Translations under genes and position numbers: made by a program
Assembly: GCA_033442325.1 (NCBI GenBank)
Contig: JAWQFM010000011.1
Location: 875,575-937,151 of the forward strand
Source of the DNA: Salpingoeca rosetta
Lineage: Eukaryota > Protista > Choanoflagellata
Length of the DNA: 61,577 nucleotides
Direction: 5' to 3'
Shown: in pieces, positions 1 through 61,577 of the stretch
Numbering within the stretch: position 1 is the first letter of the stretch
Layout: each line of letters opens with the position of its first letter
The notes under the pieces: generated by a model
The model's database searches: none
Seen by the model: only the letters and a program-made list of their open reading frames with translations
What the model was told of the DNA's origin: nothing

Positions 1-211
1 CCCCTCTTCCTAGACAGCTTTATTATACTTTGGATGATGGCGTAGTTGTGGAGGGGGGGGGGGGACTCGTCACACACCCTCTGTGATCGGTAAGTCTGTT
101 GTAGGAGATAATAATACACACACAAAGACCTCCTCCTCGATTGACAACTAAAAATATAGTAGAAATATACAAAAAAAAGGCCCACCCACATACATACTCA
201 CTCGCACACTT

Positions 212-269
<58 letters not shown>

Positions 270-303
270 GCACAAACACACACACACACACACACACACG
301 CAC

Positions 304-1101
304 CTGGACAAGTGAGTCGGTGACTGCGAGCGCTCGCACTCCCTGAAGGGCTGCACGACCATCTCCTTGCCAAAGTGGCGGTTCTTCTCGCGAACAATGT
401 CGACGGGCGTCGGGTAGAAATAGGTGCGGGCGAGGAAGTCAACCATGGTCAGCACGCCCGTCACGCCAATGGTCAGGAAGAAGACGGCCCAGAACTTGTT
501 CGCCTCCATCGAGTGCAGGAACACGCCGAAGAAGGGGGATTGGAACTGTGCACAAGGGAATTGGGGGGTGGGGAGTGTGAGGGGTGCGAAGGGTGCCAGC
601 AAGCATACACACATACAGAGCATGACAAACACGCACAACACCAAACAGATCAACAAACAATCAGAGACACAGACACAGACACAGACACACATACATACAC
701 ACACGAACACACGAGCGAGGGGGTTGCACGCACGTAGAAGATCCAGTCATCCCAGGTGTAGAGGACGGAGAAGAGGAGGAACCAGGAGATGGGGCCGATG
801 ATCAGCGTCACAAAGTTGAGCCATGTCCAGTACCGGCTCATCAGGCCAAGCTGTGTGTGTGGGTGGGGGGGGGAGTAACGATAAGCAGACGTATCAGGAG
901 AAGGCGTTGATGTGCAATGGAATTAAGTGGCACACAGACACAGACACACACGCACACACACACACACAGATACAGACACAGACAGACAGACACACATACC
1001 TCCAGGTTGACGACCCAGACGAGGCAGACGGAGATGGTCGTGGAGAGGAACGAGTAGTCGCCGGCCTCCTGCCCGATGCTGTCAACCTATTGCGTTCCAG
1101 C

Positions 1102-1152
<51 letters not shown>

Positions 1153-3809
1153 CACACATACAGACACACAGAGACATAGACAGACAGACACAGACAGCCA
1201 GAGCAAAAACAATACCAATGATCACGCGTGAGATGGACATGCACCCTCACATCTCCCCACCCGCGACTTTCCTGAACCATCACGTCATGATCATGACGAC
1301 CACCACAATCAACCGCATCATCGCGAACAGCACAGCGCACCTGCCCGCCAAGGGTGATGGCGCCATATGCGACGAAGAAGATGACAACGCTGTGGAAGAT
1401 GCCGCGCAGCAAGCTCCAGTAGAAGGAGAGGCGGCTGAAGTAGAAGTTCCGCGGGCCGGCCTCGTACAGCAGCGGGAAGCTAATTGAGTCGCGCGCAGAG
1501 ACGTCCTGCTCCAGCGTGCCGATGACCAGGATGGGCAGCGACGTAAACACCACGTTGTACGTGGAGATGAACACACCGTCGTAGATCGTCTAAGGAAGAA
1601 GACGCGGGTTGTGTGTGTGTGTGTGCATGTGTGCGTGCGTGCAAAAGGGTGAGGTACGCAAATGAAGGTCAAATGGGTACTGGCAACAGGGAAGACTGGA
1701 AACTTGGGATGCACGCAGTCGAGTCACCACAACACAACAAAACAACACAACAAAACAACAAAACAAAACAACAAAAAACAACACAAAACAACACAACAAA
1801 ACACAACACAACACCACACAACACCACACCAGACACAAGGCACAACAGAAAACCAAGCACATCATCACGAGTTCTGACCAGGGCGGAGAAGCCGCAGAAG
1901 AAGGCGAAGAAAAACTGTGCCCAGGCGTAGGCAAAGTTCTTGTAGAAGAACCAGCGCAGGAACACGGACATGCGCAGGTACGACCACCGCCCGTGCACGA
2001 GCAGCAGCCGCTGCAGATATGCAAACTGCGCCAGGGCGTAGTCTGACGCAAGCACGGCCTGCCTGCCCTCAAGACCGCTGATGCCAACGCCAATGTGGGC
2101 AGCCTTGATCATGCTGACGTCGTTGGCGCCGTCGCCAATGGCAAGCGTGATGGCCTTGCGCCGCGACTTGACAAGCTTCACCACCTGCGCCTTCTGCAGC
2201 GGTGAGACGCGGCAGCACAGCACGGCGTGGCACTGCGAGCACACGTCCAGGAAGAGGGCCTCAAGGTCGCGCTGCATCTGCAGTCGCTCTGGCGTCCACT
2301 TGAGGGTCGTGGTCCCGTCTTCGTTGCGCACAACCTCCTCCTTGCGCTCCTTCATCGTTGGTGGCAGCGGGAACGACAGGCTGGCGGTGGCGGTGGTGTT
2401 GAAACACGGGCGTCGGGATGAGGATGGAGGAATTATAGCAATTAGGCGTGAAAATGATTGGACACCGATGCACCAAGAACCGTGCAGGCACACAGACAAA
2501 GACAGACACACAAAGACAGACAGACAGACACAGACACAAAGACAGACACACAAAGACAGACAGATAGACAGAGTCAGACACAACAAACACACACACACAC
2601 ACAGACACACACACACACACATTCACACAAACACCCCCAACCACGCAGAGCCACTCAGCAGTACCTCTGTCCGGTGATGACGAGGGCAAAGGGGCGGTGC
2701 TCGCGGCCAGAGGCGGCCATGTCGTCCTTGGCCGCGCGCAGTTGCTGCTCCACGTCCTCAAACTTCTTCCCGTCAATGATAAACAGCGGCTCCATCTCCG
2801 ACTTGAGCAGGCGGCAGGAGAAGCCAATGTTGATGGCCGTCTCAAGTTTGTCGCCCGTCAGCACCCACACCTTGATGCCGGCACGCATGAGGTTGGCAAT
2901 TGTCTCCGGAACGCCGTCCTGCAGCTTGTCCTCAATGGCGGACGCGCCAACGAGCTCAAGCTCTGTCTCAAGCTCCTGCGCAACAGCAGCGAGCTGCACA
3001 CAATGGAAGGAGGAAGGGGGGGGGGCAAGGAGCGTACGGTGGGGCAGGTGTGTTGTGAGTGTACGACACATACAACGGACAAATGGAACAAATGGAACAA
3101 AAGCAAGCGCAAGCAACAGAAAGAAACACAAGAAAGCAAAGGAATGATGCGGCATACAGCAGGCTGTGGGTGATGATGAAAGGTGATGCTTGGTGGTGCG
3201 TTGCAAAGTGCACAGGCAAGGCGGCCACAAAGCACTGTGCCAGCGCCATGCCACCATCACGCGTGCTGCAGCCACCACACCTTGTCCTTGCGGTCGTCTG
3301 TCTCGCACACGTCTGCATCGTAGTATCGTTTTGCCCAGTCCTCGTACCACTCCGACGAGAGCCTGCGCTTCGCCAGCACCAGCGTGCGCAGTCCATCCTT
3401 TGCAAACTCGTGCAAGTGTGCGTCCACCGCCGGCCAGTCGCGCTCCTGGCTCGCCTGGCTCAGCAGCGGCTGCATGATCGTGTCTGCGCCCTTGCTGTAC
3501 GCCGTGATGCCGCCATCCGGGTCCCGCACGACCACAGTCATGCGCTTGCGGGTGGAGGTGAACTCGATGATGTTGAGGAGCCCGTACGTGCGGCGCTCGC
3601 CGAAGAAGTCGAGCTCAATCGTCTCGCCCGTCCGCCGCGTAAACTTGATGCCCACGTCCCTGCAGGATGGTGATTGTGGTGGTGGCAGGGTGGTGATTGT
3701 GGTGGTATGGTGACGTGAGCTGTGATGAAACAAAGAAGAATGCAGGCAGGCAGGCAGAGAGACGCAGGAGGCAAAGACGCGCGCGCACACACACAGAGGC
3801 AAGGGAAGG

Positions 3810-3866
<57 letters not shown>

Positions 3867-4464
3867 AGACCTTGAAGCCTCGACGAGGGCCTTTTCGTCT
3901 GGGGACTGTGCCTGGTAGTCGAGCTCGCCATCGTCCGTCTTCTCCGGCCGCACCGTCTGGCACACGGCAAGGTGCTCGAAGAACTCCACCACGTTGGCAT
4001 CGCGGGAATCAAGCGCGCGGTGCAGGCGGTCGTCGATAAATCCCGTGTACGGCTGCCCAACAACAGCAGGTTTGCCTGGCAGAAGGGGGGGGGGGAGGGG
4101 AAGCCGAACGGGCGTGAATGCGAGTGTGAATGTGAGTGTGAATGCGAGCAGGAATGTGTGAGTGAGTGTGCGTGTGTGTGTGTGTGCGTGCGCGCGCGCG
4201 TGTGAGTGAGTGAGTGAGTGTGCGTGTGTGTGTGTGTGCGTGCGCGTGTGTGTGGTTGCGCGCATGAAGAGCACAGCACCGTGCGCACACGGAACCGATA
4301 AATTGGCAACGAACCGTAAATGTTGCCGGCGATGGAGCATTGCAGGAAGCGCATCACGTTCTGGGTCAACGTGCCCGTCTGATAATGGCAGCAGAATGGG
4401 TTGATTGGTTGTTGGAAGGAAGAAAAACGGGGCATGAGGGAGGTGGCACAAAATGGAGCGACAA

Positions 4465-4560
<96 letters not shown>

Positions 4561-7500
4561 GCGCGCACACGCACAAAGGAAAGCAACTAGCCACAGCCGA
4601 CCTTGTCGCTGAAGACGTAGTCGATCTGGCCGAGCTCCTCGTTGAGGGTGGTCGTGCGGGCGACGGCGGGCGTGTCTGTCTCCTCAAAGTACATCTTCAC
4701 GTCAAGCCCAATCAGCTGGCTCTGCGCAAGTCGGATCAACTCAACGCTGTTGTGTGTGATGTGTGATTTGTGCGTGTGTGTGATGTGTGTGAGGTGCAAT
4801 GACAAGGCACATCAAACGGGCGAGCAACAGTGAAAGCACGCAGAGTAAACACAACCACAAACAACACAAACAAACAAACAACAAAACGAAACCAAGCCAA
4901 AACAAGCACCACAACGACAGCACGTGGCCAGACCTGACGTAGAGGGAGATGGGGACAAGGTTTGAGAGGACAATGAGGTACGAGAAGAACTGCAGAAACG
5001 CAATCTGGTTCGGGTTGTCCGACTGCCGGTTAAGGTACTCCATGAACCGCTGCGCACACGCGTGAGACAAAGGAGACAAGTGCATCGAAGCAGGTGAGGG
5101 TTAGAGAGAGAGAGAGAGTGTGTGTGTGTGCGTGCGTGCGCGCGCGCGTGTGTGTGATGAAGAAGGAGAGGGGGCAAGTGCGCTGACACGCCAACATCAC
5201 GCACAGACCTTCTCTTCCCTCTTCTCACTGCGCATTTCCAACCGCACTCTCCCTTCCTGCTCTGTCGTGATCGCGACGCACCTCTCCCTGTGTGCGCTCC
5301 CAGTAGCCGCTGAGGATGGCGAGGGTGACGCACATGGCAAACAAAACAAAGAAAATCTGGATCACAAGGTTGTTCAGCTGCTTGTCAATGTGCGTGCGCT
5401 TAAACCGAACACGGCCTGAATAGTGCGTATGAGAGTGGGTGCGTGTACATGTGTTTGTGTGTGTATGAGTGTGCATGTCCATGTGTGCATGTGCATGAAT
5501 AGTGAGGCACTGTGCGGACAGACACAGGGACAGTTGCACACAAGCGTGTGCGTATGGAAGACGGTGTGCAGGACCCAAGGGTGCTTGCAAGCAAAGGGGC
5601 GCGCATCGGGGCAAGCGGTTCACCAAGACATGTTGGTATTACTCACCGCTGTTGCGCATGAGCTTGGTGTCGTTGCCAGTGTACACGACGACGCCACGAA
5701 TCTCATTCGTGTTGCGAAGGCGACAGCCCTGAACACATGCACACGCGCGCGCATATACACAATGGAATAGGAGCACAAGGCACAGGTGGACAAGATGAAA
5801 AGTGTGAGACGTGAGGCGAGTGCGCGACAAACACAATACACAACAACAACTCAACAGGACCAAGTGAAGAAAAGCGCGCGAGGGAGAGAACGTGTATGTG
5901 TGCATGTGTGCATGCGTGTGTGTGCATGTGTATGTGTGCATGTGTGCATGTGTGTATGTGTGTGTGTGTGCGCGCGATGTATGTGTTGTCGCACCCTGAG
6001 GATGACGTTGTTGTTGCTGATGGGGAGCGGTTTCTCGCCGTTAACGGAGATGGAGCCATCAAAGTCGTCGAGCCTGTTGTTCGGCGGGTTGCATGACACC
6101 TCGCCTGTGGTCACGCGGAGGAGAGGGTGGGGGGGGGAGACAGAACAGGGGAATGACAGGGGCATGACGGGGTAACACAAGGGGAACAACACAAGGTCAA
6201 GAGAAGCGGAGGCATGATCAGGCCCTCGGAAACGGGGTGTGTTTGCATCGTTGAATCAGAATCAGGGGATACAACGCACGTTCGACGACCAATCGACACC
6301 GTACATGCACCGAATTAAGCAGACAGAAGAGTAGCAACATCGACAAACGCACGGACACGCACAGGCACGCACAGACACAGTCACGCACACACACACATAC
6401 ACACACACACACTCACACACTCTCACTCACTCACTCACACGCACACAGCTACAGCGGGTGCGTACATGTCATGGCAGAGAGCTGCTGTGCGGAAGAGAAT
6501 TCGCGCGTGGGCTCTGAGGCGTAGCGTTTCTTGAGGTTTGTCTCGCCATCAAGGTCTGCCGTCTCGATGTAACAGTCGTGGTCGGCCTCCGTTGTCGACA
6601 GCACAACAAGATCAGCCTGGTCCGCGGTGATGGGTGGTGGTGGGTGGTGGTGGGTGGTGGGTAAGCAATATAGGGAGGTGCGTGTGTGTATGTGTGCGCG
6701 TATGTGTGTGTGTGTGCGTGTGTGTGCATGTGTGTAAGTTGTCGTGCGATGGCGTGAAGCATGTAAGTCTTTGACACCAGACACGAAAAGTCACGCGCAG
6801 ACAGGCCACAGCAGCGGTCACCACGCATCAACATCATGGTCATCATCACGTTGATCACACGCACCGGGACAAAGTCGTCTTTTCTGAGGCGAATGATTTC
6901 TCCCACATGCACATCCTGCCACTGTGACTCCACCCACCTGTCATCGGCACATTGTGATACGTGAGCCCAAGCACACAAAAAGACAGGCAGACAGGCAGAG
7001 ACACACAGAGAGAAAGAGCTTGAGAGAGAGAGACAGACAGAGAGAGACAAAGGCAGACAGACAGAGAGAGAGACAGAGACAGAGAGAGAGAGAGACAGAG
7101 AGAGAGACAGAGAGAGAGAGAGAGACGAGCAGACAGACAAGGCACACAGAGGGAAAACAAAGAGGGAAAAGACAGACGGACGAACAGACAGACAGACAAA
7201 CAGACAGATACACACACAGACACACACGCACGCACGCACACACGAGGAACAGACACACAAAACAAAACGACAGCCGCCCTGTACATTGACACCCTTGTCT
7301 CTCCCCAACTGACTTGCTGTTGCGAAGAACGTCGATGGCGCGGTTGTTGATGGTGGCATCGCTCTTGTGGCGCTTGTAGTCGTCGTTGCCGTCCTTGACA
7401 GCGGTGACGCCGAGCACAAACACGAGCGGCAGCGCCGTGGTGATGGGGCTGAGGGAACTAATCTGCGGGATCAGCTGCAGGATGAGCTGCAACAGGAAAT

Positions 7501-8477
7501 AGGCGTTGGCCACGCGCATGAACTGCTCAAACAGGTTCACGGGCAGGAACGTCAGCAGCGTGTACTTGGCCGTCTTGATCCGGTTGCCCTGTATGCACAA
7601 ATACGAGCAGAGGACAAGACAGGCAAGCCAGGACAAGGCATGACACAAACACATGGTGAGGGAGGGAGTGAGGAACTTTGCACAGCAGGTCAGCTGATGC
7701 TGCCATCATCAAGAACCTCTTGGCTCGCATGCAAGCACGTGAGAGCGCGTGCACATGCACATCTGCCATGCCATGCCATGCCATGCACACACAACGCACA
7801 TAGTCTGCACGGAAGTGTTTGCATCGCTCTTCATTCTTCTCCGGATCGTTGGCCCATAGGAGCCGACGCTCCTCGACAAGGTCTGACAACAGCAGCAACA
7901 CCAAGAACACAGGCAATCATCACAGGCAAAGCAAACGGTGAGCAAGAGAACGTGCACCACGAGTGTAGTGGTCATGAGGTATGTGTTGTGTGTGAGTTGA
8001 GCGAAGTTTGTGTGTGTGTGTGTGTGTGTGTTGTGTGTGCGTGTGTGCGTGAGTGTGCGTGTGAGCAGTGGAGGGGCTCGATCTCCGAAAGCACACTGTT
8101 TGGCCTTCATTGGTGTCTATGCAGCAGTGGGAAAGAACGCTCCGATCTCCGCCCTGCCCACCAAAGCGCCGCCCGTCTCTTTCCCTTCCAGACTCCCATC
8201 CACACACACTCCGGCCGGCACATGCACAGCCACGCCCCCCTCCTTTGACGTGTCTCTGGCAACGGTCCTTGCTCGCTCGGTGGATCACACGCACACGCAC
8301 ACAGACATCAGCCCAAGTGCACGACTGCCACGTGCACGGGTGGGGGTGTATTGGCATATCCCCTCACGTTCCGTGCCTTCCATGCACAGGGAGGCTGCGA
8401 TCCTGCATCCATCCTCGCTCACACTCACCAACCACAACACCAACCACAACTCATCGTCTCCCAAACTCACCTGCCAT
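304..8477 (-). CDS. P4-type ATPase (phospholipid flippase), ATP8-like; multi-exon, 3' end runs off the left edge
   Basis: Spliced exons give [15 protein letters not shown]..., [23 protein letters not shown]-domain [12 protein letters not shown], the P4-specific TM4 motif LVPISLYV, phosphorylation motif FSDK|TGTLTQN (split by an intron), [26 protein letters not shown] and FFYKNFA. First coding exon is ATGGCAG (8471-8477) followed by a GTGAG donor. The last visible donor is at 303. Confidence 0.93.
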
Positions 8478-8552
8478 CCTCCTTCCTTGGGGTTTGGCAG
8501 AAGATTCGATAATTGGCCATTACACCAACAAATTGTCACACCACCGCGGAAG
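8478..8552. promoter_or_regulatory. Very short divergent spacer between the P4-ATPase and WDR61 start codons
   Basis: 75 bp between the two inferred ATGs, each followed by a GTGAG donor. Confidence 0.5.
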
Positions 8553-12074
<3,522 letters not shown>

Positions 12075-12722
12075 GCGGACGCACTGGCAACCGCGGCGGC
12101 AATGGGAGGGAGAACGAATTGGGACACACCAAACACGTTAACATCAGTGGAAGGCAACGAAAGGACTTGCTGATGACACAGCAACGGTACGGTGTGTTTG
12201 TGCGGGTGTGCGTATGTGTGTTTTGGAGGAGTCAGGAGAGGTGCAGTGTGGACAGCAGAGAAGGAACAACACAGAGGGAGACGGAACAACCGGCCGCCCT
12301 CGTTCCGTTTTCGTGACAATCAAAAAACATCATCAGAAATAAACAGATGCAACCACAGCTGAAGGGAGAAGCACCAGCGCCCAAGACGGACGGGGAATAA
12401 TGGATACACAATTGAGGATAACAAAAGCAACAGAGGAGGGTGGCGCGCATGCGTGTGTGGATGCGTGTTGTGGGTGATGAAAGTTGTGTTGCGAGTGGTG
12501 TTGTGTGTTGGGCGTTTGGTGTGGATGAAAGGGGGAAGCAAGTTGGCGGAAGAGTAACATCTGACCTCGCAGTGCAGACCAAGGGCAAGGATTCACACGG
12601 TAAGAAGAGATGGCAGCAGGAACAGCACAAACATAAGAGCTACAGAAACAACAACAGACGAAGAGAAGTAAGCAACGCAGCGCCGTGCGCAATGTGGGCT
12701 GTTAGGCGCGAGGCAGCATGCT

Positions 12723-14951
12723 TCACCACAAGATGGGCTGTGATGAGAAATGCTTGAGGCTGTGCGTCTCCAAATTGCTCAGGAACTTTGGATACTCCCG
12801 CTTCGACACCGCCCTGGCAGCAGAAGGAAGAAAGGGGTGGGGTGAGCACAGTATGTGTTTGGAACGTGCACACACGCACACGCACACACGCACACATACA
12901 CACATACACACGCACACAAACACGCACACACACACACAAACACGCACACACACACACACACACACACGCACACACACACATACACACCCGCACCCGCACA
13001 CACACACACACACACACACAGTGCGCGCAGGCAACGGGGCAGAAAGTATGTAACAGCCATCACAACGGAGAACACGCTGGAGCACATTCCCTCAACAACT
13101 CTTTGACTGCAACCCGTGGCACTGTGACTCACTTGACGACAGAGGCCGGGGCCCAGCCGCCCGGGTGGACATAGGCCAGGTACGTCAGCTTCGCGCCAAT
13201 GTCTGCGCGCGTCAGCTTGCTCTTGTCGGCGCTGGCGGGTACCTGCGTCTCTGCCATGAGCAGCACGTTGGCTGTGAGGCGGACATACTTGTTGGCGGGG
13301 GCGTCGTCGTGGTCCACAGACGTGTTCTGCACCATCCACCGGCTGCAGCGGCAATGCGTGTGGGTGGTGTGTGATTGAGCGGTCGCGAAGAAACACGTCA
13401 CGTGAGCAAGGGCATGCGTGTTTGTGGGAAAGCACACGGATGGATGGATGAGTGGGCAGCTGGGCAGCTGAGGGAAGGTTGGGAACAGAGGTACGGGGCG
13501 CAAAAGCAGCAGGCAGGCAGCATGTGCAAAGCAGGGGCAAGTCTTAAGCAGCCTCAGGCAGTGGCGCTTGCTCGTGCAAGCCCATAGATACGCACTTGGT
13601 GTTGAGTTGGCGCATGTGAGAGAGGATGCATGAATCGCGCTGCGCCGTGGGCCAGACACGCTTGTGGATGTTGTGGCACACGTTCGTGTTGTTGTCCAGC
13701 CACTCCAGCACAAAGAACTTCTCAACCGTGTCTGCAAGCAGTGGATCAGTGCACAGGGTGTGTTGTGGTGTGTGTGGTGGGGGGGGGAGATGAGGCGCAA
13801 GGCAGGAAACCACAGCACTGGAATGCCAACAGTGCGGCTGCAAACGCGCACACGCACAAGGATACCCGCAGGGTTGCAAAGGAAGAGCTCACATACACAT
13901 ACAGACACAAAGATACACACGTACACATACAAACATACGACACATACACAGGCACAAAGATGCGCACGTACACATACAAACATACGACACACAACACACG
14001 ATACACGACATCTGACACACACACACACACACAAGATGGAAAAAGACTCACGTTCCCACTCAAGCCTGAGGTCTGTGTCGAAGAAGTAGGAGCAGACTTC
14101 GCGGCCAGTGAGGCCCGGGATGAAGTGGAATGCCTTGAGCTGGTCCGTCGTCTCCCCAGCGGCCTCTTCGTTGCGCGTGTACACCGTCATCTGGCCCTCC
14201 TGTTCGCGTGCAGTACAGACGCGTTCGTTTGGGGGGGGGGAGGAGACAGGGTGTGCGAGTGAGCGAGTTCAAAAAAGAGCGCCAGGGCACTGGGTTTCAT
14301 GCAGCCAACCCAGCAGCCAACAGAGTCGCGGGCATCGGCAGTGCAAGTGGTACACGCGTCTCAGACATTAGCACATACCTCGTGGGTGAGCAGCCACATC
14401 TCCTCGACAGGCTCGTCTGCCAATTTCAAATTTTCCTTCAGCTTTCCCTCGAGCAGCGACGAAAACTGGTGCGACATGACAGAGCCGGGCGCTGGCTTGT
14501 TCGCCTGTGCACGCGGGGAGGTGACGGTGAGCGTGTGATGCAGATCTCACACGCACACAAACACATGTACACACAACACGCGAGAACACACCACAATCAG
14601 CGCAGGGATAACAGAACACGTCCAACAACAAGATGTTTGGCAACACAAGCAGTACACAGAGCATAGTGGGCAGCCGTCGAGCGAACAGGTGCAGAATGCA
14701 CAGGAGCAGAGAGTGTACGGACCACGCGTTGGGCCTCAAGTTCGCGCTCTCTGCGCTCCTCCTCCTCTTCGGCCTCCAGCTGGTCCAGCCCAATCTCGAG
14801 CGCATCGAAAAACTCCTCGTCGTTCAGCACTGATGGCCCAAAGGGGTGTGTGAGCAAAGGACAGACGGAAAGGTGGTCGGGGGATGACAGGGTGAGGTGG
14901 CTTGTGTATTCGCACGACAAAGTAACTCAACACACCTTCGCTCACGCGAAC

Positions 14952-14982
<31 letters not shown>

Positions 14983-17612
14983 GGTAGGCAGACAGGCAGA
15001 CACACACAGACACACACACACAAACAAACAAACAAACAAACAAAGCAAAACAAAACAGACAAGCAAACAAACAAACAAAACAAAACAGACAAGCAAACAA
15101 AACAAAGCAAAACATAGCGAGGGGGCAAGTACTGACTGCTGTGGGGGCCCTCCTCGAGGTCTGGGTTGTTTGGAAAGGGCTGCGGGGCCATGTCGCGCGA
15201 GCTGCGGACCTCAAGCTCAAGCTTCCGCTTCTTCTCGCTCAGGCGCTCGTACTTGCGCTGCCACTCCTGGCAAGCACGGCAAACACGGGACGTGAGGGGT
15301 ACACGGTGCGAGTGGTATTCCGGGGCGCATTCCCAGGCACGAATAAGCCACGTATGGCAACACACACACACACATACATGCACGCGAAGGCACGCATTCC
15401 ACTCCAATAAACACGCATGGCTCAACAACTCCCCAAAACACCCACGCCCCCTCCCCCGGGCGCATCTGCCTTGGTGGTGGTTCACAGCGCACCTCTTCAC
15501 GCCTGGACATGACGTCCATCCACTCGGTCATTGCGCGGAGGAGACCGGACGACGTGGACTTGACGAGCGCGGCGTCGCGCTGCAGATCGCCAACGTCCGC
15601 CGTCTCCAGCGACGCGAGCGCCCGCTGCAGCTGGTCAATCTGGTGGCGTGCCGGGGTGCCGTGGTGGTGGCGATAATGGAGGGAGTGTGTGAGAGAAAGA
15701 GTGGTGCGGAGACACGGCGCAATTCGGGTGGTCAATGACGTCATCACGACTTGTATTGAGCCTACAAAACAAGCAGACAACACAGACACACACACAAACA
15801 ACAAACAAACAAACAAACAAACACACCTGGCCGACAAATGCGTCGTGGAGGGCCTTTGACTCCATGTACTTGTCTGTGACGGAGCGAGTGTAGGAGTGGC
15901 CCGAAGTTCCGGAGGAGATGGAGGTGAGCGACATGGACGACGGCCGCCGCGTCAGGCCTTTCGCGCGCATCCGCTGCAGTGGGAGATGGCAGCAGGCGCG
16001 GATGATGGGCGTGCATAAGAGTTTGAGGAGGATCAGCGAGGGAGATACATGGAAAGAGCTGATTGGACGTTGAGCTGGCATGTACAGCCATACACAAACG
16101 TTCAAAGTTGAATTCGCACACGCACACACACGCACACACGCACACATATGCATGCACATGCTCTTTCTCTCTCGCATCCCCTTCGCGCGCACATACACGC
16201 ACGCACGCACACACGCACGCACCTGGGTCTCCTGGAGAGACTTGACCCACTCGCCACGCTCCTCTGTGGAGGAAGCGCGGAGGTAGTAGGCGTGGTCCTT
16301 CAAGATGACATCAAACCGCAGCTGGTCGTACGGGTGCGGCTTCACGCGCGCTTGTACCACGTCCACAGTGCCTGCACATGGCCAAACACAGATTTACATA
16401 CGTGAGTGAGTGAGTGAGTGAAAGAGTGAGTGAGTGAGTGTGTAAGTGAGTGAGTGAGTGTGTGTGAGAGAGAGAGAGTGTGTGTGTGTGAAAGAACATG
16501 CGCTTCACACACACACACAATTGTTGTGCTCTGGATCACAAGACATCGACGTTGCCAGCTGTTCATGTGTTCGCATTCAGCAGGCTCACGCTCAAACGAT
16601 GCTCCACACGGTACAGCAACAACGCACCTCTGCAAAACTTCTGCTTGTCGTCAGCGGATTTGAAGTAGGAGAGAATGCCCTTCTGCAGGACGACGTAGCG
16701 GTCTTGCCAGCCGTGGATGTAGTTTGTCCACTTGGCCATCACGCCCTCCCTGCACGGCATCACGTCTTCGTCGCCGCTGTCAGAGGCGGTTCCATCTGAC
16801 AGCGCGTCCGGCGAGTGCCGGTCCGTCATAAACGACCCAGACACAACGTCGGATATGCTGCGCTTGTGCTTCATGAATGTAGCGCGGGTGGTTGCGGCGG
16901 GAAGGTGCACGACCGTTCCCGTGCGCTCAGACAGCGCCGATGCTGCGCGCACACGGCGACGGCTGCTCCCACGGCCGCCCGCACACGTGTGCGGGGACGG
17001 TGTGCGGTCTGCGTCAGAGGGCACGGGTGGTGGCGCGTGCCCGTCGGCGGCACCCGGCATGATGGTGGTGTCTGGGTCGGTGGTAGCGGTGGCAGGGTTG
17101 TTGGGGGCAACATCAGCGTCAATGGCGTCAATGGCGCTGTCTTGGACGGAGGCGCGGCTGGCACCGCACTGCTCGTCACTGTCGGGATGGGCGGCAGTCA
17201 GGTCGGAGGCGTGGGCTGGCCGCATGCTGCTGTTTACGGTGGTGTTGGTAGTGTGGGCTGCCTCTGCTGTGGAGTGGGCTCCTTCGTGAAGCGGAGGCGT
17301 GCGTTGGTGGTGCAGGTCCTCTTCGACCTCCGTGTCGTCTCCGTCCTGGTCAACGGCGGCTTCTTCCTCTTGTTCTTCTTCTTCTTGCTGCTGTTGCTGC
17401 TGTTGTTCCTCCTCCTCTATTCTTCGCTGGTACTGCTGCTGCTCGTGTTGGTGGGTTTCCTCGGCCTCTGTCTCTGGCGCCTCTGGCAGCGGCGGTGCTG
17501 CCTTGTCCTTTCGGTCGCCCTTCTTGCGCTGGGGTTCCTCTGCTGCTTGATCGTACCTGCCCAGCGTGTGCCGCTTTACAAACGAACCGGTTCGTCGCAG
17601 AAAGTCAGCCAT
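12723..17612 (-). CDS. CERT1: Ceramide transfer protein (PH + serine-rich motif + FFAT + START) with a long N-terminal extension
   Basis: PH domain [20 protein letters not shown]...RFDV...YYLRAS; serine-rich [17 protein letters not shown]; EEGPHS|[16 protein letters not shown] (FFAT); START segments [35 protein letters not shown]; C-terminus [11 protein letters not shown]...QPILW*. Confidence 0.93.
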
Positions 17613-20600
17613 CGAGCAACCGCGGCCAGAGGGTTGGCTTGGCTTGGTTGGTGGGAGGTGTCGGTGGCTTGCTTGGGGGTGGTGTGCGGATGGATTGGCG
17701 ACAACTTGCTTGCAACTGCTGCGGAGCAATTAATAACTGCTGATCACTCGTGCAATGCCAGCGCACAAGGTCGATCGAGCAAAGGCAGAAAGGTGGAAGA
17801 AGAAGAAGAAGAAGAAGAAGGAGCAGAAGATGATGATGAAGATGTGCAGCGGCCGAGGTGGCTCTTCTTTCTTGCCTCTCTGCGTCTTGCTTCTTTTTTT
17901 GGGGTGTGAACCAAGCTGACCGAAGGAAGTCAGCTGCGAGGTATGAGGCAAGCAACGGCGCGCGCGTGTGTGTGTGGGTGTGGGTGCGAGTGCGTGTGTG
18001 AGTGGGTGAGTGCTTGCTGATCAGGTGACACAAATAGAAGAAGAAGAGGGCATGCGATCACAAGAAGGGCAAGAAGGTGGTTGCTGTCTGCTGCACTGCT
18101 GTTGATGAAGCAATGAGGCGATGCAACAATGGAAGAGGAACGGGGCAATCAACGCGCCAGGTGCACGTGGGGATCCCCCACTGCCCACTGGTGCAACGTG
18201 CAATGTGCTTGTTGTGTGTGTGTGTGTGCGTGTGTGTGTGTGTGCTTGTTGTGTGTGTGCACGAACACATGATTCACTCACGCAAAGGGCTTGGTTGGCT
18301 GGTGGTCGTTGGTTGGTGGCGATCAAGGGAGGAGAAAAACGAAAACAACATGCACAGAAACACACGAGGCAAAAGTGTTGGTGTTGTCTTGTGAGCGCGG
18401 CACCGGTGTCACAAAGCAAATGCACGAAGAAGCAAAGCAAGCACACGCACACGGAACAGAGCAAGCAAGCAAGCACGTACACGACGTTAGCAGGGTCAAC
18501 GTCATCATCATCTGACGCCCACACACCATCATCACACGACACAAAACACAAACACAAACAAAGCCCACCTTGCTGTGTCGAGGGAAACGAACAACAAACA
18601 AACAACCAAGAACGGAGCAAGTGTGCTGCTGCCTGTCTGTCTGTCGTGGTGAACTGGCAAAGCGAGCCAAGGCAAGCAAAGCACGCGAGACAGGAGGGTG
18701 TTCCTTCCTTGTTTTTGCTTTTCTTTCTTCTTTGCTTGTTGCTTGTTGTTTGGTGGTTGTTGGTGTGATGCGAGAGATAGCCAAGCAAGCGAAAGTTCTG
18801 TGTGCTTGGCTTGCTTCTTGCTTGTGTGTTTTTGCGGGTGGGCAGAAAGCAGAAGAAGAAGAAGAAGAGGAGGAGGTTGTCCCGCCACACAACAACAGGA
18901 CAAGCAGTAGCGTGAGTCATGAAGGAAATAAAAAAATTCTTGCATGCAGGTTTCGGGGCGTTCGAGGCCCCGTTGGGTGTGGCGTTGGCAACACACTCTG
19001 AATTCAGTTTTGTTCGAAAATTCATTCTAATCATTGCATAACATTCAGCTGGATATCTTCAATGAATGTTCGTGCACACATTCACACAAAATGGGATTCT
19101 AGAAGGCCGGACTTTTTTGGTTTTCATCATCAACACACAAGAGCAAGAAGGGCAAAAGCAAGGCAACCAATATCCAACCTTCCATTTGTTTCCATCTTTT
19201 CCCCTCCCGTTCCTTCTCTGTTTCTCTGCTTCTTCTGTTGTGCCGTGTTGGACTGTTGTTGGGTGTTGACGTTGTCGGCAGCTTCTCGACCGTTCATCAT
19301 TTTCACCAGCCCGTCAGATCGCCGAGCGTGCCAGGTTGTTGTTGTTGTGTGTGCCATCGCGGAGCAAGCAAGCAAACAAAAAAGGTGAGCCGAGAAAAGA
19401 AACGAAGCACCGGTTTTCTTGCTGTCTTTCGTAAGTCATGGCAGTCTGGCAAAAGCTGATGCTGGATTACAGCAATCACACACAAGAACCAGACACACAC
19501 AAAACCGCAGCAGCAGCAACATCACACGGGGTTGCCCCTTCTTGAGCTTCCTCTCCTGTCTGTGCTTCTTTCTTTCTTGGGGGTCGGTCGCTTTATTTCT
19601 TATTCATCCCTTGTTCCGCACCACGCTCCAAGAAGTAAGCAAGCAAGCGCGCAAGCCAGCCGCGCCACCGTGCGTTCGAGATTGCCCACACGCCAGCACC
19701 AGCGGTGGGCGCGCGTGGGTGTGTTGTGCTGTGTATTGATTGTGTTGTGTTGTGTCAAACTCACTGTCCTGACGTGTCTCCCCCCCCCCCTCGCTTTCTC
19801 CCCTTTCTCCCTCTTCTCCAACTTTCTCTCACCACTTCCCACCGTCAGCCCCAACCCACTCACACACGTCCACCAACCCGTCCACCAATACATCCCCAAA
19901 CATATACACGCTGCATATTTGCCTTGTGTGCTGCCATCTAAAATACGACACAAACTGACACATTGCATCTCCCCCTCTTGTGCCTCTCTCCACATCCCAT
20001 CTCTACCTCTCATCTCCACACATATACACTCTCCTCTCCCTGCCCCTTTCTCTCCTCATTTCCACTTTGTTCCAATCCACAAGACAGCTGTCCACTTGAC
20101 GCGAGCCTTTGCTGCGGTGAACGAACGAACGAACGAAGAAACGAGTACCTAAGTCCTGAACACTCTCTCGGCAACTTGGAAACCTCCCAACTCCCTCCCT
20201 CCCCCCCCCTCTCTCTCTCTCTCGTCGAAACTACTTTGGCGCCCCTTCCCCGGGATCTCACCAAGAGCACCCGCTTCAAAGCCGTCTTCGGTATTTGAAT
20301 CAAGCCCATCCATCCATCCATCCATCCAACACCAAGCACTTAACAACTTACACAACCAACCAACAACCAACCAACCAACCAACCAACCCACCAACAACAG
20401 CACTCATCGACAACTCTTTGAACGTACAACACACAACACACACAAGACCACAACACCAACAAGGCACACACGCGCCTCTCTCCGCTTCCCTTGCGCTTGT
20501 GTGATCCATCCACCCATCCATCCATCCATCTGCTTGCTTCCCCCCCCCCCCTTTTTTTCTTGTCTTCTCCTCCTCTTCCGTTCCACTTGTGTGCCCACCA

Positions 20601-20624
20601 TCGGTTCTCTCTCGAGCGAACACG

Positions 20625-21881
20625 ATGCATCGTTTTGTTGACACATTGCCCACCATGGATTCTGCTGGTCTGGATGCTGGCTCAAAGACATCGACAAGCT
20701 TGGCACGCACCCGCTCCGGCCTTGGCGCAGTCACAACTTCCTCAGGCTCGGCACCCGCTCCGCCGCCACACACCTCGCCAGCAGTCACAGCAGCAACCGC
20801 TGCCCGCTCATTCTACAGCCAGCAAGGCCTGCCTACATCGGCAACAGCACCCGCCCTCTATCCGGTCAACGCATCGTCCTTGCTCTCGTCATCCGCGTTC
20901 CCAACCCCGGCAACCACCGTCATCACCACCACTCGCCCAAGATTCGCCCACGAGGAAGGAGACGCCTCTGCACTCCACGGGACCGCATCGTCGAGCTCGC
21001 CCAGCTATGCCGGCGCCACAGCGACAGGACCCGTCCCACTCTCAGCGACCACCGCTGCAACCACCACAAGCACCTCAGCCACGGCCACCACGACAATGGA
21101 CAGCAGCGGCGCAAGCCAGATGTTCACCATGCCCTGGAAGACCACTGCGCTGGCAGCCGCCGCTGAGAGCTTCTACCGCTCGGCGCTCAACTCCAAGATC
21201 AACCACGTGCTGACCGGCGTGCGCGGCCCGCTCTTCCCCAACATGCAGGTGCAGCTGCCCACCCGCGTCGTCTACATCACGGGCTTCAAGTTTGTGCGCA
21301 TCATGGCCGACAGCCACTTCAACGCGGCAAACTACCCGGGCATGGAGCACGTGGTGCGCCCGCTCGCCGCCGTCACCCCTGGCGTGGTCATGACCCCAAT
21401 CAGCAGCGTCCTGGAGGCGTGCAACGCCAACCTCAGCAACGAGCCCCTGTACAAGCGCTGGCGCCGCGGCTTCAACGCCCGCTGCGGCCGCGAGGTCATC
21501 TTTGGCATTGGCCTCAACCAACTCTCGGAGCACTTTGAGCACCGCATGCCGCACGACCTCAGCCCGGCCGTACGCAACGCAGCCGGTTGCGTGACCGCGG
21601 GCGTCATTGCAGGCTACCTCTCCCACGTGCCCCACAACCTCTCCACCATGAAGCTCATGAACCCGAAACAGTCGTACATGGCCCTGCTCAAGCAATTCTC
21701 CCGCCAGTGGTACAGCCGCCTCGACTTTCTTGGCCAAGGGCGGGCGCGGGAGACTGGTGCCGTCGTCATGTCGCTCGTCCTCCCGCAGGGGCTTGTCGTG
21801 CGCACCGCACAGGTCGTCGGCTCCTTCATCATCCTCAACGGCATGATCCACGCCTTCCGCGCCCGTCTCGGCGAGGCGTGA
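20625..21881 (+). CDS. Intronless protein: Ser/Thr/Ala-rich N-terminus plus a divergent mitochondrial-carrier (SLC25)-like C-terminal region
   Basis: One long GC-rich ORF with coding-like codon usage (ATG at 20625, or CACCATGG at 20655). Degenerate carrier-like elements: GVVMTPISSVLE, LYKRWRRGFNARCGREVIFGIG, AGVIAGYLSHVPHNLSTMK, QGLVVRTAQV. The ORF is well supported; the family call is tentative. Confidence 0.6.
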   Translation: MHRFVDTLPTMDSAGLDAGSKTSTSLARTRSGLGAVTTSSGSAPAPPPHTSPAVTAATAARSFYSQQGLPTSATAPALYPVNASSLLSSSAFPTPATTVITTTRPRFAHEEGDASALHGTASSSSPSYAGATATGPVPLSATTAATTTSTSATATTTMDSSGASQMFTMPWKTTALAAAAESFYRSALNSKINHVLTGVRGPLFPNMQVQLPTRVVYITGFKFVRIMADSHFNAANYPGMEHVVRPLAAVTPGVVMTPISSVLEACNANLSNEPLYKRWRRGFNARCGREVIFGIGLNQLSEHFEHRMPHDLSPAVRNAAGCVTAGVIAGYLSHVPHNLSTMKLMNPKQSYMALLKQFSRQWYSRLDFLGQGRARETGAVVMSLVLPQGLVVRTAQVVGSFIILNGMIHAFRARLGEA

Positions 21882-23216
21882 CGCGTGCGTGCGTGCGTGC
21901 GTGCGAACTCTACAATCTGTGCAACCAGCTCCCTGCCCCCTCCCCCCTTACGCGACCGTGCATGTCCCACCGACACGCGCTGGTGTAACCAAGACAACGA
22001 CGACTCTCTGAAACGATGATGGTGATGATGATGATGGCCGCCACCGCGCCAGTTTTGCTTTTGCGCGCAGTTGGTGCCCTTCTTGTTGACCATGACCATG
22101 ACCATGATGAAGATGACTGATTATTATTGTGGGTGCCTTGTGGTGGGCTGACACCTTCTTTTGTGTTCTCTCGTCAGTGTGTTGTCCACATGGGCGGGTT
22201 GTCTGTGCCCACCTGCATTGTCTTGTTGCTCTGTCCCCCTCACTATCACCTGCTACACTCGGGGCATTGTTGAGTACGCACGCTGCGTGCAGCGCTGGCC
22301 TCTGCTCATGGTTTGTATCCCATCATTTCCCCGTCTCCTCTTCGATATCTTCGCGCTAAGCAGCACCGTTCTAGGGACGTGCTTGATGTCCCGAGCACGC
22401 CTATGTGCACCCCCTCCACTGTGTGGTTGCGAGTGCTTTGTTGTTTGGTGCCTTTGACGATGACCACTCGCTCTTCTTATTGACGTCAATGGCCCTCCTT
22501 ATTTGAAACCTGTGTCCCCCTGCCCCCCCCCCTCCGTCCCTCTTTCTATCTGCCCGCCCTCCATTGTGTGCGCGGCTCCTTCTTATCGTCTTGCCGGCAC
22601 TGCTGCGTGGTGCCCCATCTATCCCCCCCCCCTCAATCTTGCTTGCACATGTTTGGATTGAACTAGGCAGATAACGATACGAACCCAGCAGACACGAGCG
22701 AGGCTGTTACTGTTGCTCCGCTCTTGTCGTTCTGTTTGCGCTTGGGTGTGGCAGATGTTGCGTGAGCGTGGGCGGTGCATGCAGGTGGCGCTGTTGTGTA
22801 CATGAGGGGATGGACGTGTTTGGGTTCAGAGCAGTGTTTTTTTTAGTCATCATCATTCATCATCACACCAGTCATGTGTCATTCGTGGTGTGTGTTCTCT
22901 CCAGTGCTTACCACACCACCACAAGTGTCATTTCATCATTCCCTGTTATGTCATCTTAGTTTCAGGCGTTGTATAAACAGTTGCATGTGACATAACTTGA
23001 CGACAACAGCATGCATGCATGAGACTGAACAAAATGATGAACAAGCAAGAAGACGGAAAGAAAGAACAAAGAGCAGATGGGAGATGAAACAAACAAGCGA
23101 GTGAGCGAGCAGAAGTGGGGCATGGAAAGCGAAACTGAAAACGGTGGTTGCAAGAAGGGTGTCATGCGCGCCGCAAGATCATCCTTGATTGGGTCGAGGT
23201 GGATGGGGTGCGCACG

Positions 23217-26055
<2,839 letters not shown>

Positions 26056-26097
26056 GCCCTCTAGTGTGTGTGTGTATATATATGTGTGTGTGTGTGT

Positions 26098-26140
<43 letters not shown>

Positions 26141-26495
26141 TTGGGAGAGAGTCAGGGGGGGGGGTTGCTTGGTGTTTGCGTTTACTCTGTTTGTCTGGTG
26201 TGTGCAGTGGCGCGCTCTTCGCCAAGTTGCTGTGTTTTGGTTGTTGGCAAAGCAAGCAAGCAAGCAAGCAAGCAAGAAGGCACGAAGCAAAGGCAGGATT
26301 GACTTTGGGGAAGCAAACAAGCAAGCAAGTCAATTTTGCGTATGGGCACGAAGCACCACCAACAACCGACGAGAGAGAAGAAGTGGTGTGTTGTTGGTGT
26401 GTTGTGGGGGGGCTTTCTGAACGCGTGCCTGGTTTGTTGCATTACAGGTCTCGCGTCGAACATAATACCGTCGCACAGAGAGCGGACAACCAACC

Positions 26496-27141
26496 ATGGG
26501 AGGCGAGGTTGACCAACCTAGAATCATCTTGACACCCATCATCGATGATGAGGATGCCGCCAGCAACGTCAAGTCCAACTTTGTTCGCACCATCCCGCTT
26601 GTCTCCACGATTTTGGTGCGCTTGTGTGTATGTGAGTGTATGTGCGTGTGTGTGTGTTTGCGTGTGTGTATGTGCATGTGTGTCTGTCTGTGTGTCTGTG
26701 TGTGTATGTGTGTGTGTGTGTGTCTGTGTCTGTGTTTGTGTCTGTGTTTGTGTGTGCATGCTTTGGGTCACTGCTTGTGTCGTTTATTGTTGGTTCTGTG
26801 TTGTCCGTCCGCTCATCATCTCTGTGTTGTCCAATCATCGTCTTCGTGTTGTCACATGCACCACTGACGCGGATGCCCCTCCGTTGACGTGCAGGTTGGG
26901 CGCGCAGTGCCAAACAAGCAAGCGCCTGCACCCGACAACGCCATCTTCGAGAACAAAGTCCTCTCCCGATCGCACGCCGAAATCTGGCTCGAAAACAACC
27001 TTGTGCGTGGGCTGGGGAGGGGAAAGTGGAGTGTCTTTGCCATGTGGTGCGTGTGTGCGTATCAGAGTACCTCGGACACCGCTGTTGTACACGCGAGGGA
27101 TGGAAGTTGATGGCAGCTTGTGTTGTGTGTGTTTGTGTGTA

Positions 27142-27180
<39 letters not shown>

Positions 27181-27905
27181 CTCGAGCATCGGCCGTGCTG
27201 ATGGGGTTGTCGCTGCTGCGTGGCATCGTGTCAATGCTCAATCTCTTCTTGCAGGTTTACATCAAGGACACCAAGAGCAGCAATGGCACATACGTCAACG
27301 CCAAGCGGTTGAGCAAGAGCAACGAAGAGTCTGCCCCCGTTCAGCTCAAGACTGGTGAGTATGTTGGTGCAGTTCAATTGTGTGTGTATGACAGGGGTTA
27401 CCGCATGTGTGTGTGTGTGTGAATTGCACATTGAGTTGCTTCAATCGTGTTGCAACCACTCATCTCTGGCGGCTCCAATTCGCATTCCCCCTCCCCCTCC
27501 CCGTCTTTCTGTGCAGGCGACCAAGTGCGCCTGGGTGTGGATGTTGTGGAGAGCAAATCTGCGGTGCACCGGCGCCTGACGCTGGACGTGTGTGTGGTGC
27601 TTCCCGCGCTTGTGCGGCCCATCGAGGACATCCTGTCTGCGCCAGTCGAGGCATTTGAGGATGCAGACAGCGCCGTGCTCCTGGAAGAGGTGTGTCGATG
27701 GCACCTAATGCCTGAGGCGTGGCTCCAGCGTTGCAGCTGTTTGTTTGAAGTTGCTGTCGTGTGTGGTGGATCTGGAGCTTGAGAGCCGCTGCTGCTGGTG
27801 CACTTTCATGGGGATCGCTCGTCTACCCTTTGCCTGTTGGTTCCCGCTTTAGAGTCGCACACATGCACTCACATGCTCTTAGTTACTCACCCACTCACTC
27901 ACATA

Positions 27906-27990
<85 letters not shown>

Positions 27991-28458
27991 ATGGCTTCTT
28001 TCGTCCAACACTTCACCCCCCTCCCCCCGCCACCGTCTGCAGCTTCGCAACCTGCGCACGGAGTACACGTCTGTGTGCACGGACTTTATGCACCTGCACG
28101 AGAGCCTGCTGCAAGCGCAGGAGACGGAGGACAAGCTTGGCCAGCGCATCAAGCAGCTCACAGACACCATCGTTGACCTCACCACCCTCATCGACGAAAA
28201 CGCAGAGGTGCCTGTGTGTGTTGCGTTTGTTTGTGCGTGTGCTTTTGTGTATGTGTGTGTTTGTGTATGTGTGTTGTATGTGTGTGTCTGTGTCTGTGTC
28301 TGTGTTTGCGTGTTTATTTGTTTGGTTGGTGTGTGTGTGTGTGTGCACCTATTCCTGTATGCATGCGTTCCTTTGTCCTCCTGAGGTATCTGTCTCTCTG
28401 CCTGTCTACCTTTTCCCTGCCTGTGCCGCACCACCGTCACCACCGCCCAACAACTTCC

Positions 28459-28503
<45 letters not shown>

Positions 28504-28753
28504 CTCAGGATACGGTGCACGCCGACCGGCTGCTTGACCGCATGGAGATGCTGGAGCAGCAGCTCGACTTCTACCGCCGCCGCGCACAGCAGCTCGTAGA
28601 CGGCGCCGCCAGCACTGAGGACTCCGACTACGCAGCACAGCAGGAGGTGCGCTGCCGTGGTGGTGATGGTGGTGGTGATGATGATTGGAGCTTGGACGAA
28701 GGGGGGGGGGACAGCCCTTGCAGCGACATCAGAGGCACCTGACATGAGGCTGC

Positions 28754-28804
<51 letters not shown>

Positions 28805-29660
28805 NNNNNNNNNNNNNNNNNNNNNNNNNNNNNNNNNNNNNNNNNNNNNNNNNNNNNNNNNNNNNNNNNNNNNNNNNNNNNNNNNNNNNNNNNNNNNNNN
28901 NNNNGTGTGTGTGTGACCAGGCGCAGCAGCGCATTCCTGCGATCCGACCATGAGCAAAAAATGCAGACAGTTCAGCAGAAAGCAGGAACAGCTCAAAAAT
29001 CAAATTCAAACAGGCAAGATGCGCACATACTACACTGGCACTTTTCACGTCTCTCACACACACGCACACACACACACACATGGCCGTGCTGTTGAAGGCG
29101 TTAATCCCCCTTGCTTACACATGCTCCCCCCCCACCACCACCTCGCCTTTTTCTGGTGGTGCAGGTGGTGACGAAGCTGGAGCGGCTGCAGCGAGCGACA
29201 CCGGGGGCGCTGCTCGCGCAGACACGTGTGAACGAGAATGGGGAGGAAGAGAAGGGGACGGTGAGGAAGCAAGAGACCGACGACGAGAAGCGTGCAGAAG
29301 AAGAAGAGGAGGAGGAGGGAAAGGAGCAACGGGAGGATGAGTTTGAGGACGTGGAAGATGAGGAAGAGGAGGAAGCGCACGCAGGGGAGGACGAGGAGGA
29401 GCAACACGCAACGGCAACGGGCAATAGGAGACACGACGAGAAGGTGGCAAAGGAGAGCAGCCCGCACGACGCAGTGCAGGACAAGAATGTGCCCGCTTCC
29501 TCGAGCTCCGCTGCTGATGAAGGCAAACGCGAAGAACAGCAGCAACAGAAATCGCAACAGCAGGAGGACGTGCGCGCGGCTGTTGAGACGAGGAGCACGG
29601 GCGTCCAATCAGGTTCGCTCGGAGGCGAAAAGAAGGAAGAAGGGAGTTGCACGTGTGTGC

Positions 29661-29729
<69 letters not shown>

Positions 29730-30791
29730 CAATGGACGTGCCTACCTGTGTCCTGTGTGACGTTTTTCGTTATGCACGTGATGACACCATGCTGTTCGTC
29801 GTGCAGATCTCATCAAAGTGGAAGTCAAGGAGCTCGAGGATAGAATTCGACAACTCCAGAAGCAGTTGGTACGCTTTGTGTGTGTCTGTGTCTGTGTGTC
29901 TCTGTGTGTGTGTCTGTGTGTCTGTGTGTGTATGTGGGTGCATATGTATGTATGTGTGCATTTGCACTGCCCGTCAGCTCATATCGGCGCTGACGTCGTC
30001 TGTTCCGTTCCCCTGTGCCCTGGTCTTGCTTCCCCGTTGGTTCTGTGTGTGTGCAGGATGAGGCGAAGAAAGACCTGCGCGGCGCTTCGAAACGCGCCGC
30101 AACAGAGGAGGTGCGGGCATCATAGCTGTTGCTTGCTGGCCATGTTCCTTGCGAAGCTGTGTTGGGAATCTCGTGTGATTCAAACATGCTGGCATGTGCT
30201 CATCTGCGCGCATGTGATTCGTGTAGGAGAAGCGAAAGAAGAAGGAGGTGGAAATTGCCAACAAGAAGGACGAGCTCAAGAAGCACAAGGTATGGCTGCA
30301 CAAGCCTAATGATGCATGCACGACTCGGAACACACACACATGCATGTGCGCGTACGCATAAAACATCAACCACGCACACGCACACGCACACACCAAACAC
30401 ACACACACACACCAAACACACACACACACTGAACACACACGCGCGCGCAGGACTCGATGAAGGCGCTGGATGCCAAAGTGAAGCGGACAGAGACGCTGCT
30501 GAAGAAGGCAACACAGGAAGTGACGCAAGCGAGCGAACTTGGAAAGACGCAGGAGCGTACCATTGCGCAATTGAAGGAGGCGCTCTCCGCCGAGAAGACA
30601 GCAAAGCAGAAGCTGCAAGCACAGCAGTGGTCCTTGACATCAAAGGTGTGTGCTGCTGCTGCTCCTGCTTTCCATTTCCTGTGCACTCCTGTTTGTTTCA
30701 TTGTGAGGGCGTTGCTCGCCAGACTTCCTCTGCTTCTGCTGTGCGGTTCGTCTCTGCGTGGGTGGTGATCGTCGTGTGTATGTCCATCTGA
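26496..30791 (+). CDS. SLMAP: SLMAP/Far10-like protein (FHA domain, coiled coil, putative C-terminal membrane anchor); STRIPAK component
   Basis: FHA: VGRAV...DNAIFENKVLSRSHAEIW...YIKDTKSSNGTYVNAKRLSKSNEESAPVQLKTGDQVRLGVDVVE, matching the SLMAP-type FHA. Coiled-coil and acidic exons follow, then a hydrophobic tail AVRFVSAWVVIVVCMSI*. The 3' end and the exon next to gap 28805-28904 are uncertain. Confidence 0.82.
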
Positions 30792-31154
30792 TGACCACAT
30801 TAGTAGTGCTGGCTGCTGCTTGCTGCTTGCCGCTGCTCCTTGCGTGCCCTCATCTTCCACGTCATGTGCTGTTTGTGCCAGTCGTCCATTTTCCACTTGT
30901 GCGTTGGCGGCGTTGTTGCCATCGTGGTGGCCTGGCTGCTCCGCTCAGCAACTCCCGTCTGAGCGCACAACAACACACCTACGAACACGCGCGTGCACAT
31001 GCGCTTTCCCCCAGAAGCAAGCCTCGCTCCTTGTTCCGCGTTCCCTTCTCGACAGTCCTCTCGCGTCTCTCCGTTGACTCATCGTTTCTATCGCCTTTGT
31101 TACATTCCTTTCACCATGACCTTCTCGCCTGTCGTCATGCATATGGCTCTTCAC

Positions 31155-31194
<40 letters not shown>

Positions 31195-31517
31195 CCTGTC
31201 TGCGCATCCGTCCATCTGCGTGTGGCCGTCCATCCGTCTATGTCTGTCCGCCCCGCATGTGTGTCAACGTGCATCTGCTGTGCCTCAAACACCCCTTGCT
31301 TTGTGCTTGATTGAGATGCGGTTGTTTCTTCTTGCTTGGGTTCGTTCGTTTATCTCAAACGTCCTGTACAAAGCCAATATACACCCTCAACCCTGTCCTC
31401 AACTCCTATTGACGGCCCTGTGACGACTAACAGCTCAGCCGTTCGTGTGCATGCCTGCATGCACGCAATGCCGCACCACGTGCCTCTGCCGCATCAACGA
31501 CACCTGTGGCTTTGCGG

Positions 31518-33348
31518 CTAGAGGTCATGAAAGGAGATGAGCTCAATGTCCAGCTCTTGCAGTCCACGCTTCAGCGCGGGATCAGTGAGCACACGCAGCT
31601 CAACCACGCGGTTGTTGCATTGCGAGAACGCATCGGGGCCAGCCTGCCCACACATTGGTGATTGTTTGCAGTGGCGGCATTGTGATGGTGTGGTGGGGAT
31701 GTCAAATGAGATTGTGAGGTGAGGCGCTCAAGGAGAGCAGGTGCACGGCGGTTCAGGCGATGCAATTTGATAGGGCGGATGTTGCGGCTTGTGAGTGGCA
31801 AGTTTCACAGAGCAGGTTTGGTGATGGGTTCCTGTGAACATTGGTGGTGATGTTGAAGCGTTTGGTGTGGGCAGCCTCGCGTGATTTGTGTTGTCTTACG
31901 TTGCCGCACCCGCCAACAGGCGGAATGGCAGGATACCCGGGGTGGGCCATGAGCTCGCATGTGCGCATGCCTGATCAACACAAACATGCACACGTGCACA
32001 GAAGAAGGTGGTGATGGCACAGAGGACATTGGTGACGAAGCACGTCAGCGTCGCCGTCAATACATGCGTTGGCACAACAAGCGCTGGACATGCTTGTATA
32101 CCCACAACGCACGCACGCACGCACGCATGGGCACCTTGCGCAATGAGGGCGCGCATGTCTCGCAGGATGTCGTCAGCAGTGAGAGAGGGCCGGTCGTAGT
32201 CAAGGCCAACGAAAGCATCCGTCATGCGCAGACCGCTGGCATCAAACGCGGCACGAGTCTGCACACACACACAGACACACAGACACACAGACACACAGAC
32301 ACACAGACACACAGACACACAGACACACACACACATGCACACACACAGACACACACAGACACACATGCATACATTGGTGTAGATGACGGTGAGGTTGGGC
32401 GTTGCCAGCGCATGAGTCAGCATGACAAGCAATGCGAATGCTGCACTGATCGAGCACGAAGGGCGTACCTTGGTGGCACAGCGAACCACCCGCTGCAGAA
32501 ACGGCGAGAGTGTGGTGGAAGCGTGGTCATGATGCCGGTGGAAGCTGGGCGCGCGCACAGACCGCAGGTGCGTCGGGGAGTACTGGGCGATGGCGGTGTA
32601 GACTTGTGGCAGGATGAAGATGTGGTTGTGTGCGTCAAGGTGGCGGCAGGGGCGGCCAGTCATGGCTTGGAACGCCTCCAGCTGCGCACGAAGCTCACTT
32701 GCAACCTCCTGCGTATGCCAGCACGCTGCGCACTCGAACGCACCGTGCTTGCCATGAAACATGCCATCACCGCCAACATGGGCTGCGCGCGTGGGCTGCT
32801 GCCGCCGCTGCATGTGCGAGCGCCACGACTCAATGTCAGGGGCGCTTGCTGGGCGCCGTGACGGCGTGGACGCCGAGTGCACGACAGAGCGGGGCATGTG
32901 AGTTGCTGGTCTGGAAGGAGACGAGGGGGACGTGGTTGGAGCGGACTCGGGTGCGATCGCCGCCGGCGGTGGTGCCAATGGCGCTGATGCAGAGGACGAC
33001 ACTGATGACGACGTTGATGGTGAAGGAGGCGGTGATGTGGAGCCCGTGGATGAGAGGGAGGAAGAGGAAGAGGAAGAGGAGGAGGCCAACAGCAGCTGCC
33101 CACCCAGGGCCTGAGCCAGCGGCCTGGGAGGTGGAGGTGGTGCATGTGCTGGGGGCACTGATGGACTCCGTGCACGTATGGCCCGCTGACCGGTGTGCGC
33201 GAGTGGCACCCCTTCCGTGAGGTTGAAGTGCAAGCCGAGAGGAAGATCGACGGCGTTTGCCATTCGTGCCGCCTCTCGGCTTGCCATCCCGTTCACCAGG
33301 AGCGATGATTGTGTGACCACCCCTTGCTCAAACGCTTCCACAACACCC
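31518..33348 (-). CDS. YDJC: YdjC/ChbG-family carbohydrate deacetylase, 5'-incomplete (first exon probably in gap 33463-33562)
   Basis: GVVTQSSLLVNG, LPLGLHFNLTEGVPL, ELRAQLEAF..TGRPCRHLDAHNHIFILP, ELMAHPGYPAIPPVGGCGN|AGPDAFS...ELRVLTDP...FHDL* (TAG at 31518-31520). The N-terminal ADDFG motif is not visible. Confidence 0.88.
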
Positions 33349-33365
33349 CTGCATACACGCACACG

Positions 33366-33441
<76 letters not shown>

Positions 33442-33462
33442 TGTGTGCGTGTGGGTGGGGGG

Positions 33463-33562
33463 NNNNNNNNNNNNNNNNNNNNNNNNNNNNNNNNNNNNNN
33501 NNNNNNNNNNNNNNNNNNNNNNNNNNNNNNNNNNNNNNNNNNNNNNNNNNNNNNNNNNNNNN
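33463..33562. other. Assembly gap (100 N, probably a placeholder). Other gaps: 10086-10388, 28805-28904, 34416-34595, 60870-60985
   Basis: N runs. Confidence 0.95.
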
Positions 33563-33723
33563 TGATGGATGGATGACTGCCCTGGGCAGAGAGCAGGCAG
33601 GTGGCGAAAGCAGGTCGGTAATGGTTGTACACAAGGCAAGCAAGCAAGCAACCAGGCAAGCAACCAGGCAAGCAACCAGGATGGAAGAGAGAACACACAT
33701 CCACACACATGCATGCGTAGAAG

Positions 33724-33772
33724 TTAAGCACTGGACGAAGAAGGGACTGGAAGGTGGATGAGCGGGCCACTA

Positions 33773-33843
<71 letters not shown>

Positions 33844-34686
33844 CTGCTGCTGCACAGGAGCCGTGGTGGCAACAGCGCTGCTGGTGCTGGTGCCAGGGCC
33901 ACTGCTGGGCTTGGCTGCGTGTGCAACTGATGGGGCCGCAGAGGGAAGCGAGTGTGGCACGCCATTGGATGGCGCCAGCTGCATCGGGGGAAAGTGCGGC
34001 TGCGTCGTGTACTGCATCTGCTGCGACGTGTCTGGGAACACCTGGTGGTGTGAAAACGGCGGCATGTGCGATGATGCCATGGGTGCGCTGGTGCTCGCCA
34101 TGGCAGCCGCTGCCGGCCGCGATCCCCTCGACCCTCCCCGGGCACCGCCAGCACGGGCTTGGTGGGAGCCAAACACCGACAAGGGTGGCAGCACGCCCGA
34201 CATGGCAGTTGCTGCTGATGCTGATGGTGCTGTTGTTGTGGTCGTGGGTGTCGACGACGTCGGGGCTGTGGAGGCTTGTGCATCGCCCACGTGGGCGGCA
34301 GCCTTCTCCGTGGTGCTGCTGTGACTAGCAGTGGTTGTGGTTGTGGTGGTGGTGGTGGTGGTGGTGGTGGTTGCGGTGGTTGCGTGGGCGGTGGCGGCGT
34401 CCTCTTCACTGCCGTNNNNNNNNNNNNNNNNNNNNNNNNNNNNNNNNNNNNNNNNNNNNNNNNNNNNNNNNNNNNNNNNNNNNNNNNNNNNNNNNNNNNN
34501 NNNNNNNNNNNNNNNNNNNNNNNNNNNNNNNNNNNNNNNNNNNNNNNNNNNNNNNNNNNNNNNNNNNNNNNNNNNNNNNNNNNNNNNNNNNNNNNGAATT
34601 CCTCCACATTCTTATTTTTCAAAAAGATCAATAAATTTTGGATAATCATTATGCATAGTAATATAGGTAAAAATAATTTTTAAATA

Positions 34687-34757
<71 letters not shown>

Positions 34758-35365
34758 GGGGGTTAAGGTTGGGGGTTGGGTGAGGGGAGGAGATGTTTGC
34801 AAACAGCAACATGTGTGTGTGTGTGTTGTGCGTGAGCAAAACAGCACGACGAGTGGTGCAAACAACACACGATGCACACAACGACACATGTACATACATA
34901 CATACATACATGCGTACATACATGCATATATACATAAACGATGCACACCATGCATGACACTGCACAGGCATGACTCACGCGAGCAAGCTTGGCAGCGGCG
35001 TAGAGCAGCGTGTCCTGGTGAATGCCATCTTCCACGCCAATTGCCGACAGATCCTGACCAGTCAGCAAGAACATGCATGCATGTGTGTGTGTGTGTGCAA
35101 CAGTGCAGGTCATTCCATCAGCGGCTGCAGGCGGATGTGTATGTGTGGGGGGGGGCCAAACAGGGGAGAACAACGGCATGAAGCGAGAGCGCTGAGGACA
35201 CAAAGCAGCGTGCGTGCGTGGATGCACGTTGTTCGCGGCTCACGTTGAGGTCGAGGTGCTCCAGGACTTCAAGGTCGTCAAATCCGCTGCCCATAAACAG
35301 CGGCTGATACTGCGTCAACCCCAGTCGTGCCAGGAACCTGTAGGAAATGCACAAGTGGTGTTGTT

Positions 35366-35407
<42 letters not shown>

Positions 35408-36720
35408 GCGTGTGTGCGTGTGCGTGTGTGTGTGTGTGTGCGTGTGCGTGTGCGTGTGCGTGTGCGTGTGCGTGTGTGTGTGTGTGCGTGTGCGTGTGCG
35501 TGTGCGTGAACGAGCAGCCGATGCGACAAGCACAACACAAGATCACCCCGACCACACCAACACCACCGCCGGCTGTGTTGTTGCTTACTCCGGCACGCTG
35601 GCGACATCGTGGATGTTGTCGGGAATGACAATGGCACCTGCAGACCGATTCCACGGAACACTGATGTGATGCACGCACATCAACCATGTGTGCATGTGTG
35701 TGCATGTGTGCGTGTGGGTGGTTGTACATAAGTGGAAATTCACGAGAGTAATGCGGTGATCTAGAGCGAATGCATGTGCACCCAAGCGCCAACAACAGGC
35801 CCTTACTTGACTTGGTTTGTCTTGAGAGCCTCTGCAATGCGGCGGATAATGTGGTAGTTGGCGCGGCCTTTGATCTGCAAAAAAAAAAAAAAAATCCAAA
35901 ACACATTGCGCGTGAGGGCACACATCGGTCCGCACACACGCACACACGCACACACACAAATGTATTTACACACACGCACACACACATGCACATACAAACA
36001 CACAAATTTACACATACACACACATACACACACAAATGTATTTTCACACACATACACACACAAATGTATTTTCACACACATACACACACAAACACACATA
36101 TGTCCACATATACGCACACACACACACACCATGGTTTGCATCGCTTACGTTGAGGGAAAACGTATCGCTGTCTCTAAGGTCTGCATCCTGGCGTTTGCAG
36201 ATGGCGGTGATGCCACGCACCTTTCCTTTCTTCGCCGGATGTCTCACATCTGTACAACAGATAACATACGTGCAAACCAAGCAAATCAAATGCCAGTGAA
36301 TTAAACAACTTGCATGGCTTAATACTGCTGCTACTGTTGCCAAAAAGTACTCAACAAACAACATCGCCAGCCTCCTTCTCTCCCCTGAGCCGCTCGTTTC
36401 ACCCCACCACCACCATCGCCAATAGCACCACCATCTTCGGTGTCCTCCTTCCCCCCCCCCTTCGTTTTGCGATTGCGCACCTTTTCCCTGGTGCGACTTG
36501 GCGGCGCGCTTTGCCTGCTGGCGCTCCATGTTGCGGCAGTCCCGCGCAGGGCACGCACACACGCGCACGGCAACAGAGACCTGTGCAAGCAGCTGCGCAC
36601 TGCACACGCAGACGCCAGAAAACATCATGCGCACAAGCATGTGAGCATGCTTGCGAAGTGGAAGGGTGTGTGCAGTGACAAGAATGTGGCGCACAAGGAG
36701 CATTGGCAACGACTGCCACG

Positions 36721-36773
<53 letters not shown>

Positions 36774-37983
36774 GAGAACATGCGGACCCGTTGATGAGGG
36801 TGAAGACAATGTCAACGGGACGTCTGTTCATGCCACCGCTGCAGCTGGAGAAACAGCGCATTTTCAGCAGCAGCGTCTGGCACAGCAGGCCCTCTGCAAC
36901 GCAGCAAAACAGAGGGGAGAGGTGCAGCCAGAGGGCAATGGCGACACAATGCGGCGGTGAGTGCTCATTGGGGCTGAGGGGCGTGTGTAATTTGCGGGTG
37001 ACAATGTCAAAACACGAGCAGATGAGAGAGCAGAGACGAAGAACAAAATGAGGTGCAAACGCACCATCTTTTGATCGCTCAATGGGAACAACGAGATACG
37101 CCCGACCCTGTCAATTTCAGCACAGAACGTAATGATGGGGCATGTGACGCAACTGTGAGCAACAGCCAAGCGAGAGAGCAAAGGGGCGGGATATAGAAGC
37201 AGATGGAGATGGAGAGGGGAAAAGGGACCACGAACTCACATATGAAAGCACATGAACACACACACACACATGAACACACAAGAAAACACACACATACACA
37301 CAGATATGAAAACACATGAAAACACACACACACACACTCACGCTGGTGTCCATGTGATAGTCTGCAGTTGGCATCGTCGTCTGCAGCACGTGCTCAGCGT
37401 GTGCTACATGCAGTTGTGTATGTGTGTGTGTGTATGTGTGAGCGAGTGGAAGGATCGGAGAGAGGGGTTGGAAAAGGACAACTGTGACACCGACGTGGAG
37501 CGACGCGCACGTAGGTACACAAGCAAGCAGAACAGCTGTCCACACCCGCAGTGGCTCACGTGCAGTATCCTCTGCCAGATGCGTTGGGCAGCGAGGGATG
37601 GGGTGGGAGGGATCCTTGGAGAACTGCAGCTGAACATGCAGTTTCGCCGACTCTGGCACCGACTGGTTCAACGCACGCAAGGCAAAGCACCGCACCACAA
37701 CCACGCCACACAATATCGTGAGTGCAGGATCGCAGCGCAATCTGGACCAACGACAAAAAACGAGTGCATGCAACCAACCCATGCGGCTCAACACAACGCG
37801 CGCGTGCGCAGCCGCGCAAAACGCACCTCGGATGATGTGATTTGGACAGGGAACACCTGGTCAATGTTGGTGAAGAGCTGGTGCAAGGTGCCGCTGTACA
37901 TCCACGAGCTGGCCTTGGCACTACCGCGGGTGTCTGCCTCCATGTTGAGGTTGAGGGTGAGCGCCGACGACTGCTGCTCGTGG

Positions 37984-38028
<45 letters not shown>

Positions 38029-38230
38029 TGGTGATGGTGCTGCTGATAGTGCTGCGGCTCCCCCTCTTGCTGCTGCTGCTGCTGCCGCTCCTGTTGTTGA
38101 GCTGCGACAAGCCCTGTCCTGGTTGGCGATCGCGTCAGGTTCAGAAACTCCTCCGAAAACTGCACCGCAGTGTGTGCGCGTGTGTGTATGAGAGAGAGAG
38201 AGGGGGGGGGGAGGGAGGTAGGTAGGTAAC

Positions 38231-38265
<35 letters not shown>

Positions 38266-38828
38266 GCACGCACTGTGCACACACACTGTGCACACACACT
38301 GTGCACACGCACACACGCACACACACACGCACAGAGCAACGCACCCCGGGGACGTCGGAGGCGGCAATCTCGATGTTGGTGGTGCTCTCTGCCCACGAGA
38401 GCGGCGCAGAGGCATCAGGCGTCACATGGCGTATAAACGAGCTTGAGCATCGCGTCAAGCTGCCACAGTCACGCAATCATGAATGGGTGGTCACATCGTG
38501 AGTATTCATCGTAACGGTCCAACACACACACACACACACACACACACACTCATGAAGTCTTCGTTACCTCGCATGTACAAACAAACGCGCGCACACAAAC
38601 ACAAACACAAACACAAACACACGCACACGCACACACACACGCACGCACACACGCACGCACACACACGCACACACACACACACACACACACACTCTCTCTC
38701 TCTCTCTCTCCATCTGACCTTGGAGCTCGGCCGAGGGAGGAGATCCAGGTTGAGATGGACTCAGTGCTGGATCCTCGCAGGAGGTTGGCGAAGGAGGCTT
38801 GGCGACTCAGCCGGGCGTGTCCAGACAT
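33724..38828 (-). CDS. p53/p63/p73-family transcription factor (DNA-binding domain + oligomerisation domain + SAM domain)
   Basis: Phase-consistent splicing gives [88 protein letters not shown] (DBD); DTFSLN|[18 protein letters not shown] (OD); [31 protein letters not shown]|[17 protein letters not shown] (SAM). The Thr/Gln-rich tail after gap 34416-34595 is assigned by inference. Confidence 0.93.
33773..33852 (-). repeat. Coding (CAG)n(CAACAG)n polyglutamine tract in the p53-family gene tail
   Basis: Read directly; lies in the ORF that ends at 33724. Confidence 0.8.
36716..36773. repeat. (CCACGA)n hexanucleotide repeat in an intron of the p53-family gene
   Basis: About 9 tandem copies, read directly. 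Confidence 0.85.
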
Positions 38829-38993
38829 GTTTTGCGTGGCCAGCAACCTGCACGTGTGGAAAATCCACCCAAAATTATTTTCTCCTCGCGTAACCCCACA
38901 CACCACACACCACACACCACACACACGCTGACACATTCACCCCCCAATACGAAGCGATCAACCCCAACAACAGTGAGAAGCACCCCACAAAAG
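38829..38993. promoter_or_regulatory. Divergent spacer between the p53-family gene and DARS1
   Basis: 165 bp between the inferred start codons. Confidence 0.5.
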
Positions 38994-42972
<3,979 letters not shown>

Positions 42973-43446
42973 GAGTCATGATCGTGATGTGATGATGAGC
43001 GGTGCATGGATAACTTTGTGACACCACGCGACCCATACCCCCCCCCCCCAAAGACCAACCGAAACAAACAAAAACGTCGTTTCCTTCCAAATCTTAACTC
43101 CCTTAGACGCTCCCCCCTCCCCTCCTTCCACCCTTGCGGTCCGTTCGTCCACCCCAATACACGCCCTTAATGCCTGAACCCCAGCAAAGTCGGCTCAGTT
43201 GCTGTTATGTTTGTGGGTCTCTGCTGAACAATTCATTCAAACCATCATCACACAACAACGTGCCACAGAACAAGACCACAGTACACAGCCAAATAATACA
43301 CCCTGCTCTCTTCTTGTCAGACAGTTCGAACATACAAGGAGAGTGAGGCAGGGGAAGAAAGGTCGGTTCCAGGACAGCGAGAGTAACGCAATGGCGAGGG
43401 TGCAGCATGTGATGGCGTGTTGTTGTGTTTGGTCGCGCCGTCGCCA

Positions 43447-43752
43447 TCACTGCGCCATGGACATGTGTGCGGCGCCGAGCCTGGTGTCAATACCATGGAT
43501 CCAAGCGGAGAATGCCGAGTGGTGGCCGTCGTGGATGGATGTTATCCACTCGTGGTCCAGCAGGTGCCGTGCTGCGGGCCGCAGGTCGGGCTCCTTGATC
43601 AGGCACCTGGCAGTGCCGTGACGTTTGACGTGGAGTAGTGGTGGTGATGATTTGGGGGGGGGGGTGGAAAAGGCACATGTATGGCAGAGATGGAACCCAG
43701 CAACGTATGAACCACAACACAAACCATCGAGAATGCAGCAACACAGTGTAGG

Positions 43753-43848
<96 letters not shown>

Positions 43849-44178
43849 TCGAACAAAGTCGCGAAAGTCATGCGAGAACTCCGATGGCAGCTCTGGTGCG
43901 GGCTCGCTCACAATCACTTGCACCAGCTCAATTGGGGTCAGCCCACTCCTGCCCATTTGCCCATTGCAGGTGTCATGTGAGGTGGTGGTCCGTCAGCACG
44001 TCGTTGCGCTGGGTGGTGCTTATGCGTTGTGGTGCATTGGGAAACAGCAACGCTCGTGTCGTGCATGACATCACACAATCAAGGCAGCACGTGCGATGTG
44101 CCGACACACCTTCGAATCAAGTATGGAAACGTCCCCGTGGCAAGCTCTTGCAACGTCAGTCCAAGGCTCCACGTCTGC

Positions 44179-44261
<83 letters not shown>

Positions 44262-44865
44262 TGTGTGTGTGTGTGTGTGTATGTGTGTGTGTGTGTGAAA
44301 ATGATAACACGGGTGCAGAAGTTCTCACATACGCTACACCCAAACACAAGCAAGCATGCACATACCTCTGATCGCTCATTGTATGGCTGATGCTGTATTC
44401 TTTCCGGTGCCATGTATGCATTTGTGCCAACAAATGTCCTGGTCACTGATTGCTCCAACTCCCGGCTCACACCTGCCAACCAAGGAGCAAAGAACCGAGC
44501 ATGAGCATTGGACACGCATGTCAGAGATGGTGGCTCGGTGGAGGACAAACAGAACTCCACAACACACTGACCTCCACTAGGAATCGAACGAAACTTGCAT
44601 TGCTTCTCCAAAACACAACATGCCCTCATCACACACAGGCGCACACAAGCACAAATCAGGAATCAAATGAATCGACGTACCGAAATCACAGAGCTTGATG
44701 TGCCCTTGTCGGTTCACGAGGATGTTGGAGGGCTTCACGTCGCGATGCATCACCTTCACCTTTGACAGATAGGACAGACCGTCCAGCACAGAGCGCGTGA
44801 TCACCGCCAGCACGGGCTCGCTGATGATGCCGTGCCGATCTAACGACCCACCTGCATGGTTGTGT

Positions 44866-44904
<39 letters not shown>

Positions 44905-45582
44905 CGTGTATGTGTATGTGAATGTGTGCGATTGTGTGTTTGAATGCGAACGTGAATGCGTGTGTTTCTGTGTGTGCGAATGCGAATGAATGTGTACAAA
45001 CAAGCGTGCGAAGCGGAGGTGCACGACATGGTGCTGATCACGTGAACAGATGCAATCCGGCCAGCGGGTGAAACACAAGCAAGCAAGTCACGTTTGAACC
45101 CACCATCCATGTATTCTGTGCAGATGTGGATGCCGTTATCGCCAAAATACGTCCCAAAGTATGTGATGATGTGTGGGGAGCGGCACTGCAAATACGAACA
45201 ACGTAAGACATGGGTGGAAACCAAGGCGTCACGAAGAAGCCTCGAAAGTGGATCTTGTCACAATTGGTGCTGTCGGTTGGCAGCACCACCGACACTGCAC
45301 ACACACGCACACACACACACTCACTCACTCACTCACTCACTCACTCACTCACTCACTCACACTCACTCACTCACTCACACACACATATGTTCACATAGAT
45401 GCGCACCTTGTGGAGAATGTCGAGTTCCGTGACGATGCGCTGTTGTACAGCGGGACTCACGTCAAAGTCAATCACCTTCACCGCCATGATGGCATTGGTC
45501 GGGACGTGCCGCGCTCTGCACACACATACACACATATGGCAGGCGAAAAGTGAGGCATGACGTGACGTGGTGACAGCGACAC

Positions 45583-45645
<63 letters not shown>

Positions 45646-47064
45646 GGCTTGACCTGTAAACGGAGCCCGCTGCCCCACGACCAATGAGCTGGAAACCCGT
45701 GACGTCGCTTGGCTGAATCTGCAATGCCAAGCACAACCCGACAGTAACCATACGTGATGAGGAGGCTGCATTTCCCTGCCTGTGTTGTATGTGTGTCTGA
45801 ACGTCTGTCTGCACTTCCTTGCTTGTGTTTGAGCACCACATTGTATCTTGTGCCTGTCTTTGCGCGTGATGGAAAGTACGAGCATCACCTCTGTTGATTG
45901 CTCGTCCACCGCGTGCCTGACTGGCGCGTCCAGTTCCGTCGCCTGGCCTGTCTCTGGATTCACCTGCGAGCACGCACACACACACACACATACACACACG
46001 CGCAGACAGCGTTCAGCGTGGCATTGCTGGTGTGTTGGCCACCAATGAAAGCAACACGCGTGCGCGTACTGCAAAGACATTGCATGCGAGCCTTACCTGT
46101 ACGTACAGCCCAGGCCCTGCAGAGAGACGCAATCATGGCAAGCAAACAAGCACGTGGCCACAAAGCATTGATGAGGCACCTGTCACACATGAACCAAACT
46201 CATGGGCGTGCGCAAGCAAACAAGCAAACAAGCAAACAAGCAAACAACCAAGCAAGCGTGCAGTGTGACTAACGTTGATACTGCGGAACGGCGTGAATGA
46301 TCAACGCTTTGCTGTCGCTTCCCTGCCTCAACCACTGCAGCAAGAAATGACAGCACAACGGCACAGACGGTAGTCAAATGAGCCCCACGGGAGTGCCAAG
46401 ATGAGCACCACAGCAATGCTAGTAGCAACTCCCACACATACATACACATGAAAGCTAACAAGCGCACACACACATATAGCACTCACCCATTGTGTCATTT
46501 GATCCACGTCTGCTTGGCTTGTCACAGTGCAGTAATCCTCTTCATCGGCATCTGCACATGACACACATCGACACAGATGTATCAGACAACGTGCGTATTC
46601 AAACAACGGACACACACTCAACCCAGATGCGTCGAAGAATGTGCACATTCAAACACGCGAACACAAACACACGAGAGCGCGCAAGGGAAGTGGTAGACAC
46701 GCACAAAGGAATTGGTCAAAGTCTGCGTCGAAGACGTGTCGGAGCATCTCCTGTGGTTGGTGAGATTGGGCAGTTCAAAGTGACCACCATGTAGCAGCAC
46801 CGTGCGAGGGCAAAGGGTTGAACCAGTCACCCGCAGGAAGGCAAGGCCACTGGTGAGTTTCAAGCGGGTAGGATGACTGACTAGCAGTGCACCACCAAAC
46901 AAACAAGACTGAAGCATCCCCCCCCCCACCCCCAAGAGGCATGTCAAAGCGAGATCGCGCACGCACCATGAACGTATCAAAGGTGAGGGGAAAGTCCAAC
47001 GCAAGCTCGGCCGAGTGAATGCCGTCCTCCTTGTGAACATGGCAGACCACGTTTACTTTTGCCA

Positions 47065-47065
<1 letters not shown>
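43447..47065 (-). CDS. MAP2K5: MAP kinase kinase with an N-terminal PB1 domain (MEK5-like)
   Basis: PB1 acidic OPCA-like motif [18 protein letters not shown]. Kinase motifs [48 protein letters not shown] and activation loop [19 protein letters not shown] (the GTNAY form is MEK5-like). Confidence 0.88.
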
Positions 47066-47131
<66 letters not shown>

Positions 47132-47645
47132 TTGACGTCGACCTCGCGCGTTGGCCTTGTACGCGATGCTTGTCTAGTTGAGTTGGGAGGATGCTTGTTC
47201 ACTGCAGTGTGTTGCGCACTTTCAGGTCGTGGCTGCAGCACGCACGTGCAGTTGAGCTCGCCGCCTTCTCTCCACCACAGCCAGTCAGGCGGTGGTCAAA
47301 GCACGCCGCTGCTTCTGCTGTTGCACGAGCACAATCCTCAAACACGCACGCACCAAACCCCAAGGCACAACGCCACTCTTCTTCTGCTCTTTGGATTTTG
47401 CGCCAACAGAAACAGAGAAACAGCAAAAACAACAAGGGTTCAGTTGTTGTTGATTGATTGTCTCTCTCCTCCTTTGGCTGCTGGTGACTGTCGTTCGTTC
47501 CAAGCACTTCCCGCTCCCCGCGTTTGTTTGGTTGGTTGATTGCCTGCGGTGGCGGGTGTTGCGCGGTGGGCAGTGGTGGACAAGAGCAGGTCGAGGCAAG
47601 AGCTCGTGCAGGGGCAACGAGTGTGCAAGGAACACAACAAGAAGG

Positions 47646-47761
47646 ATGGCAGACGCGAAGAAGAAGCTTCACGCCATTCAAGAGCTGGTGTCAACGGAAG
47701 AAGCGTATGCCCGCGATCTTCGCGACATCCAGCGTGGCTACATTGACGCCATCCCAGACTC

Positions 47762-47831
<70 letters not shown>

Positions 47832-47899
47832 TGTCTGTGTCTGTGTCTGTGTCTGTGTCTGTGCGTCTGTGTGTCTGTGTGTCTGTGTATGTGTTTGTG

Positions 47900-47955
<56 letters not shown>

Positions 47956-49797
47956 CGTACCCACCCTCCCTCTGCATGGCTGTCTGTTTGTCTGTCTGTG
48001 CCCTTGTCTCTCCCTCTGTGCACCTGCCTGTCTGTGTATGCTGCTTGGTTCGCTCTTTCGCGCTCATCTCCGATCCCAACCACACACACACACATGTATA
48101 TGCACACACACACACACGCGCACGCATGCGCTGCCAGCTGCTGTCGCCCGAGGAAAAGTATGCCATCTTCGGCAACTGGAAGCAGCTCGTAACGTTCCAC
48201 GAGAAGTTTGCCGTGCAGCTCAAGACGGAGTTTGAGCGTTCACCGCAAACCATTGCCCGATGCTTTCTCGGCGTGAACTTCATCCCATTGTACACCCGCC
48301 CTTGCTGTTACCACGACCGGCAGCTCAGCATCCTCGCGCATCGACAGGTATGTCTCCACAAACAAGGCTGCACACACCCTGAATGCACCCAACGCACACG
48401 CACACGCGCGCGCATACACATACATACACACACACACACATTCATCTCGCTCACCACTTGACACGCTGTCATGGACACCAACGTATGCAGGAATCGGACA
48501 GTCAGCTCGCTGCGCTGTTGCACACATGTCAAGAATCGCTCGGGCACCGCCTGCCCTTGAAAGACTACCTCCTCACACCAGTGCAGCGCATCATGCGCTA
48601 TCACCTTCTCCTCGATGAGCAGGTATGTATGCGTGTCTGTCTGTGTGTATGCATGTGTCTGTCTGTCTGTGTATGTGTCTGTCTCTCTGTGCATGTCTGC
48701 CTCTCTGTCTGTCTGTGTATGTGTCTGTCTCTCTGTGCATGTCTGCCTCTCTGTCTGTCTGCCTGCCTCTCTGTCTGTCTGTTTGTCTGTGCACGCGCGC
48801 CTTTGTCTATGTGTCTGTCTGTCTGTGCGTGTGTGCGTGTCTCTGTGTCTATCACCCCGTCTGTGCATATGTGTGTGTGTGTGCCACTCTGACAGTGTGC
48901 ACCATATCAATCTGTCTGTGACTTCCCCATTTAATCCGTGGCCACGCATTTGGTGTTTCCCTTTTGCTGTTGGGTCACATCACGTCTTGCGAATGCGCCT
49001 TCGTGATGCAATCACACACACAACGCCGCCCAAACAGGTGAAGCGAACTGGAGACGAGGAAACGGGAAAAGCGCTGCTGCTTGAGGCGCACGCGAGCATG
49101 AAGGATGTTGCGCGCTCCCTCAACGACCGCCGCCGCGCCGTGCAGGTGCAGGACCTCATGCTGGGCTCCGTGTGGCTCACGCGTACAAAACCGCTGCACG
49201 AGCGCATTGTCGGCCTCACCGTCGACTTTGCCGAGCTGGGGCAGCTGCTGGCGTTCATCCCAGAGGCAAACCTGTTGATTGAGGGCAAGCAGGGGAAGCA
49301 CAGCCACCGCATGGTCCTCTGCTTCCGCTCCGGAATCATTTCGTGCAAGGAGCGCGAGAACAACATGCTCTCTGTCAAGGCGGAATACAACCTGGCCACC
49401 TGCCGCCTCAGGCTCTTGGACGCGCACCGCTTCTGCGTGGTAATCAAGGACGGCGGCAACGACTGGGACACGTACCACGTGGCGAATCTGGACTGCAAGG
49501 CGCTGCTCTCCGACATCTACCCAAGCGAGGCCGACGCGAGCGACGGCGCTTTGAGCCCAAACACGCGCCGCCACCGCATCCTCGGCAACGTGCTCAAGCC
49601 CTCCTCCCGTGACCGCGTGTTCTCCACGGGGAAGAGCAAAACGAACCTGATGGTCCCCGATGCATCGCCGCCAAAGACGCCTCGCGTGCACCTTGCATCC
49701 GACGAGGGCAGTGCAGAGTCTGTCGTGGATGATGACGCAAGCGAGCCGGTGCGTTCACGTCTGTGCTGCTGTTTGTTTGTTTGTTTGTTTGTTTGTT

Positions 49798-49854
<57 letters not shown>

Positions 49855-51798
49855 GTGTGTGTGTGTGTGTGTAACTCTATCGCACTCCCCTTCTGTCCGT
49901 CCCCCTGCCTCTGCTTGTCCGTCCAATGTGCCCAACTTAACGGATTCTTGATGATTCTTGCCACTCTTGTTCAATTCTTACTACCCTTGTTCAATTGATA
50001 ATCTCACGCGCACCCACCGGCCTCAATGGTTTCGTCAGGACGTCGACACGTGGATGGCGGACTTGCTGGTTGAACAGGGATCGCCCTCCGAATTCCTCTC
50101 TGTGCAGAGAATATTGCGCTCAAAGCTCATGGCCCTGGATGCAAAAGTGAAACTTCTCACACAGGTGATCGCACAAGTTGCAGAGCGCGATGTCATTTGT
50201 GTGTGTGTGTGTCTGTGTGTCTGTGTCTGTGTCTGTCTGTGTCTGTGTCTGTGTCTGTGTCTGTCTGTGTGTTTTTGTCTGTCTGTCTGCCAATGTGCAA
50301 GTGACTCAAACGGCTGCTGATGTGTGTTTGTATGTGTATGTGTGTGGGCTCTGGTCCTCTTGGTTGTTGTAGGAGCTTCAGATGGCGGTAGCGGACAAGG
50401 AGCACAAGGACAACGACGCAGATCCTGCGCATGAGAGGCATTCGGTGCGTTACCATCGTTCCTGCCCATCACCGTTGCGCATACATCGCTGTCCTTCTTC
50501 CCCATCTTCTATATGCCTCCTGGGGCTTCACACCTCCAACAGCCTCGAGGTGCTCACCGTCTCTCAACCCTTGTGTGTGCGTCTGTGTGGCTGTGTTGGC
50601 GATGCCCTTGCGGCATGACACGCACACCACACGATGGCAGGTGCACTTTCTCCACGGCGCGTTGATTGCAGAGCGGCTGCATGTACAGGAACTTCGCAGT
50701 AAACTGGAGGAGCGCGAAGTGCAGGCAAAGGACGCCCAGCAGCGCGCAAATGAGGCAACACGAATGCTGAGGTGTGCCTCTGTGTGTGTCTGTGTGTGTC
50801 TGTGTGTGTCTGTGTGTCTGTGTGTCTGTGTGTCTGTGCGTGTGTGTCTATCTATCTATCAATGTGTCTGTCCAGTCTATCGGGCATATTGGCTGGCTGT
50901 CTGTTTGTATGCGTGTGCGTATCCCCGTACTGTCTGGAGGGTGCTAGGTTCGCGCTGGTCTTGCCCTTTGCATTCATGGTCGCACTGTGCCGGCTCGTGT
51001 TCGTGCTCACCGCCCTGACGTGCATGTGATGTGTGCTCAGTGCCATGCAAACTACGGTGGAGGAACAGGCGGCGCAGGTCAAGTCGCTGCTGGCGACAAT
51101 TGAAGACAAGGACACGCAGGTGAAGAAGCTGTCGCAGGACGTGGACGCAAAGACGAAGAAGATCGAGCAATCACAGCAGGCGTGCGATCACGCTCAGAAC
51201 CAATACCGCAACACAGCCCATCGATTTGACACACTCCAGGCAGCACACGAGGTTGACAATCGATTCACATTCGTGTGTGTGTGTGTGTGTGTGTGCGTGT
51301 GTGTGCGTGTGTGCGTGTGTGTGTGTGTGTGCGTGTGTGTGTGTATGTGCTGGCGACATCAGATGCACTTGTTGAATGCTCACGTTCGGTTGTGTGTGCA
51401 CCTTGAATGTGATGCGCCCGCTTGTCCCTCGCCTCCATGGTTGAATTAGGGGTTGCAACGGGAGCATGAAGCGGTGAAGAAGCAAGCAGAGGAGGCGCAG
51501 GCGCGATTGGCAGTGTTGGAGAAGAAGTTGCTCAAGCAACAAGCGGTGCGTATTTCCATATCGAGAAAAGCACGAAGGCTGTTCATGTGCCTTGCTTTGA
51601 TCTCACACATGCACCTATGTCCGTTTCCTCACACCCATGCCCGCCGCACCTGTACACACGTGCCTGCGCACACAGCAATTCTCTGCTGAACTTGACCAGT
51701 CGCACGGCAGCGCGACGGCGGCGGGCAGCGATCGGCGGCGCCACACGTTTTCTCTCAGCGGCCGACGGAGCAGGCGCTCTCGGCGCAAACGACACGAG

Positions 51799-51842
<44 letters not shown>

Positions 51843-52129
51843 CTCGGCGGCTGAACACCTCGTCTTTGAGTGCGTCTGTCTGTCTTGTCTGTCTGTGTGT
51901 TTTGTCTATGGTTGGCTGCTTGATGAGATCAATGTCTCAGTTTCTTTTGCTCCTGCTTCAAGCAGGTTGTTGTCAAATCTTTGTACTTACACACGCACAC
52001 GCACGCTCACACGCACACGCACATGCATACACAACGCGCTTGCCTTCATTCTTGGGCAATGGCAGAGGAGAGCATGGTGGTGATGGTGCATCGGATCCTG
52101 GCGAAGACGCTCGCTGTCTCATCATGTAG
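47646..52129 (+). CDS. Dbl-family RhoGEF (DH-PH) with a coiled-coil region, polybasic patch and C-terminal CaaX motif
   Basis: DH: [54 protein letters not shown]-like exon at 49038-49748, then coiled-coil exons, [10 protein letters not shown] and poly-Q. Last junction TTT GA|gtgcg...ggcag|A GGA gives ...DARCLIM*. Confidence 0.85.
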
Positions 52130-52483
52130 CCGTCGCGCAACCATCAATCAGTCCATGGCTGTCACTTCCACTCCTCCTCATGTTTCTCCTCCTCCTCCTC
52201 CTCCTCCCCTCGCATGACGATCCATGCCGCACCGCCCCGCCTCTCCTTGCCCTTGTTCTTCTTCTTCTTCTTCTTCCTCCTCCTCCTCCCCCTTTGCTTG
52301 CAAGCGTTACGTTCGTCCGTACTGTTGTGTTGATGATATTCTTCTTGAAGCTGTCCTTTGCTCCTGTCCTACTACCACGTCGTTATCGCTCCTTGCCTCT
52401 CGCGTTCGCGCTCCTCCCCTCGGCCCCTGTTTCTCGTCGTTTCGTCTGCCCCGCCCCCGTTTTCTCTGCGGTCGTGTGCGCCA

Positions 52484-54219
52484 TCACTCAACGGGGCGCG
52501 TCTCAAAGCCGCACTCGCTGAGGTGCTGCTTGACCTGCTGGATGGGCACCTCCTCCCTGTGGAAGATGCCTGCAGCGAGGACGGCTGCCGGTTTTGCCGT
52601 GCGCAGACACGCGGAGAAATGCTCCACTTTGCCGGCGCCAGAGGAGGCAATCACGGGAATGGAGACGGCATCCACAATGTCCGCAATCAGTTCTGGCACC
52701 ACCATTCATGCGCACATGCGCCAAGTGAACCGAGTGTTAACATCCATGTGTGTCAAAGTGTGTGTGTGTGTGTGCACGATAACTACTAAATCGTGCTCCA
52801 CAGGCAGTATCAGCATGTACAAAGAAGGGGAGGGAGCAGGCAAACCACGCTCGCACATGCACGCGCGCGCGCTCGTGCACGCACACGTACCAAGGTCGTA
52901 GCCGCTGTTCGTTCCGTCCTTATCCATGCAGTTGAGGAGAATTTCGCCGGCACCCAGCTCCTCGCACGTCCTTGCGAGCTCGTACGCGTCAATGTCCCTG
53001 CACGGATGGCATCCAGTGTCAACGGTGGAACACAATGCATACGAGTGCAGGACAAGCAACAACAAGTACCCACAGAAACACAGAGAGAGAGAGCGCGCGC
53101 GCGCAAGAAAGAGTGAGAAAGAGCAACGACCTCAAGGACGCACCTTGGTTCTCGGCCGCCTTTGATGGTACATTGGTACCAGCAATACGCTTCGCCGTTG
53201 GGCCCGGGCACTTGCGTCTTGATTGTGTGGTGCTGTGCATGCATGCACGAGCAGGCGTGTGAGACACATACACACACACTCACACACACGCACACACGCA
53301 CACACACGCACACATACACACACATACACACACATACACACATGCGAGCACAGTACATGCAGACGCACTTCCACACGCAAGCACCCGCGCAAGGCACGCA
53401 AAGCCACGTATTGCACTTGTGATTTGGGGGTTGCATGGCATCACACCTTTGTATCATCGGGTGACGCAACGTACACGCGACGCGGGTCAACGGAGATGAC
53501 AACGGCCTGTGCACCGTACACGTGCGAGATCTGCTCGATGCTGGACCTGATGTCACCAAAGGGCAGTGAAGCAATCACATGGATTAAGGGTACCAGCAAG
53601 GAATCGGGGCGTTCGGGGAAGCTTGCGCCAGAACGAAGCTGAGGGAAACAAGTCGGGCAGGAGGGGGGGGGGGCATGAGACGTGGAGTCAAAACAGCGGG
53701 GCCAGGCAGACTTGGGCGACTCACTTTCCGGTCTTCACGCCCGTGCGCAGAAACTGCTCAGTGATGAGGACGGCGTCGGAGCCGATGGAGACCTTGTCTG
53801 CGCCGCTGCGGAAGTATTCGCTGGCAACCTCGAGCGCCGTGTGTGGGGTGCCGTCGGGATCTGTCACGTCCCGGATGCCGCCGCCAATCGTCAACGGCAC
53901 AAACACGCGCTCAGACGTCTTGCGTAGCACCTTTGCCGGGGGGGGGGGCACAAATGTTGCAATTGAGTGTGGTAGGTGGGAGGGCAGCGTGCGGGAAGAC
54001 AGAGAGAGGGTGAGGGGTGAGGGGTGAGGGGTGAGGGAGATGCACTCATGCGAGTTATGGCCTCACATATGCATGGTTGATGTAATCAGGCACTGCGAAG
54101 GTGATTGGCACATTGACATCGTGTAACCTAAATAAATGCAGGGCGCAGTTCATAGAAGAACGAAAACGGACGCACACAGAAAAAGACATGTGGACGCATG
54201 GAAAAGACTATCGACGCAG

Positions 54220-54276
<57 letters not shown>

Positions 54277-55365
54277 CCTCAAGCATGGGCTGGTCACGAA
54301 GTGGAGAGTCACGAAAAGAGGTGATGTTGAGGAAAGTGACCTCGTCAGCACCATCCGTATAGTACCGAGCAGCCAGATCCACAGGCTTGCCCAGGTTCCG
54401 CACATTGCGAGAATCCTTCTCTCGCACGTCATACCTGTCGCGAGGACGGTAAAGGAGGGCAGCAAAGAGCACATTGAACCAGGGTTGAGCCCCGCACGCT
54501 TGAATGCATCTTGAATCAGTGCACATGCACACACACGCACACGCACACACACACACGCACACACACACGCTCGCACACACACGCTCACACACACGCTAGC
54601 ACGCACACCTACACACGCAACAGAAGCATGAGCAGAGCAACGAAACACATGGAGGTGTGAGTGCCAGGCACTCACTGGTCGCCTTTGGTGACAACAAGGT
54701 CTCCGTGATCGTTTGTGCGGACGTCGAGACAAGCGATCAGGCGGGGTGCAAGGTTTGTAGGCGGTGGGTTCGGCGTCACAACCATGTCAGCGCTGCCAGC
54801 CTCACTGGGGCTGTCCTGCAGGAGAAACTGCTTGATGAGGCGAAGCCCTGCCTGCCCGCTCTTCTCTGGGTGGAACTGCGTGGCCAGCACGTTGCCCTTG
54901 CACACGGAGCTGACAAACTCGATGCCGTAGTTGGTGGTGGTGAGCGCCCAGGCCGCGGTTCCCCGTGTTGGCAGCGCAAGGAAGCTGTGCACGAAGTAAA
55001 ACTTGCTGCTCGCACCTGCTTCCTCCAGCACCTTGGATGACTGGCGTGGGTTGACGCCATTCCATCCCATGTGCGGCACAGCGAGATGGTCGGGGACCTG
55101 GAAACGCGAAATGGTGCTGTCAATGACCCCGAGCCCCTCGATGCCCGGCGACTCCTCGCTTCCTTTGAACAGCGTCTGCATTCCCAGGCAAATGCCCAGG
55201 TATGGGCGGCCCGACGCAATGAACGCCCGCAGAGGTTCGATGTATCTGTTGGGATGGCGTGAATGTACGCAGGCGGAGTGTTACGTGAAGCGCGAAAGTA
55301 TGCAGTGACATGTGGAACGAAAAGAGGGAGGGAAGGAAGAAGGGAGGGAGGGAGATGGTGTGTCT

Positions 55366-55436
<71 letters not shown>

Positions 55437-55979
55437 TGTGTCTGTGTCTGTGTCTGTGTCTGTGTGTGTGTGTCTGTGTCTGTGTCTGTGTCTGTGTCTG
55501 TGTCTGTGTCTGTGTCTGTGTCTGTGTCTGTGTCTGTGTCTGTGCCTGTCTGTCTGTTTGTTTGTGTGAGTGCGGGTGTTGGGGATGAGGCTTGTGCACA
55601 TCAAGAAAACAGAGAGAAGGAAGAAGAAAGAGAGACACAAAGACACAGACGCACAAGCACACACAAGCACACACACACACACACGCACACACGCACACGT
55701 ACACACACGCGTGCGCACACACACACACACACGCACATGCAAACGCACATGCACACGTGCATCTGACCCAAGCTCCTCAAGACGATGCATGCAGGCGCCA
55801 AACGAGCCAACGCCTGGAAAGATGAGCTTGTCGGCCTTGTCAAAGTCATCTGCGCTCCGGATGAAGTTGAGCGATACCCCAGCTACCGCAACAGCGTTGC
55901 AAACGCTGCGAACATTGCCTGCTCCGTAGTCAAGGAGGTACACCCCGCCGCCCCCAAGCTGCTGGCCACCAGTGCTCAT
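52484..55979 (-). CDS. HIS7: Bifunctional imidazole glycerol phosphate synthase (HisH-HisF fusion)
   Basis: Glutaminase part: [31 protein letters not shown] (catalytic Cys), [21 protein letters not shown]. Cyclase part: [75 protein letters not shown]. Confidence 0.96.
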
Positions 55980-56254
55980 GATCCGTGGTCGTGTCTCGTG
56001 TCGTAATCGTGGGTTGGTGTTGGTGTTGGTGTTGGTGTTGGTGTTGTTTTGTTGCGCACACAAAGTGCTGCATTTCACGAGACCGCGAAAACACACGTCA
56101 TTCATTCACGTCTCACTGAACAGCAACAGCGACATCGCAGCGGTCACTGACGACACGAGCTCTCCCTCCAGTTCTCATTGCAACCACACAAACACAAACA
56201 CACAGACTCACACCGTGTCGGTTAGGTTGAAGCGCAATCGATCCGTCTGCAACT
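55980..56254. promoter_or_regulatory. Putative bidirectional promoter shared by HIS7 and ATIC
   Basis: 275 bp between divergent start codons; contains the imperfect inverted repeat TTTCACG-agac-CGCGAAA (56073-56090). Confidence 0.6.
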
Positions 56255-56481
56255 ATGGCTGAGGGCTTGGTTCATGTGAAGCGGGCGCTGGTGTCGGTGT
56301 TTGACAAGCAAGGCATCGACGTGCTTGGCCCAGCACTTGCGCGCCATGGTGTGACCGTGCTGTCGACGGGTGGCACCGCCGCTGCGCTCCGAAAGGCTGG
56401 CGTTCCCGTGGTGGACGTACAAGACGTCACAAAGTGGCCCGAGATGCTTGGTAATGTGTGTGTGTGTCTGTCTGTCTGTGT

Positions 56482-56535
<54 letters not shown>

Positions 56536-58124
56536 GTGTGTGTGTGTAGGTAAGTGTAAGTGTCTGTATGTCTCTGTGTCTGTCTGTCTCTGTGCGTGTG
56601 TCTGTCTGTCTGTCTGTGTAAGTGTGTATGTGTATGTGTGTGTGTGTCTGTCTGTCTGTCTCTGTGCGTGTCTGTGTTTGCTTATGATTGCGTCCGTTTG
56701 TGCATGTACTGCCCTGCCTTTCTCACTCCGATGGCTGCTGCGTGTGCCTTCTCCTCCCAATGCATCAGGCGGCCGAGTGAAGACGTTGCACCCAGCCATC
56801 CACGGGGGCCTGCTTGCCAATCGCAAGGAAGAGCAGCACCTCAAGGAGCTTGCAGACCTCAACATTGAGCCCATCGACATGGTCATCTCCAACCTCTACC
56901 CGTTTGAGAAGGTGGGTGCGTACACCTTCACGTCTGTCTGTGCCTGTCAGCCTGGCTAGGAACTGGGTTCGCTTGGCCGTGCACACCTGTTTTGTGATTC
57001 ATGCGCACTATTCGTGATGCTCTATCGAACCCTCTCACATGCCTGTGATCCACCACCGCCTCTCACATGCCTGTGATCCACCACCGCCTCTCCCCAATCT
57101 GTCCAATCTCTATCCCTCGCCCATACCCATTTCGTTCCTTCCCCCTTCCCTTATCTTCATTCATGACAGACGGTTGCATCTGGCAAGGGCTTTGAGGACT
57201 GCATTGAGATGATTGACATTGGCGGCCCAACAATGGTGCGCGCGGCGGCCAAGAACTGCGACAGCGTTGCTGTGGTCACCAGCCCTGACCAGTACGAGGC
57301 CGTTCTCGCAGAGATGGACAAGACAGGCGGTGCCCTTTCAGTGGCTACCAGGCGCAAGCTGGCCGCCAAGGCCTTCACCCGCACCTGCGAATACGACGCG
57401 GCCGTCGCCGCGTACATGACCAAAGAAACCACCCCAGACCAGGCAGTGTCTTCCCGCTTATACGTACAGGGTGGTGCGTTGCGGTACGGTGCCAACCCGC
57501 ATCAGAGCCCCGCCAGCTATGCCAGCGTCCTCGGCCATGCCCTGCCATTCCGTGTGGTCAACGGGCAACCGGGGTACATCAACCTGATGGACGCCCTCAA
57601 CGCCTGGCAGCTGGTCCGCGAGCTCAACTCCGCCCTGGACCTTCCCGCCGCAGCTTCCTTCAAGCACGTCAGCCCTGCTGGTGCGGCGGTTGCCACGCCG
57701 CTCTCCGCACAATTGGCCAAGGCGTACGAGGTCGATCCAAGCACGCTCTCAGACCAGGCCCTGGCATATGTGCGGGCGCGCGGCGCGGACCCACTCTCCA
57801 GCTACGGCGACTTTGTGGCCATCAGCGGCGTTGTGGACGAGAGCACAGCGCGCCTGCTGCAGTTTGAGGTCAGCGACGGCATCATCGCGTCCGGGTTTGA
57901 GCCCGCGGCCTTGGAGATCTTAAAGGCCAAGAAGAAAGGGCGCTATCTCATCCTGGAAGGAAACCTGAAGTACGCGGCCCCAGCTGATGAAGTCAAGGAA
58001 GTTTTTGGCGTGGCCCTCACCCAGATTCGGTGTGTGTGTGCGTGTGTGTCCGTCTGTGTGTGTCTGTGTCTGTGTGTACGTCTGTGTGTGTCTGTGTCTG
58101 TGTGTACGTTTGTGTGCATGTGCA

Positions 58125-58155
<31 letters not shown>

Positions 58156-58846
58156 GTGTGTGTGTGTGTCTGTGTCTGTGTCTGCCTCTCTGTTGGCCTG
58201 TTGGTGTCCCTATGGTTGAGACGGTAGCTCAGTGGTGTTGTGTTGTCAATGCTCCTCTCAGATGCTTGGCTTGCTCCATTATGGCTCACACTGTCGACGT
58301 TATGCTGCTTGCCGCTTGCCCATTATAGCAACACGGCCACCATTACACCAGATCTTGTCAACTCCAAGGTGGTCACGAAGCAAAGCATCCACCAAGAAGC
58401 CCTTCGTGACCTCGTCGTTGCGACCATCGCCGTCAAGTACACCCAGTCCAACTCCGTGTGTTATGCCGCCGAGGGTCAGGTGATCGGTGTTGGTGCTGGT
58501 CAGCAAAGCCGTGTGGACTGCGTCAAGCTGGCTGGCCGTAAGGTGGACACGTGGCGTGCGCGCACCCACCCCAAGGTTCTGAACCTCAAGTTCAAGGCCG
58601 GCGTGAAGGTGAGCGCTTCGGTTTGACAGTGTTTGCATGCACAACGAAAGGGAGGAGTGTACACGTTTACGACAGACAATGGAACCGGTCGGGCTGCCAC
58701 AACTCTCAACTCACCTCGCGTATCTGTTTTGAAATGCAGAAACAAGCTCGGATCAATGCCCGTGTTGCATACATTAGCAACGACATGACACCTCAAGAGA
58801 AAACACACTGGGAAGAGCTCTTCGAGGAGGTTCCCGAGCCACTCAC

Positions 58847-58897
<51 letters not shown>

Positions 58898-59395
58898 TTA
58901 CAGTTGTATTTGGAGCTCCACATTTCTCTCATCTGTGGCCTGTCACAGATGGAGGAGTCCAGGGAATGGGCTGCATCTTTCAAGAACGTCTCGCTGTCGA
59001 GTGACGCATTCTTCCCCTTCCGTGACAACATTGACCAGGTTTGTGTGTGTGTGTGTGTGTCTGTGTGTCTGTGTGTGTGTGTGTGTGTGTTGCGCGTGTA
59101 TGTGCGTGTGTGTGTTGCATGTGGTGTCACATGCCTCTGACTTGGTTGGTGTTTGGCGTTGTTGTGGGCTTGAGGACAGCATGTCCTTGAGTTGCAACTA
59201 TGACACGCGTCTAGTCGTCTCGATCAAAATATAGCTCTTGCTCACTCGTCCCGCCAACACTTGCAGGCCGCAAAGCACGGAGTTGCGTTTGTGACCCAGC
59301 CTGGCGGCAGCGTGCAGGACGACACCGTGATTGAAGCCTGCGACGAATACGGCATGGCCATGTCCTTCACAGGCACACGTCTCTTCCATCACTGA
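56255..59395 (+). CDS. ATIC: Bifunctional AICAR transformylase / IMP cyclohydrolase (PurH, ADE16/17)
   Basis: [18 protein letters not shown]|[97 protein letters not shown] (eukaryotic-type C-terminus). Confidence 0.97.
57031..57092. repeat. 28-bp tandem duplication in an ATIC intron
   Basis: cctctcacatgcctgtgatccaccaccg occurs twice in tandem. Confidence 0.85.
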
Positions 59396-59870
59396 AACAG
59401 CTCCAACCTTGTTGGACAGCTTTCCACCCATCATCCTTTTGTTTCCTTGCCATTTTCATCCCCAATGCTTCAAACATGGCCGTTCTTCACACTGCAATGA
59501 AGCTAGATTTCCAGACAGTAGATGATTGTGTGTGTGTGTGTGTGTTTACGGTAGGCAAACGCAACAAACAAGAACACAAGGAGAATGAACAAGCACAACA
59601 AGCTGCTGCCAAATCAACTCGGGCAGCACGCTCAAACAACCACAAGACAAGTGCACACACAGTCAACAGAGCTGCCAAGGCGACATGGGCAGAGTGTGCG
59701 CGAACACAAACAATCTAAACAACGAACAGCATGCATACATGCGCGCAGAGCAATGCTTGCAGGCAAGCATACACAACAGACAACACTTCACAACACTGCA
59801 TGGCACGTGCACATGGCATCCGTCAAGCATGGCGAGCATGCACACACACACATGGCACACAACTCACGTG

Positions 59871-61577
59871 TGTAGGGGAAGGAGGAGAGGAGAGGCAGTT
59901 GGCACACATGCATGCCAGCAGAGAGGAAGGAATGTTTGCCAACGGAAAAACCACAAAGCAGGTGTTGTTGGCAAACAAGACAAAAACCACATGAGAAGGC
60001 AAATTAGGAAGGACTCAACACGAAACAGAAACTCACTCACTCTCAACACTCCCCCTCAACTGCCTTCCTCTGCTCCGTCTCAGCCGTCGATGTTCCCACC
60101 AATCGTGGCAGGTGCTGCTCGAAGGTCTGCTTGTCCAGTGCCTTGGTCAGCGCGTCGGCAACCATCCGCGTGCCGGGACAGTGCTGCAGCACAATGGTTC
60201 CGTCGGCGATGAGCTCCCGCACGAAGTGGTGGCGTACCCGGATGTGCTTCGTGCGCGGCTTGGTGACGTGGTCGTTGCCGATGGCGATGGCCGCCTGGTT
60301 ATCTGTCAGCATCTTGGTGGCTCCAGCCTCGGGCTCGTCGAGGTCCATGAGCAGCTGCCGCAGAAAGACGACGTCCTGCGCTGCAGCGGAGATGGCCATG
60401 TACTCGGCCTCGGCGGTGCTCAGCGCAACCGTGGGTTGCAGCCGACTGCTCCAAGACACAAGACAGCCGTTGATGTAGCAGGTGAAGCCCGTCGTGGAGC
60501 GGCCCGTCAGCTGGTCTGTGCCGAAGCTGGCATCGCTGTAGCACACAAGGTCCAGCGGCTGGTCCTTGCGCGTGCCGCTGCGTCGCTTGAAGAGGAGGCC
60601 GTGCTCGCTCGTCGCCTTCAGGTACCGCACGACGTGCTTGGCTGCCTGCCAGTGGACCGTCGTGTAACGGTCCATGTAACGGCAGAGCAGCCCGCATGCG
60701 AAGCTGACGTCTGGTCTCGTGCGGGTTGGCCAGGTTACAGGAGCGAGCCGACGAGGTTGCGGAAAGGCAAGCGTCGGTCGGGCTGCTCGCTGATGCTGGA
60801 GGCGTCGATGCCAACACGCATGGGCCGTGGAACTGCTGGCTGCCCGCTGCCAGGTTGAAGTCGTTGACGNNNNNNNNNNNNNNNNNNNNNNNNNNNNNNN
60901 NNNNNNNNNNNNNNNNNNNNNNNNNNNNNNNNNNNNNNNNNNNNNNNNNNNNNNNNNNNNNNNNNNNNNNNNNNNNNNNNNNNNNGATCTGCTGCTTGCA
61001 GGCACGGATGTGGCGCTCGCTGCTGCCGCTGATGATGAGGTCGTCGACGTACGTGATGATCCATGTGCGCTGTCCGTCGTCGTGGAGCTTGGTGAAGAGG
61101 CAAGCGTCGACGTTGCTTTGCGCCCATCCGTTGGTCTTGAGGAAGGTGTGCAGCTTCTTGGCCCATGCACGGCCAGCTTGCTTGAGGCCGTAGAGCGGCT
61201 TGAGCAGCCGGCACACCTTGCCCGCGTAGCGTTGAGCGCCGTCGCCGATGTCGGTGAAGTGCGGCGGCAGCTTCATGTACAGCTCCTCCTTGAGATCAGC
61301 CTGCAGGTAAGCCGACTTGAAGTCGAGCTGGTGCAGCTGGTGCTGTCGTTGCAGGGAGACGGCGAGCACAGTGAGGATGGTCTTGGCTGCTGGTGTTGGG
61401 GCGTAGGTCTGGTCGAAGTCGATGCCCGGTCGCTGGCTGAAGCCCTTGGGCGACCCAGCGGGCCTTGAAGCGCGTCAGCGTGCCTTCCGCATCACGCTTC
61501 ACCTTGAAAATGAACCGGGACTTGAGGGGCGTGTGTTGCCGTGGGAGGAGCTGACTGGGATGATCTTGATGACGCCG
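59871..61577 (-). mobile_element. Ty1/copia LTR retrotransposon, 3' portion (RT-RNase H, PPT, putative 3' LTR); continues off the right edge
   Basis: RT: FKARWVA, QLDFKSAYL, LYGLKQAGRAW, YVDDLII. Copia RNase H: YSDASF, STAEAEY, DNQAAI, KHIRVRHHFVRE, ADALTK. The ORF ends at 60043. PPT TGAGGGGGAG (60049-60058) is immediately followed by TGTTGA (LTR start 60048). The distal LTR end is uncertain: 59871 preferred, 59963 or 59410 possible. Confidence 0.9.

Follow-up and report, generated by a model that had tools for sequence, protein, structure and literature searches.

The minus strand of the analysed Salpingoeca rosetta DNA, a stretch of 61,577 nucleotides (the window), carries a real and intact gene whose product is a p53-family DNA-binding protein. 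Taken as a whole, the locus is very probably the intact, annotated p53-family transcription factor gene XP_004994590.1, whose product would begin with a disordered N-terminal part containing a poly-Gln tract. A zinc-stabilised p53-type DNA-binding domain (DBD) would follow and then a basic linker, leading to a short oligomerisation motif (OD) made of a β-strand, a hinge glycine and one helix, with a SAM domain about 18 residues further on. The protein would read p53-type half-sites, bound as a dimer-based oligomer that the SAM domain may stabilise. Biologically, the gene is of genuine interest as a p53/p63-like factor in the unicellular organisms most closely related to animals, and gene knock-outs are feasible in S. 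rosetta. Practical by-products of the analysis are a 146-residue tail on an unanchored island, an apparently split paralogue and a weak lead on an N-terminal activation motif.

Exon structure of the gene

Thirteen small GT-AG exons between 38828 and 34979 on the minus strand were joined in phase by local splicing and translation. Together they comprise 1401 nt, or 467 codons, and contain no internal stop. All exon junctions are phase-compatible with canonical GT donors and AG acceptors, and introns 1–12 measure 146–274 nt each. The longest exon runs to 111 codons, and the p53-family protein is therefore not visible in any single ORF. The earlier note had predicted this arrangement, with about 13 exons and compatible phases up to a sequence gap, and the spliced model bears it out. 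The note had also described the gene as hidden, which is true of single ORFs and untrue of the annotation, where the gene is RefSeq XP_004994590.1. A whole-genome six-frame profile scan recovers the same exons.

Exon 1 (38719..38828, 110 nt) opens with the ATG at 38828, a start shared with XP_004994590.1, and ends in phase 2. Exon 2 (38345..38459, 115 nt) has a CAG acceptor and a GTGCGT donor, is phase-compatible, and encodes part of the N-terminal region in which no known domain is found. The limits of the interval in the earlier note, 38828 and 33724, fall on the ATG and on the final base of the stop in the RefSeq model. The two are the same gene: start, 13 exons and stop agree, and window coordinates reproduce the length of 613 aa. 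The 467-residue model reads the same as the printed XP_004994590.1 sequence, barring apparent machine-reading slips in the PDF.

The interval 34979–38828, which holds exons 1–13, contains no N; the gap at 34416–34595 lies downstream of exon 13. The DBD-OD-SAM claim is therefore independent of this gap, and only the C-terminal tail depends on it. The claimed architecture itself is supported by colinear exon-wise Pfam matches and by published domain matches on the identical protein. A coincidental match or a decayed pseudogene, as an account of this exon pattern, has a negligible probability. The only point in its favour is that the single exons are small, whereas eight domain-fragment matches are colinear on one strand (the P53 fragments total about 110 bits), stops and frame breaks are absent, 12 of 12 introns are canonical, and all functional residues are kept. 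The colinear Pfam matches and the uninterrupted in-phase GT-AG model led us to reject it.

The DNA-binding domain

The DBD is spread over exons 3 to 8, and the Pfam scans were run exon by exon rather than on the joined protein. Four exons match the P53 profile (PF00870) in gene order, at profile positions 3–61 (29.6 bits), 49–88 (17.8 bits), 133–163 (38.3 bits) and 166–192 (24.3 bits). Two of them, exon 3 (29.6) and exon 7 (38.3), exceed the cut-off of 27 bits alone. The intervening profile positions 88–133 correspond to exons 5 and 6, which are too short for an HMM match of their own. On the whole of XP_004994590.1, a CDD search places P53 at residues 151–319 with an E-value of 1.2e-40 (Bartas et al., 2019, PMC6981761).

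Exon 3 (37827..38159, 333 nt) contains an F-x3-F-x2-L motif, a poly-Gln/His tract and the start of the DBD, including K157, the equivalent of K120. Used whole as a PDB query, this exon matched nothing but poly-Gln stretches, among them that of TATA-binding protein; after trimming, its last 38 codons align to p73 and p63 core chains with the K120 equivalent retained. Exon 4 (37560..37662, 103 nt) carries R210, C211 and H214, which correspond to R175, C176 and H179. With phmmer this exon alone has no match in the PDB, and it is placed by its Pfam P53 match at 49–88. Exon 5 (37342..37403, 62 nt), between loop L2 and strand S5, and exon 6 (37065..37107, 43 nt) are both phase-compatible and present in the published protein.

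Exon 7 (36788..36893, 106 nt) forms loop L3 and aligns to PDB p53, p63 and p73 cores with E-values down to 1.3e-6. In this alignment C269, S272, C273, G276, R279 and R280 are the equivalents of C238, S241, C242, G245, R248 and R249. Exon 8 (36481..36599, 119 nt) encodes strand S10 and helix H2, followed by basic linker. It aligns to human p53 cores in the PDB with an E-value of 6e-4 and keeps the equivalents of R273, C275, A276, C277, R280 and R283. Two other equivalents in this exon are altered, with G279 replaced by Ala and R282 by Cys; the H178 equivalent of the protein is changed as well.

All four zinc ligands, as the earlier note had read them, are present; C238 and C242 are located by alignment to human p53, and C176 and H179 by reading exon 4 in the part covered by its Pfam match. 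Alignments to solved p53, p63 and p73 chains likewise confirm the six DNA-contact equivalents that had been named (K120, S241, R248, R273, C277 and R280), and with A276 and R283 the exon 3, 7 and 8 alignments retain eight of eight. Because all of these contact equivalents are kept, the protein is soundly predicted to bind p53-type half-sites, with a C-A/T-A/T-G core and purine and pyrimidine flanks.

The oligomerisation motif and the SAM domain

Exon 9 (36149..36249, 101 nt) encodes basic linker and the β-strand of the oligomerisation motif, and exon 10 (35807..35874, 68 nt) supplies the hinge glycine G367, equivalent to G334, and OD helix 1. Exon 10, with the helix only and the strand left in exon 9, matches positions 12–32 of the Pfam P53_tetramer profile at 19.1 bits, below the cut-off of 20.7. 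Its sole PDB match is a p53 tetramerisation fragment with an E-value of 0.5. The published CDD match of P53_tetramer on XP_004994590.1, at residues 357–381, spans the exon 9/10 junction and is weak (E 0.0135; PMC6981761). With helix 1 finishing around residue 385 and SAM beginning at 404, about 18 residues lie between them; both the second OD helix of p63/p73 and their long OD-SAM spacer are absent. The tetramerisation domain with hinge glycine that had been proposed corresponds to a weakly matching motif of strand, G367 and helix 1; it is short, has no second helix and, with its helix exon scanned singly, falls below the Pfam cut-off.

By direct reading of the OD helix, the R337 equivalent is Asn and the L350 equivalent is Thr; therefore a stable tetramer is not assured. 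From its β-strand/helix motif, the protein probably binds DNA in oligomeric form, with dimers as the building blocks, and the adjacent SAM possibly stabilises the assembly. A dimer resembling CEP-1, in place of a tetramer of the p53/p63 kind, is a tangible possibility that we place somewhat below even. In that case the one-helix motif would pack on the SAM domain that directly follows it, and DNA recognition by the dimer would involve half-sites or spaced half-sites. The short stretch from helix 1 to SAM cannot accommodate the second helix required in p63 and p73, and the Thr at the L350 position points the same way, as does the Monosiga homologue, whose equally shortened motif and close SAM-like region have been likened to the dimeric C. 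elegans CEP-1 (Joerger et al., 2014). However, the tetramer core keeps its β-strand, its hinge glycine and the majority of its hydrophobic helix positions, and human p53 forms a stable tetramer although it has no second helix.

The SAM domain begins in exon 11 (35589..35660, 72 nt), after the OD-SAM linker of about 18 residues. Its central helices lie in exon 12 (35244..35337, 94 nt), which matches SAM_2 at profile positions 12–42 (17.9 bits), and its last helix lies in exon 13 (34979..35053, 75 nt), which matches SAM_1 at 32–63 (13 bits), ends in phase 0 at codon 467 and has a GTGAGT donor. Each match singly is below its own cut-off; the two are partial and colinear on consecutive exons. On XP_004994590.1, SAM_2 covers residues 404–465 with an E-value of 1.5e-9 (Bartas et al., 2019, PMC6981761). 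SAM domains are the top 14 of the 17 PDB matches of exon 12 (best E 0.009), and the three weakest matches are Toll-like receptor chains. The best matches of this exon are the generic SAM domains of ANKS1A, Caskin, SAMD5 and SHIP2, not the p63/p73 SAM. The domain had been described as a SAM as in p63/p73, and a C-terminal SAM after the OD is indeed present; the likeness does not extend to exon 12, which is nearest to generic SAMs in the PDB. In the exon-wise scan, Pfam SAM_CEP-1_C has no match to this gene.

The C-terminal tail and the assembly gaps

Beyond exon 13, the RefSeq model continues through a 654-nt intron 13 (34325..34978, minus strand, including an estimated gap), which contains the N gap at 34416–34595 and, adjoining it, a block of 21% GC at 34596–34692 that is single-copy in the genome. 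RefSeq exon 14 (34202..34324, minus strand; 123 nt, 41 codons) has a TAG acceptor and a GTCGGG donor. RefSeq exon 15 (33724..34041, minus strand; 105 codons and the stop) encodes a Ser/Pro/Ala-rich tail with a poly-Gln end and matches the published C-terminus. The 467 codons together with these two exons give exactly 613 aa. The tail is confined to an island of 853 bases flanked by the N runs 33463–33562 and 34416–34595, and the last 146 aa depend on this island, whose link to exon 13 is unproven. A word-index protein search with the non-repetitive part of the tail gave no match among proteins of 126–400 aa, a length range outside which the 613-aa protein itself falls, and so carries no weight.

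We consider it rather unlikely, though far from implausible, that the RefSeq tail is wrong, whether through a long frame that runs from the gap (open for 229 codons between 34413 and the stop), through an exon inside the gap or through a misplaced island, with a different protein end after the SAM domain. The position of the tail between two N runs, the odd 21% GC block against the gap and the length of intron 13, 654 nt vs 146–274 nt for the other introns, all argue for such an error. Much of the island is open in all three frames; the long frame has no stop from the edge of the gap onwards, and its score ahead of RefSeq exon 14 is positive. Tests of codon position and codon score in the three frames are ambiguous over the first 370 bases of the island; in the codon-score test the exon 15 frame is the strongest, at 96 bits. 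Against an error, the RefSeq joins have valid GT-AG sites, the island contains no competing plus-strand ORF, and by a crude codon test the exon 14 frame outscores the long frame over that stretch (28.8 vs 11.8).

The N-terminal region

The P53_TAD profile has no match to the N-terminal exon piece at E-values up to 1, and published work likewise reports no transactivation domain, TAD (Bartas et al., 2019, PMC6981761; Aberg et al., 2017). A local motif scan located one F-x3-F-x2-L motif, at residues 76–83 across the exon 2/3 junction. The S. rosetta paralogue on contig 20 contains one F-x3-aromatic-x2-L motif at residues 36–43. Both motifs lie in an acidic N-terminal context and have the spacing of the TAD1 helix of p53, p63 and p73. 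An N-terminal activation motif is a weak lead from these sequence features. That both are true activation motifs, and that a TAD-DBD-OD-SAM plan is older than animals, seems improbable to us; if true, the four-part plan would run counter to the published account, in which placozoans are the first to have a TAD.

Comparison with known p53-family proteins

XP_004994590.1 is a published S. rosetta hypothetical protein of 613 aa with a gene length of 'just over 5 kbp', for which P53, tetramerisation and SAM_2 matches were already reported (Bartas et al., 2019, PMC6981761). Three-domain p53 proteins of choanoflagellates were published in 2014, 2016 and 2017. The literature, which includes the identical S. 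rosetta protein, agrees with the earlier statement that p53-family genes are known in this group. RefSeq and the literature already contain the gene model, its domain architecture and its conserved residues, and the finding is correct and ordinary. Our literature search found no experiment on XP_004994590.1; the customary guess at its cellular role is a response to stress or DNA damage. An exhaustive search of representative proteins with exons 8 and 9 (72 residues) gave no match; the set searched apparently lacks this protein, and the blank bears neither on novelty nor on transcripts. Two further S. rosetta 'paralogues' in print, XP_004991396.1 and XP_004991397.1, resemble two halves of one gene, the contig 20 paralogue, split by an assembly gap of 100 N; the missing segment would be short and carry the zinc ligands of the C176/H179 type.

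The Monosiga brevicollis protein XP_001746020.1 (King et al., 2008; Joerger et al., 2014; Aberg et al., 2017) is alike in its DBD, its short one-helix OD, its close SAM-like domain and the lack of a recognised TAD. It comes from another species and differs clearly in sequence, and its orthology was assessed by eye. C. elegans CEP-1 also has a SAM directly after the oligomerisation motif, a comparison that is in print for the Monosiga homologue. Unlike CEP-1, the S. rosetta gene has no SAM_CEP-1_C match, and its DBD is far nearer to the vertebrate consensus.

The alpha isoforms of vertebrate p63 and p73 share with the S. rosetta protein the order of DBD, OD and C-terminal SAM, together with the zinc ligands and the DNA-contact residues. 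In contrast to these proteins, the S. rosetta gene has neither an HMM-recognised TAD nor a second OD helix, and its SAM exon is nearer to generic PDB SAM domains than to that of p63/p73. The spacing between OD and SAM is about 18 residues, whereas 90–100 residues are found in vertebrate p63/p73 and are usual in vertebrates and molluscs (Joerger et al., 2014). The S. rosetta gene spans 5 kb, compared with more than 250 kb for vertebrate p63/p73.

Exon structure of the p53-like gene

The DNA is eukaryotic and GC-rich, its introns are full of microsatellites, and short open pieces in its minus-strand translation read as successive parts of a p53-family protein. Splice sites were set by coordinate. 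On the minus strand, exons 1 to 4 occupy 38828-38719, 38459-38345, 38159-37827 and 37662-37560, and are followed by exons 5 to 8 at 37403-37342, 37107-37065, 36893-36788 and 36599-36481. Exon 9 (36249-36149), exon 10 (35874-35807), exon 11 (35660-35589), exon 12 (35337-35244) and exon 13 (35053-34979) complete this part of the gene. The 12 intervening introns (146-274 nt) are all of the GT...AG type, and the 13 exons total 1401 nt, which equals 467 codons with no stop. The largest exon comprises 111 codons; thus, the earlier note was right that the protein is not apparent in any single ORF. Its claim of phase-compatible junctions upstream of the 34416-34595 gap also holds, with agreement at 12 of 12 junctions. 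N runs are located at 33463-33562 and 34416-34595, among others in the window. Exons 1-13 lie wholly within N-free sequence above 34595, and therefore the P53 DNA-binding domain (DBD), the oligomerisation motif (OD) and the whole SAM domain are encoded on continuous DNA. The DBD-OD-SAM assignment is independent of the 34416-34595 gap; the part that depends on it is the C-terminal tail.

The upstream neighbour (38994-42800, plus strand) resembles a cytoplasmic class II aspartyl-tRNA synthetase and is arranged head-to-head with the p53-like gene, with approximately 165 bases between the start codons. The downstream neighbour (about 31900-33400) is on the same minus strand, resembles a YdjC-type carbohydrate deacetylase and is separated from the stop codon of the p53-like gene by the N run at 33463-33562.

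Domain matches and conserved residues

Pfam and PDB searches were performed with stop-free pieces and exact exons, each taken singly. The P53, P53_tetramer and SAM profiles, which the earlier note had proposed as a check, all match exon by exon, on one strand and in gene order. Pfam P53 matches exon 3 (profile positions 3-61, 29.6 bits), exon 4 (49-88, 17.8 bits), exon 7 (133-163, 38.3 bits) and exon 8 (166-192, 24.3 bits), and a PF00870 six-frame scan of the whole assembly recovers the same exons. P53_tetramer matches exon 10 (12-32, 19.1 bits), SAM_2 exon 12 (12-42, 17.9 bits) and SAM_1 exon 13 (32-63, 13 bits).

Residues are given as human p53 equivalents. Alignment to the solved p73 and p63 cores shows K120 conserved in exon 3. 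C238, S241, C242, G245, R248 and R249 are conserved in alignments to solved structures (E down to 1.3e-6), as are R273, C275, A276, C277, R280, D281 and R283; G279 is replaced by Ala and R282 by Cys. The equivalents of R175, C176 and H179 are read in exon 4 at the site of the P53 match. All four zinc ligands that had been claimed are thus present, C238 and C242 by structure alignment and C176 and H179 by reading of exon 4, together with the six claimed DNA contacts (K120, S241, R248, R273, C277 and R280). For the proposed tetramerisation domain, the Pfam match on exon 10 is below the 20.7-bit cut-off, and the sole PDB match of this 23-residue exon (E 0.5) is a fragment of a p53 tetramerisation domain, with which the hinge glycine and helix 1 can be aligned. 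A SAM domain is present as claimed, but its likeness to p63/p73 is not reflected in the PDB matches of the central SAM exon, which are mainly SAM domains, with ANKS1A, Caskin, SAMD5 and SHIP2 as the best. The earlier description of the gene is accurate.

Correspondence with the published protein

For S. rosetta, Bartas et al. 2019 (PMC6981761) give three p53-family entries, among them XP_004994590.1 (613 aa; gene 'just over 5 kbp' long), whose sequence they print. Our 467-aa model equals this sequence from its initial Met through exon 13, apart from a few mismatches that appear to be machine-reading errors of the PDF text. The CDD ranges published for this entry, P53 at 151-319 (E 1.2e-40), P53_tetramer at 357-381 (E 0.0135) and SAM_2 at 404-465 (E 1.5e-9), coincide with the same residues of the model. 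Three-domain choanoflagellate proteins were described earlier (dos Santos et al., 2016; Aberg et al., 2017), including one in Monosiga (Joerger et al., 2014), so that the family was, as the earlier note stated, already known in choanoflagellates. A literature search for the accession returned the 2019 paper only, and the literature searched yielded no functional study. The locus is this known gene.

The C-terminal tail

The printed tail corresponds to two more minus-strand exons, 14 (34324-34202) and 15 (34041-33724), which bring the total to exactly 613 aa. RefSeq intron 13 (34978-34325, minus strand) spans the gap; with the gap at its estimated size it measures 654 nt, 2.4 times as much as the largest of the remaining 12. 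Both tail exons are on an 853-base island (33563-34415) with N runs on either side, and their position and orientation therefore rest on scaffolding alone. Exon 14 encodes a short alternating Ser/Thr/Ile stretch in low-complexity sequence, which may be due to chance.

As an alternative to the RefSeq joins, the tail may be read from the gap edge in one long minus-strand frame, open for 229 codons to the stop; the other two minus-strand frames are largely open on the island too. A crude codon score gave a mixed outcome: the long frame scores better upstream of exon 14, the RefSeq frame scores better within exon 14, and across exon 15 the frame common to both is strongly favoured. On this score, either model may be right. 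Two large protein searches, one with the non-repetitive part of the tail against proteins of 126-400 aa and one with exons 8 and 9, returned no match; these negatives are uninformative.

Directly abutting the gap is a 97-base block (34596-34692) of 21% GC, compared with 55% in its surroundings, which has an EcoRI site at its gap-side end and occurs once in the 55.4-Mb assembly. It could derive from the end of a foreign or chimeric read.

A second p53-family locus

The PF00870 scan of the whole assembly revealed a second P53 locus, on contig 20 (L006, 788500-796500). It holds exons of both XP_004991396.1 and XP_004991397.1, which lie in order on one strand and flank a 100-N assembly gap (L006 4701-4800). 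XP_004991396.1 ends in the N-terminal half of the P53 domain; XP_004991397.1 starts in the C-terminal half and continues with an OD-like motif and then a SAM domain with a strong match (66.6 bits). The CDD table of PMC6981761 flags the former as C-incomplete and the latter as N-incomplete. The two entries look like a single gene interrupted by the assembly gap, so that the number of p53-family genes in S. rosetta is most likely two rather than three.

In an acidic part of its N-terminal region, each of the two genes has a single F-x3-aromatic-x2-L motif, at residues 76-83 (38136-38159) of the p53-like gene and within L006 5949-6590 (minus strand) of the paralogue. The motif is spaced as in the TAD1 helix of p53, p63 and p73. 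Shuffling gives it a chance probability of 0.011 and 0.025, respectively, for a pattern chosen post hoc, and the Pfam P53_TAD profile matches neither gene.

DNA recognition and oligomeric state

The roles of the core-domain residues in DNA recognition are known from solved p53-DNA complexes. Because the zinc ligands and the residues that contact bases or backbone in the human core domain are all conserved, the protein is predicted to recognise p53-type half-sites, which would most likely be its activity. A strand, a glycine and a helix, as in the primary dimer, make up the OD motif; Thr occupies the L350 position and Asn the R337 position, and approximately 18 residues separate the motif from the SAM domain. 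A tetramer and a dimer would be about equally probable. Unlike the OD of p63/p73, that of the S. rosetta protein does not have a second helix; the same OD-SAM layout in Monosiga has been likened to that of the C. elegans homologue (Joerger et al., 2014).

What the first reader, a model, noticed from the sequence alone, without database searches (positions are those of the whole stretch)
52484..59395. HIS7 and ATIC head-to-head: a candidate two-gene AICAR producer/consumer module
Seen: the HIS7 ATG (55979, minus) and the ATIC ATG (56255, plus) are divergent and 275 bp apart. Established: IGP synthase splits PRFAR into IGP plus AICAR, and ATIC is the enzyme that converts AICAR to IMP, so these two enzymes form the junction between histidine and purine biosynthesis. 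In budding yeast the orthologues are unlinked but co-regulated in trans by Bas1/Pho2, with AICAR acting as a signal. Inference: here the coupling may be built in cis through one bidirectional promoter, i.e. a cross-pathway metabolic gene pair that matches AICAR release to its removal, in a relative of animals (which lost histidine synthesis). I know of no description of this pairing. Caveat: nearly all genes in this window are in divergent pairs, so only the identity of the partners is informative.
Basis: partly seen in the sequence, partly recalled or inferred. Interest (0 to 1): 0.85.

Follow-up and report, generated by a model that had tools for sequence, protein, structure and literature searches.

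The report
HIS7–ATIC head-to-head gene pair
In the choanoflagellate Salpingoeca rosetta the enzyme that releases AICAR (HIS7) and the enzyme that consumes it (ATIC) do sit back-to-back on one very short shared promoter, but relatives keep the two genes only loosely linked or pair HIS7 with another gene, so a purpose-built metabolic module is not shown.

Summary
The window is Salpingoeca rosetta scaffold GL832964. HIS7 (fused HisH-HisF, 8 exons, 549 aa, minus strand) and ATIC (7 exons, 601 aa, plus strand) start 275 bp apart, head to head. Stranded RNA-seq shows both are expressed from opposite strands, with 5' ends no more than about 150 bp apart, so they share one promoter region.

In Monosiga brevicollis the two genes are also linked. 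However, they lie 7.9 kb apart on the same strand, with three genes between them, and each has a different head-to-head partner.

A marine metagenome choanoflagellate has the same order as M. brevicollis: MEK5-like kinase, cyclophilin, HIS7. Contigs from two further choanoflagellate-like organisms also lack the tight pairing. Six other eukaryotic loci, including one fungus, show no linkage.

The head-to-head pairing therefore looks like a local rearrangement specific to the S. rosetta lineage. It occurred inside an older block that also holds an unrelated kinase. Co-regulation could not be tested properly. No shared regulatory motif held up.

The pair is most likely an ordinary bidirectional pair in a compact genome whose partners happen to be suggestive. 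The conserved loose linkage is mildly interesting.

The parts
52484..55979 (-). HIS7, imidazole glycerol phosphate synthase (fused HisH-HisF), 549 aa. Exons: 55979-55768, 55245-54676, 54434-54278, 53930-53725, 53546-53447, 53232-53144, 52997-52891, 52692-52484. By gene order it is PTSG_04501.
   Evidence: Pfam GATase and His_biosynth. GT-AG splice model guided by homologues. Same span and length as the NCBI model. Introns 1 and 2 are seen in RNA contigs and reads. Exon 2 aligns to yeast His7 (1jvn), including the GIC(L/V)G, FHPEKS and IACLDVR motifs.
55980..56254 (.). Spacer of 275 bp between the two start codons. It holds both 5' UTRs and the shared promoter region.
   Evidence: Sequence. Reads of the HIS7 strand reach into 55958-56054 and none lie beyond. 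Reads of the ATIC strand begin weakly in 56055-56151 and strongly in 56152-56248.
56006..56055 (.). (GTTGGT)n microsatellite in the middle of the spacer. It lies at or between the two transcript 5' ends.
   Evidence: Sequence. The read tool flagged it as a skipped repeat.
56255..59395 (+). ATIC (AICAR transformylase / IMP cyclohydrolase), 601 aa, PTSG_04502. Exons: 56255-56450, 56769-56911, 57170-58029, 58329-58608, 58740-58847, 58949-59038, 59267-59395.
   Evidence: Pfam MGS and AICARFT_IMPCHas. 100% match to NCBI protein P0288 of S. rosetta, threaded exactly onto the window. Intron 2 is supported by 32-67 spliced reads per run. It is of the eukaryotic type: 238-256 bits to the 593-605-residue bifunctional ATIC chains (7mgq, 1p4r, 1g8m; I take these from memory to be fungal, human and avian), against at most 114 bits to the shorter PurH chains (9ou7, 3zzm, 4ehi, 1zcz; from memory bacterial). 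It is single copy in the genome.
44100..47065 (-). MEK5-like STE7 protein kinase (PTSG_04499 by gene order). It is the third member of the linkage block shared with M. brevicollis.
   Evidence: NCBI gene call with Pkinase. Five collinear exon matches to the M. brevicollis kinase that lies between ATIC and HIS7, while the best paralogue matches only two. Kinome table of Fairclough 2013.

Best explanation
HIS7 and ATIC of Salpingoeca rosetta are two ordinary, intact, expressed housekeeping enzyme genes. They are transcribed divergently from one very short shared promoter region.

The two genes were already linked within about 10 kb, together with a MEK5-like kinase gene, in the common ancestor of S. 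rosetta and M. brevicollis. A local rearrangement in the S. rosetta lineage then brought them head to head. It also separated HIS7 from the cyclophilin gene that is its head-to-head partner in M. brevicollis and in a marine relative.

The shared promoter probably gives both genes similar basal, growth-linked expression, as for most head-to-head pairs in this compact genome. There is no evidence that it was selected to match AICAR release to AICAR removal.

Shown: gene identities, gene structures, the 275 bp spacing, expression on opposite strands, close 5' ends, and the arrangements in relatives. Inferred: the direction of the rearrangement, and that the pairing is neutral.
For: M. brevicollis locus L006 reads ATIC(+) 10001-12778, SH3(-), kinase(+) 16896-18134, cyclophilin(-) 18761-19736, HIS7(+) from 20690. 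ATIC's divergent partner there is an LRR gene and HIS7's is the cyclophilin.

TARA scaffold L013 is collinear with M. brevicollis for kinase, cyclophilin(-) and HIS7(+), and has no ATIC in the 6.9 kb upstream of HIS7. L019 has no ATIC exon in the 650 nt upstream of HIS7. L011 has no HIS7 exon in the 975 nt upstream of ATIC.

The five choanoflagellate-type HIS7 sequences form one clade (SH-aLRT 98). S. rosetta groups with L013/L018 to the exclusion of M. brevicollis (support 87). The kinase-cyclophilin-HIS7 order shared by M. brevicollis and L013 is therefore the likelier ancestral state. The best cyclophilin match in S. rosetta is on another scaffold.

The kinase in the block is unrelated to AICAR, which argues for leftover synteny rather than selection on the metabolic pair.

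No linkage is seen in Mixia, in three other eukaryotic HIS7 loci, in L009, or in 80 metagenome loci.

The genome is compact, with a median of 10 genes per 50 kb (PMC4773876). All genes in the annotated 20 kb alternate between divergent and convergent neighbours.
Against: Linkage of exactly these two genes in both sequenced choanoflagellates stands out, because the two genomes 'display relatively little gene synteny' (PMC4054682). Uniform chance of lying within 10 kb is about 5 in 10,000.

In three RNA runs the depths of both genes rise and fall together: HIS7 about 28, 15, 47 and ATIC about 103, 32, 119. This is only n = 3 with no control pairs.

The polarity of the rearrangement rests on a single-gene tree with moderate support (87).

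The closest relative sampled (L008, ATIC 72-80% identical) has only 252 nt upstream of ATIC, so it cannot be scored.
Confidence: 0.66

Rival explanations
1. Selected cis-coupling. The shared bidirectional promoter is kept by selection because it ties the AICAR producer to the AICAR consumer and prevents build-up of AICAR/ZMP, which is a signal and is toxic in excess. This would follow the model that genes bracketing toxic intermediates become linked.
For: The partners share a metabolite, the spacer is 275 bp, and the transcript 5' ends lie within about 150 bp. The genes are also linked in M. brevicollis. The toxic-intermediate linkage model exists for fungi (McGary et al. 2013, as cited in PMC3914699). 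(S)ZMP is a regulatory signal in yeast (PMC6430606).
Against: The head-to-head arrangement is absent from all four relatives that could be scored. In M. brevicollis and L013 the conserved divergent partner of HIS7 is a cyclophilin. ATIC also handles the much larger AICAR flux of the purine pathway itself, so matching it to HIS7 alone is not an obvious need (inference). ATIC (PTSG_04502) appears in a list of differentially expressed genes sorted by ID, and PTSG_04501 does not appear next to it. That is only weak evidence, because such lists depend on a threshold. No shared motif survived testing.
Confidence: 0.14
2. A loose ancestral cluster kept by selection. It is not the bidirectional promoter but the neighbourhood that is maintained in choanoflagellates: ATIC and HIS7 within about 10-15 kb, in one chromatin or co-inheritance domain. 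Order and orientation within it are free to change.
For: The two genes lie within 15 kb in both complete genomes despite otherwise low synteny. The stored part of the scaffold-by-scaffold orthologue table shows S. rosetta scaffold 11 scattered over many M. brevicollis scaffolds in small counts.
Against: The block also keeps an unrelated MEK5-like kinase, as plain leftover synteny would. In the L011/L013/L018 lineage no ATIC lies within 6.9 kb upstream of HIS7, and no HIS7 or kinase lies within 4.7 kb downstream of ATIC. There is no linkage in Mixia or the other eukaryotes checked. Only two genomes give the full picture.
Confidence: 0.15
3. Joint horizontal acquisition. HIS7 is most similar to bacterial fused HisHF, so the pair might have arrived together from a bacterium.
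For: S. rosetta HIS7 is 64-66% identical to bacterial 527-531-aa HisHF, against 48-56% to other eukaryotic HIS7.
Against: ATIC is clearly of the eukaryotic type. In the tree the choanoflagellate HIS7 clade lies outside the bacterial clade and next to fungal-type HIS7. [quoted passage not shown] None of the bacterial-type loci has purH nearby.
Confidence: 0.02

Closest known systems
Bidirectional (head-to-head) promoters of compact eukaryotic genomes
   Same: Two protein-coding genes on opposite strands with start sites far less than 1 kb apart. Both are expressed. Such pairs are common in gene-dense genomes (PMC4773876).
   Different: Nothing structural differs. Only the identity of the partners, producer and consumer of one metabolite, is unusual.
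Divergently transcribed metabolic gene pairs such as yeast GAL1-GAL10 or Aspergillus niiA-niaD, and the 'toxic intermediate' linkage model of McGary, Slot and Rokas 2013 (cited in PMC3914699; the named examples are from my own knowledge)
   Same: Enzymes that make and remove one potentially harmful intermediate share a promoter region.
   Different: Those pairs are conserved across many species and have mapped shared regulatory sites. Here the arrangement is seen in one species only, no shared site was found, and the enzymes belong to two different pathways.
Purine-histidine cross-pathway regulation in yeast by (S)ZMP through Bas1/Pho2
   Same: It concerns the same metabolic junction. AICAR monophosphate links histidine and purine synthesis and acts as a signal (PMC6430606).
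   Different: It works in trans on unlinked genes. No homologous mechanism was tested or found here.

Membership tests
Imidazole glycerol phosphate synthase, fused HisH-HisF (eukaryotic HIS7 type) | Class I glutamine amidotransferase domain followed by a HisF-type cyclase domain in one polypeptide | tested here: met
   Pfam GATase on exon 2 and His_biosynth on exons 4 and 8. The spliced 549-aa protein aligns end to end with 527-608-aa HisHF proteins.
Imidazole glycerol phosphate synthase, fused HisH-HisF (eukaryotic HIS7 type) | Catalytic motifs: the nucleophile Cys (GICxG), the His/Glu of FHPEKS, and the cyclase Asp of CLDV | tested here: met
   All three motifs align with yeast His7 structure 1jvn. 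That these residues are the catalytic ones comes from my own knowledge.
Imidazole glycerol phosphate synthase, fused HisH-HisF (eukaryotic HIS7 type) | Rest of the histidine pathway present, so that the PRFAR substrate is made | tested here: met
   HisG on C12, PRA-CH plus histidinol dehydrogenase on C14, IGPD on C14, and HisA_euk-like exons on C17. A histidinol phosphatase, PTSG_06037, is annotated. The aminotransferase step was not checked.
ATIC / PurH bifunctional enzyme | MGS-like IMP cyclohydrolase domain plus AICAR transformylase domain | tested here: met
   Pfam MGS and AICARFT_IMPCHas. Exon 3 gives 238-256 bits to solved ATIC structures with the FKHVSPAG motif aligned. The model is identical to NCBI protein P0288.
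Bidirectional promoter pair | Opposite strands, with transcription start sites less than 1 kb apart | tested here: met
   ATG to ATG is 275 bp. Stranded reads place both 5' ends between about 56005 and 56200. Exact start sites are blurred by a microsatellite.
Bidirectional promoter pair | Correlated expression of the two genes | tested here: inconclusive
   In three runs both genes rise and fall together, but there are no control pairs. In Fairclough 2013 ATIC is in a differential-expression list without its neighbour PTSG_04501.
Eukaryotic metabolic gene cluster kept by selection | Linkage and arrangement conserved across related species beyond background synteny | tested here: not met
   Linkage is kept in M. 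brevicollis at 7.9 kb, but order, strand and divergent partners differ. The tight pair is absent in L013, L019 and L011. Background synteny could not be quantified.
Eukaryotic metabolic gene cluster kept by selection | Shared cis-regulatory element or common specific induction | tested here: not met
   TGACGT occurs at chance level. The best shared 8-mer, ACGATTAC, is matched by 25 of 300 shuffles, is not enriched in the genome, and is absent upstream of four other his genes. Induction was not testable.

The most novel reading that the evidence does not exclude
ATIC and HIS7 have been kept within about 10-15 kb of each other since before the split of S. rosetta and M. brevicollis because selection favours joint control or joint inheritance of the enzymes that make and remove AICAR. 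In S. rosetta this culminated in a single shared promoter. It would be a cross-pathway primary-metabolism gene cluster in a close relative of animals.
Probability: 0.13. Interest if true: 0.6.

Novelty: new member of a known kind. Interest (0 to 1): 0.3.

Why it matters
If the pairing were selected, it would be a rare case of primary-metabolism gene clustering outside fungi and plants. It would also offer a simple, testable example of cis-wiring at the junction of histidine and purine synthesis in the closest living relatives of animals. As the evidence stands, it mainly shows two things. A suggestive gene pair can arise by local reshuffling inside an old linkage block. And choanoflagellates retain a few small conserved gene neighbourhoods despite very low overall synteny. 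The 275 bp spacer may be practically useful as a compact two-way promoter for S. rosetta transgenes.

Tried and rejected
1. Horizontal transfer of HIS7, or of the pair. This was suggested by 64-66% identity to bacterial fused HisHF. It was rejected by the trees, by the eukaryotic type of ATIC, and by the absence of purH next to the bacterial genes.

2. CRE/GCN4-like half site TGACGT in the spacer. The window has 51 matches against 59 expected, so there is no signal.

3. Shared 8-mer ACGATTAC. It occurs in the S. rosetta spacer, upstream of both M. brevicollis genes, and in L011. However, 25 of 300 shuffles also give some 8-mer in at least 4 of 7 sequences. The genome count is 460 against 481 for the reversed control. 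It is absent upstream of HisG, HIS4, IGPD and HisA. The lead was dropped.

4. A staggered alignment of exon translations on a full-length scaffold protein, intended as a search profile. MAFFT misplaced the short exons, so it was not used.

5. A search with the thraustochytrid HIS7 P0010. It returned mostly bacterial HisHF and no choanoflagellates.

6. Joining L011 and L013 to test linkage in a third lineage. The two contigs do not overlap.

7. Expression values for HIS7 in the Fairclough 2013 supplements. PTSG_04501 is not in the stored, truncated files.

8. The closest relative, L008. Its contig ends 252 nt upstream of ATIC, so it is uninformative.

Full report
**What is there**

The window is part of Salpingoeca rosetta scaffold GL832964.1 (G000:C11:875575-937151). 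The ATIC exon search returns the NCBI S. rosetta protein at 100% identity, and its genomic locus has the same gene order as the window.

On the minus strand, Pfam finds a class I glutamine amidotransferase domain and HisA/HisF-type domains. On the plus strand it finds an MGS-like domain and the AICARFT/IMPCHase domain.

A GT-AG splice model guided by homologues gives an 8-exon HIS7 of 549 aa, 55979 to 52484. The span and length equal the NCBI model.

Threading NCBI protein P0288 onto the window reproduces ATIC exactly in 7 exons, 56255-59395.

Exon 2 of HIS7 aligns with yeast His7 (1jvn), including the Cys, His/Glu and cyclase Asp motifs. ATIC exon 3 scores 238-256 bits against the 593-605-residue bifunctional ATIC structures and at most 114 bits against the shorter PurH structures. 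From memory the first group is fungal, human and avian and the second bacterial, so I read ATIC as the eukaryotic type.

ATIC is single copy. HIS7 is the only HisF-type gene found. The other histidine genes are present elsewhere in the genome. HIS7 should therefore really release AICAR in this organism.

**Expression and promoter**

Three stranded RNA-seq runs and one set of transcript contigs were laid on 54600-57500.
- Reads of the HIS7 strand cover its exons 1 and 2 and reach into bin 55958-56054. None lie beyond.
- Reads of the ATIC strand begin weakly in 56055-56151 (depth 1.4-5) and strongly in 56152-56248 (2.4-48).
- A (GTTGGT)n repeat at 56006-56055 sits between the two and blurs the exact ends.

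The untranscribed gap is thus at most about 150 bp, and one promoter region must serve both genes.

Mean depths were about 28, 15, 47 for HIS7 exon 2 and about 103, 32, 119 for ATIC exon 3. They move in parallel, but three runs without control pairs prove nothing.

In the supplements of Fairclough et al. 2013, ATIC is PTSG_04502. It appears in a differential-expression list sorted by gene ID with counts ranging from 426 to 3832. PTSG_04501, which by gene order is HIS7, is not listed next to it. This is weak evidence against lock-step regulation, because such lists depend on thresholds.

**Relatives**

In Monosiga brevicollis (CH991549.1, locus L006) the order is ATIC(+) 10001-12778, a small SH3 gene(-), a protein kinase(+) 16896-18134, a cyclophilin(-) 18761-19736, and HIS7(+) from 20690. 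The two genes are linked, 7.9 kb apart, but not adjacent and not divergent. ATIC is head to head with an LRR gene, and HIS7 with the cyclophilin.

The kinase matches the S. rosetta kinase at 44100-47065 over five collinear exons. The next best S. rosetta kinase matches only two. By gene order the S. rosetta kinase is PTSG_04499, listed as the only STE7/MEK5 kinase. A three-gene block (kinase, HIS7, ATIC) of about 13-15 kb is therefore shared, with order and orientation shuffled.

A TARA marine metagenome scaffold (L013) is collinear with M. brevicollis: kinase(+), cyclophilin(-, 75-95% identical exons), HIS7(+). It has no ATIC in the 6.9 kb upstream of HIS7.

Contig L019 has 650 nt upstream of HIS7 without the highly conserved first ATIC exon. 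Contig L011 has 975 nt upstream of ATIC without HIS7 exon 1, and 4.7 kb downstream holding a BBS1 gene.

The HIS7 sequences of S. rosetta, M. brevicollis, L013, L018 and L019 form one clade (SH-aLRT 98) beside fungal-type HIS7 (97). They also share exon boundaries, so I treat these contigs as choanoflagellate. Within the clade S. rosetta groups with L013/L018 (87), leaving M. brevicollis outside.

On that tree, the kinase-cyclophilin-HIS7 order shared by M. brevicollis and L013 is the older state, and the S. rosetta arrangement is derived. The best S. rosetta match to that cyclophilin is on another scaffold.

The closest relative by ATIC (L008, 72-80% identical) could not be scored, because its contig ends 252 nt upstream of ATIC.

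Outside choanoflagellates no partner lies within the available flanks:
- the fungus Mixia osmundae;
- three unnamed eukaryotic HIS7 loci;
- locus L009;
- 80 metagenome loci, mostly bacterial fused HisHF.

**How to read it**

Fairclough et al. report 4,994 orthologue pairs but 'relatively little gene synteny' between the two choanoflagellates. The stored part of their scaffold table shows scaffold 11 scattered in small counts over many M. brevicollis scaffolds. Against that background, finding ATIC within 10 kb of HIS7 in M. brevicollis is not expected by uniform chance (about 20 kb in 41.6 Mb, or 5 in 10,000). The linkage is therefore inherited from the common ancestor.

Whether it was kept by selection is a separate question. 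The block also keeps an unrelated kinase. A rough estimate (my inference) is that with a few thousand enzyme pairs sharing a metabolite, about one such pair per genome lies within 10 kb by chance. Retention of one of them in two species is uncommon but not extraordinary.

Given an ancestral distance of three or four genes, a single local inversion or transposition is enough to make the pair head to head, so selection is not needed to explain it.

It also has no support from motifs: TGACGT is at chance level, and the best shared 8-mer did not survive controls.

I therefore put about two thirds on an incidental, lineage-specific bidirectional pair inside a leftover synteny block. I put about 0.14 on selected cis-coupling in S. 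rosetta and about 0.15 on a loosely selected neighbourhood.

**Comparison with what is known**

Structurally this is an ordinary bidirectional promoter pair, of which compact genomes have thousands.

In idea it resembles divergent metabolic pairs such as GAL1-GAL10 or niiA-niaD, and the toxic-intermediate linkage model (McGary et al. 2013, cited). It lacks their conservation and their mapped shared sites.

The yeast purine-histidine cross regulation by (S)ZMP through Bas1/Pho2 works in trans and was not examined here.

Full-text searches found no description of a HIS7-ATIC pairing. The scan's own notes hold nothing on it either.

**Verdict**

This is a new member of a known kind, with interest of about 0.3. 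The most useful follow-ups are a genome-wide synteny control and a co-expression ranking against all other head-to-head pairs.

Noticed in passing
L006:16115-22778 and L013:1852-8035: A MEK5-like kinase(+), a cyclophilin(-) and HIS7(+) are collinear between Monosiga brevicollis and a TARA marine metagenome scaffold. This is a small conserved choanoflagellate gene neighbourhood with HIS7 head to head with the cyclophilin. The best S. rosetta match to that cyclophilin is on scaffold C2 (G000:C2:2324779-2324922).
   Followed up: partly
proteins P0176-P0287 (metagenome and MAG contigs): Bacterial fused HisHF proteins of 527-531 aa (Desulfobulbaceae, Desulfobacterales and other MAG labels) are 64-66% identical to S. 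rosetta HIS7. They form a short-branched clade nested among eukaryotic HIS7 lineages. This raises the question of transfer between bacteria and eukaryotes for the fused gene. The direction was not resolved, and the tree has no outgroup.
   Followed up: partly
window 56006-56055; introns of both genes, e.g. 55315-55761, 56449-56680, 58030-58328: A (GTTGGT)n repeat lies in the middle of the shared promoter. Long (TG)n/(CA)n and related microsatellites fill most introns of both genes. They break short-read mapping and probably also assemblies of relatives.
   Followed up: no
window 60043-61577: A Ty1/copia-type retrotransposon (RVT_2, integrase-type domains in the NCBI call) lies on the minus strand just downstream of ATIC. 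An assembly gap of N interrupts it at 60870-60985. I observed it only.
   Followed up: no
G000:C14:302939-304240 and G000:C14:349583-352464: The IGPD (HIS3-type) gene and the fused PRA-CH/histidinol dehydrogenase (HIS4-type) gene lie on the same scaffold, about 46 kb apart. HisG is on C12 and a eukaryotic-type HisA on C17. S. rosetta thus appears to have a full histidine pathway, which animals lack.
   Followed up: partly
window 56003-56010; L006:9584 and 20299; L011:590: The 8-mer ACGATTAC occurs once in the 61.6 kb window, inside the spacer. It occurs exactly twice in the 22.8 kb M. brevicollis locus, upstream of ATIC and upstream of HIS7. Controls make it marginal: 25 of 300 shuffles match it, it is not enriched genome-wide, and it is absent upstream of four other his genes.
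   Followed up: yes
It may mark the rearrangement.
   Followed up: no
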